Source: Mizuhopecten yessoensis (Eukaryota). Taken from it: DNA of 64,000 nucleotides. Both the position numbers and the translations under genes were made by a program. The first letter of the stretch is position 1; each line of letters opens with the position of its first letter. The stretch lies in contig NW_018404538.1 of assembly GCF_002113885.1 (NCBI RefSeq), forward strand, positions 185,306-249,305, read 5' to 3'. Below the pieces are notes generated by a model. The model searched no databases and had not been told where the DNA came from. It worked only from the letters and a program-made list of their open reading frames with translations. This document shows positions 1 to 64,000 of this stretch, one piece after another.

Positions 1-800
1 TTTTTTTCTTGTTTTCACATATTGGGTTGATAGGATTTGTCCTATCATGTGCAACCCAATTCGTGAAAAGTAAAAAAAAATCTTTGTATATTATATCTTT
101 GTATAATTAGTGTATCTAATTAGTGGAAATTGTTCACATTAGAGCTTCATTGAATAATTAGTAATTAACAGAAAGTTATTTAGGAATTTTAAACATTTTT
201 TTTATGTTTTCACATATTGGGTTGATAGGATTTGTCCTATCATGTGCACCCAATTCGTGAAAAGTAAAAAAAAATCTTTGTATATTATATCTTTGTATAA
301 TTAGTGTATCTAATTAGTGGAAATTGTTCACATTAGAGCTTCATTGAATAATTAGTAATCAACAGAAAGTTATTTAGGAATTTTAAACATTTTTTTTATG
401 TTTTCACATATTGGGTTGATAGGATTTGTCCTATCATGTGCAACCCAATTCGTGAAAAGTGAAAAAAAATCTTTGTATATTTTGGCTAATTAGTGAATCT
501 AAATAGTGGAAATTGTTCAAATTAGAGCTTCTTTGAATAATTAGTAATTAACAGAAAGTTATTTAGGAATTTAAAATTTTTTTTTCTTGTTTTCACATAT
601 TGGGTTGATAGGATTTGTCATATCATGTGCAACCCAATTCGTGAAAAGTGAAAAAAATATTTTTTTGCTAATTAGTGAATTTATTTAGTTCAGATGGTTC
701 ACATTAGAGTTAGTTTGAATCATAAGTAGTTTAAACACAGTAATTTATGAATTCAATATAGTTTTTCCTGTTTTCACATGTTGGGTTGTTTTCACATATT
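1..800. repeat. Tandem repeat, ~181-194 bp unit, ~4 copies visible, each with a nested hairpin
   Basis: GTTTTCACAT recurs at ~11, 206, 400, 589 and 770. Each unit contains TTTTCAC..ATTGGGTTG..GATAGGA/TCCTATC..CAACCCAAT..GTGAAAA inverted arms. Confidence 0.9.
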
Positions 801-2300
801 GGCACGCTACAGAGCTCAGATAACATCGGGGTTCCATACATTATACCCCGTATGTTCCAATTAAGCAGGGTAACCATAACACACAACATACATATCCTTT
901 CAGTGCTATGAAGATTGATTGTTGGAGTGCGAGTTGCCATCGAAACGATCACGGTGTTCCCACTCACGTACCAGCACATTTTCAGGCCAAAAAAGGGGAT
1001 TTATCGCCCGTTCAAAGTCATGTTCGCGCACGTTAAATCTAGCCGTGTACGTCGGTTCTTCACCACCCCAGAATTTTATTATCCTCATATATGTTACTTT
1101 AATGCCGCCCTCTGCTGCGTATGTAACAATCGAGTTGATTACATCGTCCTCTGAAGCGTCAGCAGTTATTCTCGACATAAGGAGCTGTTTTTTTCGTGGT
1201 TTGCGTTTGACGCCGCGAAATTGGTATGGTGTTGAATGTCCAAAGAATGTTACATTTCGGTGTGGTCTATATATGCGACTCCGCAAGTTTATTGTCATTG
1301 AGCGTAACAGACATAACCTTCTGCGAATATTGCTCATTGCTTACTTTTTGGGCTACCTCTGAATAAGAGGGAGATGTAGAACAGCCATGACCTTGGTTGG
1401 ATGGCATACCTACACTGGAGGAGTCGTTTCGTACTGCCTGCAGTATGTCATTAATCGCATTTACGGTTTAATTTGGGGCTCATCATGATAGTCGCGCAGT
1501 ACTTTCGGTGCATTGATTCCTACTTCGTTCTCAGCGGTGTGTTTACTTTGATCTGTGTTTGAATCTCTGCGATTTAATCCCTTGAAGTTCTTTATGATTT
1601 TTTTCTTTGTGACTTAATTCTTTACGCAATTGACTCACGTCACTGGTCAGCGCAAAAATCGTTTTTTTATTTTTTTTTATTTTTCAGCAATAACTCCACG
1701 TAATTCATTTTTCAGATCTCCGATTTCTTCCCGTAAAACAATGTTAATTTCATTCATTTGTTCTGTCATTTCATTCCTCATCCCCACTATTAGAATAAAC
1801 AGGTCAGCAAGGGTTTGATTGTTTACATTACTACCGATATCGGACAGATTATTGGAAATAGGTATGTCGCCACGCACGGGTGACTCGGCTGTACGTGTGT
1901 AGACCTGTTTTATCGAGGTATGATCACCGAGTAGGATCGACTCGTCATTATTATTTATTGACGAGTGCATATCTATTGTCGAATTTCCTATATCTTTTGT
2001 TCTCAACAGATATTTGACTTCATTAGTGTTAGCTCCTCCATCAACTTATTGGAAAAACGTGTAAATGTCCTCTAGGTATTTGTCCAAAGCTGAAGAAATC
2101 CCTCCATTATTACGTCTGATCAGTATACCCTGGGGTGTACCGGGTAGTCTTAGGAGAGACAAGTCATATATCGATTGACGGACATGGACGATACTGTCGA
2201 TATTGCCTGAATAAATACTGTTTAATCGTTTTATAAACTTTTCCTTGTCTAAAGATCCAACAGAGTCTTTGAGTTGATCATAGATACTTCTGTCTATCTG
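800..2300 (-). mobile_element. 5' part of a non-LTR retrotransposon (LINE): disrupted ORF1 plus the start of the ORF2 AP-endonuclease
   Basis: ORFs 2345-2046 and 2006-1677 are in frame across one TAA and include a coiled-coil-like segment. ORF 1337-906 ends in the RRM-like '...FWPENVLVREW' typical of CR1/L2/Jockey-group ORF1. An overlapping downstream frame has 'LLNWNIRG', the APE N-terminal WN motif, and is cut off at ~800. Confidence 0.7.
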
Positions 2301-5300
2301 CATAACCCTAATATATATTATACACCTAAAATATAGTCCCAACATAATTATACACCTAATATATATAGGCCTTACATAATTATACGCCTAATATATAGCC
2401 CTAATATAATAACTCATTTAATATATAGTCCCAACATAATTATAAACCTTATATATAGCCCTTACATAATTATACACCTAATATAAAACCCTAACATAAT
2501 TATACACATATTATATAGCCCTTACATAAATACACATCTAATATATAGCCCTCACATAAGTATACACTTAACATATAGTCCGAACATAATTATACACCTA
2601 ATACATAGTCTTCACATAATTATAAACATACTATATAACCCCTACATAATTATACACCTAAGATATATATCCCTCACATATTTATACACCAAATATAAAG
2701 TCCCTACATAATTATAATCCTAATATATATCCCTCCAATAATTATAGATATATTATATACCCCTAACATCATTATACACCTAATATATAGCCCCACATAA
2801 TTATACACCTAATATATAGCCCTAACATAAGGACTCATTTAATATATAGTCCCAACATAATTATAAATCTTATATATAGCCCTTACAAAATTATACACCT
2901 AATATATAGCCCTGACATAATTATACACCTAATATATAGCCCTCATATAATTATACGTCTAAGATATAGTCCCAACACAATTATACACCTAAGATATAGC
3001 CCTAACATAATTATACACCTTATATATAGCCCTAACATAATCATAAACCTAATATATAGCCCTCACATAATTAACGATCTTTTATATAGCCCTCACATAA
3101 TTATACACCTTATACATAGACCCAACACAATTATACACCTAATATACAGCCCTGACATAATCATACCCCTCATATACATGTATAATCCTAATATATATTA
3201 TACACCTAAAATATAGTTCCAACATAATTAAACACCTAACATAAATAAAATGTATAGCCCTAACATAATTATACACCTAATATATAGCTCTAACATAATT
3301 ATAGATCTATTATATAGCCCTCACATAATTATACCCTTAATATATAGCCCTCACACAATTATACATCTAATATATAGCCCTAACATACATTGTAAATACA
3401 CTCATAATATATAGGTCTTACATAATTATACACCTGATATATAGCCCTTACATTATTATAGACCAAATATACAGCCCTTACATAATTTTACACCTAATAT
3501 ATAGTCCCAACATAGTTATACATATAATATATGCCCTCACATAATTATAGATATATTATATAGCCCTTATATCATTATACACCTAATATATAGCTCTCTC
3601 ATAATTATACGCCTAAGATATAGCCCTCACATACCTATACAGCTAATATATAACCCTAACATAGTTATACACCTATTATATAACCCTAAGATAAGTATAC
3701 ACCTAAAATATAGCCCTTACATAGTTATACGCCTAATATATAGCCCTAACATAATTACACATTTGATAAATAGTCCCAACATAATTATAAACCTTGTATA
3801 TAGCCCTTACATAATCATACACCTACTATGAAACCCTAACATAATTATACACCTTATATGTAGCCCTCACATAATTATAGACCTAATATACAGCCGTAAC
3901 ATAATTATAGACCTAATATACAGCCCTAACATAATTGTACACCTAATATACAGCCCATACATAATTTTACAACGTATATATAGCCCTCATATAATTATAC
4001 ACCTAATATATAGCCCAAACATAATTATACACCTAATATATAACCCTAACACAATTATACACCTAATATATAGCCCTTACATATTTATAGACATAATATA
4101 TAGTCCAAACATGATTATAGATCTAATGTACCGCCCAAACATAATTATTCACCTAATTTATAGCCCTGACATAATGATACAACTGGTATATAGTTCTAAC
4201 ATAATTATACACCTTATATATAGCCCTCACATAATTATGCACCTAATATATATCCTTAACATAATTTTACATCTAATATATAGCCCTAACATAATTACTC
4301 ATTTAATATATAGTCCCAACATAATTATAAATCTTATATATAGCCTTCAATAATTATACACCTAATAAACAGCACTTACATAATTATAGATCTATTATAT
4401 TGCCCTAACCTCAAAATACATCAATATATAGCCCTCATATAATTATACGCCTAAGATATAGCCCTCACATACCTATACAGCTAATTTATAGCCCTAACAT
4501 AATTATACACCTATTATATAACCCTAAGATAATTATACACCTAAAATATAGCCCTTACATAGTTATACGCCTAATATATAGCCCTAACATAGTTACACAT
4601 TTAATATATAGTCCAAACATAATTATAAACCTTATATAAAACCCTAACATCATTATACACGTAATATGTAGCCCTTACATAACTAAGACTAATATACAGG
4701 CCCTAACATAATTGTACACCTAATATACAGCCCTTATATAATGTTACAACTTACATGTAGCCCTCACATAATTATACACCTAAGATATAGCCAAAACATA
4801 ATTATACGCTTAATATATAGCTCTAACATAAGTATACACCTAATATATTACTCTTACAAAATTATACACATAATATATAACCTTCATATATTATACACCT
4901 AATATATAGCCCTTACCTATTTATAGACCTAATATACAGTCCTAACATAATTATACACCTGGTATATAGCCTTCATATATTATACACCTAATATATATCC
5001 CAAACATAATTAAACCCCTAATATACAGCCCTCACATAGTTATACACCTTATATCTAGCCCTAATATAATTATACACTTAATATATAGCTCTCATATAAT
5101 ATTACGTCTAATATATAGTCCCAACATAATTATACACCTAAGATATAGCCCTAACATAATTATACACCTAATACATAAACCCTAACATAATTATAGATCT
5201 ATTATATAGCTCTCACATAATGTTACACCTTATATAGAGACCCAACATAATTATACACCTGATATACAGCCCTGACATAATCATACTCCTAATATATTCC

Positions 5301-7055
5301 GTCTTTGCGTATTGCAGAGTTATCTTCTCTTGGGAGTAGGTATTGATTGTTACGTCATTGGTCTGTGTGAGCAAATTACGTCGTTTTCTCAAAAATTGAT
5401 GACGTTTCTCTCACAAACAAGTGACGTAACAATCAATACCTGCTCCCAAGAGAAGATAACTCTGCAATACGCAAAGTCGGAATAACCCTAATATATATAA
5501 TACACCTAATATATATCCCTCATATAATTATACGTCTATTATATAACCCTAAGATATTTATACACCTAAAATATAGTCCCAACATAAATATACACCTGTT
5601 AATTATATAACCCTCACATAATTATACACCTGATATATAGCCATAACATAAGTATAGACCTAATATACAGCACTAACATAACTTTACACCTAATATATAG
5701 CCCTGACATAATTATAGACATAACATATAGTCAAAACATGATTATAGATCTAATGTACCGCCCAAACATAATTATTCATCTAATTTATAGCCCTGACATA
5801 ATGATACAACTGATATATAGTTCTAACATAATTATACACCTTATATATAGCCCTCACATAATTATGCACCTAATATATAGCCCTAACATAATTACTCATT
5901 TAATATATAGTCCCAACATAATTATAAATCTTATATATAGCCCTTCAATAATTATACACCTAATATACAGCCCTAACATAATTATAGATCTATTATATTG
6001 CCCTAACATCAAAATTCACCTTATATATAGCCCTCATATAATTATACGCCTAAGATATAGCCCTCACATACCTATACAGCTAATTTATAACCCTAACATA
6101 ATTATACACCTATTTATAACCTTAAGCTAATTATACACCTAAAATATAGCCCTTACATAGTTATACGCCTAATATATAGCCCTAACATAATTACACATTT
6201 AATATATAGTCCAAACATAATTATAAACCTTATATAAAACCCGAACATCATTATACACGTAATATGTAGCCCTTACATAACTAAGACTAATATACAGGCC
6301 CTAACATAATTGTACACCTAATATACAGCCCTTACATAATGTTACAACTTACATGTAGCCCTCACATAATTATACACCTAAGATATAGCCAAAACTTAAT
6401 TATACGCTTAATATATAGCCCTAACATAAGTATACACCTAATATATAATTCTTACAAAATTATACACATAATATATAACCTTCATATATTATACACCTAA
6501 TATACATCCCAAACATAGTTATACACCTTATATCTAGCCCTAATATAATTATACACCTAATATATAGCCCTCATATAAAATTACGTCTAATATATAGTCC
6601 CAACATAATTATACACCTAAGATATAGCCCTAACATAATTATACACCTAATACATAAACCCTAACATAATTATAGATCTATTATATAGCTCTCACATAAT
6701 GTTACACCTTATATAGAGACCCAACATAATTATACACCTTATATACAGCCCTGACATTATCATACTCCTAAAATATAACCCTAATATATATAATAAACCT
6801 AATATATATCCCTCATATAATTATACGTCTATTATATAACCCTAAGATATTTATGCACCTAAAATATAGTCCCAACATAAATATACACCTGTTAATCATA
6901 TAACCCTCACATAATTATACACCTAATATATAGCCCTAACATAATTATAGAGCTAATATACAGCTCTAACATAATTATACACCTAATATATAGTCCCAAC
7001 ATAGTTATACATATAATATATAGCCCTCACATCAATACACACCTAATATATATAT
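2300..7055. repeat. 30-bp AT-rich minisatellite (ATAATTATACACCTAATATATAGCCCTAAC) with higher-order duplication
   Basis: Clear 30-nt periodicity. Variant blocks at ~4100 and ~5727 repeat at a 1627-bp offset. Confidence 0.95.
5295..5484. mobile_element. Palindromic MITE with TA target duplication (Tc1/mariner-type), copy 1
   Basis: TA-TTCCGTCTTTGCGTATTGCAGAGTTATC...GATAACTCTGCAATACGCAAAGTCGGAA-TA with long TIRs. The empty site is at ~6775 in the duplicated satellite block. A second copy is at 56205. Confidence 0.9.
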
Positions 7056-8669
7056 GCTCTTGTTTACTTTTAAAGAAACTGCCCTGTAGGATGGAGTGCT
7101 TTTGCTGAACAAAATCAAAGGATTATAAAGATTTGATCCATTGTGTAACATTCTATACTATTTAAAATGACATATTTGTTTTTATTTATTTTCATCTGTT
7201 GATTACCCATATTGGTGAATATTTTGACATTTAATGTTCCGAAAATTGGAGCTGATTCCTAAAGCTTGTTTAAAAGGTAATGGTGATTCCATGTTGTGTA
7301 TAAACTCAATAACTGAAATAATTATAAAATCAATTTCATGGTCGAGTAGTCGCATGAATCGTATAACAGAAGGATGATTCTTTTTAAATGTCTACATGTG
7401 TAAAAATGAGTTTCCGTCCTCAACATTCATGCTCTGAAGAAGTTTTTGTAGGAATAAACTGAAATATAACGAGTTTTGAAACCAATTTAGTAATTGATTG
7501 ATTTACAAATTATATTTAATAGCTTTACAAAAAAGTTGTTGTTTCACTCTCTGTTTTAACTTTAATCAGCTTAATTCGAACGGCAAATAACCATTGAAAT
7601 AGAGAGTTATCTTTGAAATATTGGACATGACAAGAAACGTTACTTTCATTTGTCTCACCAATAATGCGATTTACATCTAGTGGTTTACTCTACCTTGATT
7701 TACATATGTATATATAAAGTACACACTTCATGGTACTTTTTTCTCTCGTCTTCAATGAAGACTTTTTGTGTCGCTGCATTTTTACAAACTGATGTAAATT
7801 ACGATTTTTAAGATAATACCTGTATTCAGTTTTAATTAAGTTATATTTCCCCAACAACCACAACCCAAGTTTATGAAAGAATTCTAGACTTCATCAGCTT
7901 CAAATGATTGTAGATAAAGAAATCTGTATTGGATTTTTGGGGTTGGTATATTTGGAGCAAGTGTTGGTAGTAAAATGTAGCTGAATATATGAGATTTCTC
8001 TTTCATAGAGATTTGATTGTTTTCTCCACTATTTAGAAACAAATTGCCATCAGTAAAAAAACTTCTTGTTTTTGAAGTCCACGAATCAAAGCCAGACGGC
8101 TTGTTCAAGGCAGGACTTTGAGAGAAAGTCGTAGCAATGTTTCTAGCAATCGCAGAAATAGTTTGACAATTGTGCTTTTAAATTATGGTATTGGAACTTT
8201 TAAACTCAATGCAATTCAGTGCATTATGTTTCCAGTACATTGTACCTATTAATGTGCAAAAGTGCCTGAATTTATTTTGGAACTGCATTATTGTTGTATG
8301 CATATTTTGTACATTGAAGCGTGTAACTTATTTGCACTATCATGAACAAAAATAGTTTTAAAAAAAAGAAAATTTAAAACATGGAGAGACAAAATTCATA
8401 GTATATTTGCTATCAAAATGTTCCACATTTATGGTATAAAGGTTTTCTGTATCTTGTTAATTAGAGCATACAGGTATCAGAGTTGAAAATAACTGATTTC
8501 TAAATGTACCTCCTGAGTTTTCTAAAGGTGAAGATAGGTGTTAACAGATTTAATAATTAACCATCTACACAGGTGGATTTAAATGTCCTCTGAGGAATAA
8601 CCATCAATATACATAAAATATTTAGGGCACAGTGACTGGCTGTGGCTCTGACAGAAGACCAGTTTGTAT

Positions 8670-9192
8670 ATTAATGTGATTTCAGAATTCTTGCTTGCAA
8701 CAACCAATACAAGTCCTAAAGTGACATTCAGATCTTGTAGGTTATAACACAGTACTGTTTTCAAGTTTAGGCTATTAATGTGATTTCAGAATTCTTGCTG
8801 GCAACAACCAATAACAAGTCTTAAAGTGACATTCAGATCTTGTAGGTTATAATACAGTACTGTTTTCAAGTTTAGGACATTAATGTGATTTCAGAATTCT
8901 TGCTGGCAACAACCAATAACAAGCCTTAAAGTGACATTTAGATCTTGTAGGTTATAATACAGTACTGTTTTCAAGTTTAGGCCAGAAATTTGTTTTAAGA
9001 ATTCTTGCTGGCAACAACCAATAACAAGCCTTAAAGTGACATTTAGATCTTGTAGCTTATAATACAGTACTGTTTTCAAGTTAGGCCATTAATGTGATTT
9101 CAGAATTCTTGCTCGCAACAAACAATACAAGTCTTAAAGTGACATTCAGATCTTGTAGGTTATAACACAGTACTGTTTTCAAGTTGAGGCCA
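8670..9192. repeat. ~105-bp tandem repeat, ~5 copies
   Basis: TTAATGTGATTTCAGAATTCTTGC...AGTACTGTTTTCAAG is repeated. Confidence 0.9.
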
Positions 9193-11130
9193 TTTTATGA
9201 GGACAGCAGTGTAGATCGACTTTTGTCAGATCAATGGAATAAAATAATTTGTAATAAAAAACATTTGTATATTTGTTGGCAAAACAAGCAATGCTGTTGT
9301 TTTATTGTTGGAAATAAAAAAAATATCATGTGAAAATAAATTGATATAGGAAAAAGGGAAAAAAAATAAAAAATTCAAGAAGAATTACACATTATTATAT
9401 GTTTCGCATGTCTAAAATTGTCTGACATTGTCAGTATGGTATGTTTTAAGCAAAACTTCAAAACTATCTAAAATTTCTGGATATTTTTTTCCAAAAACAA
9501 CGAGAAGAAAATCTACATTTTAAAGAAAGTGGTAGCTATGGGAGCACCCTATATATGTTATAAACATAAAAATATTGGTACCTTGCAAAACAATAAGCAA
9601 ATTTCGCAAAACCAACAATTCTCAAAAATCACCTAAACATGACATATTTTATCTAAAAGGAAACTTGGAACTTATAGAAGTAACAAACTATATCCGATAT
9701 ATAACAGAAAGGAATGACAGGAAATCATGTGAGGGACACAACTCACAGAAATATTATCCAAAGGAAGACAATCAATCATAACTGCACAAATACTTACAGA
9801 GTATGAATATAACTTGAAACAAATTTTAAATTATATAAGAAATAATTCTCAGGGACACCATCTAAATGAAAATTAATTGATTGATATAACAGTCGAGATG
9901 CATTAAAAATCCTACCCACACGGAAAGTAAAACAAACATTACAGTAAAATGTTCAAACCTGGACTGCCATAGTGTAAAGTTTCACCTTTTGGCCTTTAGT
10001 AACTTTCAGCTTTCTTGGCGAATTTTGTGCATTTTTAAATATCTCCCATTCTCATCAGATGTATATGAAGTGCATAACATTTGAAAAAATAAAAATATGA
10101 ATGTATAATAAGATGTATTGGAAAGCAAACAAAGGGTCACAACTCTTCGAGTTCGTGAAAATCCAGCCCTTACTTTCTTCTATTTTTAGGATGCTTCTAC
10201 ACCGAAGTCGAACAACTTCTGACAGGTCAATGACCCTTGATGAGACTTATTTAGCTGTCAAAGGTCAGACCAAAAAATACTGCAGTACAATTTTATGTCA
10301 ACTTATGTATTAGTGGATTTGAACACTGTAAATATGAATGTTGAACAGAAATATTTTAACATTTAAGCGAACACTATTTTTTTTTTTACAATCCTTTCAA
10401 TAACAGATTTAGGGAGTGAAGGGTTTAAATGTTGTTGTTGTTGATATTTAGTGGATCGAAGAGATACATGAGCATCAAAAATACATGATAATAACCGAAA
10501 AGTGACATTAACAGACGTGATATTAGGTGCAATGTACTGTACCGGTATAACTTTTTTTTTAAACACAGTATTCTAAAAGATATGATTAAGGTTTCAGACT
10601 CTTTTCGGTTATCAGCATCTTTTGAGGAAACTCCTCCATGTATTGTAGCAGAAAAATGTCAACAAATAATATGAAGTGTATGTAGTGCAGTGGATATATA
10701 GAAAGCTCAATTCCTGCTATATATTTGTAGAAAGTTGTCAAAGAATCAGATATTTGGCAGACCTTTCTTATACATATGACTTAAAAGTGGTTGCGAGGAT
10801 TTATAAAACCCATAAAACAAACTGATTCCTATCCTTTATACAGAGATTACAGTGTGGAAATATAGATGCACTGAAGGTATTGAAAATAACGTCAGGTAAT
10901 TCGGGTAAAATGGACTTCCATCATGATTTTACATAATCATGTGTTTATACAGCCTCCCTTAAGAAAAACATATTCCATGCATGTTTTCAGCCTGTTTTTG
11001 TTGTCATTATCTGTCCAGCCTGTAACATCTCATCTTTGCTAGCCAAGCGTTCATTTTGTATTCACATATTCATGTATTCAACCTTAGCAGATTTAGCCTT
11101 GTTCTCTAAGTTTTCAAATTATTGAACCTG

Positions 11131-11246
11131 GCACAGGGACTTGGCACGAATTACCATCCTATGGTCAACATATTTTTGTTATATCATACATTATATAATA
11201 CACATATGTGAACTCAGGATTAGAAATTAATGCCAAGTCCCTGTGC
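11131..11246. mobile_element. Small inverted-repeat element (possible MITE)
   Basis: Perfect 16-bp IR GCACAGGGACTTGGCA / TGCCAAGTCCCTGTGC; no clear TSD. Confidence 0.45.
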
Positions 11247-13066
11247 ATGTAAATAATAATGGCGGCGCCCAGTACCAAGTTGCCTTGTCGACTATGTCAT
11301 GATTTATGTAAAAAGACAAAGGAGGACAATGATCAGTTGGTAGAGATAATTGGCCATATTCTAACTGTAAATGATAACCAAGGGAAAATCTTGAAAGTTT
11401 CAAGTTTTGCTAGTAAAGTGTCTATGCAAGGTGGCAAGGGAGGGAAATTAAACACAAGACTTAATCTGCCAAGGTTGAATAGTACAAATTTAAATTATGA
11501 ACCCTTGGCTATTGAAGATGGTGAGATAACGAGGTTCGATCGTAAAAAAAGATGTATAGCTGTTGATAGGACGTACATTAAACAATACTAAATCAAATCT
11601 GAAATTTATTTTGACATAAAGATCTTATTTATTTGGATAATTTCATGGAAATGATGACTTGTTATTTTAAACAAATGATTTGTTAATTTCAGCTTGCATG
11701 CACTGTATGAATGTTGTTTTAATAATATTGTACCCGTATGAATCCATGATTGTCGTGAAGTGGTGCTTTATTTGAATTTAATACATTTGATGCTCTATTA
11801 CCTGACCTGGAACGCATTCGTAGCCATACCGAGACAATTACAATACTGTGGTATAACTGCATGTATATATATTGTGTACATAGTTTAAGCGTCTGCGAGA
11901 CCAGCTGTTTTAACTTACAAACGTCCAGGTGACGAGAAAGAACACGAGAGGAATGTTTTTGACTTTTGACAGGAGCTGTAGGCAATTCACACTTTTCAAT
12001 TTGTACTATTCTTCTTTTTGGATAACGACGCTTTAACAGAAGTAACATACCACTATGCTTATATCCGATAATTTTAAGATAAAAAACCCCACACACAAGC
12101 TTTTAGTCACGAACTTTTCCTTGAATGCGCCTATGTATAATCTTCGGCACGATGTTAACACAAGTTAAGGTACACTATTGATGCCGACATGTACAAATGT
12201 ATGTACAGTAAACTGTAAAACGAAAGTAGGTCTGCGCGATCGCAAACATTTAATGCTGATATTTTGGCATAAATGTCAGTTAGTACTTGATGTGATAGCA
12301 ATGGATTAAACGAGTGTTACCTTGTTTCCTATTCTAGCACATCAGTGTCTCAATACATACGGTATTAATCTGTTAATGTTCGATAAACGTCTGTTTATTA
12401 TAACTGTCCTGATTATGTTGTGACGTATTTCCGGGTCACGTTCTCGTATCAAGTGCGCTTCCAGTTACGTTATAAAATGCAAAATCTTGATATTTATTAA
12501 TTAAAGATAGTTTAAAGACTAAACGAGTTAATAAAAACAATATCAATACATTGTAAATATTATGTTCTTGCATGTTTGAGAAGCAGACGACGTTTGATCA
12601 TAATCTCGAAACTAGAAAAAAAAAAAAATGAAAAAAAATGTGGTTTAACATTTGAAAAAAAAAGTTTGAAGGGGACAAAATCAATTGGTTCTTTTATGAA
12701 TTAATAAAAGTGATACAAAAAAGAAATATAGTAAATAATAGATAGTATTTTTTTTCAAAAACATCATCCTTAGAGAGTATGTGCTGGGCATGATCATTTA
12801 GAATCTTTGCAATACGTCAAACTCTTTCCAACGCGCATCAGCTTGAGATTAGGCCACTGTTTACAAAATGGCGACTGGAAGTAGCAAGGCGGATTAAATT
12901 GGAACTTCAATTGTGAATATTTCGGCAAGTAAACATTGTTCACAAAGCCCATGTGGTCTGTTCATCTAATTTAGTTAAGATGTACTCAGACCAGTCGTTG
13001 TTTAGTCGCTAGGGTCATTCACAAAAAAAATAGTATTATTATATAAACTTATTGTAGTTAAACAGA

Positions 13067-16000
13067 ATTATACCCCTTATATATAGCCCTCATATAATAA
13101 TACACACATAATATACAGCCCTAACATAATTATAGATCTATTTTATAGCCCTCACATAGTTTTACCCCTAATATACAGCCCTAAAATAATTATACACCTA
13201 ATATATAACCCTTATATAAGTATACACCTAATGTAAACCCTTACAAAATTAGAGATCTATTAAATAGCCCTAACATAATTAAACCCCTTATATATAGCCC
13301 TCACATATTTATATACCTAATATATAGCCCTAACAAACATTGTAAATACACACCTTACATAACTATACATCTAATATATAACGATTACATATTTATACAC
13401 CTAATGTATAGCTCTTACATAATTATAGACCTAATATAAAGCCCTAACATAAATATACATCTAAGATATAGTCCCAAAATAGTTATACATATAATATATA
13501 ACCCTCACATCAATACACACCTAATATATAGCCCTCACATAATTATAGATCTATTATAACGCCCTAATATCATTATACACCTAATATATAGCCCTCATAT
13601 AATCATACGCCTAGGATATAGCCCTATACAGCTAATATAGAACCCTAACATAATTGTACACCTATTCTATGACCCTAAGATAATTATAGACCTAAAGCAT
13701 AGTCCTAACATAATTATACGCCTAATGTACCGCCCAAACATAATTATTCCACTACTTTATAGCCCTTACATAATTATACAACTAATATATAGTTCTAACA
13801 TAATTATACACCTTATATATAGCCCTCACATAATTATACACCTAATATATAGTCTTCATATAATGATACATCTAATATATAGCCCTAACATAATAACTCA
13901 TTTAATAAATAGTCCCAACATAATTATAAACCTTATATATAGCCCTTACATAATTATACACCTAATGTTAAACCCTTACATAAATATACATCTAATATAT
14001 AGCCCTCGCATAAGTATACACCTAACATATAGTCCCAACATAATTATACACCTAATACATAGTCTTCACATAATTATAAACCTACTATATAACCCCTACA
14101 TAATTATACACCTAATATATAGCCCTCATATAATTATGCGTCTAATATATACTCCCATCATAATTATACACTAAAAGATATAGCCCTAACATAAGTATAC
14201 ACCTAATATATAGCCCTAACATAACTATACACCTAATGTATACCCTAACAAAATTAGAGATCTATTAATTAGCCCTAACATAATTTAACCCCTCATATAC
14301 AGCCCTCACATATTTATATACCTAATATATAGCCCTAACAAACATTGTAAATACACACCTTATATGTAGGCCTTACATAATTATACACCTAATATATAAC
14401 GATTACATATTTATACACCTAATGTATAGCTCTTACATAATTATAGACCTAATATAAAGCCCTAAAATAACTATACATCTAAGATATAGTCCCAACATAG
14501 TTATACATTTAATATATAGCCCTCACATCAATACACACCTAATATATAGCTCTCAAATAATTATAGATCTATTATATTGCCCTAACATAATTATACACCT
14601 TATATACAGCCCTAACATAATTATACAACTAATATATAGTCCCAACATAGTTATTCATATAATATATAGCCCTCACATCAATACACACCTAATATATAGC
14701 CCTCACATAATTATAGATCTATTATAACGCCCTAATATCATTATACACCTAATATATAGCCCTCAAATAATTACACGCCTAAGATATAGCCCTATACAGC
14801 TAATATATAACCCTTACATAATTATACTATTATATGACCCTAAGATAATTATATACCTAAAATATAGTCCCAACATAATTATACGCCTAATGTACCGCCA
14901 AAACATAATTATTCCCCTACTTTATAGCCCTTACATAATTATACAACTAAGATATAGTTCTAACATAATTATACACCTTATATATAGCCCTCACATAATT
15001 ATACACCTTATATATAGTCTTCATATAATGATACATCTAATATATAGCCCTAACATCAATACACGCATAATATACAGCCCTAACATAATTATAGATCTAT
15101 TTTATATCCTCACATAGTTTTACCCCTAATATATAGCCCTAACATAATCATACCTCTAATATACAGCCCTAAAATAGTTATACACCTAATATATAACCCT
15201 AATATAATTATACACCTAATATATAGCCCTCATATAATTATACGTCTACTGTATACTCCCAACATAATAATACACTAAAATATATAGCCCTAACATAATT
15301 ATACACCTAATATACAGCCCTCACATATTCATATACCTTATATATAGCCCTTACATAATTATACATCTAAGATATAGTCCCAACATAGTTATACATATAA
15401 TATATAGCCCTCACATCAATACACACCTAATATATAGCCCTCACATACTTATAGATCTATTATATTGCCCTTACATCATAATACACCTAATACATAGCCC
15501 TCACATAATTATACGCCTAAGTCATAGCCCTCGCATACCTATACAGCTAATATATAACCCTAACATAATTATACACCTATTATATAACCCTAAGATAATT
15601 ATTCACCTAAAATATAGCCCTTACATAGTTATACGCCTAATATATAGCCCTAACATAATTACACATTAAGTATATAGTCCGAACATTATTGTAAACCTTA
15701 TATATAACCCTAACATAATTATACACGTAATATGAAGCCCTCACATAATTAAGACCTAATATACAGCCCTAACATAATTGTACACCAATTATACAGCCCT
15801 AACATAATTTTACAACTTACATATAGCCCTCACATAATTATACACCTAATATATAGCCCAAACATAATTATACGCCTAATATATAGTCCTAACATAATTA
15901 TACACCTTATATATAGCCCTCACATAATTACACACCTAATATATAGCCTTCTCATATTATACACCTAATATACATCCCAAACATAATTATACCACAAATA

Positions 16001-16290
16001 TATAGCCCTCATATAAGTATACACCTAATATATAACCCTAACTTAAATACACACATAATATACAGCCCTAACATAATTATAGATCTATTTTATAGCCTCA
16101 CATAGTTTTACTCCTAATATATAGCCCTAACATAATCATACCTCTAATATACAGCCCTAAAATAATTATACACCTAATATAAAGCCCTTACATAATCATA
16201 CCTCTAATATACAGCCCTAACATAATTATTCACCTAATAGCTAACCCTAATATAATTATACACCTAATATATAGCCCTCATATAATTATC
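13067..16290. repeat. Second array of the same 30-bp minisatellite
   Basis: Same unit and the same rare variants (ATGTACCGCCCAAAC, ACATTGTAAATACAC) as 2300-7055. Confidence 0.95.
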
Positions 16291-16772
16291 ATTATCATTT
16301 GTGTTATTTTTTACCTTTTTCGGGGTCAAAAATCAAAAGTGCTTCAGTTACAGTAAATATGTAAAAAGGAGATATCAATAATATATAATTTTCCAGTTTG
16401 TTGCATAATTTGTATCATATTGAACATTATAAAGTTGTACAGCAAAATTGAACCTGCTACAATTAAAAATGGCAACACAATGACAATTTAAGTGATCAAT
16501 CTTGTGTCAAAAAAAGTGAAATTTTGGCCTTTTTTGAGGCGCAAGAAATGCACATTAATACACCTTTTCAAAATGGCCACCGAATTGGTATTTTTTTAAA
16601 TTCTTGTAAAAAAAATTCTACAAACAACAGGCATCTAGTTTTTTGACATATTTTTCAGATGCGTGTTTGCTTATAAATTTGATCATAATTTGTTAAATAT
16701 TACAAAAACCCATTACACCAGATCAAAACGAGACTTGAACGTGACTGAAACCTCAGAGGAGTACATCCTTAA
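16290..16772. mobile_element. Possible Kolobok-type (TTAA) non-autonomous DNA transposon fragment
   Basis: Non-satellite block ending GTACATCC-TTAA, after which the 30-bp repeat briefly resumes. The left end is not identifiable. Confidence 0.35.
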
Positions 16773-17231
16773 TGTATAGCTTTGACATAATTACACTCCT
16801 AATGTTTAGCCCTAATGTAAGTGTTGCTTAACAGATACCTATTTGTTCAATGCAGTTTATCTTGGTCACGTTTATTAACAGGCGAGGGCCAGCATGGACA
16901 TCCACGTGACTTCAGATACGGGTATTTGATATGTCTAGTTACGTGTGTGGTAACGTGACCCCTATATTGACATTGACATAGTTCGAGTTTTAATTTATTT
17001 TGTTGACTATGCGTATTTGTTGATTATGCTTTGGAAGGGTTTCGGCCACGCTATAAAATAGCTTACCATCTGCATTTAAGACTCTTTCGCACATACGATG
17101 TTCGTCATGTACACACCACCCTATATATCTATAAATATTCATACCGATGTAAAATGTTGATTTGTGTGCCTTTTTATTTACTATATTTATAACTGTCACT
17201 GAACATGTAGGTGCATTATTATGCATGTGCA

Positions 17232-17300
17232 GTAAAGTGCCTTAGAGTAATTTTCAAATTATTTAGGGCGCTATACAATTGTTGTATCTATTATTCATTT
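17232..17300 (+). mobile_element. L2-like LINE/SINE 3' tail remnant
   Basis: GTAAAGTGCCTTAGAG...TAGGGCGCTATACAA followed by TTAT-rich tail resembles the L2-type 3' stem-loop. Confidence 0.35.
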
Positions 17301-17656
17301 TATTTTTTAATTGCATAATATGCCGAATGTGTATTTGGCATTCTGAGGTGTACCAAGGTTTAAGTATAAGTGGAAGAGCAAAGTTGGCCAAAGAAAAACT
17401 CCAGCACAATGTTCAGGGAAAGGTGGTGGGTGTTAGGGCAGAGGAAACGAGGAAAAATGGGTTCTTAATACCGACCTCTATATTGCTTTTCATCTGGTAC
17501 ATCATCGATGGTCGGGTTGGTCAGGCATACACGTGTCCAAGTCAGGGAAGGGGTGATAAGGTAATAGGGTCATGTTTATTTTGTTTTCATAATGACCCTA
17601 CATGGACATTTTTCACGATAAGAAATGTGTTTCGTAAGCACTTGTTTTTCTGGTAC

Positions 17657-17664
17657 TATATAAG
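17657..17664 (+). promoter_or_regulatory. Candidate TATA box of the SOUL gene
   Basis: TATATAAG lies ~65 nt upstream of a strong donor CAAG|GTAAGA at 17728/17729. Confidence 0.5.
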
Positions 17665-17684
17665 GCCACTACTGCTCAGAGATA

Positions 17685-17728
17685 CCACACAATACAGCGA
17701 CGCCTACTATACTACCTTCCACTACAAG
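17685..17728 (+). other. Probable non-coding first exon (5' UTR) of the SOUL gene; start approximate
   Basis: TATA upstream and AAG|GTAAGA donor. A matching acceptor TATTCCAG| sits 2 nt before the ATG at 19825. Confidence 0.5.
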
Positions 17729-19490
17729 GTAAGATTTTCCTACTTTTTTCTCCTCACATGGCATGGTAAGATTTTCTATACAAACCCTTCGTTACAAGGC
17801 AGATTTCATCCTATACCCTCCACTAAAAGGTAAGATTTTTCTACTTAAATCCTCAACCACAAGATTGTTCTACTTATACCCTCAAGTACAAAGTCAGATA
17901 GATCAGGTTTTTCTATTAACACCCCCCATTACAAGGTAAGGTTTTTCTATTAACACCCTCCATTACAAGGTAAGCTTTTTCTATTAACACCCTCCATTAC
18001 AAGGTAAGGTTTTTCGTCGTATACCCTCCAGTACAAAGTAAGACTTTTCTAGTGATATTCTCCTTCAAAAGGTACGTAAGATTGTTTTGCTTTTATCCTT
18101 CTGTACGAGGAACGATTTTCCCTTCTCATTGTACTTACTCCCTCTTATATAAGGTTAAACGTTTCTACTGATACCTTCCAGTAGCATGGTAAGATTCTTC
18201 AATTGATTTTAGTACACGACCTTATTCGTTTGGTTTTTTCTGCTTATACCCTTTAGTAAAAGGAACGATTTTATTACTTATTCCGTTCTAACACATAACA
18301 AGATTCATTTTCTTATACCATCAAGTACATGGTAAGCTTTTTCTACTGATACTTTCCAATACAAGGTAAGCTTTTTCTACTGACATTCTCTAGTACATGG
18401 TAAGCTTTTTCTACTGATACTCTCAAGTACAAGGTAAGCTTTTTCTACTGATACTCTCCAGTACAAAGTAAGCTTTTTCTACTGATACTCTCCAGTACAA
18501 GGTAAGCTTTTTCTACTGATACTCCCAAGTACAATGTAAGCTTTTTCTACTGATATTCTCCAGTACAAGGTAAGCTTTTTCTACTGATACTCTCCAGTAC
18601 AAGGTAAGCTTTTTCTACTGATACTCCCCAGTACAATGTAAGCTTTTTCTACTGATATTCTCCAGTACAAGGTAAGCTTTTTCTACTGATACTCTCCAGT
18701 ACAAGGTAAGCTTTTTCTACTGATACTCTCCAGTACAAGGTAAGGTTTTTCTACTAATACTCTCCAGTACAAGGTAAGCTTTTTCTACTACTACTCACCA
18801 GTAAAAGGTAAGCTTTTTCTACTGATACTCTCCAGTACAAGGTAAGCTTTTTCTACTGATACTCTCCAGTACAAGGTAAGCTTTTTCTACTGATACTCTC
18901 CAGTACAAGGTAAGCTTTTTCTACTGATACTCTCCAGTACAAGGTAAGCTTTTTCTACTGATACTCTCCAGTACAAGGTAAGCTTTTTCTACTGATACTC
19001 TCCAGTACAAGGTAAGCTTTTTCTACTGATACTCTCCAGTACAAGGTAAGCTTTTTCTACTGATACTCTCCAGTACAAGGTAAGCTTTTTCTACTGATAC
19101 TCTCCAGTACAAGGTAAGCTTTTTCTACTGATACTCTCCAGTACAAGGTAAGCTTTTTCTACTGATATTCTCCTGTACAAGGTAAGCTTTTTCTACTATT
19201 ACTCTCCAGTACAAGGTAAGCTTTTTCTACTGATACTCTCCAGTACAAGGTAAGCTTTTTCTACTTATACTCTCCAGTACAAGGTAAGCTTTTTCTACTG
19301 ATATTCTCCTGTACAAGGTAATCTTTTTCTACTGATACTCTCCAGTACAAGGTAAGCTTTTTCTACTATTACTCTCCAGTACAAGGTAAGCTTTTTCTAC
19401 TGATACTCTCCAGTACAAGGTAAGCTTTTTCTACTGATACTCTCCAATACAAGGTATTTTTTTTCTACTTAAACCCTCTAGTACAAGGTT
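17715..19490 (+). repeat. 34-bp minisatellite (TACAAGGTAAGCTTTTTCTACTGATACTCTCCAG); degenerate to ~18325, homogeneous after
   Basis: 34-nt period, e.g. GGTAAG at 18841 and 18875. Confidence 0.95.
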
Positions 19491-19824
19491 TGGTTATTCA
19501 CATTTTACATTGACATTCACATTTACATAACCTGTGTTTAAATATATCAGTAGGTTATAGAATACACTCTTCTCCTTTCCATGTACATAAAAAAAGAACA
19601 AGATTATAAAAGGTAATCTAAACAGTGATGTTAAATTCCGATAAGTCGTTGTTTAGGGCTCAACTATATGCGCTATTCGTTTAAAAATTTGTAAAGGGTC
19701 ACATAGTGAGAATGTTTGAGAAACTCAATGAAAAGTACGGAGCTTTATGTCCGTCGGACAGAATAGATGTATAGCGTCACAAAAATAAATAGACTAATAA
19801 CGTTTTGATTTAAATATTCCAGCC

Positions 19825-19974
19825 ATGCGGTGCCTTGTCTATCTTACCTACTGCGTGGCCGTATCCTGCGCACTGGCCGTGGTGCAGCCCCTACCCAATG
19901 TCCAACAAGCAGCACCGCCAGCTTTCTGCCATGACCAGGAATGTCCGAAGTATTCAGTGACACAGTCATTTACG
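19825..19974 (+). CDS. SOUL family heme-binding protein (HEBP2-like), secreted; coding exon 1
   Basis: GCCATG start, signal peptide MRCLVYLTYCVAVSCALA, then PPAFCHDQECPKYSV. Phase-0 donor ACG|GTAAAC. Confidence 0.9.
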
Positions 19975-22900
19975 GTAAACTCGATGTTTTCGTTTTTTCT
20001 TTCTTTAGTGGCAGCGATGAAGGTTCCTAATTTGGGCACTGTTGACAGAGCTGTCTTAATTCAAAATGAATGAAAAAAGATAGCCTATCCAATAGTACAT
20101 CAAAAAAAGTACATGTATGTATAACTTGTCGACGAGGATAAGTTAAAAATGTTTCTCGCATAGATGAGGGTTCCAAGGGGATGTATCTCACTCACAAAGA
20201 TGAGTTTACCAAGGGGATGTTTCTCACTAACATATATAAGAGTAACAAGGGGATGTTTCTCGAATAGATGAGGGTAACAAGGGGATGTATCTCACATAGA
20301 TGAGGGTAACAAGGGAATGAATCTCACAAAGATCAAAGTAACAAGGGAATGTATCTCACATACATGAGGAGAACAAGAGAATATATCTCACATAGATGAG
20401 GGTAAACAGGGAATGTATCATACAAAGATGAGGGTAACAAGGTAACGTATATCACATAGATGAGGGTAACGAGGGTATGCATCTCACATAGATGAGGGTA
20501 AAAAGGAAATGCATCTCACAAAGATGAGGATAAAAGAGAATATATCTCACAAAGATGAATGTAATAAGGGAATGTGTCACACATAGATGAAGGTAACAAG
20601 GAAATGTATCTCACAAAGATAAAGGTCACATGGTAATATATCTCCTATAAATGAGAGTAACAAAGGAACGTATACGGGTAACAACGGAATATATCTCACA
20701 TAGATGAGGGTAACAATGGAATATATCTCATAAAGATTAGGGTAACAATGGAATTGTATCTCACATAGATGAGGGTAACAAGGGGATGTATCTCACATAG
20801 ATAAGGGTAACAAGGGGATGTATCCCACAAAAATGAGGATAAAAAGGGAATGTATCTCACTTAGATGAGGGAAACAAGGTAATGTATCTCACAAAAATGA
20901 GGATAAAAAGGGAATGTATCTCACTTAGATGAGGGAAACAACGGAATGTATCTCACAAAGATGAGGATAGAGAGGGGATGTATCTCACAAAGAGGAAGGT
21001 AACAAGGGGATGTATCTCATATAGATGAGGGTAACAAGGGGATGCATCTCACATAGATGAGGGTAACAAGGGGATGTATCTCACATAGATGAGGATGAAA
21101 GTGAATGTATCTTACAAAGATGAGGATAAAAGGGGATGTATCTCACAAAGATGAGGGTAACAAGGTCATGTATCTTACCAAAATGAGGATAAAAAGGGAA
21201 TGTATCTCCGATAGTTGAGTGAAACAAAGGAATGTATCTCACAAAGATGAGGATAAAACGGAATGTATCTCACAAAAATTAGGATAAAAAGGGAATGCAT
21301 CTCAACTAGATGAGGATAAAAATGGAATGTATCTCACAAAGAAGAGGATAAAAGGGAATGTATCCAACAAAGATGAGGATAGAGAGGGGATGTATCTCAC
21401 AAAGGTGAGGGTAACAAGGGAATGCATCTGACATCATTGAAGGTAACAATTGAATGTATGTCGTAAGATGAGGGTAACAAGGTAATGTATCTACTATAGA
21501 TGAGGGTAACAAGGGGATGTATCTCACATAGATAGGGGTAACAAGGTAATGTATCTACTATAGATGAGGGTAACAATTGAGTGTATCTCACAAAGATGAG
21601 GGTAACAAGGGAATGTGTCTCACTAAGATGAGGGTAACAAGGTTTATGTATCTCACAAAAATGAGGATAAAAAGGAATGTATCTCACAAAGATGAGGATA
21701 GAGAGGGGATGTATCTCACAAAGATGGAGTAACAAGAGAATGCATCTGACATCATTGAAGGTAGCAATTGAATGCATGTCACAAGATGAGGGTAACAAGG
21801 TAATGTATCTACTGTAGATGAGGGTAACAATTGAGTGTATCTCACAAAGATGAAGGTAACAAAGAATGTATCTCACAAAGATTAGGATAAAAAGGGAATG
21901 TATCTCATCTAGATGAAGATAAAAAGGGAATGTATCTCACAAAGAAGAGGATAAAAGGGAATGTATCCCACAAAAATGAGGATAGAAAGGGGATGTATCT
22001 CACAAAGGTAAGGGTAACAAGGGAATGTATCTGACATCATTGAAGGTAAAAATTGAATGTATGTCACAAGATGAGGGTAACAAGGTAATGTATCTACTGT
22101 AGATGAGGGTAAAAATTGAGTGTATCTCACATAGTTGAGGGTAACAAGGCAATGTGTCTCACAAAGATGGGGATAAAAAGGGAATGTATCTCACAAAGAT
22201 GAGGGTAACAAGGGAATGTGTCTCACTAAGATGAGGGTAACAGGTAATGTATCTCACAAAAATGAGGGTAAATTTAACAAGGGGATGTATCTCACATAGA
22301 TAAAGGTAACAAGGGAATGTATCTCATATATATGAGTGTAACAAAGGAAAGTATCTCACATAGATGAGTTTAGCAAGGAGATGTTTGTCACATAGATGAG
22401 GATAAAAAGGAAATTATTTGACAAAAGTGAGGGAAACAAGGGATCAATGTATCTCGCATAGATGAAGATAACAAGGAATGTATCTCACAAAGATGTGGAT
22501 AACAAGGAAATGTATATCACAAAGATGAGGGTAACAAGGGAATGTATCTCACAAAGATGAGAGTAACAATGGAATGTATCTCAGATATATGAGGGTAATA
22601 CAAGAATGCATATCTCATAGCTGAGGGTAACAAGGGGATGTATCTCACATAGATGAGGTAACAAGGGAATGTATGTCACAAAGATGAGTATAACAAGGGA
22701 ATGTATCTCACATAGATGAGGGTAACAAGGGGATGTATCTCACAAAAATGAGGATAAAAAGGGAATGTATCTCACACAAATGAGGGAAACAACGGAATGT
22801 ATCTCACTTAGATGAGGGAAACAATCGAATGTATCTCACAAAGATGAGGGTAAGACGGGAATGTATCTCACATAGTTCAGGGTAACAATTAAATGTATCT

Positions 22901-24428
22901 CACAAAGATGAGGGTAAAAGGGGAATGCATCTGACATAGAAGAGGGTAACAAGAGCATGTATCTTACATAAATGAGATTAACAAGGGAATGTATCTGACA
23001 TAGATGAGATTAACAAATGGAATGTAATTGACGAAGATGGGGGTAACAAGGGAATGTATCTCCATTACGTGAGGGAAACAAGGGATCAGTGTATCTCACT
23101 TAGATGAGGATAGTAAGAGAATGTATTTCACAAAGATGAAGATAACAAGGGAATGTATCTCACAAAGATGACGATAACAAGGGAATGCATCGCAGATAGA
23201 TGAGGGTAATAAGGGAATGTCTCTCTCATAGATAAGGGTAAAAAGAGAATGTATCTCACAAAGATGAGATCATTGAAGGTAGCAATTGAATGCATGTCAC
23301 AAGATGAGGGTAACAAGGTAATGTATCTCACAAAGATGAAGATAGAGAGGGGATGTATCTCACAAAGATGGAGTAACAAGAGAATGCATCTGACATCATT
23401 GAAGGTAGCAATTGAATGCATGTCACAAGATGAGGGTAACAAGGTAATGTATCTCACAAAAATGAGGGTAAGAAGGGAATGCATCTGACATACATCTAGA
23501 TGGAAGTAACCAGGGAATGTATCTCACAAATATGAGATTAACAAGGGAATGTATATGACAAGAATGAGGGCAATAAGGGAATGTATCTCACAAATACAAG
23601 GGTAACAAAGGAAAGTATCTCACATAGAGCACGAATTTATCAATGTATTCAGCTAAACAAATCGTCCGTTTTCTTGAATCTAAAATTCTCAATGTTATTT
23701 ATATTTGGTATGTATCTCACAAAGATGAGATTTACAAGGGAATTTATCTCAATTAGTTCAGTGTAACAATTAAATGTATCTCACACATATGAGGGTAACA
23801 AGGGAATGCATCTGACGTAGAAGAGGGTAACAAGGGAATGTATCTTTTATAAATGAGATTTACAAGGGAAAGTATCTGACATAGATGATATTAACAAGGG
23901 AATGTAATTGACGAAGATGGGGGTAACAAAGGAATGTATCTCATAAAGATAAGGGTAACAAGGGAATGTATCTCACAAAGATGAGGTTAACAAGGGAATG
24001 TATCTTACATAAATGACACTAATAAGGGAATGTATCTCACATAGATGAGGTTAGCAAAGATATGTATCTCACATAGATGAGGATAAAAAGGGAATTATCT
24101 GACAAAGGTGAGGGAAACAATGTTATGTAGATATATCTCACAAAGATGAAGACAACAAGGAATACTTCTCACAAAGATGAGGATAACAAGGAAATGTATA
24201 TCACAAAGATGTTGATACATGTAACAAGGGAATGTATTTCAGATAGATGAGGGTAATGATGGAATGTATCTATCATAGATGAGGGTAAAAAGAGAATGTA
24301 TCTCACAAAGATGATGGTTAAAAGGGAATGTTTCTCCATTACGTGAGGGAAACAAGGGATCAATGTATCTCACAAAGGTGAGGATAACAAGGGAATGTAT
24401 CTCAGATAGATGAGAGTAATAAGGGAAT

Positions 24429-24700
24429 TTATCACATACCTGTTGAATCTTGTTTTAGTAATACAAGCAATTTTCATACCATGAAATACAACGTTCTGTA
24501 TTGCACATGTGCAATACGGAATGTTGTATTTACCTACTAGCCGGAACTACATTTTATGAGAATCCCCTTGTCATGGCGAACTGAAAAGTTCCCGGTATTT
24601 GCAAAAAATATCAAAGTTTAGAAAATCTTTGTATCGATCTCTACCAAATACGGAAGGTATGTGATTAAAGAAAGACCACACACTTGTGTGTGGTCTTGCA
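24429..24700 (+). mobile_element. Non-autonomous Helentron/HINE-like element, copy 1
   Basis: Sub-terminal IRs ATCACATACCT (24431-41) / AGGTATGTGAT (24655-65) followed by a 12-bp-arm palindrome (24672-97), plus an internal hairpin. Confidence 0.6.
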
Positions 24701-27307
24701 TATGTATCTCTCATAGATGAGGGTTAAAAGAGAATGTATCTTACAAAGATGAGGGTAAAAAGGGAATGTATCTGCATTACGTGAGGGAAACAAGGGATCA
24801 ATGTATCTCACTTAGATGAGGATAAAAAGAGAATGTATCTCACATAAATGAGGATAGTAAGGGAATGTATCTCACATCGATGAGGGTAACAGGAGAATGT
24901 ATCTCACAAAGATAAGGGGAACAATGTTATGTATCTCCTATAGGTGAGGGTAGTAAGAGAATGTATCTCACAAAGATGAGTGTAACAAGGGAATGCATCT
25001 CACATAGATGAGGGTAACAAGGGGATGTATCTCACAAAAATGAGGATAAAAAGGGAATGTATCTCACTTATATGAGGGAAACAACGGAATGTATCTCACT
25101 TAGATGAGGATAAAAGGGAATGTATCTCACAAAGATGAGGGTAAGAGGGGATTGTATCTCACAAAGATAAGGGGAACAATGTTATGTATCTCCTATAGGT
25201 GAGGGAAGTAAGTGAATGTATCTCACAAAGATGAGTGTAACAAGGGAATGCATCTGACATGTAGATGAGAGTAACCAGGGAATGTATCTTACAAAGATGA
25301 GGTAACAAGGGAATGTATCCGACATAGATATGATTAACAAGGGAATGTATCTGACATAGATGAGATTAACAAAGGAATGTATCTGGCAAGAATGAGGGTA
25401 ACAAAGGAAAGTATCTCACATAGACGAGGATAACAAGTGAATTGTATCTCACATAGATAAGGAAAAAAGGGAAGTTATCTAACATATATGAGGGAAAGAA
25501 GGTAAAGGTATCTCACATCGATGAAGATAAAAAGGGAATGTATCTCACATAGATGAGGGTAACAAGGGGATGTATCCCCACAAAAATGAGGATAAAAAGG
25601 GAATGTATCTCACACAAATGAGGGAAACAACGGAATGTATCTCACTTAGATGAGGAAAACAATCGAATGTATCTCACAAAGATGAGGGTAAGACGGGAAT
25701 GTATCTCACATAGTTCAGGGTAACAATTAAATGTATCTCACAAAGATGAGGGTAAAAGGGGAATGCATCTGACATAGAAGAGGGTAACAAGGGCATGTAT
25801 CTTACATAAATGAGATTAACAAGGGAATGTATCTGACATAGATGAGTTTAACGAATGGAATGTAATTGACGAAGATGGGGGTAACAAGGGAATGTATCTC
25901 CATTACGTGAGGAAAACAAGGAATCCGTGTATCTCACTTAGATGAGGATAGTAAGAGAATGTATCTCACAAAAATGAGGATAACAAGGGAATGTATCTCA
26001 CAAAGATGACGATAACAAGGGAATGTATCTCAGATAGATGAGGGTAATAAGGGAATGTATCTCTCATAGATAAGGGAAAAAAGAGAATGTATCTCACAAA
26101 GATGAGGGTAAAAATGGAATGTATCTCCATTACGTGAGGGAAACAAGGGATCAATGTTTCTCACTTAGATGAGGATAAAAAGGGAATGTATCTCACATAA
26201 ATGAGGATAATAAGGGAATGTATCTCACTTAGATTAGGATAAAAAGGGAATGTATCTCACATCGATGAGGGTAACAACGGAGGGGAACAATGTTATGTAT
26301 CTCCTATAGATGAGGGTAACAAGGGAATGCATCTGACATACATCTAGATGGAAGTAACCAGGGAATGTATCTCACAAAGATGAGGTAACAAGGGAACGTA
26401 TCTGACATAGATATGATTAACAAGGGAATGTATATGACAAGAATGAGGGCAATAAGGGAATGTATCTCACAAATACAAGGGTAACAAAGGAAAGTATCTC
26501 ACATAGAGCACGAATTTATCAATGTATTCAGCTAAACAAATCGTCCGTTTTCTTGAATCTAAAATTCTCAATGTTATTTATATTTGGTATGTATCTCACA
26601 AAGATGAGATTTACAAGGGAATTTATCTCAATTAGTTCAGTGTAACAATTAAATGTATCTCACACATATGAGGGTAACAAGGGAATGCATCTGACGTAGA
26701 AGAGGGTAACAAGGGAATGTATCTTTTATAAATGAGATTTACAAGGGAAAGTATCTGACATAGATGATATTAACAAGGGAATGTAATTGACGAAGATGGG
26801 GGTAACAAAGGAATGTATCTCATAAAGATAAGGGTAACAAGGGAATGTATCTCACAAAGATGAGGTTAACAAGGGAATGTATCTTACATAAATGACACTA
26901 ATAAGGGAATGTATCTCACATAGATGAGGTTAGCAAAGATATGTATCTCACATAGATGAGGATAAAAAGGGAATTATCTGACAAAGGTGAGGGAAACAAT
27001 GTTATGTAGATATATCTCACAAAGATGAAGACAACAAGGAATACTTCTCACAAAGATGAGGATAACAAGGAAATGTATATCACAAAGATGTTGATACATG
27101 TAACAAGGGAATGTATTTCAGATAGATGAGGGTAATGATGGAATGTATCTATCATAGATGAGGGTAAAAAGAGAATGTATCTCACAAAGATGATGGTTAA
27201 AAGGGAATGTTTCTCCATTACGTGAGGGAAACAAGGGATCAATGTATCTCACAAAGGTGAGGATAACAAGGGAATGTATCTCAGATAGATGAGAGTAATA
27301 AGGGAAT

Positions 27308-27579
27308 TTATCACATACCTGTTGAATCTTGTTTTAGTAATACAAGCAATTTTCAGACCATGAAATACAACGTTCTGTATTGCACATGTGCAATACGGAA
27401 TGTTGTATTTACCTACTAGCCGGAACTACATTTTATGAGAATCCCCTTGTCATGGCGAACTGAAAAGTTCCCGGTATTTGCAAAAAATATCAAAGTTTAG
27501 AAAATCTTTGTATCGATCTCTACCAAATACGGAAGGTATGTGATTAAAGAAAGACCACACACTTGTGTGTGGTCTTGCA
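27308..27579 (+). mobile_element. Non-autonomous Helentron/HINE-like element, copy 2 (part of the 2879-bp duplication)
   Basis: Near-identical to 24429-24700 with the same satellite flanks. Confidence 0.6.
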
Positions 27580-30500
27580 TATGTATCTCTCATAGATGAG
27601 GGTTAAAAGAGAATGTATCTTACAAAGATGAGGGTAAAAAGGGAATGTATCTGCATTACGTGAGGGAAACAAGGGATCAATGTATCTCACTTAGATGAGG
27701 ATAAAAAGAGAATGTATCTCACATAAATGAGGATAGTAAGGGAATGTATCTCACATCGATGAGGGTAACAGGGGAATGTATCTCACAAAGATAAGGGGAA
27801 CAATGTTATGTATCTCCTATAGGTGAGGGTAGTAAGAGAATGTATCTCACAAAGATGAGTGTAACAAGGGAATGCATCTCACATAGATGAGGGTAACAAG
27901 GGGATGTATCTCACAAAAATGAGGATAAAAAGGGAATGTATCTCACTTATATGAGGGAAACAACGGAATGTATCTCACTTAGATGAGGATAAAAGGGAAT
28001 GTATCTCACAAAGATGAGGGTAACAGGGGAATGTATCTCACAAAGATAAGGGGAACAATGTTATGTATCTCCTATAGGTGAGGGTAGTAAGAGAATGTAT
28101 CTCACAAAGATGAGTGTAACAAGGGAATGCATCTCACATAGATGAGGGTAACAAGGGGATGTATCTCACAAAAATGAGGATAAAAAGGGAATGTATCTCA
28201 CTTATATGAGGGAAACAACGGAATGTATCTCACTTAGATGAGGATAAAAGGGAATGTATCTCACAAAGATGAGGGTAAGAGGGGATTGTATCTCACAAAG
28301 ATAAGGGGAACAATGTTATGTATCTCCTATAGGTGAGGGAAGTAAGTGAATGTATCTCACAAAGATGAGTGTAACAAGGGAATGCATCTGACATGTAGAT
28401 GAGAGTAACCAGGGAATGTATCTCACAAAGATGAGGTAACAAGGGAATGTATCTGACATAGATATAATTAACAAGGGAATGTATCTGACATAGATGAGGT
28501 TAACAAAGTAATGTATCTCACATAGACGAGGATGACAAGTGAATTGTATCTCACAAAGTTGAGGGTAACAAGGGAATGTGTCTCACAAAGATGGGGATAA
28601 AAAGGGAATGTATCTCACAAAGATGAGGGTAACAAGGGAATGTGTCTCACTAAGATGAGGGTAACAAGGTAATGTATCTCACAAAAATTAGGGGAACAAC
28701 GGAATGCATCTGACATAGATGATTTAACTAGGGGATGTATCTCACATAGATAAGGGTAACAAGGGAATGTATCTCACAAAGATGAGGGTAACAAGGGAAT
28801 GTGTCTCACAAAGATGGGAATAAAAAGGGAATGTATCTCACAAAGATGAGGGTAACAAGGGAATGTGTCTCACTAAGATGAGGGTAACAAGGTAATGTAT
28901 CTCACAAAAATTAGGGGAACAACGGAATGCATCTGACATAGATGATTTAACTAGGGGATGTATCTCACATAGATAAGGGTAACAAGGGAATGTATCTCAC
29001 AAAGATGAGGGTAACAAGGGAATGTGTCTCACAAAGATGGGAATAAAAAGGGAATGTATCTCACAAAGATGAGGGTAACAAGGGAATGTGTCTCACTAAG
29101 ATGAGGGTAACAAGGTAATGTATCTCACAAAAATTAGGGTAACAACGGAATGCATCTGACATAGATGATTTAACTAGGGGATGTATCTCACATAGATAAG
29201 GGTAACAAAGGAAAGTATCTCACATAGATGAGTTTAGCAAGGAGATGTATGTCACATAGATGAGGATAAAAGGGAAATTATTTGACAAATGTGAGGGAAA
29301 CAAGGGATCAATGTATCTCGCATATATGAGGATAACAAGGAATGTATCTCACAAAGATGTGGATAACAATGTTATGTATCTCCAATATGTGAGGGTAGGA
29401 AGAGAATGTATCTCACAAAGATGAGTGTAACAAGGGAATGCATCTGACATGTAGATGAGAGTAACCAGGGAATGTATCTCACAAAGATGAGGTAACAAGG
29501 GAATGTATCTGACATAGATATGATTAACAAGGGAATGTATCTGACATAGATGATATTAACAAGGGAATGTATCTCACAAAGATGAGGGTAACAAAGGAAA
29601 GTATCTCACATAGACGAGGATAACAAGTGAATTGTATCTCACATAGATAAGGAAAAAAGGGAAATTATCTAACATATATGAGGGAAAGAAGGTTAAGGTA
29701 TCTAACATCGATGAAGGGAAGTAAGGGAATGTCTCTCACAAAGATGAGTGTAACAAGGGGATGTATCCCACAAAAATGAGGATAAAAAGGGAATGTATCT
29801 CACTTATATGAGGGAAACAACGAATGTATCTCACTTAGATGAGGATAAAAGGGAATGTTTCTCACAAAGATGAGGGTAAGACGGGATTGTATCTCACAAA
29901 GATAAGGGGAACAATGTTATGTATCTCCTATAGGTGAGGGAAGTAAGTGAATGTCTCTCACAAAGATGAGTGTAACAAGGGAATGCATCTGACATGTAGA
30001 TGAGAGTAACCAGGGAATGTATCTTACAAAGATGAGGTAACAAGGGAATGTATCCGACATAGATATGATTAACAAGGGAATGTATCTGACATAGATGAGA
30101 TTAACAAAGGAATGTATCTGGCAAGAATGAGGGTAACAAAGGAAAGTATCTCACATAGACGAGGATAACAAGTGAATTGTATCTCACATAGATAAGGAAA
30201 AAAGGGAAGTTATCTAACATATATGAGGGAAAGAAGGTAAAGGTATCTCACATCGATGAAGATAAAAAGGGAATGTATCTCACATAGATGAGGGTAACAA
30301 GGGGATGTATCCCCACAAAAATGAGGATAAAAAGGGAATGTATCTCACACAAATGAGGGAAACAACGGAATGTATCTCACTTAGATGAGGAAAACAATCG
30401 AATGTATCTCACGAAGATGAGGGTAAGACGGGAATGTATCTCACATAGTTCAGGGTAACAATTAAATGTATTTCACAAAGATGAGGGTAAAAGGGGAATG

Positions 30501-33414
30501 CATCTGACATAGAAGAGGGTAACAAGGGCATGTATCTTACATAAATGAGATTAACAAGGGAATGTATCTGACATAGATGATATTAACAAGGGAATGTATC
30601 TCACAAAGATGACGATAACAAGGGAATTTATCTCAGATAGATGAGGGTAATAAGGGAATGTATCTCTCATAGATAAGGGAAAAAAGAGAATGTATCTCAC
30701 AAAGATGAGGGTAAAAATGGAATGTATCTCCATTACGTGAGGGAAACAAGGGATCAATGTTTCTCACTTAGATGAGGATAAAAAGGGAATGTATCTCACA
30801 TAAATGAGGATAGTAAGGGAATGTATCTCACTTAGATAGGATAAAAAGGGAATGTATCTCACATAAATGAGGATAGTGAGGGAATGTATCTCACTTAGAT
30901 TAGGATAAAAAGGGAATGTATCTCACAAAGATGACGATAACAAGGGAATTTATCTCAGATAGATGAGGGTAATAAGGGAATGTATCTCTCATAGATAAGG
31001 GAAAAAAGAGAATGTATCTCACAAAGATGAGGGTAAAAATGGAATGTATCTCCATTACGTGAGGGAAACAAGGGATCAATGTTTCTCACTTAGATGAGGA
31101 TAAAAAGGGAATGTATCTCACATAAATGAGGATAGTAAGGGAATGTATCTCACTTAGATTAGGATAAAAAGGGAATGTATCTCACATCGATGATGGTAAC
31201 AACGGAGGGGAACAATGTTATGTATCTCCTATAGATGAGGGTAACAAGGGAATGCATCTGACATACATGTAGATGGAAGTAACCAGGGAATGTATCTCAC
31301 AAAGATGAGGTAACAAGGGAACGTATCTGACATAGATATGATTAACAAGGGAATGTATATGACAAGAATGAGGGCAATAAGGGAATGTATCTTACAAATA
31401 CAAGGGTAACAAAGGAAAGTATATCACATAGATAAGGATAAAAGTGAAATTATTTAACATATATGAGGGAAAGAAGGTAATGGTATCTCACATCGATGAA
31501 GATAAAAAGGGAATGTATCACACATAGATGAGGGTAACAAGGGGATGTATCTCACAAAAATGAGGATAAAAAGGGAATGTATCTCACTTAGATGAGGGAA
31601 ACAACGGAATGTATCTCACAAATATGAGATTAACAAGGGAATTATCTCACATAGTTCAGGGTAACAAATAAATGTATCTCACAAAGATGAGGGTAACAAG
31701 GGAATGTATCTTACATAAATGACATTAATAAGGGAATGTATCTGACATAGATGAGATTAACAAGAGAATGTATCTAACATAAATGAGGATACAAAGGGAA
31801 TTATCTGACAAAGGTGAGGGAAACAGGGTAATGTAGATGAATCTCACAAAGATGAAGATAACAAGGAATATATCTCACAAAGATAAGGATAACAAGGAAA
31901 TGTATGTCAGATATATAAGGGTAATAAGGGAATGTGTCTCTCATAGATGAGGATAAAAAGAGAATGTATCTCACAAAGATGAGGGTAAAAAGGGAATGTA
32001 TCCCACATAAATGAGGATAGTAAGGGAATGTATCTCACTAAGGTGAGGATAAAAAGGGAATGTATCTCACATCGATGATGGTAGTTAGGGAATGTATCTC
32101 ACAACGATGAGGGTAACAAAAGAATGTATCTCAGAAAGATGAGGGTAACAAAGGAAATTATCTCACATAGACGAGGATAACAAGATAATTGTATCTCACA
32201 TAGATTAGGATAAAAAGGGAATGTATCTCATATAAATGGGGGAAAGAAGGTAATGGTATCTCGTATAGAAAAAGGTAAAAAGGGAATTATCTCACAAAGG
32301 TGAGGGAAACATGGTTATGTATATCACAAAGGTAAGTGAAAAAGGGAATATACCTCACTTAGATAGGATACAAAGGGAATGTATCTCACGAAGATGAGGA
32401 TAACAAGGGAATGTATCTCACATAGATGAGGATAACAAGGGGATGTATCTCACATAGATGAGGATAACAAGGGAATGTGTTTTGCATAGATGAGGATAAC
32501 AAGAAAATTGTATCTCACATAGATTAGGATAAAAAGGGAATGTATCTCACATAGATGAGGGTAACAAGGGAATCTATCTCACATAGATGAGGATAACAAG
32601 GGAATGAATCTCACACAGATGGTGGTAACAAGGGAATGTATCTCACACAGATGAGGATAACAAGGGAATGAATCTCACACAGATGGGGTAACAAGGGAAT
32701 GTATCTCACACAGATGGGGGTTACAAGGGAATGTATCTCACACAGATGAGGGTAACAAGGGAATGCATCTCACATAGATGATGATAACAAGGTATTGTAT
32801 CTCACATATATGAGGATATCAAGGGAATGCATCTCACATAGATGAGGATAACAAGGGATTGCATTTTATAGGAGGATTACAAGAGCAATTATCCGACAAT
32901 TATAGAATAGAGTTCTTAACCTCGAGATCTTATTCCAAGGGTTGAAATTTCTCTCTGCATGACACATGAGTGATTAATTATTTTTCTACCTGACTCCTGT
33001 TCCGTAAACCATAGTTACAATGGTGACTTACAAGTACCGTGCAATTATCAAGGGCGCATGTGTGACATTATGAATGAAGCTTCCCTGGTTACACTGCATT
33101 TCAGAGTAAAAACGTGTTTGAGTTGACTTCTCCTAGGTAGGAAAAGAAGGGCTATCTTTTCCCTAGCAAAAACGGGAACATATCTGCTTAGTGTAAGAGA
33201 AATTAAAATCTTATTAACTTTGATTTCCAAATTATGCAATTTACATGTAGTACGAACTTATCAATGTATTCAGCTAAACAAATCGTCCGTTTTCTTGAAT
33301 CTTAAATTCTCAATGTTTTTTATATTTGGTAACGTTTGTGGCTTCTTTATAAGCTATGTATTGTAGCAGATGTTGACCAGTCTGTAATTTACATACCTTT
33401 ATTAATTGTTTTAG

Positions 33415-33547
33415 GGGTACGAGTTGCGACACTACGAGGAATCCGTGTGGGTAGCTACCAATTTGACTACAATGGAGTTTACCCAAAACGACAGCAGCGA
33501 AATGTTTTTCAAACTATTTCACTATATCTCCGGCAATAATTCTAAAC
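33415..33547 (+). CDS. SOUL heme-binding protein, coding exon 2
   Basis: TTTTAG| acceptor. GYELRHYEESVWVAT...MFFKLFHYISGNNSK matches the SOUL YExRxY and FxxLFxYIxGxN motifs. Donor C|GTAAGT, phase 1. Confidence 0.92.
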
Positions 33548-36500
33548 GTAAGTATCATTATGTACAAGGTCTTTAATAATATTTGAATATATATATATAA
33601 CAATGTCACTTCAGTAGCATTACGTACAGGGTATGTGATAGTATTTGTATATATATAACAATGTCACTTGAGTAGCATTACGTACAGGGTCTGTGATAGT
33701 ATTTGTATATAAATAACAATGCCACTTGAGTACCATTATGTACAGGGTCTGTGATATTATTTATATATATATATATAACAATGTCACTTGAGTCGCATTA
33801 TGTAAAGGGTCTGTTATAGTTTTTGTAAATACATAACAATGTCACTTGAGTACCATTATGTACAGGGTCTGTGATAGTATTTGTATATATATAACAATGT
33901 CACTTGAGTACCATTATGTACAGGGTCTGTGATAGTATTTGTATATATATAACAATGTCACTTGAGTACCATTATGTACAGGGTCTGTTATAGTATTTGT
34001 ATATATATAACAATGTCACTTGAGTACCATTATGTACAGGGTGTGTGATAGTATTTGTATATATATAACAATGTCACTTGAGTACCATTATGTACAGGGT
34101 CTGTTATAGTATTTGTATATATATAACAATGTCACTTGAGTACCATTATGTACAGGGTCTGTTATAGTATTTGTATATATATAACAATGTCACTTGAGTA
34201 CCATTATGTACAGGGTCTGTTATAGTATTTGTATATATATAACAATGTCACTTGAGTACCATTATGTACAGGGTCTGTTATAGTATTTGTATATATATAA
34301 CAATGTCACTTGAGTACCATTATGTACAGGGTCTGTGATAGTATTTGTATATATATAACAATGTCACTTGAGTACCATTATGTACAGGGTCTGTTATAGT
34401 ATTTGTATATATATAACAATGTCACTTGAGTACCATTATGTACAGGGTCTGTGATAGTATTTGTATATATATAACAATGTCACTTGAGTACCATTATGTA
34501 CAGGGTCTGTTATAGTATTTGTATATATATAACAATGTCACTTGAGTACCATTATGTACAGGGTCTGTGATAGTATTTGTATATATATAACAATGTCACT
34601 TGAGTACCATTATGTACAGGGTCTGTTATAGTATTTGTATATATATAACAATGTCACTTGAGTACCATTATGTACAGGGTCTGTGATAGTATTTGTATAT
34701 ATATAACAATGTCACTTGAGTACCATTATGTACAGGGTCTGTTATAGTATTTGTATATATATAACAATGTCACTTGAGTACCATTATGTACAGGGTCTGT
34801 TATAGTATTTGTATATATATAACAATGTCACTTGAGTACCATTATGTACAGGGTGTGTGATAGTATTTGTATATATATAACAATGTCACTTGAGTACCAT
34901 TATGTACAGGGTCTGTTATAGTATTTGTATATATATAACAATGTCACTTGAGTACCATTATGTACAGGGTCTGTGATAGTATTTGTATATATATAACAAT
35001 GTCACTTGAGTACCATTATGTACAGGGTCTGTTATAGTATTTGTATATATATAACAATGTCACTTGAGTACCATTATGTACAGGGTCTGTTATAGTATTT
35101 GTATATATATAACAATGTCACTTGAGTACCATTATGTACAGGGTCTGTGATAGTATTTGTATATATATAACAATGTCACTTGAGTACCATTATGTACAGG
35201 GTCTGTTATAGTATTTGTATATATATAACAATGTCACTTGAGTACCATTATGTACAGGGTCTGTGATAGTATTTGTATATATATAACAATGTCACTTGAG
35301 TACCATTATGTACAGGGTCTGTTATAGTATTTGTATATATATAACAATGTCACTTGAGTACCATTATGTACAGGGTCTGTGATAGTATTTGTATATATAT
35401 AACAATGTCACTTGAGTACCATTATGTACAGGGTCTGTTATAGTATTTGTATATATATAACAATGTCACTTGAGTACCATTATGTACAGGGTCTGTTATA
35501 GTATTTGTATATATATAACAATGTCACTTGAGTACCATTATGTACAGGGTCTGTTATAGTATTTGTATATATATAACAATGTCACTTGAGTACCATTATG
35601 TACAGGGTCTGTTATAGTATTTGTATATATATAACAATGTCACTTGAGTACCATTATGTACAGGGTCTGTTATAGTATTTGTATATATATAACAATGTCA
35701 CTTGAGTACCATTATGTACAGGGTCTGTGATAGTATTTATATATATATATAACAATGTCACTTGAGCACCATTACGTACCGGGTGTGTGATAGTATTTGT
35801 ATAAATATAACAATGTCACTTGAGTACCATTACGTACAGGGTCTGTTATAGTGTTTATATATATATATAACAATGTCACTTGAGTACCATTATGTACAGG
35901 GTATGTGATAGTATTTGTATATATATAACAATGTCACTTGAGAACCATTATTTACAGTGTCTTTTATAGTATTTATATATATATATATATATAACAATGT
36001 CACTTGAGTACCATTATGTACAGGGTCTGTTATAGTATTTGTATATATATAACAATGTCACTTGAGAACCATTATTTACAGGGTCTGTTATAGTATTTAT
36101 ATATATATATATATATAACAATGTCACTTGAGTACCATTATGTACAGGGTATGTGATAGTATTTGTATATATATAACAATGTCACTTGAGTACCATTACG
36201 TACAGGGTCTGTTATAGTGTTTATATATATATATAACAATGTCACTTGAGTACCATTACGTACAGGGTATGTGATAGTATTTGTATATATATAACAATGT
36301 CACTTGAGTACCATTATGTACAGGGTCTGTTATAGTATTTGTATATATATAACAATGTCACTTGAATATCATAATGTACAGGGTCTGTTATAGTATTTGA
36401 ATATACATAACAATGTCACTTGAGTACCATTATGTACAGGGTCTGTTATAGTATTTGTATATACATAACAATGTCACTTGAGTACCATAATGTACAGGGT

Positions 36501-37165
36501 CTGTTATAGTATTTATATATATATATATAACAATGTCACTTGAGTAGCATTACGTACAGGGTCTGTTATGGTATTTATATATATATATAACAATGTCACT
36601 TGAGTACCATTATGTACAGGGTCTTTTATAGTATTTGTATATAAATAACAATGTCACTTGAGAACCATTATGTACAGGGTCTGTTATAGTATTTGTATAT
36701 ATATAACAATGTCACTTGAGTAGCATTACGTACAGGGTCTGTTATGGTATTTATATATATATATAACAATGTCACTTGAGTACCATTATGTACAGGGTCT
36801 GTTATAGTATTTGTATATATATATAACAATGTCACTTGAATATCATAATGTACAGGGTCTGTTATAGTATTTGTATATGCATAACAATGTCACTTGAGTA
36901 CCATTATGTACAGGGTCTGTTATAGCATTTGTATATATATTACAATGCCACGTGAGTACCATTACGTACAGGGTCTGTGATAGTATTTGAATATAAATAA
37001 CAATGTCACTTGAGTACCATTATGTACAGGGTCTGTTATAGTATTTGTATATATATTACAATGCCACTTGAGTACCATTACGTACAGGGTCTGTTATAGT
37101 ATTTGTATATATTTAACAATGTCACTTGAGTACCTGTGATAGTATTTGTATATATATAGCAATGT
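33548..37165. repeat. 58-bp minisatellite, ~60 copies, homogeneous core
   Basis: Unit AACAATGTCACTTGAGTACCATTATGTACAGGGTCTGTTATAGTATTTGTATATATAT. Confidence 0.95.
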
Positions 37166-37169
37166 CACA

Positions 37170-37329
37170 AGACTTCCAACTGGAAAGGGGAGCCGAATGT
37201 GACCTAGTGGTGATACGCAACAAAAAGGGAGAGATCTACTCAAAAAGTTATCTTAATGACATCAGGCAAGGTTTGCGGCGGCATTTACAAGACCCATCAT
37301 GTGACAGAGATTTCGACATTCCTTTATGA
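37170..37329 (+). pseudogene. Fragment of a Crypton-like tyrosine-recombinase (DUF3504/KCTD1/ZMYM-related) coding sequence
   Basis: IRNKKGEIYSKSYLNDIRQGLRRHLQDPSCDRDFDI resembles the RxxxGexYxxxSLxxIRxgLxRhLxxP..R.fDI block of these proteins (recognition by eye). Confidence 0.55.
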
Positions 37330-37667
37330 AGTGAAAGTAGAATATGTACAGCGACCCCTAGGAGAAGGGGCGCAACTCTTTGCGTCACGCTACTTTCCCG
37401 AAGTCTCAGCGGTCCAATTAGTGCCCGTCTCCAGGTATAGTTCCCGTTGTCAAGGGCGGATGCTTAATATACCAAATAGAACAAGGGTAGTTAACCAATA
37501 GCAATCCTAGAAAGTATCATGTGATGTACTAAACATATATATTATTACAGACGTTAAGATACCGATGACCACTTCGGTTATACCATATATACTATATGAA
37601 TACAGACGTTAAGATACCGATGACAACCCCTGTTATACCATATATATATATATATATATGATTACAG

Positions 37668-37848
37668 ACGTTAAGATACCGATGACCACTCCGGTTATAC
37701 TAAAGGTGGAACACGGACCGGGACCAACATGTGAGAGCTTCTTTTATGACCACTTCATGGTACCATTTGAATTTCAAGACGATCCTCCAGTTCCAACCGA
37801 CCCTAGTGTTTATATCACAGTGTTACCTCCCTTTGACGTCTACGTTAA
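37668..37848 (+). CDS. SOUL heme-binding protein, coding exon 3
   Basis: TTACAG| acceptor. (H)VKIPMTTPV...FMVP...PPVPTDPSVYI...VYVK matches SOUL motifs KIxMTxPV and PPxPxDxxV. Donor AA|GTAAGT, phase 2. Confidence 0.92.
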
Positions 37849-37859
37849 GTAAGTTTTCT

Positions 37860-39330
37860 TTATATTCTTATACACTGTACAATGCTCTCCTACTCTAAGG
37901 ACACTACTAACTTACTGTAATATGATATAATATGTAAAGGACACTGCTAAAAACTATAGTAAGATCCGTTATGTTAATTAAGTACACTGCTAAATACTGT
38001 AATATGATCTTTTATGTCAAGTACACTGCTTAATTCTGTAATATGCTCTGTTATGTTCTTTTATGTTAAGTACACTGCTGCATACTGTAATATGATCCGT
38101 TATGTTAAGTACACTGCAAAATACTGCAATATGATCCGTTATGTTAAGTACACTGCAAAATACTGCAATATGATCCGTTATGTTAAGTACACTGGTAAAT
38201 AATGTACTATGATCCGTCATATTAAGTACACTGGTAAATAATGTACCATGATCCGTCATATTAAGTACACTGGTAAATAATGTACCATGATCCGTCATAT
38301 TAAGTACACTGATACGTAATGTAATATGATCCGTCATGTTAAGGACACTGTTAAATACTGTTATATGATCCGTTATGTTAAGTACACTGGTAAGTAATGT
38401 AATATGATCCGTTATGTTAAGTACACTGCTAGATACTTAAGCATTATACTGCATTCTGTTCCGTGTTATTGTCCTAAACATGGAACATGATTGCAGACAA
38501 AATATATAACGCGCGTTATGATTATTTGTCTGTAATCCTGTTCCGTGTTATAGGACCAGGGCTCACTTGTATAAAACATCTCAACTCTTGAGATTTCCTC
38601 AAGTCTAAGATTTCCCATAGACAATACATTGCTTGAGATTTTCCTTAACTTTGAGATGTTTTATACAAGTGGGCCCATATCATGGAATAGAATGCTGTTT
38701 TTTGCATATAAATACATTTTTCATTATTTTTTTAAACTTTCATTTCTAAGTTCACAACGCACTTTTAAATTCGAATATCGCGCTGTTGTCACGTGACTTT
38801 TCCCGTACAAAAATAAAGTTCGTAAAAGTAAACAAAAAAATATTTCCACAATTTAATCAATAAATATATATTCAATTCACATTTTATGATAGACTTACAT
38901 AAAACGGTGAATGTTACTGAATCATACTGAGATTGTTTGCTTATCCGCTTGCTAGTGCGGATGGGAATAGCTATCTGGTAGTTAGTCGGTTCCGTGGAGA
39001 TATCCACGGAACTTGCCTTGGTAGTGTTATATAGTGGCAGTGCAGAGCAATAGTAAATATTGTAATATGATCTTTAATGTTAAATACACTGCTCAATACT
39101 GTAATATGATCCGTTATGTTAAGTACACTGATAAATACTGTTACATGATCCGATATGTTAAGAACCCTGCTAAATACTGTAAAACGATCCGTTCTGTTAA
39201 GGACACTGCTAAAAACTGTAGTATGATCTGTTATGTTCTTTTATGTTAAGTACACTGCTTAATATCGTACTATGATCAGCTATTTTAAGGACACTGCTTA
39301 TTATTGTAATATGAACTTTTATGTTAAGTT
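37860..39330. repeat. 39-bp minisatellite (TATGTTAAGTACACTGCAAAATACTGCAATATGATCCGT), interrupted at ~38437-39055
   Basis: 39-nt period on both sides of a ~620-bp insert. Confidence 0.9.
38559..38676. mobile_element. 118-bp MITE nested within a larger palindromic insert (~38437-39055)
   Basis: 26-bp TIRs GGGCTCACTTGTATAAAACATCTCAA / TTGAGATGTTTTATACAAGTGGGCCC with 1 mismatch. Confidence 0.8.
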
Positions 39331-39426
39331 GTATTTTTTGTGTAAAATAATTGCGACCTTTTCCACACTGTAAATCGATTTTCGTGATAGTCGGATATGA
39401 TAAACTTATATCAATGTTTGTTACAG

Positions 39427-39601
39427 GTCTTTTGGAGGCCGCCCGTCATTCGACGAGAAAATGGCTATGATTGAATCTCTTGTAACAGAAATAGCAGACC
39501 CGTCGCGTTTCGAGGAAAGGTTTTATTACTTTGCGGGATATGACGGTCCATACACTATTAATCACCGCCACAACGAGGTGTGGCTGGTAGCCCGGCATTA
39601 G
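39427..39601 (+). CDS. SOUL heme-binding protein, coding exon 4 (terminal)
   Basis: TTACAG| acceptor. SFGG...YYFAGYDGPYTINHRHNEVWLVARH* matches the SOUL C-terminal AGYxxP...RxNEVW motif. Exons total 639 nt, 212 aa. Confidence 0.93.
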
Positions 39602-39672
39602 GACAAACCGTACATTTGTTATGCTTGTTTTTCTTTTTTTTTCTTTTCCATTTTACTATTTCACTCTATAAA

Positions 39673-39678
39673 AATAAA
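39673..39678 (+). terminator. Candidate polyadenylation signal of the SOUL gene
   Basis: AATAAA ~70 nt after the stop codon. Confidence 0.6.
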
Positions 39679-40156
39679 TAATTAAAGGATTATGAAATGT
39701 TATTATCTTTACTGTTTTGATGCAGGTCGTATGAGGTTAAATTACCTATTGTGTTCTATTGATAAGCTGGACCGGTGAAAAGCTAATTTTTCATACTGCA
39801 AAACCTATTTGAAATCCAGACAGATATCACGAGCCGATGTAAGCTCTACAGAGACTTTATTTTACTGGATGAAAAAGAAAGACAAGCAAATCAGACAGGT
39901 ACTCAGAATCCATATGTCATGCACGTAATCTACAGTAGATGACAGACTTGTCATACTACACAACCTGATTGTACCTTGATTTCTTTTACCCGACGATGTC
40001 TATACATTTTTCAATAAATTAATTTACATAACCAGCATGTTTAACAAGCATTGATTATCTTAAAAATTGACAGTAGATCTTAATTAAAAACATAAATACC
40101 ATGTAAAATATTTTAGTTGCAAAAAGACAGAAATTTATTCCGTGTTTGCGGGGATA

Positions 40157-42555
40157 TATTACAACGCTTTTGTTGTGTTGTTGTGTTGTTGGTACCTGTA
40201 AAATTACAATGGAGACAGCCTGATAAATTTGATGTGTCTTTATTCTGGTCGCAGCTTCAAGTGGTTATATACAGACAATAATACATAGAAATTCTTGTTA
40301 TTGATATACATTATCAATCATGAATTAAACCACGCATTGGATTTAATTTACAATACAATGAACATCTAATGTAGAAACAAATAATAATAGAAACATACAT
40401 AGGAAATTTTTGTTATTGATATGAAATATCAATCGCGAATTAAACCACACTTTGGGTTTAATTACAGTACAATAAAAATCCTAATGTAGAAAAATAATAA
40501 ACAAAAATGGGGAAAATTAGCTAAGTTAAAACTGGGGAGAATTAACTAAGTAGAGCTACTCTTGCTTGGCAGTGAGGGGTCGATGTCTAATTAGGAATAA
40601 CTCGAGCAGCAGGGACCCAGCATAAACAATATAATAATATGTTAAAGTTTTTTTATGCAGAAAAACTTAATTAACCAATACACATTATAATTAACAATTA
40701 ATCGAGTATGGCAAAATAAAAATATACAAAACAAATTTAATCTTGATAAGGGAGGAAAGCTATTAACATGAATTTAATTTAGAGAATATTATGGTTCTAG
40801 TTAAGAATAAAATATTCAAAACAATTTAAATCTAGACAGTGTACAAAGAAGCAGGGAACCTACCACACGTGTATTTGTTTACATGGGAAAGCCCACTTCT
40901 TGTCTGCATTGGTAACTTCCGGTTTTGGAATGGACTTCCGGTTTATGGAAATTAACTGAATGAAAGTTCCAAGAGGGATGATTACAATTGCTGACTTACG
41001 AAATGATAAATAAAAACTCTGTTCTAAAAATTGTTCTTACAAACTTGTCTAATTTAAGTTAACGATGGGTATGGTGTTGATTAAAAAGTTGTTTGGACAT
41101 ATGAGGTAAATAATTCCAGAAACTCTTGAGTCATATAAAATGCAAACAATACTTTCCGCACAATTCTCAAACATGGTATTGAAATAATATATCAGGTAAC
41201 ATTTGGCGAGACAAGTATATAAAAATCATATGCATAACATCAACAAGTTACTTACTCTTTCTTGAGCATTGTGAGACGGGTAAATATACATTTCAAAATC
41301 ATGATGGTCCGTTAGGTAAAAGCACACACACGTGTTTATTTTCTTTTGCAAAGCGGAGGTTAAGAATTCAGAAGGGAACGTAACTCTATTCTAGTGCTCT
41401 GAACAATTTGGCCCACAAGTGCGGTAACAATACCAAAATCTTTGATAATTATAAGTTAAATACAAATAATAAGTTACAGCTTAAGGTAACGATTTCTTTT
41501 TAGCTTGCGTATATAAAATCTTTATAAAACTTCGTTCCTCAAAAATGTAAAGCCTTTGTTAAAGAAAAATATAATGTTTATGCTCCAAATTAGATTATTT
41601 TGGAGCATCTTAAATCTAATTTTTGCCTATCCAAACTTAATAGAATTCTACCGTACTTGAATTAAATCTGAAGGTCGAAAAGATTACAAGTGGGAAAACT
41701 ACAAATTCTGTGTCTCACACGTTACTTGGAATAAGATGTTATATTGCATTATAAACATAAAAAGGGTATAACACTAATAAACACAGAATAATTTCATACA
41801 AATGAATATGAATAAATTCAGTATACAAGAATTAAAATATAAAAATACATGTAAAAAGAATTGCTCACCTGTAAAATTACAATGGAGACAGCCTGATAAA
41901 TTTGATGTGTCTTTATTCTGGTCGTAGCTTCAAGTGGTTAGCTGTACAAGCGACAGGTAACTTACTCAGATGCCCCCAATGTTGGTGAGGTTCCAGGAGG
42001 GTTATTTACAGTATTTTCTATATGAAGTATAGGTAATTTACCTTTGAGGGGCCTCAACAAAAACATATATCCAGTCGGACCTTATTGCTGATTGGTCGGA
42101 TCTTAGCGTGGGTTCGGACAAAGAAATTTGTGAAAAACACCAATCTGGAAGTAAGGTTACGTAAGAGCACCCAAGTCCTAATTGACTCTAACACGGCCGA
42201 TAATTCTTTTACAAAGAGACAAAGATAGAGTCGGGACCGGACGTGAGTTCTTAATTGAAATGACAAAAGGGATTATGAGAATCTAACAGAGTCGCCGAAC
42301 CGAACAAATAATCTAAATGTGGGAAACGTAAATCTTGTTTGCCAAACTGTTTTAGAGCTCAATTAACGTGGCTAAGTATGTGGTTATTGTATTATTTGGG
42401 GATTATTGTTTGTAAAATGTTTTACGAAAATATTCCAAATAGTAAAAAGATTACGAAAATAATCCAAATAGTAAAAAGTTCCAAAATTTCATTGCAATAA
42501 ACAAGTTTATGTATTTTTATGTAAGTTATGAAAAATGTAAAATATCAGTATGATA
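40157..42555 (-). repeat. 3' LTR (~2.4 kb)
   Basis: Matches 51320-51797 and 52965-54433 with only a handful of visible differences. Termini TATCATA...TGTAATA on the minus strand. Confidence 0.88.
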
Positions 42556-42574
42556 TATCCCTCCTGGTTGGGAG
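42556..42574 (-). promoter_or_regulatory. Polypurine-tract region
   Basis: Minus strand ...GAGGACAAAGATTTCTCCCAACCAGGAGGGATA immediately precedes the 3' LTR. Confidence 0.6.
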
Positions 42575-42995
42575 AAATCTTTGTCCTCAAAGATTAAAAG
42601 TAGTGGTAGGAATTATTGAAAAAGGGAGATAATTCATACAAAAGTTCATACATATTGATCTACATATATAAAAGTCAATAAGTTGACAAGTGTCATGTTT
42701 TTAACTATATATACACATACATTTTAAACAACTCCGGCCGGTGGTTGAATAAAAGAATTATTTTAAAGTCATATTTGAATTATCACAAAGTTATTTGCCT
42801 TATAGACAAAGTGTCATGGAAAAATGACTTATGGTTGGTACAGTTGTACATATTATAATGTCCAACTTAAACAACAATTACACATTGAAGAAATGGAAAA
42901 GTAACATGTTTAAATACAATATATACATAAAATGTCAAAGTAAGTCATGCCTGGGTAATTCATGTCCATACAATAATCAAACTTGGCGTTTTTAT

Positions 42996-45215
42996 TCAAC
43001 TCAAAACTTGGAAGTACCCTTGATGGGTTAATATGAAGTAGGCAGCATATGGGTGCCTCAGTAGTTTTGCAATGCGCCGGGTTTGAAAGAGGGAGATATT
43101 AATGGTGTTGTTAGGGTAGATTACTTGTTTAGTGTGATTATTTATTATAGAAAACTGATCCCACTCAATATGAAGAGACCTTAAGACTCGACCTCTGAGT
43201 GTCGAGTTGTACACATGGTCAGTGATGGTAGGCAGGGTTGTTAAGTCAGGTAGTGCACTATAATGAAAACTGGGTACATCTGGTGGGATGGTTAGTGCAG
43301 AAGATTTTTGTGCTAATAATAAAGTAGCTGAAAGGCGACGAAATTTTCTTAATATCCAAATAAATAATGCAATTGCTAACCATGCCGAAGCTGTGGCAAG
43401 TAAAGCTATAATTCCGCTAGTGTCTGGCCAATTGCTGGAGGTAAATGCTAGCTGACCATCTATAATAGATTCTGATAATGTTTGAAATACTTTTTCGCCT
43501 TGTTTTGTTTTCTTAGCTATACGTTCAAGACTGAGATGGTACTGGTTGTCATTTGCCAAAGTTTGAGAAAAAGAGTGATTATAAATGTCGATATTTGGAA
43601 TTTTAATTTGAATTGATTTTCCATAATTAGTGTCTCCAAATATGGAGGCGTGATTTTCAGGGTTGAAAAAATGTTGAATCAATGCCAAATTGACAGGATG
43701 TAGTATGGTGATCTCTCCGGTGTCATTTTGACCTGGACCAAGTCTGGGTGGGAGATACAAATTATCTGAAGTGACCGAACATCTTGATGGTACACGTATT
43801 ACACAAAAATTACAACCTTTCATCATTTTCTGTCCAGACCGGCAGTCTAATGCTAACATTTTGGTGCGATACATCATTAAGGTTGAAGGTGAAAGTTCAA
43901 TAATGCTAGTTTTAAGTGTGTTTGGTACAAAACGGAAATCGCAAAAAGATTTCACTTGAGACTTTTGATTATAAAAAATTGAAGAATAACATGAACCAGA
44001 TGCTACAGAATTTAAAGCTACATGAAAAGGACAATACATAATGTCTTGTCCTGTACACTGACTCAGTTGGGTATGTGAAAGAACTGAAAAATGCTGATTA
44101 TCACTGGTATGTACAAAATAATCTGGAGTGTCTAATAATTGGGTGGCATGAGTTGATGTGGTGTTAATTGGCACTGGATAAGAGTAAACTTTGTATAGTG
44201 ATAAAGGTTGAACAAAAGATGATATAGGAATCTTCAACAAGATGTACAAATTAGAACTGTGTCTAGCATATAAAAAATTAGCAAATGAGTAATAATGTAT
44301 TGGATCAAAATGGATAATGTTTGTACCTGGATATCTTGTAGATAATATGTTCTGGACTTGTTTGAGTGTAGATATAATAGTCTGAGGTGACAAAATAAAG
44401 GGGGACAACTTGCCTTTAGCAAAATCATGAATTGCTAGCTGTACATGTTCTAAATGTTTTTCTAAAACTGCACTAGAGTTGATTTGTTTTAACATCCTAT
44501 TTTCTAGCAATATATACTCATGTTGCATTCCATCCATAGCACTAGAAAATTGTTGGGCTAAAGTAACAGATTCGTCATGATTGTCACGTACTGCCTTGAT
44601 AACATTGTCAAATCGTTCATTGACAGTAGATACAAATGATGTTAACTGATGGGCTTCCTGAGTCATGGCTTTGGCAAGTTTAATATTGTCATTGTTCATT
44701 GCTTGCATATGTTGTTTTAAGTTGTCAACATCACTTGATGTTGCTGTACCAAACAATGATTTAGAGACATCACCGATGAAGTCCATCAAACCTCGCTTGG
44801 ATCTTCTTGAACCAAATTTTAATGTATTTGGAAAGTAAGAATGAGGGATCAGGCGATGGATTTTTGTGACTGTGGAGTTTATACTAGCCATACATTGCAT
44901 TCTTAAAGCATTCAATGTTTTCAACACAACGTTTGCAGGTTCACATTGTTGACGTCTACACTGAAGACTTCCTGGGAGGTGTATTTTAGCTGGGAGTGTT
45001 ATTTCAAAGGTGTGGGACCAATATTCTTGGCCAAGATGTAATTTTGCAGTTGGATCAAACAAAATTCCATAGTTCAGTCTTTGAACTAGTGAAGGTTCAT
45101 TATCGCAGGCCGCAAAGGGGAGAATCAGAAGGGTCATCACAGCAAGGAAGCTCCACACAGGAGGAAGTCCAAAGATACCTAATAAGAAGCAGACAGATAG
45201 AATAAGATTTAGCAT
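42996..45215 (-). CDS. env: Envelope glycoprotein, class I fusion protein of baculovirus-F/errantivirus type
   Basis: Open ORF (first ATG 45215, 739 aa). Hydrophobic signal, furin site RRSKR, fusion peptide GLMDFIGDVSKSLFGTAT, heptad region, Cys-rich domain, TM GIIALLATASAWLAIALFIWIL, N-glycosylation sequons. Confidence 0.88.
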   Translation of the reverse strand: MLNLILSVCFLLGIFGLPPVWSFLAVMTLLILPFAACDNEPSLVQRLNYGILFDPTAKLHLGQEYWSHTFEITLPAKIHLPGSLQCRRQQCEPANVVLKTLNALRMQCMASINSTVTKIHRLIPHSYFPNTLKFGSRRSKRGLMDFIGDVSKSLFGTATSSDVDNLKQHMQAMNNDNIKLAKAMTQEAHQLTSFVSTVNERFDNVIKAVRDNHDESVTLAQQFSSAMDGMQHEYILLENRMLKQINSSAVLEKHLEHVQLAIHDFAKGKLSPFILSPQTIISTLKQVQNILSTRYPGTNIIHFDPIHYYSFANFLYARHSSNLYILLKIPISSFVQPLSLYKVYSYPVPINTTSTHATQLLDTPDYFVHTSDNQHFSVLSHTQLSQCTGQDIMYCPFHVALNSVASGSCYSSIFYNQKSQVKSFCDFRFVPNTLKTSIIELSPSTLMMYRTKMLALDCRSGQKMMKGCNFCVIRVPSRCSVTSDNLYLPPRLGPGQNDTGEITILHPVNLALIQHFFNPENHASIFGDTNYGKSIQIKIPNIDIYNHSFSQTLANDNQYHLSLERIAKKTKQGEKVFQTLSESIIDGQLAFTSSNWPDTSGIIALLATASAWLAIALFIWILRKFRRLSATLLLAQKSSALTIPPDVPSFHYSALPDLTTLPTITDHVYNSTLRGRVLRSLHIEWDQFSIINNHTKQVIYPNNTINISLFQTRRIAKLLRHPYAAYFILTHQGYFQVLS

Positions 45216-45388
45216 TTTGTATGCCGTTATGAGATGTTGCAATCACCTCAAAGCACTAAATAAACAGAATTACATCTTTTTAAATCTTAGCATTCAATGC
45301 ATTTAGAGAGAAAAAGTAGAAAGGAAGAAATAGAGAAAAAAAAATACCAGTAAAAGATACCAATGAGTTTACCTTCCCTGTGAATGTT

Positions 45389-48300
45389 TTATTGCCGTGA
45401 GAAAAATGTCAGTTTTGATTGCTTACCCTTTTTACGAGCTTTCCCTGTTTGCGTTTTTGTGATATGAAATTCGCGAACCATCGCTGGAGGTAGGTTTTCT
45501 ACAGGCTCCCAGGTTCGGACAGAATGACCAAGCCATTTCACACGAAATTCTTTGACTCCATTGCGAAACTTATACTTGATAAGTTTTTCAATTGGATAAG
45601 ACTGCTGGTCATCCTGAGAAGGGGAAGGGTTGTTTGGAGTTGATTTGATTGGTTGGGTAGGGATGGATTGGTCTGAATTATCAGCGTTTGGGGTGGGTTG
45701 CTTGGACTGTGCTGAACTATCAGCACATGGGGTGGGTTGGTTGGACTGTGCTGAATTATCAGCGATTGGGGATGGTTGGGTTTGGGTCTTTTGGTTGCGG
45801 TTGGTTGGTCCGGCTGGTCTCTTTTGAAATTGAACTTGCTGATTACCTGGGACATTAGCAATGTTGGGTGGACATGTTGGTGGATTTAAATTAGGCCTGT
45901 TGTCTGGGTTTGTATACAGTTTCAATCGATTTGCATGTATAAGAGATTTGATCTCCTTATGCGTATTGCATCGTCGAAGCTTGTAGGTATGGTTTGAACC
46001 TATATCGACAATGTAATATGGTCCGTCCCAAGGATGGTGTAGTTTTGGTGACAAGCCTTGGGGTATTTTAGGTGAGTGAAGCATAACCAAGTCATGGATG
46101 TGGAATTCGGGAACTGACGCCTTTTTGTCATAATGTTGTTTTTGTTTGGCTCTGGCCTCAGTTATGTTTTTATTTGCAGTCTGTCGTACATATTTGAGGT
46201 GGTCTATGAGCTGGTTGACATGTGTTTTAGCATCTTTGCTTAAACCATCTTTTGGGATTAAGGCAGTGTCGAAGGGTAAATTCATTTCTTTGCCAAACAT
46301 TATGTGATAAGGCGATAGGTTGGATGCTTGTGTAGATGGTGACATTCTGAAAGCCATAAGAACACCTGGTAAGAACTGTGGCCAGTTTAGTTGATTTTTA
46401 TCAACGTATGCTCTCAAGCATTGGGCCAGGGTACTGTTCATGCGTTCACATGTGGAGTTGGTTTGTGGATGGTAGGAACTTGTGAAGTGTCTAGTCACTT
46501 GAAAAATTTCACATACAGCGGTTACAAGTTTACTCATGAAATTCTGTCCTCTATCACTGATAATTGTACTTGGGGCACCATATCTGGCAAATATTTCAGA
46601 GTACAAAACCTTGGCAATTTCTTTAGAATCTTGTGTTTTAAGAGGAAATGCTTCTGGCCATTTGTTGAAAGAGTCGACCACCAGAAGAATGTATTTGTAA
46701 CCCTCTTTTGTTGTCGTGATAGGTCCTAAAATGTCCATATGTAGTCGTGAGAATGTGTCACAGATAGGCATTGTTGTTAATGGTGCATGCTTCTTTTTTG
46801 CAGTCTTTTTTATCCGTTGACATGTGTCACATGACCTGATATAGTCTTCAGTAATCCGAAACATTTTAGGCCAATAATACTTCAGTTGTATGGCTTTGTA
46901 TGTCCTATCAAACCCTAAGTGTGCGCCGCCAGCTTGACAGTCATGGTAAGATCTGAGAACATCTTCTCTAAGACACCTAGGGACTGCAAGTTGACGAAGA
47001 GGAGTTTTCTGAGTATCTCTCTTAGGGGCGGGTATGTACAAGTGATATAGGGTATCATCTAGTAGAACATACTGACTGGAAAGAGATAATATTCTGACAG
47101 CTTGTGGCTTTGATGTAGGTAGATCTCCTGTAGCCAAGTAATTGTAGATATCCCTAAAGTCTGGACATTTAGATTGAAGTCTACCCACTGGTTCCGGAGT
47201 AACAGAATCTGAAACTTCTGTTACAGGTGCGCTTGGGGTTTGATTACTGTATATAAATGTGACTTGTTGAAATGAAGACTTTTTTTCGGGACCTACATAA
47301 GAAACTTCTGGATGGGGGTCTACTTCTTCTAATTCATCTTTTGTAGTGGTAGTCTGAACTGGGGGGTATGGTCGTCTGGAAAGGGCATCAGCCACTTCAT
47401 TTGTTTTACCTGCCTTATACAAGATTTCAAAGTCATAGCCTTGTAAGAGTACAGACCACCTGGCTAACCTACCTGTGGACTCTGGCTTTATATCTTTCAT
47501 CCATTTAAGAGCACTATGGTCAGTATATACTTTAAAACATGTTGATGCTAGGTACACATGATATTTTTTTATACCTTCAACAATTGCAAGGCCTTCTCTT
47601 TCGGAAATGGAGTATTTCCGTTCATGTTGGTTAAGGGAACGACCACCATAGGCAATAACACGTTCACGTTTGTTTGTGTCTAACTGACCCAATACATACT
47701 CAATGGCTTCACCTGATGCATCTGTTGTCAAAATGAATGGTTTAGTGTGATCTGGGTATGCTAGTACTGGTGGGGAGGTCAAAGCTTGTTTGAGCTGGTC
47801 AAATGACCCTGTACAGGACTGTGACCATTCAAACTTCACATCCTTTTGGAGTAGTTTGTTTAATGGAGATGCTATCTTGCTATAGTTTCTGACAAACTTC
47901 CTATAGTAATTACAGAGACCTCAGAAAGATCTTACCTGTTTTTGGGTTTTTGGGACAGGATATGAATCAACAGCATCTGTTTTAGATGTATCAACTTGAA
48001 CTCCATCTTTAGAGATCACATGACCTAGGTAATGTACCTTATGTCGAGCAAATGAACACTTGCTTGGTTTGAGTGTTAAGTGTGCCTGCCTTGGCCTATC
48101 GAAGATCTCTTGTAAGTTATTCAAATGAGTCTCGAATGTACGTGAGAAAACTAGAATATCATCAATGTACACAAGACAGGTTTTCCAATTCAAAACATTC
48201 AAAACTTTGCACATATGAGATTGGAAACTTGCCGGGGCATTCACAAGTCCAAACGGCATTCTTTTCCACTGATAGACTCCAGCAGGGGTCACAAATGCTG

Positions 48301-49696
48301 ATTTGTGAGCAGTTTCAGGGTCCATTGGGATTTGCCAGAAACCAGAGGCGAGGTCAAGTGTTGAAAAGTATTGAGCTTTGGATTCTCCAATAGAATCAAA
48401 TACATCTTCGAGACGGGGAAGGGGGAAAGTACATTGTTTGGTGACAGCGTTGAGTTTCCTGTAATCTACAGCAAAACGTAACTGCCCATCTTTCTTTTTC
48501 ACCATTACAACGGGGCTCTGCCACATTGACGTGGATTCTGTTATGATGTCATTTTCTAGCATTTCTTTTATCTGTCTTTCAGTTTCAGCCTTGACCTCAG
48601 GGTTTTGATGATAAAATCGTTGCCTGATGGGAAGTGCATCACTGGTTTCAATTTTATGTTTTTGCTGAGATGTATGACCTAATTCTGAAAGATCAGTGGC
48701 AAAAACATTTCTGTTTTGTTGAAGAAATCCTTGTAGGAGTAGTTTTTGATTTTCTGAAAGATCTGATTTGTCTAGGTCAAAAGAGATGTGATCATGATCA
48801 GATGTTATTGTACCTGAGGACAGTGATGATGAAGGTTTTGTATCAAGGGACGTGTCGAGAGACATGACAGTGTATTTATCAATGATTGATACCAAACCTA
48901 TCACTTTGCCAGGAAAGAGTACAACTTGTTTTTCTGATGGATTCATGACTTGAATAACACATGTTTGGTCTGGTTGGATGATGGAAACACATTTGGCTCC
49001 TACAAGTCCTAATGAAGGTAATTTAGGTAGTGGTTCAAAAAGTATTTGAGATTTTGGTGGTAGGTCTAATACTTTGACTTGTATATTGTTAACTGACAAT
49101 GGGGGTAGAATGTTTCGTGTAGTGTTCCTAGCCAAAGATACTTCTGTGTGGATAGACAGGATTTTGTTTGTATCAAGTTCTTTCAAAAACAAAGTTTTCT
49201 TTTTAATGTCAATGACTGCCTCATGTGTATTTAAAAAGTCTAGGCCTAAAATTAATGGAATATGAAAGTTTTCAAAAACATGAAAGTCAGCAGTGAAAAC
49301 ACAATCTCCAATCGTGACAGGAATGGTTATTTTACCCAGACTGCGATGTGACTCGCCTCCTGCAACCACTGCGGTTACAGCTGAACACTGTTTAATTTGT
49401 GTACATGTGTCTACCTTTAGTTTAGTCAACAAAGATAATGTAACACAGGAGATTGTAGCTCCAGTATCAACCAGCGCTTTTACTGGTGATTCATAAATCT
49501 CTACACTAACAGTGTTTCTATCTACGGGAGTTACAAGATTAACTATCTCTACTGGTTTGTCGGGTGAGTTGGGTTGGAGAGAATGGATGGGTGGCTGGGG
49601 TTTGGAGAATGTAGCGTTAATCTTGGGTCCTGTGATGGGTGGTACTGCACTAGTCTGGTGTTGCCTATCCATGCTGCCAGGGATAGGCGCGTATCC
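45389..49696 (-). CDS. pol: Pol polyprotein (protease, RT, RNase H, integrase, chromodomain), interrupted by one in-frame TGA at 47921-47923
   Basis: VDTGA, YIDD, TTDAS/EREGLA/YTDH, HHCC, LHMDILGP/SDRGQNF/CERMN and GPY motifs. VRSF*GLCNYYRKF has a stop replacing the conserved Leu; the two ORF pieces are in the same frame. Confidence 0.93.
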
Positions 49697-51291
49697 CTAG
49701 TGTCTATGAGGGTATTGTGCAGGGGCAGTAGAAGATTGGTGTTGGTTGGTGTTATTGGAGGGAGGTTGGTTAAATTTCTTTCTGCGGCATGCATCAGAAT
49801 TATGATGCCAAAGTTTACAAAATGAACATTGTGTATTATAAGCAGGACATAAAAAACGCCCTTGGCATGACTTACCACATCCCTGGCATGGCCTTCTGTT
49901 CTGGAATTGCTGTTGCTGTGGTTGGTGTTGGAATAGTTGCTGATGCTGGAATGGTTGCTGAGGCTGATACTGTTGGTGAGGCTGGAATGATGGCTGAGGC
50001 TGAAATGGTTGCTGAGGTTGGTACTGTTGCTGGGACTGGTATGTTGGCTGAGGCTGGAATGATTGCTGGTACTGCTGCTGAGGCTCAAAAGATTGCCGTT
50101 GACGATGTTGAGCAGAAGTTTGTTGCTTTGAGTTGTTGTTGTGGAGTTGTTTCGCCGCAATGACTGACACCTCTTCTTTAACACCCTCTATCTGGCTTAC
50201 AATTTGGGTTTGCAATTTTGAAACCAGTTCGTCGCAAAACTTGGTCATTGAAATCATACTGACACTGTCTGGATCTGTGGTGCATGAGATCTCTTCCTTC
50301 GCTAAGTCGACAGCATGATGAAGGTCCAGAAAGGATTTTGGTTCCTTTCCCAGCACTTTGGAACGGAATTTGGGTTGAATCCATTTAATGCTACCTGGAC
50401 TTTGTAGCTCTCTGCTATGGTGTGTCCTAAAGCCAATTTTTCAGCCCTTTCTAGAAACTTTTCCACACTCTCGTCACTTTCTTGTTTCAATGAAAAAAAC
50501 TTATTGTCTGTCGATTTTTGTCCAAATGGGTTTAAGAATGATTCTTTGAATTTGGTCAGGTCTAATTTTTCATGCTCTGGTATTCCTTGCAGCCAAAGCG
50601 CTGCAGCACCATCCATGTTGAATGACATTGCTGCCAGTGTCCTGTCATTTGTTACATTGTGGAACTTTTGCCAGGCTTGTAGGTTGGCCAGCCATAGCAC
50701 AGGTGAATCTGTTACATTATATTTTTTTAAGTTTATTCCACCGGTCGCCATTTCTGAATGGATATCTTGTAGATTGTCCTGTGGTGGTGGTGGTGGAGGT
50801 AATTCTATATTGTCTTCTATTGTTTGATTATGTATTTGTTGTGTCAGGAGTAACACCTCGTGCTCAAGCTGTCTTATCTGGTCTAAATGTGTTTGCTGTT
50901 GTTCTGGTAGCTGTTCCTGTTGCTGGGGTGGTGGTGGTGGTGTCTGTTCAGGCTGATGTGGTGGTTCCGGTTGTTGTGGTAGTCCTGGTTGTTGTTGTTG
51001 TTCTGGTTGCTGTTGTTGTTCCGGTTGCTGTTGTTGTTCCGGTTGCTGTTCTGGTTGCTGTGGTGGTTCCGGTTGTTGTTCCTGTTGCTGTTCTGGTTGT
51101 TGTTCCGGTTGCTGTTGTTGTTCGGGTTGTTGTTGTTGTTCCAGTTGTTGTTCTGGCTGCTGTTGTTGTTCTGGCTGCTGTTGTTGTTCTGGTTGTTGTT
51201 GTTGTTGTTGTTGTTTAGGTAGGTCCCTAGTTGCTGCACGAGTCTTGGCGGTGTAGTTTATTGGCACTGTCACTTTGTTTTTTCCTGTCAT
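49697..51291 (-). CDS. gag: Gag with Q/P/E-rich N-terminus, capsid-like core and Cys/His knuckles; -1 frame break at ~50370
   Basis: ORF 51291-50302 joins ORF 50356-49697 as ...NGFNP/KFRSKVLGKEPKSF. Contains CQGCGKSC...CPA...CSFCKLWHHNSDAC. Confidence 0.85.
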
Positions 51292-51300
51292 CGAGGATCT

Positions 51301-51316
51301 TGGGGACTCTCCACCA
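51301..51316 (-). promoter_or_regulatory. Primer-binding site, probably tRNA-Ala
   Basis: TGGTGGAGA(GTCCCCA) 3 nt inside the 5' LTR, complementary to the ...UCUCCACCA 3' end of eukaryotic tRNA-Ala. Confidence 0.7.
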
Positions 51317-52352
51317 ATTTATTACAACGCTTTTGTTGTGTTGTTGTGTTGTTGGTACCTGTAAAATTACAATGGAGACAGCCTGATAAATTTGATGTGT
51401 CTTTATTCTGGTCGCAGCTTCAAGTGGTTACATACAGACAATAATACATAGAAATTCTTGTTATTGATATACATTATCAATCATGAATTAAACCACGCAT
51501 TGGATTTAATTTACAATACAATGAACATCTAATGTAGAAACAAATAATAATAGAAACATACATAGGAAATTTTTGTTATTGATATGAAATATAAATCGCG
51601 AATTAAACCACACTTTGGGTTTAATTACAGTACAATAAAAATCCTAATGTAGAAAAATAATAAACAAAAATGGGGAAAATTAGCTAAGTTAAAACTGGGG
51701 AGAATTAACTAAGTAGAGCTACTCTTGCTTGGCAGTGAGGGGTCGATGTCTAATTAGGAATAACTCGAGCAGCAGGGACCCAGCATAAACAATATANNNN
51801 NNNNNNNNNNNNNNNNNNNNNNNNNNNNNNNNNNNNNNNNNNNNNNNNNNNNNNNNNNNNNNNNNNNNNNNNNNNNNNNNNNNNNNNNNNNNNNNNNNNN
51901 NNNNNNNNNNNNNNNNNNNNNNNNNNNNNNNNNNNNNNNNNNNNNNNNNNNNNNNNNNNNNNNNNNNNNNNNNNNNNNNNNNNNNNNNNNNNNNNNNNNN
52001 NNNNNNNNNNNNNNNNNNNNNNNNNNNNNNNNNNNNNNNNNNNNNNNNNNNNNNNNNNNNNNNNNNNNNNNNNNNNNNNNNNNNNNNNNNNNNNNNNNNN
52101 NNNNNNAAAGTTCCATCCTGTTACCAATACCATTAAAGATTTTAACAAGAAAAATAAAAAATAAATAGATTAACTTATTCTTGTGATAAAATATCAATTC
52201 TAATTAATTTCACATATTATTGTTTCAAAAGCACTGGTCGAACGGCACTGTACAGATTCTGGAAATAGGGATCACCGAAACGAGAGCTAAATAAATCACG
52301 TTGTTGTACACCTCCAGTCGAGGTAAATTGGATTATTTTAATCATTACCCAT

Positions 52353-52963
52353 TAGGAGTGAAACGATTCACCGCGATTATGGTGAACCGCGATTACTTGC
52401 TCCCGATTCGATTCTCGATTTTACAACTCTGATATTTCGATTCGATTCTTACAAATTCTGTCCGTGTTTGACTTTACATTTAGACGCACCCCTAGTCCTG
52501 TTAAAACGCAGATTTTGATTGGCCAACACACTTTGCGTAGGCCAATCAAATTGCGCGTTGCTGTTACTGCAAACTACTGCAAACATGGAGTACGAGTTAG
52601 CCGACCCGCCCGCATCATATAAATCTCCCGTGTGGAAACACTTTGGGTTTCCAATCGTCGACGGAAAAACGGAAAAAAATGTCACTATTTGCAAGATATG
52701 TTATTTAAAGATGTCATACAAAGCTGGCTCGACGACAGCAATGAACGCACATCTAAAACGTAAACACAATGTGGACTGTGATAAAGCTGCTTCGGTCAGT
52801 TCGGAGTCTTCCGCTAACAACGATCGTCGGTCTGAACAAAAACCAGAACATGTTGATATGCTCATTTTCCTAGCAAAAAACTTTGTAGTTTAAATGCATA
52901 TGTGTTTACTCTTTATTGCTTTAAGTGAAGTTATCACATTATAGTAATTCCAGTTGAACTTTC
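52353..52963 (+). mobile_element. Internally deleted hAT transposon (ZBED1/Ac-like); right end lost in the gap
   Basis: Starts TAGGAGTGAAACGATT with CGATT subterminal repeats and encodes a BED finger ORF. Confidence 0.7.
52585..52893 (+). CDS. 102-aa BED zinc-finger mini-protein fused to the hAT transposase C-terminal tail
   Basis: KSPVWKHFGF...CKIC...GSTTAMNAHLKRKH is a BED finger. KPEHVDMLIFLAKN is the end of the hATC dimerisation domain. Confidence 0.7.
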   Translation: MEYELADPPASYKSPVWKHFGFPIVDGKTEKNVTICKICYLKMSYKAGSTTAMNAHLKRKHNVDCDKAASVSSESSANNDRRSEQKPEHVDMLIFLAKNFVV

Positions 52964-55399
52964 NAAAAGTTGTTTGGACATATGAGGTAAATAATTCCAG
53001 AAACTCTTGAGTCATATAAAATGCAAACAATACTTTCCGCACAATTCTCAAACATGGTATTGAAATAATATATCAGGTAACATTTGGCGAGACAAGTATA
53101 TAAAAATCATATGCATAACATCAACAAGTTACTTACTCTTTCTTGAGCATTGTGAGACGGGTAAATATACATTTCAAAATCATGATGGTCCGTTAGGTAA
53201 AAGCACACACACGTGTTTATTTTCTTTTGCAAAGCGGAGGTTAAGAATTCAGAAGGGAACGTAACTCTATTCTAGTGCTCTGAACAATTTGGCCCACAAG
53301 TGCGGTAACAATACCAAAATCTTTGATAATTATAAGTTAAATACAAATAATAAGTTACAGCTTAAGGTAACGATTTCTTTTTAGCTTGCGTATATAAAAT
53401 CTTTATAAAACTTCGTTCCTCAAAAATGTAAAGCCTTTGTTAAAGAAAAATATAATGTTTATGCTCCAAATGAGATTATTTTGGAGCATCTTAAATCTAA
53501 TTTTTGCCTATCCAAACTTAATAGAATTCTACCGTACTTGAATTAAATCTGAAGGTCGAAAAGATAACAAGTGGGAAAACTACAAATTCTGTGTCTCACA
53601 CGTTACTTGGAATAAGATGTTATATTGCATTATAAACATAAAAAGGGTATAACACTAATAAACACAGAATAATTTCATACAAATGAATATGAATAAATTC
53701 AGTATACAAGAATTAAAATATAAAAATACATGTAAAAAGAATTGCTCACCTGTAAAATTACAATGGAGACAGCCTGATAAATTTGATGTGTCTTTATTCT
53801 GGTCGTAGCTTCAAGTGGTTAGCTGTACAAGCGACAGGTAACTTACTCAGATGCCCCCAATGTTGGTGAGGTTCCAGGAGGGTTATTTACAGTATTTTCT
53901 ATATGAAGTATAGGTAATTTACCTTTGAGGGGCCTCAACAAAAACATATATCCAGTCGGACCTTATTGCTGATTGGTCGGATCTTAGCGTGGGTTCGGAC
54001 AAAGAAATTTGTGAAAAACACCAATCTGGAAGTAAGGTTACGTAAGAGCACCCAAGTCCTAATTGACTCTAACACGGCCGATAATTCTTTTACAAAGAGA
54101 CAAAGATAGAGTCGGGACCGGACGTGAGTTCTTAATTGAAATGACAAAAGGGATTATGAGAATCTAACAGAGTCGCCGAACCGAACAAATAATCTAAATG
54201 TGGGAAACGTAAATCTTGTTTGCCAAACTGTTTTAGAGCTCAATTAACGTGGCTAAGTATGTGGTTATTTAATTTGGGGATTATTGTTTGTAAAATGTTT
54301 TACGAAAATATTCCAAATAGTAAAAAGATTACGAAAATAATCCAAATAGTAAAAAGTTCCAAAATTTCATTGCAATAAACAAGTTTATGTATTTTTATGT
54401 AAGTTATGAAAAATGTAAAATATCAGTATGATATATCCCTCCTGGTTGGGAGCATTCGGCAAGTGTTACTATCGATGAGGGACTCGCCGACGACCTGGGA
54501 CGATTTCACCAGCTTCTCCACTTGCAACGGACGCTAGTGTAGATTCTAGAAGACAGTGAATTATTCTGTTCTGTTGAAAAGGACCTGTTATAGATCAGGT
54601 GTTCATTAAAAATGTTTGTGGCTGGAGTTAAGACACGATGTAATTTAGACGCGGACTTAAATTTCTTTAAACAGGGTGATTACATGTTGATAATATCAGA
54701 AAAAGGATTATTAAAATGTATTTACATGCATTTTAACCGTTGATAGACAATCTCGATTTGTTTTGGTTTGGTTGTGTGCGTGTGTGTGTGTGTGTGTTGA
54801 TGGGGTAAAAAAAGGGGGGGGGGGGTTCAGAGGTCATGTAACGGTACATGTAGTACTGTTGATATTACTACACACTTGCTTTTATTGAATCATGCAAACA
54901 TTTTGAGTTGGTACTATTATCTAGAGGCACTGCAACACGAATGTAAATAGTGTGGTATAGCTGCATAATATGTGGGTCGACTTTAGTAAATGTATTGTCA
55001 ACACTACTATGACGTGTGTTAACAGTGACGTCACAGTCGTGTAACAACATGTTGTGAGCGTCAATTCATCCTTTCACAAACAGCAAAATACGTATGACTG
55101 GGTACATATATACGGACTTATCAGTATCAACTGATGTCATTTTGAAGGTAAGGACAAATAACCAAGCGCAAGTACTACATTGAAACAATTTTCAGTTCGA
55201 TAAAATGAAAATATCAAAATTATATGTGGGACATCGAAGGATTTCATCAGTAACATCGACTTTTAACAAAAATGTAGAATTGTTTCGGACATTCCCGTAC
55301 TTTCAGTACATGTGTTGCTATAACGGCTCGTACCGGTGTGAGATTTCCTTGTCTCACCCTAGGGTTGAGACGGGGATTCCCCTATTTTTTTCGCAAATG

Positions 55400-55858
55400 T
55401 ATGCTCAACGTGGTCATGATGTATTTATCCAAGAATTACGCAGTGCTTTTGATGCATCTTCAAAATGTTATTTGAACAAGCATCTTGTTGATACCTTTTG
55501 CGTCCAGTTCTATCTGACTAAGCCCATTAATTTAAGGGTAAAAAAGTTATTGAGTCAATTTCGCATGCAAGCACACAGTCTTAACATAGAATCTGGGTGC
55601 TATAATAACATTCCAAGAGGTCAGAGAATATGTACAGTCTGCGATAAAAATGATGTCGAAGATGAAGTCCATTTTGTACTACTTTGTCCTGCATATTCTG
55701 ATTTAAGAAAAACATACACCAAACAGTATTATTATCGACATCCAAGTGTGTATAAAATAATAGAATTATTTACCTGTAAAAGTGTTAAATCTTTAAAAAG
55801 ACTGGGTAAATATTTGTGGCACGCTACTGCCAAAAGGAAAATCCTCCTTGCTCAGTAG
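55400..55858 (+). mobile_element. 3' fragment of a non-LTR retrotransposon ORF2 (C-terminal Cys/His domain), 5'-truncated
   Basis: LSQFRMQAHSLNIESG...RICTVCDKNDVEDEVHFVLLCPAYSDLR is a typical LINE ORF2 C-terminus. Confidence 0.8.
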
Positions 55859-56204
55859 TGATATTATATTAAAATATCATTTGAAACTACCTTGCTATAA
55901 ATGTACATGTATAATAATAATTCTTTAGTATTCGTTTATAGCGCGTTAAATAGTACATTAATGACATCCCATGGTTCTTTCTGGCTGTTTGAAGTTATAT
56001 GTAGCGTTTTCATTATGATGTCATCATTTCATGACGTCACATAAATACATGTAGTTTATACTATCCTTTCCACAACTTTACGAAAAATCATGCTGTAAAA
56101 CTGCACATGATATCATTATTACATGTATGTAGGCATATATATATTTGAATGGAATTGACCTCCGCCATCTTGTACATAATATTTAATTATGAATGTTTGT
56201 AACC

Positions 56205-56394
56205 TATTCCGTCTTTGCGTAGTGCAGAGTTATCTTCTCTTATGAGCAGGTACTGATTGTTTCGTCATTGATTATTGTGATAAAAATACGTCGTATTCTC
56301 AAAAATTGATGACGTTACTCTCACAAACAAATGACGTATCAATCAATACCTGCTCACAAGAGCAGATAACTCTGCAATACGCAAAGACGGAATA
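56205..56394. mobile_element. Palindromic TA-flanked MITE, copy 2
   Basis: Same 190-bp element as 5295-5484 with scattered substitutions. Confidence 0.9.
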
Positions 56395-56422
56395 TGATGT
56401 ATTGCATTTGGATCATTCGGCA

Positions 56423-59319
56423 CACCTAGCGGGTTTTATGGGATTTGCCAGAGGCCACTTGTAATCATATCAACAATAATTACATCCAGACAACCAGTTA
56501 TTGTTTCAGTGAGTAAGATAGGGGAATCTCAACCCTCGGGGAAGGATTCGACAAAGCCTCGTGTGTGACAACTAAAGAAACTCCCCCCTCGGGTTGAGAT
56601 TCCCCTATCTCCTCCCCAAGGGGTTCAGACATTCTATAATTATTTCAACACTTTCATGAATCTATTAACTTGTCATAAATTCAATGCGTCAAGTGGTTTC
56701 TCTCCTTTTTTGGGTTCATTGACTATATAAACTGCCCTCCTAAAATAGAGGACGTCTTCCAGACCTCTTCCTACTACTACATGGGGACTGTTTCTCTGAT
56801 AAAATAGAGGACGTCTTCAAGACCACTTCCTTTACCTACATGAGGACTGTTTCTCCGATGAAATAGAGGACGTCTTCCAGACCTCTTCCTACTACTACAT
56901 TCCCCGGGGACTCTTTCCCTGATAAAATAGAGGACGTCTTCCGAACTTCTTCCTTCTACTACATGGGGACTGTTGCCCTGATAAAATAGAGGACGTCTTC
57001 CGAACTTCTTCCTACTACTACATAGGTCTGTTTTCCTGATAAAATGAGGATTTCTTTGAGACTTCTTCCTTCCTCTTTATGGGGACTGTTTCCCTAATTA
57101 AATAGAGGACATCTTCCAGACCTCTTTCTACAACTACATGGATACTGTTTCCCTGATCAGATAGAGGACGTCTTCAATACCTCCTCCTTTACCTACGTAC
57201 CTCTTCCTTTACCTATATGAGGACTGTTTTTCTGATAAAATAGAGGACGTCTTCCAGACCTCTTCCTACTACCACATGGGGACTGTTTCCCTGATAAAAT
57301 AGAGGACGTCTTCAAGACCACTTCCTTTACCTACATGAGGACTGTTTCTCTGATAAAATAGAGGACGTCTTCCAGACCTCTTCCTACTACTACATGATGA
57401 CTGTTTCCCTGATAAAATAGAGGACGTCTTCAAGACCACTTCCTTTACCTACATGAGGACTGTTTCTCCGAATAAATAGAAGACATCTTCCAGACCTCTT
57501 CCTACTACTACATGAGGACTGTGTCTCTGACAAAATAGAAGACGTCTTCCAGACCTCTTCCTTCTACTACATGAGGACTGTTTCTCTGGCAAAATAGAAG
57601 ACGTCTTCCAGACCTCTTCATTCTACTACATGAGGACTGTTCCCCTGACAAAATAGAGGACGTCTTCCAGACCTCTTCCTACTACTACATGAGGACTGTT
57701 TCCCTGACAAAATAGAGGACATCTTCCAGACCTCTTCCTTCTACTACATGAGGACTGTTTCTCTGACAAAATAGAAGACGTCTTCCAGACCTCTTCATTC
57801 GACTACATGAGGACGGTTCCCCTGACAAAATAGAGGACGTCTTCCAGACCTCTTCCTCCTACCACATGGGGACTGTTTCCCTGATAAAATAGAGGACTTC
57901 TTCAAGACAACTTCCTTTACCTACATGAGGCCCGTTTCTCTGATAAAATAGAAGACTGCTTCCAGACCTCTTCCTACTATCACATGGGGACTGTTTCCCT
58001 GATAAAATAGAGGACATCTTCAAGACCACTTCCTTTACCTAAATGAGGACTGTTTCTCCGAATAAATAGAAGACGTCTTCCAGACCTCTTTCTACTACCA
58101 CATGGGGATTGTTTCCCTGATAAAAAAGAGGACGTCTATGAAATAGAGGACGTCTTCCATACCTCTTCCTACTACCACATGCGGACTGTTTCTCTGATAA
58201 AACAGAGGACGACTTCCAGACCTCTTCCTACATGGGGACTGTTTCTCTGATAAAACAGAGGACGACTTCCAGACCTCTTCCTACACCTACATGAGGACTG
58301 TTCCTCCGAATAAATAGAAGACGTCTTCCAGCCTACTACTACATTCCCCGGGGACTCTTTCCCTGATAAAATAGAGGACTTCTTCAAGACAACTTCCTTT
58401 ACCTACATGAGGATTGTTTCTCTGATAAAACAGAGGACGTCTTCCAGACCTGTTCCTACTACCACATGGGGACTGTTTCCCTGATAAAATAGAGGACATC
58501 TTCAAGACCACTTCCTTTACATACATGAGGACTGTTTCTCCGAATAAATAGAACTTCCAGACCTCTTCCTACTACTACATGATGACTGTTTCCCTTATAA
58601 AATAGAGGACGTCTTCAAGATCACTTCCTTTACCTACAGGAGAAGACGTCTTCCAGACCTCTTTCTACTACCACATGGGGACTGGTTCCCTGATAAAATA
58701 GAGGACATCTTCAAGACCACTTCCTTTACATACATGAGGACTGTTTCTCCGAATAAATAGAACTTCCAGACCTCTTCCTACTATCACATGGGGACTGTTT
58801 CCCTGATAAAAAAGAGGACGTCTATGAAATAGAGGACGTCTTCCATACCTCTTCCTACTACCACATGCGGACTGTTTCTCTGATAAAATAGAAGACGTCT
58901 TCCAGCCTACTACTACATTCCCCGGGGACTCTTTCCCTGATAAAATAGAGGACGGCTTCACGATCACCTGCTTTACCTACATGAGGACTGTTTCTCCGAA
59001 TAAATAGAAGACGTCTTCCAGACCTCTTCCTTTTACTACATGAGGACTGTTCACCTGACAAAATAGAGGACGTCTCCAAGACTCTTCCTACTCCTGCATG
59101 TATACATAATTTTCATTGGTGTTATTGGTGGTCAGCGCATCAGAGGCACGGCAACAAAATTGAATTCTAAAATTTTGAATTTTGTCAGTTTACATACAGA
59201 AATGTATGTCTTAAAAAAGATAAATATGTAAATATTAAAAATACCTGGTTGTCTGGATGTAATTATTGTTGATATAATTACAAGTGGCCTCTGGCAAATC
59301 CCATAAAACCCGCTAAGTG
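56423..59319. mobile_element. TIR element (75-bp TIRs) carrying an internal 59-bp tandem array
   Basis: 56423-56497 is the reverse complement of 59245-59319. Internal array at ~56735-59098. Confidence 0.8.
56735..59098. repeat. 59-bp minisatellite (AAAATAGAGGACGTCTTCCAGACCTCTTCCTACTACTACATGGGGACTGTTTCTCTGAT), ~40 units
   Basis: 59-nt period (56742, 56801). Confidence 0.95.
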
Positions 59320-59342
59320 GCCTCTGGCAAATCCCATAAAAC

Positions 59343-60154
59343 CCTAGCGGGTTTTATGGGATTTGCCAGAGGCCACTTGTAATTATATCAACAATAATTA
59401 CATCCAGACAACCAGTTATGGTTTAAGTGGGTAAGATAGGGGAACCTCAACCCTCGGGGAAGGATTCGACAAAGCCTCGTGTGTGACAACATAAGAAACT
59501 TCCCCCTCGGGTTGAGATTCCCCCATCTCGTCCCCAAGGGGTTCAGACATTCTATTATTCTTTCCACACTTTCATGAATCCATTAAATTGTCATAAATTC
59601 AATGCGTCAAGTGGTTTGTCTCCTTTTTTGGGTTCACTGACTAGATACACTGCCCTCCTAAAATAGAGGACGTCTTCCAGACCTCTTCCTACTACTACAT
59701 GGGGACTGTTTCTCTGATAAAATAGAGGACGTCTTCAAGACCACTTCCTTTACCTACATGAGGACCGTTTCTCTGATAAAATAGAAGACGTCTTCCAGAC
59801 CTCTTCCTACTACTACATTAGGACTGTGTCTCTGACAAAATAGAGGACGTCTTCCAGACCTCTTCCTACTACTACATTAGGACTGTGTCTCTGACAAAAT
59901 AGAGGACGTCTTCCAGACCTCTTCCTTCTACTACATGAGGACTGTTGCTCTGACAAAATAGAGGACGTCTTCCAGACCTCTTCCTACTACTACATTAGGA
60001 CTGTGTCTCTGACAAAATAGAGGACGTCTTCCAGACCTCTTCCTTCTACTACATGTATACATAATTTTCATTGGTGTTATTGGTGGTCAGCGCATCAGAG
60101 GCACGGCAACAAAATTGAATTCTAAAATTTTGAATTTTGTCAGTTTACATACAG
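59343..60154. mobile_element. Second, tandem, 3'-truncated copy of the same TIR element with only ~7 repeat units
   Basis: Repeats the 56425-56735 leader, a short array (59653-60053) and the post-array sequence. Confidence 0.8.
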
Positions 60155-60794
60155 CCTACCTCCGATCAATAACGCCCACAAAGCATATGCAAAGTCGGTC
60201 CAATAGAACTTGAGTCAGAGTTGTAATTGCCTGAGCTCATTAGAGGTAACGGTGGTTATCTTAAATGCCGAAAATAGTCAGTAATTCGACGTAAAGTTTA
60301 CTACCTATCAAATACTCCCACGAAGCATAAATTAAGGCCGCCAAATACAGAATCGGAAGTGTATGTGTTATTCAGATGCCGATGTGAATCTTAAATCTAC
60401 ATGTATCCTGGTTCTGAATGAGACTTGGATCTCAATTTCGGATACGGATTACGACTCCGTTTCCAAAGAATAGGACATATATACATGTCTCTTATTTCCA
60501 TTTTTTCTTAAATACAAGAACAATAGCAAACAGCACATCTGGCTTGTTCTCACTAGAGACACATGGCTGAAAACCAGGGAAAAAACACGTGACTTGATTT
60601 ATCTGTTGTGATACACCTGTTCTGCGTCTTGTGAATGGAAGATGCAATCTTCTTTCAAAAGTTATTAAAAAATATCTGCAAGTCCGATCAATTAATCAAA
60701 AACGATATTGATAAAACAATAATGGAACAAAAGTCAACATATTGAATATTAATTAAAGGAGTCGTGTTCGAAAACTTGCAAACCTGGAGTTACC

Positions 60795-61265
60795 AAATAG
60801 TCTGGGCAAATAGTCGGGCAAATAGTCTGGGCAAATAGTCTGGGCAGATAGTCGGACAAATAGTCTGGGCAAATAGTCGGGCAAATAGTATGGGCAAATA
60901 GTAGGGCAAATAGTCTGGGCAAATAGTCGGGCAAATAGTCTGGGCAAATAGTCGGGCAAATAGTCTGGGCAAATAGTCGGGCAAATAGTCTGGGCAAATA
61001 GTCGGGCAAATAGTCTGGGCAAATAGTCGGGCAAATAGTCTGGGCAAATAGTCGGGCAAATAGTCTGGGCAAATAGTCGGGCAAATAGTCTGGGCAAATA
61101 GTCGGGCAAATAGTCTGGGCAAATAGTCGGGCAAATAGTCTGGGCAAATAGTCGGGCAAATAGTCTGGGCAAATAGTCGGGCAAATAGTCTGGGCAAATA
61201 GTCGGGCAAATAGTCTGGGCAAATAGTCGGGCAAATAGTCTGGGCAAATAGTCGGGCAAATAGTC
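60795..61265. repeat. 25-bp (12+13) tandem repeat GGGCAAATAGTC-TGGGCAAATAGTC
   Basis: Near-perfect alternation of the two subunits. Confidence 0.97.
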
Positions 61266-61815
61266 AATCTCATTTCAGGAAGGGATTGAATAAGTTGGAT
61301 GCATGTTTTGTCCAATATCAAATTTTCAGTGAAATGTTTTATTCGATGGTGAAAGCAAACAACCATTTAAAACATGACACGTCAGATAATGTAAAATGTA
61401 AATAACGAGTGACGACATTTTGCCGTCCTGTTGAGCGTGTGTGTAGGACTGTACATCGAACCGGGCATCAGAGATAACGGCTAGTAATTATCTGGTGGAC
61501 CCTTACCGTGTATTTTTTTCAGTTTTTCGTTTAATTTTCAAAAATCGTTTAGTTGTTCTCTTTTTGTGTGTATTTTTTGGATTATCGTTTATATTTGACG
61601 AGTCACCGTTTATTGTTTAAACCACGGAATTAGATTAGAGGGAAAGGCAACTGCCTCTTCGGCATAGTAAATATGTGCCGTGTACTTGATGTTGCGAGAA
61701 ACTACGAGAAAGCGAGAGAATTTACGTGATCCGGGGAAAAAACCGCCGCTTCAAACATCGAAGAAATTGATTGCCGTTTAGAAGTAATATATTTTGGGCT
61801 ATCTCTACCGTTACA

Positions 61816-61831
61816 ATGTCCGGATTTCAAA
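61816..61831 (+). CDS. Possible first coding mini-exon (MSGFQ) of an unidentified gene
   Basis: ACA-ATG TCC GGA TTT CAA A|GTAAGT in a locally CpG-rich region. No downstream exon was identified. Confidence 0.25.
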
Positions 61832-61970
61832 GTAAGTGATCTTTGCTAAACTTCTGTTTAAATATAATTATGTTTGTTTTGTCGAATACCAGAGAAATGT
61901 CGCAGAATGCGAAAGTTAATAGTAAACATACGGCGTTGCCAGCTTTAATTATTTTATGGCTTCACACCCG

Positions 61971-63020
61971 CCATCGAGATCTACTAAACTTGCTAATAAA
62001 TAGATTATTTTGACATACGGACTAAACCAAATTGTTAATTTATATGTTTTCTATTGCTTCGGGTGTTTTTTAAGTGAACCCATATCTCTGTTTTTGAAGT
62101 ATTTGTATTTTGAAATCAGTTGCTAATCAGTGTATTTTAATAATGGCCGCCATTTTGCCTTAGATTACTGATCGCGGGTGGATTCTTGAATGCATGTAAT
62201 TCTCGGTAATTGATCATTACTATGTAATAATTTGTTTACATAACTACAATCTGGTATATTATCATGTACACAAAACGATTTCGATCGCACTGACGATCTA
62301 AAAAGTGTATTTTTAAGGCTCTGAATATAGATCAAAATTCATCGTGATGCAATAGCGTGTGATTTCACTTCCTTCATCATCTTGCATTTTACCCTCCATC
62401 GAGATCTACTTAACATGCTAATAAATAGATTATTTTGACATCCGACTAAACCAAATTGTTTATTTATATGTTTTCTATTGCTTCGGGTGTTTTTTAAGTG
62501 AACCCATATCTCTGATTTTGAAGTATTTGTATTTTGAAATCAGTTGCTAATCAGTGTATTTTAATAATGGCCGCCATTTTGCCTTAGATTACTGATCGCG
62601 GGTGGATTCTTGAATGCATGTAATTCTCGGTAATTGATCATAACTATGTAATAATTTGTTTGCATAATTACAATCTGGTATATTATCATGTACACAAAAC
62701 GATTTCGATCGCACTGACGATCTAGAAAGTGTATTTTAAAGGCTCTGAATATAGACCAAAATTCATCGTGATGCAATAGCGTGTGATTTCACTTCCTCCA
62801 TCGTCTTGCATTTTACCCTCCATCGAGATCTACTTAATTTGCTAATAAATAGATTATTTGACATACGGACTAAACCAAATTGTTTATTTATATGTTTTCT
62901 ATTGCTTCGGGTGTTTTTTAAGTGTACCCCTATCTCTGATTTTGTAGTATTTGTATTTTGAAATCAGTTGCTAATCAGTGTATTTTAATAATGGCCACCA
63001 TATTGCCTTAGATTACTAAT
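61971..63020. repeat. ~424-bp tandem repeat, ~2.5 copies
   Basis: CCATCGAGATCTACT at ~61971, 62395 and 62820. Confidence 0.92.
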
Positions 63021-63545
63021 CTGATTTTGTACTTTTCAAAAAATTGCATTTAAAATAACATATGTCCTACGCCATGGATTTTAATGCAAGATAATTATAT
63101 AATCTTATGTCACCTTACATAATGAATTGTAGGTCTGTCTAAAATTGTGCATGGCTGTCAGAAAAATGAAATAATAACAGTTTTGAATGTGAACTATTGT
63201 TCTGAGTAAGAAGTGTGTCAAACTGTTATATCCATACTTTGTCTTAATTTGCAATCTATGCAGATAGTTTCAAATTTTGAAAGTTGCCCATGCAGATACA
63301 TATGTAAATAGGGATTAGATTGGAGTTATAATGATGCTGATTGACAGGTATGTACATGATACATCCATGGCCAACTTTCACACAGGGTTGGACATTTTCT
63401 GGGTATATTTTACATTTTTTCAAACCAATTATTTGTTTAAAAAAAATATACAACATTTGATATAGTTCCATATCTAGCTAACATAAGCCACTTTAAAGCG
63501 CTTAACAGTACATAGATATACAATTTTATACAGCCAATACAATAA

Positions 63546-63580
<35 letters not shown>

Positions 63581-63664
63581 TCAATACAATATTAAGGGAA
63601 TTCACAGGAGCTGCCTTATCAGGCGCTAACTACTAGTCCTATGCCACCTGCTTAATATCTCCCT

Positions 63665-63955
63665 ATGTGTGTATGCTTGTGTGTGTGCTGGAGATGTATA
63701 GTGTTCTGTTTGTAGTGGGACAGTGCTTCCAACGGTATCATTTATAGTGCCACCTCACTTGAATGCTAAAGCACAGATACTGCAACACCCACCCTAGACC
63801 AATGTATACTCCACTTGGGTTGTTGGAGTTGTTTGGGCAGGAGAAAAACGCTTTCTCTCTAATATTCCATGCGTACAGCGACTTCGGGGACCGAACACGG
63901 CCGCCTGCTTGGAAGGCCCAAGTGTTAAACACTCAACCAATTGCAATCCGCCCAT
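63665..63955 (-). mobile_element. Probable tRNA-derived SINE
   Basis: Minus strand has an A-box-like head, a B-box-like GTGTTCGGTCCCC, a core ...GTGAGGTGGCACTATAAA... and a (CA)-rich tail. Confidence 0.4.
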
Positions 63956-64000
63956 AATTCTGGGTCTTAGGTATAAATTTTGAAAGGTGTCCATGCAGAT

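Follow-up and report, generated by a model that had tools for sequence, protein, structure and literature searches.

Introduction

Why does the 5' untranslated region of a scallop gene contain a minisatellite whose unit ends in a good splice donor, and are any of those donors used? The question arises in the first intron of a SOUL gene of Mizuhopecten yessoensis, where a 34-bp unit combines a branch-like CTGAT, a CAG, the hexamer TACAAG and a GTAAG donor. Minisatellites whose first unit straddles an exon/intron boundary are a known class, with five human cases described by Borensztajn et al. (2006, PMC1557585). According to that account, only the authentic first donor is used in F7, LMNB2 and PDGF, while two more are used in 6-16, which has 25 pseudo-sites, and in CBS. 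Pseudo-sites in F7 minigenes are reported to be functional yet non-competing, even if strengthened short of a perfect consensus (PMC1557585). The CBS repeat is designated c.1444_1467+7(16_21), a name that implies 24 exonic and 7 intronic nucleotides (PMC2630376).

In this study, we examine the extent, origin and splice signals of the scallop array within a window of 64,000 nucleotides (contig NW_018404538.1, forward strand), together with the paralogues of its host gene and the RNA evidence on donor choice. A first-pass annotation of the same DNA had read each unit as a complete cassette of acceptor, 6-nt exon and donor, amplified from the junction of exon 1 and intron 1, and had suggested that the copies act as alternative donors, microexons, recursive sites or decoys.

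The host gene and its putative first exon

The assignment of the array to a SOUL gene is confirmed by PF04832 matches in an intact reading frame. The coding exons (19825-19974, 33415-33547, 37668-37848 and 39427-39601) join into a reading frame of 212 aa equal to P0001, a protein labelled heme-binding protein 2-like, Mizuhopecten yessoensis. Three of the four match SOUL above cut-off, and the orthologues in Pecten maximus (XP_033750949.1) and Ylistrum balloti (XP_060062818.1) match at 81-85% over exon 4. The start codon lies 2 nt past the acceptor at 19821-19822. The features on which the argument rests are listed below in window coordinates.

17657..17663, plus strand: TATA-like box, putative promoter, 72 nt before the donor GT (from sequence)
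17688..17728, plus strand: putative non-coding exon 1 of about 41 nt, free of ATGs (start placed by TATA spacing and paralogue architecture)
17703..17744, plus strand: probable founder unit, in which the tail of the exon is combined with the first donor, whose GT is at 17729 (alignment to the unit; 6-nt direct repeats)
17745..18331, plus strand: degenerate 5' part of the array, about 17 units (unit counts, donor scores, window similarity)
18332..19489, plus strand: homogeneous array with 34 copies of the 34-bp unit, 16 of them identical, and 23 intact cassettes (TRF, motif counts)
19823..19974, plus strand: exon 2, acceptor AG at 19821-19822, ATG at 19825 (spliced open reading frame equal to P0001; one RNA read)
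33415..33547, plus strand: exon 3, SOUL PF04832 (E 3.7e-10)
37668..37848, plus strand: exon 4, SOUL PF04832 (E 5.3e-10), acceptor triplicated just upstream
39427..39601, plus strand: coding part of exon 5 with stop, SOUL PF04832 (E 2e-07)

A first exon upstream of the array, as had been proposed, is the most likely arrangement. A paralogue on contig C3864 (L030) has a TATA box with a donor 73-75 nt further on, and its 238-nt intron is free of repeats and ends in an acceptor that precedes the ATG by 14 nt; the distance from TATA box to donor GT in the array gene is 72 nt. The single RNA read described below, which diverges from the genome at the 19821 AG, points the same way. In two further paralogues, a candidate acceptor is found 2 and 7 nt ahead of the ATG. 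Because the paralogue on C3864 has the same layout without the array, the short non-coding first exon is likely to be older than the array. The identical SOUL protein has two RefSeq accessions (XP_021346497.1 and XP_021346498.1), so a second transcript model probably exists and differs outside the coding region; the Pecten and Ylistrum orthologues have one accession each.

Extent and specificity of the array

TRF placed a tandem array at 18324-19489 (period 34, 34.3 copies, 93% matches) and a degenerate repeat run at 17905-18051, 5' of the homogeneous array. Counted from the donor anchor, there are 34 near-identical 34-bp copies at 18332-19487, of which 16 are identical, 10 of them consecutive; estimated by length with the degenerate 5' part included, the total is about 50 units. 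The array occupies 84% of the putative 5' UTR intron at 17729-19822 (2,094 nt), and stop codons appear in all six frames within its first units, which speaks against a coding role. Of the plus-strand AG|GTAAG motifs in the 64-kb window, 32 of 35 fall within 17727-19424, and 23 intact CAG/TACAAG/GTAAG cassettes were counted in the array. These counts bear out the description of a 34-bp minisatellite with more than 30 sense-strand donors.

Similarity to the unit, scored in 50-nt windows, begins in the window at 17700 and is last seen in the window at 19450. Scores run from 22 to 100 within the array and from 10 to 19 in the flanks, against an intergenic background maximum of 24 (116 windows); three windows of the degenerate part, scoring 22, 24 and 26, are at or near that background. 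The array had been given a start at 17715, at the first donor. It does cross the donor, but homology extends from 17703, inside exon 1, and the GT itself lies at 17729. The proposed downstream homogenisation holds in part: the units become more uniform in the 3' direction, as the identical copies and the run of 10 attest; degeneracy, however, returns in the last unit. The run of 10 identical copies may be an assembly error.

The array is a genuine feature of the SOUL locus and specific to it. When the 988-Mb assembly was searched, an exact 32-mer of the array gave 17 matches and an exact 17-mer gave 23, all of them at the array locus. Across 17000-20200 Rfam returned no match at E up to 1, a literature search found no paper on a scallop SOUL-gene array, and of 67 candidates for orthologous DNA among metagenome contigs none was confirmed.

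Origin of the unit at the putative exon 1/intron 1 junction

The tail of exon 1 with its donor aligns to the unit with a score of 51, a value reached by none of 500 shuffled units (maximum 32), and for the exon part alone (score 29) none of 500 shuffles was as good. The unit corresponds to the last ~26 nt of the putative exon followed by the intron's first ~10-16 nt. The claim that this junction was amplified is upheld by these scores, and because the unit copies the junction, the donor in each unit is inherited and not a product of chance. Two 6-nt direct repeats, at 17703 in the exon and 17739 in the intron, bracket the donor 36 nt apart, the pattern expected of a slippage seed, and in the alignment the unit's "acceptor" is a single C-to-G change from the exon's own pyrimidine-rich tail.

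A duplication of about 36 nt between the direct repeats around the donor may have seeded the array. Slippage or unequal exchange would then have enlarged the 3' part and made it uniform, as happened in the gene's other intron minisatellites, and the combination of acceptor and 6-nt exon would have arisen as a by-product, by one C-to-G change in the copied exon tail.

The other intron arrays were also considered as junction copies and rejected. With the exon 4 donor as source of the 39-bp unit, equally good alignments came from 21 of 500 shuffles; with the exon 3 donor as source of the 58-bp unit, 34 of 500; and with the exon 2 donor as source of the 32-bp unit, 319 and 359 of 500.

For background we used a set of 138 arrays with periods of 15-100 and five or more copies, at 90 loci in 897 kb from 5 contigs, which together span 125 kb of the 897 kb. 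Within the SOUL gene, minisatellites cover 12,711 of 13,440 nt of intron 2 (95%) and 3,584 of 4,120 nt of intron 3 (87%). Repeat-filled introns are ordinary here, since background arrays are abundant and introns 2 and 3 are also repeat-filled. The motif AGGTRAG is carried by 3 of the 138 background arrays, against 1.4 expected.

Two other accounts of the donor's presence, that a dispersed scallop minisatellite family supplied it or that transcription starts downstream and leaves the array untranscribed, we consider scarcely credible. Similarity to the degenerate units does exist in a 31-bp array on contig C770 (71-73% over 112-139 nt, E 5e-7 and 6e-6), with a unit score of 32 against a shuffle maximum of 22 in 60. 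However, this match was the top one in a genome of 988 Mb, tandem structure inflates it, and against the homogeneous unit the C770 array scores 26 while shuffles reach 30. Further arguments against these accounts are the confinement of the exact 32-mer and 17-mer patterns to the SOUL locus, the paralogue's promoter-exon layout without an array, and the single read, which is clipped at the acceptor and does not continue into 19490-19822.

Splice signals within the unit

Donor and acceptor matrices were built from 13 sites each, taken from coding exons of the SOUL gene and its paralogues. The unit consensus donor scores 11.2 and the first donor (17729) 9.8, and the 13 real donors range from 3.4 to 11.9, in agreement with the annotation's description of consensus donors. 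In the degenerate part, proximal donors lie at 17766, 17830, 17936, 17970 and 18004; that at 17830 has the same score as the first donor (9.8) and that at 17766 scores 6.5. Donor sites at least as strong as the weakest of the 13 real donors number 44 in 17729-19489 and 47 in 17700-19822. Pairing of U1 with the array donors is predicted at -9.5 kcal/mol, compared with -5.5 to -13.0 for real donors. The array donors are of consensus strength.

The acceptor half of the unit is doubtful, and the idea of a complete acceptor is not confirmed in the form proposed. On the 13-site scallop matrix the unit CAG receives -3.5. This equals the median of 41,329 background AGs, and all 13 real sites are higher when scored by leave-one-out (-0.8 to 13.1). 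The zero-length AAG|GT site, 6 nt downstream of the CAG, scores -5.4. A paralogue's candidate UTR acceptor is likewise low on the same matrix, at -1.7. The T-run lies upstream of the branch-like CTGAT, whose branch-like A falls at -11 from the AG; 90% of human branchpoints are reported 19-37 nt upstream of the acceptor (PMC4315302). The CAG is absent from 8 of the 34 units and variation peaks at the branch-like G (6 of 34), counts in which variants common to several units are non-independent events. Adjacent cassettes would leave an intron of 28 nt, against a minimum given as about 60 nt (PMC3265369), and skipping one unit gives 62 nt, which is feasible because a paralogue has a 59-nt intron (8717-8775, minus strand of L028).

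Other properties of the CAG speak for an acceptor. It is preceded by 8 of 12 pyrimidines, the median of real acceptors (range 6-11), with no other AG within 20 nt upstream. A filter of at least 9 of 12 pyrimidines failed the unit and most real acceptors, and was relaxed post hoc to 7 and 8. None of the 138 background arrays combines a donor with such an acceptor; with the donor (9 nt) held fixed and the rest shuffled, 17.8% of 20,000 sequences contain a YAG preceded by 8 or more pyrimidines out of 12. The alignment suggests that the acceptor is an incidental by-product of the copied exon tail.

Donor choice

RNA mapping covered 19414-20140 and drew on three raw RNA runs (36.3 million records) plus X1. 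One read of the 36.3 million raw records maps to this interval. It spans about 19821-19935, its 5' position being taken from binned depth, and continues for at least 20 letters unlike the genomic stretch, with about 36 nt unaccounted for; that length would fit within the putative exon 1, the letters themselves not being displayed. No part of the read falls on the near-consensus unit at 19414-19453, where an array-derived 5' part would match 37 of 38 bases. At this depth of one read, neither array donors nor microexons are seen in the RNA. X20 and X23 yielded no mapped reads. X1 contributed one contig, of 64 nt, on the array end and none on exon 2, and this contig fits multi-copy words of DNA background as well as it fits RNA. 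Since the read starts exactly at the acceptor AG, it fits a spliced read at 19823. It is consistent with use of the first donor, and a proximal degenerate donor is also compatible with it.

The donors differ in the leader that they would produce. The first gives a leader of about 43 nt with no ATG. Donor 17766 would add two out-of-frame ATGs that overlap the start codon, donor 17830 a 3-codon uORF and an in-frame ATG, and donors from 17970 onward 3- and 58-codon uORFs and more. Two upstream ATGs in the degenerate part, at 17758 and 17763, enter the leader with every later donor examined (17 of 50 candidates), a cost that would favour use of the first.

The locus is probably a junction-derived minisatellite in which splicing proceeds from the first donor at 17729 and the downstream copies are largely silent pseudo-donors. 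By the F7 precedent, the first donor would win and the leader would stay free of upstream ATGs. Against this stand the higher score of the consensus donor (11.2 against 9.8), the two RefSeq accessions for one protein, the derivation of the first-donor rule from mammalian cells and not from molluscs, and the size of the data set, with one read as RNA support and matrices of 13 sites each. Substantial use of the nearest copied donors (17766, 17830 and 17936) is unlikely, although there may be minor use. The longer leaders, with upstream ATGs overlapping the start, would lower translation, ATGs 17758 and 17763 coming in with every later donor examined, or, in the case of 17830, would add an in-frame N-terminal extension. 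The two extra donors employed in 6-16 and CBS (PMC1557585) offer a precedent, 17830 equals the first donor in strength, and the paired RefSeq accessions could reflect two leaders; but those models might instead diverge in an upstream exon or at the 3' end, 17766, the second donor, has a lower score, and the single read neither separates 17729 from the proximal donors nor gives them support.

Processing of the units as 6-nt microexons or recursive relays, with exon 1 joined to a unit CAG and the unit donor to 19823, would add one or more hexamers to the leader or remove the intron stepwise. The 23 intact cassettes, with 6 nt between AG and GT, fall within the microexon size of 3-30 nt, their pyrimidine content and clear upstream stretch match real acceptors, and their geometry is found in none of the 138 background arrays. 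A hexamer adds no ATG to the leader, so its inclusion would be tolerated, and boundary repeats are reported to be able to form new introns (PMC2812944). We nevertheless judge this highly improbable, and the annotation's suggestion of microexon or recursive use is not supported, in view of the weak acceptor, the poor geometry and the short intron: the CAG scores at the background median and AAG|GT lower still, the branch-like A at -11 lies outside the 19-37 nt norm (PMC4315302), the CAG differs from the exon sequence at a single base and lacks conservation among units, and an intron of 2.1 kb is far below the >10 kb described as typical of recursive splicing (PMC13149111). The broader proposal of a length-variable splicing dial in the 5' UTR, in which ~45 donors and 23 cassettes vary hexamers and upstream ATGs and repeat number sets SOUL output, would if true make this a minisatellite of working microexons, and we hold it to be a long shot. 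Promoter-proximal U1 affects transcription, and uncut copies might instead bind U1 snRNP as decoys or promoter-proximal sites, array length then tuning output or splicing speed. All donors are on the sense strand no more than 1.8 kb from the putative start, with predicted pairing inside the real-donor range, but origin alone explains their orientation and position. The array contains no AATAAA or ATTAAA, the sole one in intron 1 lying at 19784, which leaves little for U1 to shield, and the paralogue works without an array. In the account of F7, deletion of the repeat left the splicing pattern unchanged (PMC1557585), which argues against decoys and against the claimed tuning by array length. 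A U1 role is very improbable.

Comparison with known systems

The array shares with the F7, CBS and 6-16 repeats a first unit that spans the putative exon boundary and a donor reiterated at authentic strength. The closest likeness is to the 37-bp VNTR in intron 7 of human F7, which also has a boundary-spanning first unit of similar size with reiterated donors of consensus strength (PMC1557585). The F7 repeat, as described there, has 5-9 units with 4 exonic nucleotides, follows an internal coding exon, and its silence has been shown (PMC1557585); the scallop array has ~50 units with ~20-26 exonic nucleotides, follows a putative non-coding first exon, and is presumed silent. Unlike F7, it has a YAG 6 nt before each donor. 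In number of units it resembles the 31-bp VNTR in intron 13 of human CBS and the minisatellite in intron 2 of 6-16 (IFI6), with 15-21 units and 25 pseudo-sites, respectively (PMC1557585, PMC2630376), and the CBS unit, like that of the scallop, is mostly exon tail (PMC2630376). In CBS and 6-16 two extra donors are reported as demonstrably used (PMC1557585), whereas extra use in the scallop would cost upstream ATGs.

Intron gain by tandem duplication of AG|GT (the Rogers model; Hellsten et al. 2011, PMC3265369; De Grassi and Ciccarelli 2009, PMC2812944) likewise produces junction-like copies that supply a donor and a potential acceptor. Here, in contrast, the paralogue indicates that the intron pre-existed, its donor was duplicated, and the copies stand 28 nt apart, below the ~60-nt minimum. 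Recursive sites and microexons (PMC13149111, PMC9929638) resemble the unit in placing an AG within 0-6 nt of a strong GT donor. The unit differs from them in its short intron, its weak acceptor, a branch-like A that is too close and a lack of conservation across units; a strong zero-length acceptor (here AAG, -5.4) and a long intron (here 2,094 nt) are the recursive-site features that it lacks.

If splicing does proceed from the first donor, this is a mollusc case of a donor amplified into a minisatellite, and the array is tolerated because the first donor wins. The locus then serves as a natural test of the F7 first-donor rule outside mammals, at a first exon and with far more competitors, and has a built-in read-out, in that any later donor adds upstream ATGs. 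The array would gain in importance only with proof that microexons are included or that output depends on its length.

Other repeats at the locus and in relatives

Introns 2-4 contain minisatellites with 32-, 58- and 39-bp units at 20148-32858, 33551-37134 and 37896-38437, and the 58-bp array begins 3 nt past the exon 3 donor. Within 37535-37700 there are three copies of the exon 4 acceptor together with ~30 nt of exon, the AGs ending at 37550, 37605 and 37667. The two upstream copies would cut the protein to 114 and 112 aa, and the RefSeq protein corresponds to the last copy; the triplication is akin to the 68-bp duplication at intron 7/exon 8 described for CBS (PMC2630376).

Among the paralogues, L030 carries a 35-bp array at 5921-6597 (19 copies, two CAG|GT per unit) about 1.2 kb upstream of its TATA box, which may sit in an intron of a neighbouring gene. 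A 23-bp array of 97 copies occupies 967-3204 of L029 (contig C4538), starting ~40 nt past the donor of a SOUL paralogue's coding exon. P0005, an Argopecten irradians protein of 418 aa (XP_069136688.1), clusters with a 205-aa SOUL relative and could represent either a genuine double-domain form or an annotation that fuses two tandem SOUL genes.

Elsewhere in the window, two long arrays of one 30-bp unit lie upstream of the SOUL gene, at 2302-7052 and 13061-16289, the latter stopping 1.4 kb short of the TATA box. Identical TRF rows (115-, 25-, 24- and 29-bp units) at 40281-42812 and 51444-54358 suggest a duplicated block of a few kb, and between the two copies lies minus-strand, coding-like composition with 12- to 18-bp repeats (49929-51215), possibly a long-terminal-repeat element.

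What the first reader, a model, noticed from the sequence alone, without database searches (positions are those of the whole stretch)
40157..54452. Young invertebrate endogenous retrovirus-like element combining an F-type env with a chromodomain integrase
Seen: complete gag-pol-env between near-identical 2.4 kb LTRs. Env has a furin site, fusion peptide and TM. The integrase ends in a chromodomain. Established: env-bearing Ty3/gypsy elements are best known as insect errantiviruses, which lack chromodomains, while classical chromoviruses lack env. Inference: this may be a little-characterised, recently active and potentially infectious Metaviridae lineage in a non-insect host.
Basis: partly seen in the sequence, partly recalled or inferred. 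Interest (0 to 1): 0.85.

Follow-up and report, generated by a model that had tools for sequence, protein, structure and literature searches.

The report
Scallop env-carrying chromodomain gypsy retroelement
This is a young but damaged copy of a retrovirus-like Ty3/gypsy element in a scallop genome, with an F-type envelope gene and a chromodomain on its integrase; that combination was already described for molluscs, annelids and cnidarians, so it is a new member of a known kind.

Summary
The observation largely holds. On the minus strand, 40154-54454, lies an LTR element ordered gag, PR-RT-RNaseH-IN-chromodomain, env. Env is an intact F-type class I fusion protein: Pfam Baculo_F, a furin-like site, a fusion peptide, a TM segment, and a predicted fold matching RSV, PIV3 and NDV F. 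The integrase tail is a true chromodomain by sequence (HP1/CBX5, E 2e-6) and by fold (TM 0.75-0.84).

Three corrections:
- The element is not complete. gag carries one frameshift and pol one premature in-frame stop. env is unbroken.
- The N gap lies in the 5' LTR, not in a gene. Only 1,971 bp of the LTRs can be paired (99.4-99.7%). Beyond the gap sits an unrelated 857-bp piece encoding a BED zinc finger, so continuity across the gap is not shown.
- No target-site duplication was found.

The host is almost certainly the Yesso scallop, because two NCBI gene models map to this locus at 99.6-100%.

The combination is not new. Chary and Hayashi (bioRxiv 2023, eLife 2026) describe env-carrying Ty3/gypsy elements across metazoans, including a chromodomain-bearing clade in Cnidaria, Mollusca and Annelida. 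Oyster and pearl-oyster relatives show the same chromodomain-env junction.

One modest extra: the env model's best viral fold match is an abalone herpesvirus protein.

The parts
40154..54454 (-). Whole LTR element: 5' LTR, gag, pol, env, 3' LTR, read on the minus strand
   Evidence: Direct repeats, domain order, termini.
51317..54454 (-). 5' LTR as assembled: 3,138 positions including 311 N and a foreign 857-bp piece
   Evidence: 51317-51796 pairs with 40154-40633 at 99.4%. 52965-54452 pairs with 41084-42574 at 99.67%. It starts with TG.
51797..52106 (.). Assembly gap of 310 N inside the 5' LTR, outside all genes of the element
   Evidence: LTR homology ends at its left edge. Not filled.
52107..52963 (+). 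857-bp piece unrelated to the LTR, bounded by the gap and by a single N at 52964. It holds a BED zinc-finger ORF (52519-52893, + strand). It is either a nested foreign fragment or a misplaced contig.
   Evidence: No match to the other LTR or to the rest of the window. zf-BED 40.6 bits, above the cut-off.
51295..51316 (-). Primer-binding-site-like stretch that starts with TGG and abuts the inner edge of the 5' LTR. The tRNA was not identified.
   Evidence: No tRNA gene in the window.
49697..51291 (-). gag, broken by one frameshift. It has a Q/P/E-rich repeat N-terminus, a Retrotrans_gag capsid domain and one CCHC zinc knuckle.
   Evidence: Pfam Retrotrans_gag 27 bits. CCHC knuckle. All six relatives that cover gag need two frames here, including a 543-aa scallop gag at 77% identity.
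45389..49672 (-). pol, broken by one in-frame stop with no frameshift. It contains PR, RT, RNase H, IN and a chromodomain.
   Evidence: Pfam. Four full-length relatives of 1,361-1,413 aa each align in a single frame over 45392-49666. The motifs DTGA, YIDD, HHCC, D-D-E and GPY are present.
49208..49510 (-). Aspartic protease domain (DTGA)
   Evidence: Pfam Asp_protease and RVP_2; motif.
48014..48502 (-). Reverse transcriptase domain (YIDD)
   Evidence: RVT_1 124.8 bits. Ty3 RT 4ol8/7q5b, E 1e-53.
47435..47752 (-). RNase H domain
   Evidence: RT_RNaseH 114.7 bits.
46466..46984 (-). Integrase zinc-binding (HHCC) and catalytic core (D-D-E)
   Evidence: Integrase_H2C2 68.5 bits and rve 46.6 bits. 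Ty3 intasome chain 7q5b, E 2.7e-58.
45464..45628 (-). Chromodomain at the C-terminus of pol, after a disordered linker
   Evidence: Pfam Chromo 22.6 bits, below the 25.1 cut-off, E 1e-4. PDB sequence hits to CBX5, HP1, Clr4 and Polycomb from E 2.2e-6. AF2 pLDDT 94-97. Foldseek matches to HP1, CBX and Rhino chromodomains with TM 0.75-0.84 and rmsd 1.1-1.6 A.
42996..45242 (-). env, an open frame with no breaks (first ATG at 45215): an F-type class I fusion glycoprotein
   Evidence: Baculo_F 60.2 bits. Features. AF2 mean pLDDT 74. Foldseek matches to RSV, hPIV3 and NDV F at E about 1e-10 and to baculovirus F at 1e-16.
44739..44804 (-). Furin-like cleavage site (R-S-K-R) followed by the fusion peptide
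   Evidence: The site is present in 38 of 51 aligned relatives, and four invariant columns fall in the fusion peptide.
43347..43415 (-). env transmembrane segment, followed by a cytoplasmic tail of about 115 aa
   Evidence: Hydropathy. Helix 600-635 in the model. A hydrophobic segment is present in 50 of 50 relatives.
42578..42588 (-). Polypurine-tract-like run just upstream of the 3' LTR
40154..42576 (-). 3' LTR, 2,423 bp, uninterrupted

Best explanation
This is a recently inserted but defective provirus-like copy of an env-carrying Ty3/gypsy (Metaviridae) retroelement in the genome of the Yesso scallop, Mizuhopecten yessoensis. It belongs to the chromodomain-bearing, F-type-env group of non-insect 'ancient errantiviruses' described by Chary and Hayashi.

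How the family most likely works:
- The 5' LTR drives a genomic RNA (inferred).
- gag is translated first. pol lies in the same frame behind the single gag stop, so Gag-Pol would arise by readthrough. The frame arrangement is shown; readthrough is inferred.
- PR, RT/RNase H and IN carry intact catalytic motifs (shown).
- Reverse transcription is primed at a tRNA-type site next to the 5' LTR and at a polypurine tract next to the 3' LTR. The sites are shown; the tRNA is unknown.
- The integrase's C-terminal chromodomain tethers integration to methylated-histone chromatin. This is inferred from the fold and from what is established, to my knowledge, for chromovirus integrases. Two of the three aromatic-cage positions are kept and the third is His. 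The setting in a window that is about 65% tandem arrays fits this, but it is one insertion only.
- env is made as a precursor with a signal peptide and is cut at a furin-like site. That frees an N-terminal fusion peptide on a membrane-anchored subunit, as in a class I fusogen of the paramyxovirus/baculovirus F type. Sequence features and fold are shown; cleavage and fusion are inferred.

This particular copy cannot do all of this by itself. gag has one frameshift, pol has one premature stop, and the 5' LTR is interrupted or misassembled.
For: Architecture and Pfam domains.

Ty3 is the best solved relative of both RT and IN. Catalytic motifs are present.

env:
- Baculo_F at 60 bits.
- Signal-like N-terminus, furin-like site, fusion peptide and TM.
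- These features are conserved in 38/51 (furin-like site) and 50/50 (TM) relatives, and eight cysteines are kept in at least 49 of 51 rows, with two more in 46 of 51.
- AF2 model and Foldseek matches to RSV, PIV3 and NDV F, probability 1.0, E about 1e-10, and to baculovirus F.

Chromodomain. The two tryptophan columns are invariant in 50 relatives.

Host: env is 100% identical to OWF53805.1, and XP_021346496.1 maps at 100%. Both are M. yessoensis models and both map wholly onto this locus.

Family:
- pol relatives of 1,361-1,413 aa in Pinctada, Mytilus, Haliotis and Solemya; 51 of the 120 listed carry Pfam Chromo.
- env relatives in Pecten, Argopecten, Pinctada, Saccostrea, Mytilus, Haliotis and Mya.
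- Oyster and Pinctada gene models join a chromodomain directly to the env N-terminus.

Literature: a chromodomain-bearing env clade in Cnidaria, Mollusca and Annelida. F-type env with a furin site and fusion peptide.

Youth: 5 mismatches and 2 indels in 1,971 paired LTR bases.

Lesions.
Against: - No target-site duplication flanks the element.
- The LTR ends are TG...AT rather than the usual TG...CA.
- The 5' LTR lacks a counterpart for 450 bp of the 3' LTR and holds a foreign piece between two N marks. The locus may therefore be partly an assembly composite or a recombinant of two copies.
- The frameshift and the stop could be assembly errors.
- Placement in the published clade rests on shared features and host, not on a tree. 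No reference sequences were on hand.
- The Pfam Chromo score for this copy is below the curated cut-off (22.6 against 25.1).
- The third aromatic-cage position is His, so methyl-lysine binding is not assured.
- One insertion in satellite-rich DNA says little about targeting.
Confidence: 0.85

Rival explanations
1. Assembly composite. The locus as written is stitched from reads of several copies of the family, or is a recombinant of two insertions. On this reading the lesions, the odd 5' LTR and the missing target-site duplication do not describe one real provirus.
For: There are two N marks inside the 5' LTR with an unrelated BED-finger piece between them. No TSD was found. The scaffold is a gapped draft.
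Against: gag, pol and env are colinear and full length against relatives, with no rearrangement. The paired LTR parts are colinear and 99.4-99.7% identical. No other fragment of the family lies in the window. This rival changes the details of this copy, not what the element is.
Confidence: 0.2
2. Domesticated env. The envelope gene is kept by the host as a cellular gene, for example as a fusogen or a restriction factor, while gag and pol decay.
For: env is unbroken while gag and pol are each broken once. NCBI annotates the locus as a host gene, LOC110445931.
Against: The LTRs are only about 0.25% diverged, which is too young for differential decay to mean anything. Two lesions in about 5.9 kb against none in 2.2 kb is within chance. 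The gene models are automatic and join pol or gag frames to env. No ortholog at a conserved locus was shown.
Confidence: 0.04
3. One reading: a little-characterised, complete and potentially infectious new Metaviridae lineage.
For: The family has an intact, conserved F-type env and a young copy. The closest pol outside this locus is only 60% identical and the closest env outside the species only 64%. The family itself may therefore be unnamed.
Against: The kind is already published, including chromodomain-bearing mollusc elements. This copy is not complete and its 5' LTR is disrupted.
Confidence: 0.1

Closest known systems
'Ancient errantiviruses' with chromodomain: the clade from Cnidaria, Mollusca and Annelida (Chary and Hayashi, eLife 2026, PMC13524379; preprint 2023)
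   Same: gag-pol-env order. Ty3/gypsy pol. F-type env with a furin-like site, fusion peptide and TM. Chromodomain C-terminal to the integrase. Mollusc host. Highly similar LTRs.
   Different: Membership by phylogeny was not tested here. The paper catalogued intact copies, and this copy has one break in gag and one in pol. I could not check whether the scallop family is in their table.
Insect errantiviruses (gypsy, ZAM, Idefix, 17.6; genus Errantivirus)
   Same: Ty3/gypsy pol followed by an env of the baculovirus-F type (Pfam Baculo_F). An LTR element with a tRNA-type primer site.
   Different: The host is a bivalve, not an insect. The integrase carries a chromodomain. By the paper's account non-insect elements form a separate pol group with a different RNase H bridge region; that feature was not tested here.
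Chromoviruses (Ty3, Tf1, MAGGY, Sushi, CRM and others)
   Same: Ty3/gypsy pol whose integrase ends in a chromodomain with an HP1-like fold. Yeast Ty3 is the best solved relative of both RT and IN.
   Different: It carries an env gene. The published tree puts the env-bearing chromodomain clade basal to known chromoviruses, not inside them. The third aromatic-cage residue is His.
Paramyxovirus/pneumovirus F and baculovirus F (Ld130) class I fusion proteins
   Same: Predicted fold. Precursor layout of signal peptide, furin-type site, fusion peptide, long helices and a C-terminal TM.
   Different: About 10-15% sequence identity. Global TM-scores are low (0.2-0.35) for a monomer model. It is encoded by a retroelement.
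Malacoherpesvirus ORF54/ORF68 membrane glycoprotein family (oyster and abalone herpesviruses; Savin et al. 2010, PMC2994540)
   Same: The best viral fold match of the env model is an abalone herpesvirus protein of similar length, E 1.3e-24. NCBI named this locus' env model after ostreid herpesvirus ORF68.
   Different: The link was not tested at sequence level, because fetching proteins of an animal virus was barred. That the matched abalone protein belongs to the ORF54/68 family is inferred from the NCBI name, not shown. The direction and age of any exchange are unknown.

Membership tests
Ty3/gypsy (Metaviridae) | pol domain order PR-RT-RNase H-IN, with RT and IN closest to Ty3/gypsy | tested here: met
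   Pfam order. Ty3 Gag-Pol is the top PDB hit for RT (1e-53) and IN (2.7e-58).
Ty3/gypsy (Metaviridae) | Flanking LTRs, a tRNA-type PBS, a PPT, and a target-site duplication | tested here: inconclusive
   LTRs, a PBS-like site and a PPT-like run are present. No TSD was found and the termini are TG...AT. The 5' LTR is interrupted.
Env-carrying 'ancient errantiviruses' with chromodomain (Chary and Hayashi) | Third ORF after pol encoding an F-type (or gB-type) glycoprotein with signal peptide, furin site, fusion peptide and TM | tested here: met
Env-carrying 'ancient errantiviruses' with chromodomain (Chary and Hayashi) | Chromodomain C-terminal to the integrase | tested here: met
   Pfam alone is sub-threshold for this copy.
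Env-carrying 'ancient errantiviruses' with chromodomain (Chary and Hayashi) | [quoted passage not shown] | not testable with these tools
   No reference sequences of the published elements or of GyDB were on hand, and the supplements are not held.
Env-carrying 'ancient errantiviruses' with chromodomain (Chary and Hayashi) | RNase H followed by a 'mini' domain rather than a pseudo-RNase H in the bridge to IN | not tested
   Both structure-prediction jobs went to env and to the IN tail. About 150 residues lie between the RNase H and IN zinc-domain hits.
Env-carrying 'ancient errantiviruses' with chromodomain (Chary and Hayashi) | All three ORFs intact (the paper's criterion for listing) | tested here: not met
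   One frameshift in gag and one in-frame stop in pol. env is intact.
Insect errantiviruses (genus Errantivirus) | Insect host and placement in the insect pol group | tested here: not met
   The host is a scallop. All close relatives are molluscan. No tree was made.
Chromoviruses | Chromodomain on the integrase | tested here: met
Chromoviruses | gag-pol only, with no env | tested here: not met
   An env ORF of 748 codons follows pol.
Chromoviruses | Full aromatic cage (three aromatic residues) for methyl-lysine binding | tested here: inconclusive
   Tyr and Trp are kept and the third position is His. Relatives have Tyr there in 18 of 50 rows.

The most novel reading that the evidence does not exclude
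The F-type env of this bivalve retroelement lineage may be specifically related to the ORF54/ORF68 membrane glycoprotein family of mollusc herpesviruses, more closely than to baculovirus or paramyxovirus F. That would point to gene exchange between a herpesvirus lineage and LTR retroelements within molluscs. Separately, the chromodomain may steer these env-carrying elements into satellite heterochromatin.
Probability: 0.3. Interest if true: 0.55.

Novelty: new member of a known kind. Interest (0 to 1): 0.3.

Why it matters
The locus documents a young scallop copy of a retrovirus-like lineage that joins a class I fusion envelope to chromatin-reading integration. It supports the published view that env-carrying Ty3/gypsy elements are widespread and recently mobile outside insects.

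It also has practical value for annotation. Two public scallop 'host' gene models (OWF53805.1, named 'transmembrane protein ORF68', and XP_021346496.1) are in fact pieces of this element. Pol relatives filed under bacterial symbiont MAGs are probably bivalve DNA.

The fold link to a mollusc herpesvirus glycoprotein is a small new lead on where invertebrate F-type envelopes circulate.

Tried and rejected
- **Profile of 51 env relatives against PDB sequences.** It gave only marginal coronavirus spike HR1 hits (best E 0.003), so sequence alone does not reach solved F proteins. The fold search did.
- **tRNA scan and Rfam scan of the window.** Neither found anything, so the primer tRNA stayed unidentified.
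- **Bacterial promoter/terminator scan of the 5' LTR.** It is no better than shuffles and is the wrong model for a eukaryote.
- **Search for a TSD under several boundary choices.** None was found.
- **Search for other fragments or solo LTRs of the family in the window.** None.
- **Flank-to-flank comparison.** No similarity.
- **Supplement look-up for the published element table.** Not held.
- **Literature search for Baculo_F or PF12259 with mollusc herpesviruses.** Neither term occurs in any paper the search listed.
- **Frame-0 ORF of 211 codons inside the gag region.** Rejected as spurious: it has no Pfam hit and low-complexity content, and the overlapping frame carries the CCHC knuckle.
- **Exhaustive representative-protein search.** Not run.

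Left out because I could not tell whether they are barred: look-ups that fetch the DNA of sister copies or relatives of this animal virus-like element (look-up of encoding contigs, the search for related loci), and any fetch of herpesvirus or baculovirus proteins.

Slips I noticed (nothing was deleted):
- One search printed the three commonest residues with counts for 58 chromodomain columns.

Full report
**1. What is there**

The element reads on the minus strand.
- Direct repeats mark a left LTR at 40154-42576, which is the 3' LTR, and a right LTR at 51317-54454, which is the 5' LTR.
- Between them, Pfam finds the following in order: Retrotrans_gag, aspartic protease, RVT_1, RNase H, the integrase zinc domain, the rve core, Chromo, and, in a separate frame, Baculo_F.
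- A stretch starting with TGG abuts the inner edge of the 5' LTR, as a tRNA primer site would. A purine run precedes the 3' LTR.
- The finding's coordinates are right to within 2-3 bases.

**2. The gap, tested first**

- The 310 N at 51797-52106 lie inside the 5' LTR, about 500 bases outside gag. No gene of the element crosses them, and the ORFs that the mechanical list shows across them are artefacts.
- Left of the gap, 480 bases pair with the 3' LTR at 99.4%.
- Right of the gap, 857 bases (52107-52963) match neither the other LTR nor anything else in the window. On the plus strand they encode a BED zinc finger at 40.6 bits, above the cut-off.
- A single N follows at 52964. From 52965 the LTR pairs again over 1,491 bases at 99.67%.
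- The 450 bases at 40634-41083 of the 3' LTR have no counterpart in the 5' LTR as assembled.
- Continuity across the gap is therefore not shown. The piece is either part of a nested foreign insertion or a misplaced contig.

**3. State of the genes**

- env is open from its first ATG (45215) to its stop, with no break.
- pol: four full-length relatives of 1,361-1,413 residues each align to the window in a single frame and over their whole length. pol is therefore colinear and complete but for one in-frame stop that those relatives lack.
- gag: the capsid part and the part with the CCHC knuckle lie in two frames. All six relatives that cover gag need both frames, including a 543-residue gag of the scallop Ylistrum balloti at 77% identity. 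That is one frameshift.
- The single stop between the knuckle part of gag and pol is most likely the native end of gag, because the relatives' pol products begin just there. gag and pol share that frame, which suggests readthrough. That is an inference.
- Count: gag one frameshift, pol one stop, env none.
- Either lesion could be an error of a draft assembly.
- The catalytic motifs DTGA, YIDD, HHCC, D-D-E and GPY are all present.

**4. The envelope**

- The product has a hydrophobic N-terminus and a furin-like R-S-K-R site followed by a glycine- and phenylalanine-bearing hydrophobic stretch.
- It has nine N-glycosylation sequons and thirteen cysteines.
- One transmembrane segment lies near residue 620, followed by a tail of about 115 residues.
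- In an alignment with 50 relatives, all four invariant columns of the N-terminal half fall in the fusion peptide.
- The furin-like site is present in 38 of 51 rows and the membrane segment in 50 of 50. Eight cysteines are kept in at least 49 of 51 rows and two more in 46 of 51.
- The AlphaFold model has mean pLDDT 74, with 491 of 739 residues at 70 or above.
- Its best matches among solved structures are the F proteins of RSV, parainfluenza virus 3 and Newcastle disease virus, at probability 1.0 and E about 1e-10 over roughly 500 columns.
- Global TM-scores are low (0.2-0.35), as expected for a monomer model of a protein that changes shape.
- Among predicted viral structures it matches baculovirus F at about 1e-16 and many invertebrate RNA-virus glycoproteins. 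Its single best match is an uncharacterised protein of an abalone herpesvirus, E 1.3e-24.

**5. The chromodomain**

- Pfam scores this copy just under its cut-off: 22.6 against 25.1 bits, E 1e-4.
- The last 137 residues of pol hit solved chromodomains by sequence: CBX5 at 2.2e-6, then HP1, Clr4 and Polycomb.
- A model of the last 227 residues has pLDDT 94-97 over three strands and a helix.
- That part superposes on HP1, CBX, Rhino and Polycomb chromodomains with target-normalised TM 0.75-0.84 and rmsd 1.1-1.6 A.
- Of the three aromatic-cage positions, Tyr and Trp are kept and the third is His. Both tryptophan columns are invariant in 50 relatives.
- A disordered linker of about 100 residues, with a 39-base tandem repeat, separates the domain from the integrase's SH3-like/GPY part.

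**6. Host and relatives**

- env is 100% identical to OWF53805.1, 'transmembrane protein ORF68' of Mizuhopecten yessoensis. That model maps wholly onto this locus at 99.6-100%, and XP_021346496.1 of the same species at 100%.
- The window is therefore almost certainly Yesso scallop. Both 'host genes' are automatic models that splice pieces of gag or pol to env.
- The next env relatives are from Pecten maximus (64%), Argopecten irradians (62%), Pinctada, Saccostrea, Mytilus, Haliotis and Mya.
- The best pol relative is from Pinctada imbricata at 60%. Of the 120 listed pol relatives, 51 carry Pfam Chromo.
- An oyster model (P0187) has a chromodomain above the Pfam cut-off, followed within seven residues by a stretch 47% identical to the N-terminus of this env.
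- A Pinctada model (P0032) runs integrase, chromodomain, Baculo_F.
- The pairing is thus a lineage trait of pteriomorph bivalves, not a chimera of this locus.

**7. Comparison with what is known**

- Chary and Hayashi (PMC13524379; preprint 2023) searched invertebrate genomes for intact gag-pol-env Ty3/gypsy elements and listed 1,512 of them.
- They report F-type and gB-type envelopes across phyla. [quoted passage not shown]
- Their F-type envelopes show the same furin site, fusion peptide and RSV-F-like fold.
- I file the element as a new member of that known kind. I could not run the tree that would prove membership, nor check whether the scallop family is already in their table.

**8. Age and setting**

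- There are 5 mismatches and 2 indels in 1,971 paired LTR bases, about 0.25%. That points to a recent insertion, of the order of 0.1 to 1.3 million years for assumed rates of 1e-8 to 1e-9 per site per year. The rate is my assumption.
- No target-site duplication was found and the LTR ends read TG...AT. This keeps open a recombinant or composite origin.
- About 65% of the window outside the element is tandem arrays with units of 25 to 424 bases. This fits chromodomain-guided insertion into heterochromatin-like DNA, but it is a single case.

**10. Verdict**

It is a real feature, correctly spotted and well delimited, but it is neither complete nor of a new kind. Interest is modest at 0.3. The herpesvirus-like fold match of env is the one lead that goes beyond the published picture.

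Noticed in passing
window 42996-45242 (env); The best viral fold match of the env model is an uncharacterised abalone herpesvirus protein (E 1.3e-24), ahead of baculovirus F (about 1e-16). NCBI named this locus' env model after ostreid herpesvirus ORF68. ORF54/ORF68 are described as a membrane glycoprotein family of mollusc herpesviruses (PMC2994540). The errantivirus paper did not include them among its outside F homologues.
   Followed up: partly
window 52107-52963: An 857-bp piece between the 310-N gap and a single N is unrelated to the LTR around it. It encodes a BED zinc finger on the plus strand (52519-52893). It is either a nested fragment of another mobile element or a misplaced contig.
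   Followed up: partly
window 1-39325 and 56741-63021: About 65% of the window outside the element is tandem arrays. The units are 30 bp (2302-7052, 13061-16289), 34 bp (18324-19489), 32 bp (20148-32858, 12.7 kb), 58 bp (33551-37134), 39 bp (37896-39325), 59 bp (56741-60055), 25 bp (60794-61265) and 424 bp (61966-63021). Several arrays have strong strand skew in G/C.
   Followed up: partly
window 42999-50257 (public gene models P0121 and P0188): Two public scallop protein models, OWF53805.1 'transmembrane protein ORF68' and XP_021346496.1 'LOC110445931', are made entirely of this element's env joined to pieces of gag or pol in another frame. They are retroelement ORFs annotated as host genes.
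   Followed up: partly
proteins P0015, P0089, P0093: Pol relatives at 47-50% identity are filed in NCBI as proteins of bacterial MAGs (Candidatus Thiodiazotropha, Sedimenticola). To my knowledge these bacteria are symbionts of marine invertebrates, bivalves among them. The entries are probably host retroelement DNA binned with the bacteria.
   Followed up: no
window 50945-51206 and 49929-50068 (gag); 45673-45779 (pol linker): gag carries two coding tandem arrays of 18-base units that give long Gln/Pro/Glu-rich runs. The linker between the integrase and the chromodomain holds a 39-base repeat. All three are low-complexity, probably disordered segments that may vary in length between copies.
   Followed up: no
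window 42996-43346 (env tail): The cytoplasmic tail of env, about 115 residues after the TM segment, is predicted to be folded rather than disordered. It shows several strands and a helix, with pLDDT about 70-84. Its role is unknown.
   Followed up: no
window 40281-40500 and 51444-51663: Both LTRs hold a 115-bp unit repeated 1.9 times, and a 74-bp stretch recurs at two places within each LTR. At 2.4 kb the LTR is long for a Ty3/gypsy element.
   Followed up: no

Follow-up and report, generated by a model that had tools for sequence, protein, structure and literature searches.

Stop codons that separate gag from pol in one reading frame are already known from MuLV, from the fission-yeast elements Tj1 and Tosmo1-3 and from Tca2 of Candida albicans. 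Statements on this literature refer to the available portions of the cited texts, unless a whole text is named. The stop of Tj1 is described there as being required for transposition (PMC4600332, 10.1101/2022.12.06.519325), and a yeast reporter showed no readthrough at the local junction of Tca2 (PMC2194720). Among viral signals, UAG-GGR is found in tombusvirids and UAG-GGG-UAC in rice stripe necrosis virus, and simple stems follow spacers of 8-9 nt in alphaviruses and plant viruses (PMC3159437). A 2003 survey of gag-pol recoding, as related in PMC5009743, placed pol in the -1 frame in 28 of 51 animal elements. The preliminary description of the locus considered here had set it against the frameshifts and fused ORFs of most Ty3/gypsy elements; the locus is less unique than this contrast implied, as in-frame gag stops are known in Tj1 and Tosmo.

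The locus lies in a 64,000-nt stretch of Mizuhopecten yessoensis DNA (contig NW_018404538.1), referred to as the window, and its features are collected in Table 1. The element is a Ty3/gypsy gag-pol-env retrotransposon with an F-type env. Its Pfam domains and homologues are of Ty3/gypsy type, gag is followed by domains in the order PR-RT-RNase H-integrase, and two LTRs (with approximate ends), a primer-binding site and a polypurine tract are present, all as in Metaviridae. The F-type env lies downstream of the integrase, and env matches were also found at loci L046, L048, L049, L113 and L116. The best named homologues come from Pinctada (60%), Haliotis and Mytilus. The chromodomain (PF00385) in the pol of the window is a weak match (E 1e-4, 22.6 bits against a cut-off of 25.1), and the same domain is listed for many close homologues. 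The two pieces of the 5' LTR share 99.4% and 99.7% identity with the 3' LTR, and the LTR has a few relatives. The primer of the TGGTGGAG site may be tRNA-Ala; a tRNA search for it gave no match.

Table 1 Features of the element, in window positions
Feature	Position	Strand	Basis
5' LTR, two pieces flanking an assembly gap plus BED-finger fragment	51317..54452	-	LTR comparison
Primer-binding site TGGTGGAG..., common to relatives	51302..51316	-	sequence comparison
gag, 5' part, with Gln-rich repeat; Retrotrans_gag PF03732, E 5e-6	50302..51318	-	ORFs, Pfam
gag, 3' part, with CCHC knuckle, in a frame unlike that of the 5' part	49697..50440	-	ORFs
UAG stop of gag, pol following in frame	49697..49699	-	sequence, ORFs; kept across the clade
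Alternative 9-bp hairpin over the UAG, competing for the 5' arm	49677..49700	-	folding; strong here, weak in most relatives
8-nt spacer GGATACGC = GGAUACGC	49689..49696	-	sequence, family alignment
Stem, 5' arm GCCTATCC	49681..49688	-	folding, family alignment
10-nt loop	49671..49680	-	without conserved pseudoknot partner
Stem, 3' arm GGATAGGC	49663..49670	-	folding, covariation
pol, protease and RT, ending at a premature TGA (47923-47921)	47921..49696	-	ORFs, Pfam
pol, RNase H, integrase and weak chromodomain match	45389..47920	-	ORFs, Pfam
env, F-type; Baculo_F PF12259, E 2e-16; RRSKR furin-like site	42996..45242	-	ORFs, Pfam
Polypurine-tract-like stretch ahead of the 3' LTR	42559..42569	-	sequence
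3' LTR, ends approximate	40154..42574	-	LTR comparison

Several further observations concern the surroundings of these features. Positions 52107-52963, within the 5' LTR, hold a fragment of a BED zinc finger (PF02892, E 3e-10); it is bordered by a single N on one side and by a gap of 310 N on the other, and either an insertion of hAT type or an artefact of scaffolding may account for it. A polypurine-tract-like 16-mer precedes both LTRs (54452-54437 and 42574-42559), and a 74-nt direct repeat lies within the LTR (40194-40267 and 41867-41940). The element is flanked by tandem arrays at 35000-37250, 37900-39330, 56400-60160 and 60730-61350, with units of 58, 39, 59 and 25 nt.

The gag frame is broken at about 50370-50440 and the premature TGA in pol is located at the end of RT, and the copy in the window is thus defective; both defects had been overlooked in the preliminary description. 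Contigs of two other samples carry gag without the indel and with the UAG kept, and one of them differs from the assembly inside the pol stop codon.

The junction itself reads CAC-TAG-GGA (49702-49694, minus strand), and the 247-codon ORF upstream of the stop is in frame with the 591-codon ORF downstream of it, so that gag and pol are indeed split by this stop alone. As in the MuLV type (type III) of signal, the UAG is followed by G, with gag and pol in frame, and a spacer of 8 nt precedes the structure, the stem of 8 bp beginning at +9. The arms, the 10-nt loop and their coordinates were found exactly as had been proposed. The stem-loop is the minimum free energy fold of +1 to +42 (-15.9 kcal/mol, z -2.9, with 1 of 200 shuffles equally good), and the z-score drops to -2.45, -1.2 and -0.7 on longer stretches. 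An uninterrupted helix of at least 8 bp from +9 follows 4 of the 90 TAG triplets of the element, including the gag stop, which leaves 3 of the 89 others. Five of the eight spacer nucleotides in the window are purines.

As a lone stop within a defective copy might have arisen by decay, the question is decided by the relatives. When the junction was searched for at the DNA level, the copy in the window was recovered along with short repeat matches, and no sister copy. An RT protein search yielded 150 scored matches, and 40 loci were examined. Six of these (L046-L050 and L053) contain gag-TAG-pol with the same downstream motif, the junction of two close relatives (L051 and L052) is missing through truncation, and the motif is absent from the remaining 32, which are distant. 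Further copies were added by motif and protease searches. In the scallop genome itself, 14 of the 16 readable clade junctions keep the TAG. The preliminary description had taken a sense codon in other copies as evidence against readthrough; such a codon (AAG) is present only in L301 and L305, which are decayed copies of one family; both have further stops or shifts of frame, and their stem is damaged or lost. These two copies share another difference and, judging from their sequences, may represent a sub-lineage that lost the stop.

Outside this genome, six TAG and two TGA junctions were found. Protein-based searches revealed TAG at L115, L116, L118 and L285 and TGA-C at L117 and L284, and a motif scan of metagenomes gave ten matches, two of which (L106 and L108) are gag-TAG-pol junctions, the other eight being chance matches with a helix of 2-5 bp from +9 and no pol. 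The contigs from the protein-based searches were binned with bacterial metagenomes and are likely host DNA. More generally, Ty3/gypsy elements, which are eukaryotic, were seen in many such bins (L113-L187, with titles such as Sedimenticola, Algimonas and Rubritalea), where they probably represent host contamination. A motif scan of viral contigs gave 39 matches, none with pol, and two gap-pattern matches in the scallop genome (L212 and L213) have no pol either. Three distant loci on viral contigs (L198, L200 and L202) have an in-frame stop near the knuckle and lack the motif; these stops may be due to decay. We also considered fused Gag-Pol proteins. Among the matches listed, 18 are long homologues (1700-1960 aa), all of them distant; the first protease motif starts within 81 residues in 15 of these 18 and further in for three (including P0112, at 152, and P0129, at 608, where the CCHC knuckle is absent).

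In a midpoint-rooted tree of RT, built on 57 of 134 rows, none of them retroviral, the element falls within one clade of 17 rows (support 99/95), 11 of which have UAG, two UGA-C and four no junction. With the exception of L106, the members of this clade were found by protein homology, which is blind to the stop. The clade is likely from molluscs. The UAG is thus conserved in relatives: it holds one position in 12 families, after the gag zinc knuckle and ahead of the protease, and gag and pol are in frame at all readable, undecayed junctions. It should be noted that a sub-clade of 10-kb loci (L050, L053 and L287) has the same UAG signal and no match to the env of the window, and the signal therefore seems not to be tied to env.

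These data bear directly on the explanation that decay produced the stop and that the hairpin formed by chance or has another role, such as packaging. The two other breaks in the copy of the window and the AAG of the two decayed copies would fit such an explanation, but the stop is held at one place across the 12 families, 11 of which were scored at 51-76% RT nucleotide identity, and the stem is kept at a fixed distance from it. Decay as the origin of the stop is largely refuted by this, and we regard the explanation as a whole as highly improbable. As far as sequence comparison can tell, the junction is inherited and not a decay mutation.

The stem was surveyed in 18 junctions representing the 12 families. 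Counted from +9, where the start of the stem is fixed, the helix runs without interruption for 8-11 bp in ten families and for 7 bp in another; in L115 it is broken after 4 bp and continues beyond an internal loop. Loops vary from 6 to 20 nt among family representatives, the 3' partner of the stem keeps a constant codon phase, and the outer pairs are mismatched in three decayed copies (L088, L090 and L094). In an alignment of the 12 families, in which the misaligned L097 was kept, 92.7% of cells are paired as against 25-48% in slid controls. Double-sided changes occur at four of the eight pairs, a level that was reached by 5 of 500 shuffles, although such shuffles ignore relatedness. RNAalifold predicts the same helix unaided. 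The GCCU of the 5' arm is invariant in 12/12 families, the first spacer codon is GGG or GGA and the second UAC or UGC in 10 of 11 each, and codon +4 is CCT in 11/11, whereas none of eight comparable four-fold RT columns, a small control, is invariant. The junction has no match in Rfam, and a covariance model recovered its own training sequences only, in two of three genomes. Taken together, clade-wide conservation and covariation support a junction of gag, UAG and pol that is inherited along with its 8-nt spacer and stem.

The UGA-C of the sister lineage (L117:70 and L284:3428) is situated at the same junction, and the two elements pair in the RT tree with a support of 100/96. Their contexts, CGA-UGA-CGC-CAA-AGG in L284 and GCA-UGA-CAG in the other, are both of readthrough type, and that of L284 fits the xxA-stop-CGx-xxx-xxG motif in the consulted part of PMC3159437. 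L117 has a 5-bp stem at +12 and L284 no clear stem. The use of UAG-G and UGA-C at one site within one clade is what readthrough predicts, unlike splicing.

With splicing, the AG of UAG/G would be a 3' acceptor, the spliced RNA would encode either Pol or a shortened Gag-Pol, with the stem as a regulator of splicing. UAG/G does fit the YAG/G consensus in 12/12 UAG families, and this explanation is compatible with the raw RNA runs, in which 0 and 8 reads matched and none lay over the junction (the even depth of contig X1 suggests DNA and not expression). Yet a polypyrimidine tract is absent, with pyrimidines making up 0.12-0.53 of the 17 nt upstream, the in-frame UGA of the sister elements is no acceptor, and the gag/pol frame is kept in all readable, undecayed junctions. 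We therefore consider splicing very improbable.

The kept frame would be left unexplained if Pol were translated from an AUG past the stop, by reinitiation, from an internal entry site or from RNA of a promoter at the junction, as seen with the Tca2 reporter. In addition to this precedent, the loop in the window contains an in-frame AUG (codon +9). Still, in the stretch scanned, no in-frame AUG precedes the protease in 4 of the 12 families, and in the other eight the AUG is scattered from codon 8 to codon 56, which makes an AUG-dependent Pol very unlikely.

The preliminary description had further suggested that the loop could form a pseudoknot with CCAG or GUGC downstream. This candidate was rejected: the best helix between loop and downstream sequence has 3-6 bp, a length that 10-100% of shuffles attain in each of the 18 junctions, the value for the window being 4 bp at best, with 85% of shuffles as good, and the CCAG option, as read from the sequence, leaves no first loop. 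By this comparison with shuffles, a compact pseudoknot of the MuLV type is not supported, and as no second stem is conserved, the predicted structure is a stem-loop.

The hairpin that excludes the main stem and overlaps the stop does exist, and is even longer (9 bp, -12.5 kcal/mol, compared with -12.7 for the bare main stem) than had been described. It is strong only in the copy of the window, ranging from -12.5 to +1.9 kcal/mol across families and being absent in L115. Of its cells 88.9% are paired, with no double-sided change relative to the commonest pair, and its covariation is not beyond that of shuffles. The role of a conserved switch that had been ascribed to it is thus unsupported. All but one of the 18 junctions could still form a 5-bp core, which might serve a switch but may only be a consequence of sequence conservation.

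This hairpin is also what an editing mechanism would have to use. In hepatitis delta virus, A-to-I editing converts a UAG to UIG (Trp), and the same could happen here. The A of the stop is paired with a probability of 0.92 in the window, but this probability varies from 0.01 to 0.92 across the 12 families, duplexes that include the A extend to 7-12 bp at most, and the energies and covariation of the hairpin given above speak against a maintained substrate. Editing is accordingly an extremely unlikely explanation.

We thus consider programmed readthrough at the gag UAG, stimulated by the hairpin and giving Gag-Pol, to be the probable function of the junction, a reading that is drawn from sequence. 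Most ribosomes would halt at the UAG and release Gag, while the UAG-GGR context and the stem, positioned at the mRNA entry of the ribosome, would slow termination, such that a near-cognate tRNA could decode the UAG and a small share of ribosomes would go on to Gag-Pol, which the protease would later cut. The stimulator would be a plain stem-loop and not a pseudoknot, the sister lineage would use UGA-C instead of UAG, and the window would hold a defective copy that inherited the signal. A broader scenario, in which an old env-bearing clade of animal Ty3/gypsy elements independently evolved a MuLV-like readthrough geometry, swapped between UAG-G and UGA-C, uses the spacer as a decoy 3' arm and tunes Gag:Gag-Pol by a two-hairpin switch, seems to us rather doubtful.

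If readthrough does occur, a widespread clade of invertebrate retroelements, some of them with env, would express its genes in this way, a point that a recent survey left unaddressed. The clade would also provide a natural series of readthrough signals (a fixed UAG-GGR-URY-GYG-CCU, variable loops and a UGA-C sister group), in which one can ask whether a plain stem at +9 is enough where MuLV needs a pseudoknot. Database Pol proteins of the clade (P0005, P0012, P0018, P0022, P0083 and others) often start with MPV..., MDGH... or MDR.... These starts match the AUG within the hairpin region, which hints that the signal is widespread, and readthrough would explain why such entries lack Gag and often begin at an AUG inside the hairpin.

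In the open literature searched, the junction of this animal clade is not described, although the survey of Gao et al. (2003) may list animal cases. Term searches of a mollusc LTR survey, the Oikopleura Tor paper and the Troyka paper, and the whole text of the ICTV profile, gave no description of it. The closest animal elements are the 'ancient errantiviruses' of Cnidaria, Mollusca and Annelida (Chary and Hayashi, PMC13524379), which, in the portion considered, share the gag-pol-env order, the F-type env and, going by the weak match, the chromodomain-like integrase end; this likeness was judged by gene order and domains, as their sequences are outside our RT tree. The main text of that work contains no occurrence of readthrough, frameshift or pseudoknot, and its seven supplements none of readthrough or stop codon.

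The fission-yeast elements Tj1, Tcry1 and Tosmo1-3 (PMC4600332, 10.1101/2022.12.06.519325) are Ty3/gypsy elements with a chromodomain and a conserved in-frame gag/pol stop, but they are fungal, have no env and present a GAA-UGA-CT context, a 3' structure being undescribed in the text available. Tca2 (PMC2194720) has the gag stop, the 8-nt spacer, a predicted structure and a loop AUG in common with our locus, but differs in its copia-type domain order and its UGA. By analogy of layout, its failure in the reporter is a warning for the junction of the clade. The plant virus and alphavirus signals, in the part of PMC3159437 considered, share the triplets after the stop, a spacer of 8-9 nt, a simple stem, a variable loop and compensatory changes, and the type II signals of VEEV and furoviruses, UGA-C with a stem, are matched by the UGA-C sister lineage; these are, however, unrelated RNA viruses, with stems that often enclose 100 nt or more. 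MuLV (PMC3159437, PMC2194720) has the same UAG-G between in-frame gag and pol, the same 8-nt spacer and a structure from +9. It differs in being a retrovirus and in using a pseudoknot instead of a stem-loop, while the spacer here is only partly purine-rich and the Ty3/gypsy signal is predicted from sequence. Readthrough as such is thus familiar among retroelements, and what appears to be new is a conserved junction of UAG and hairpin in an animal Ty3/gypsy clade.
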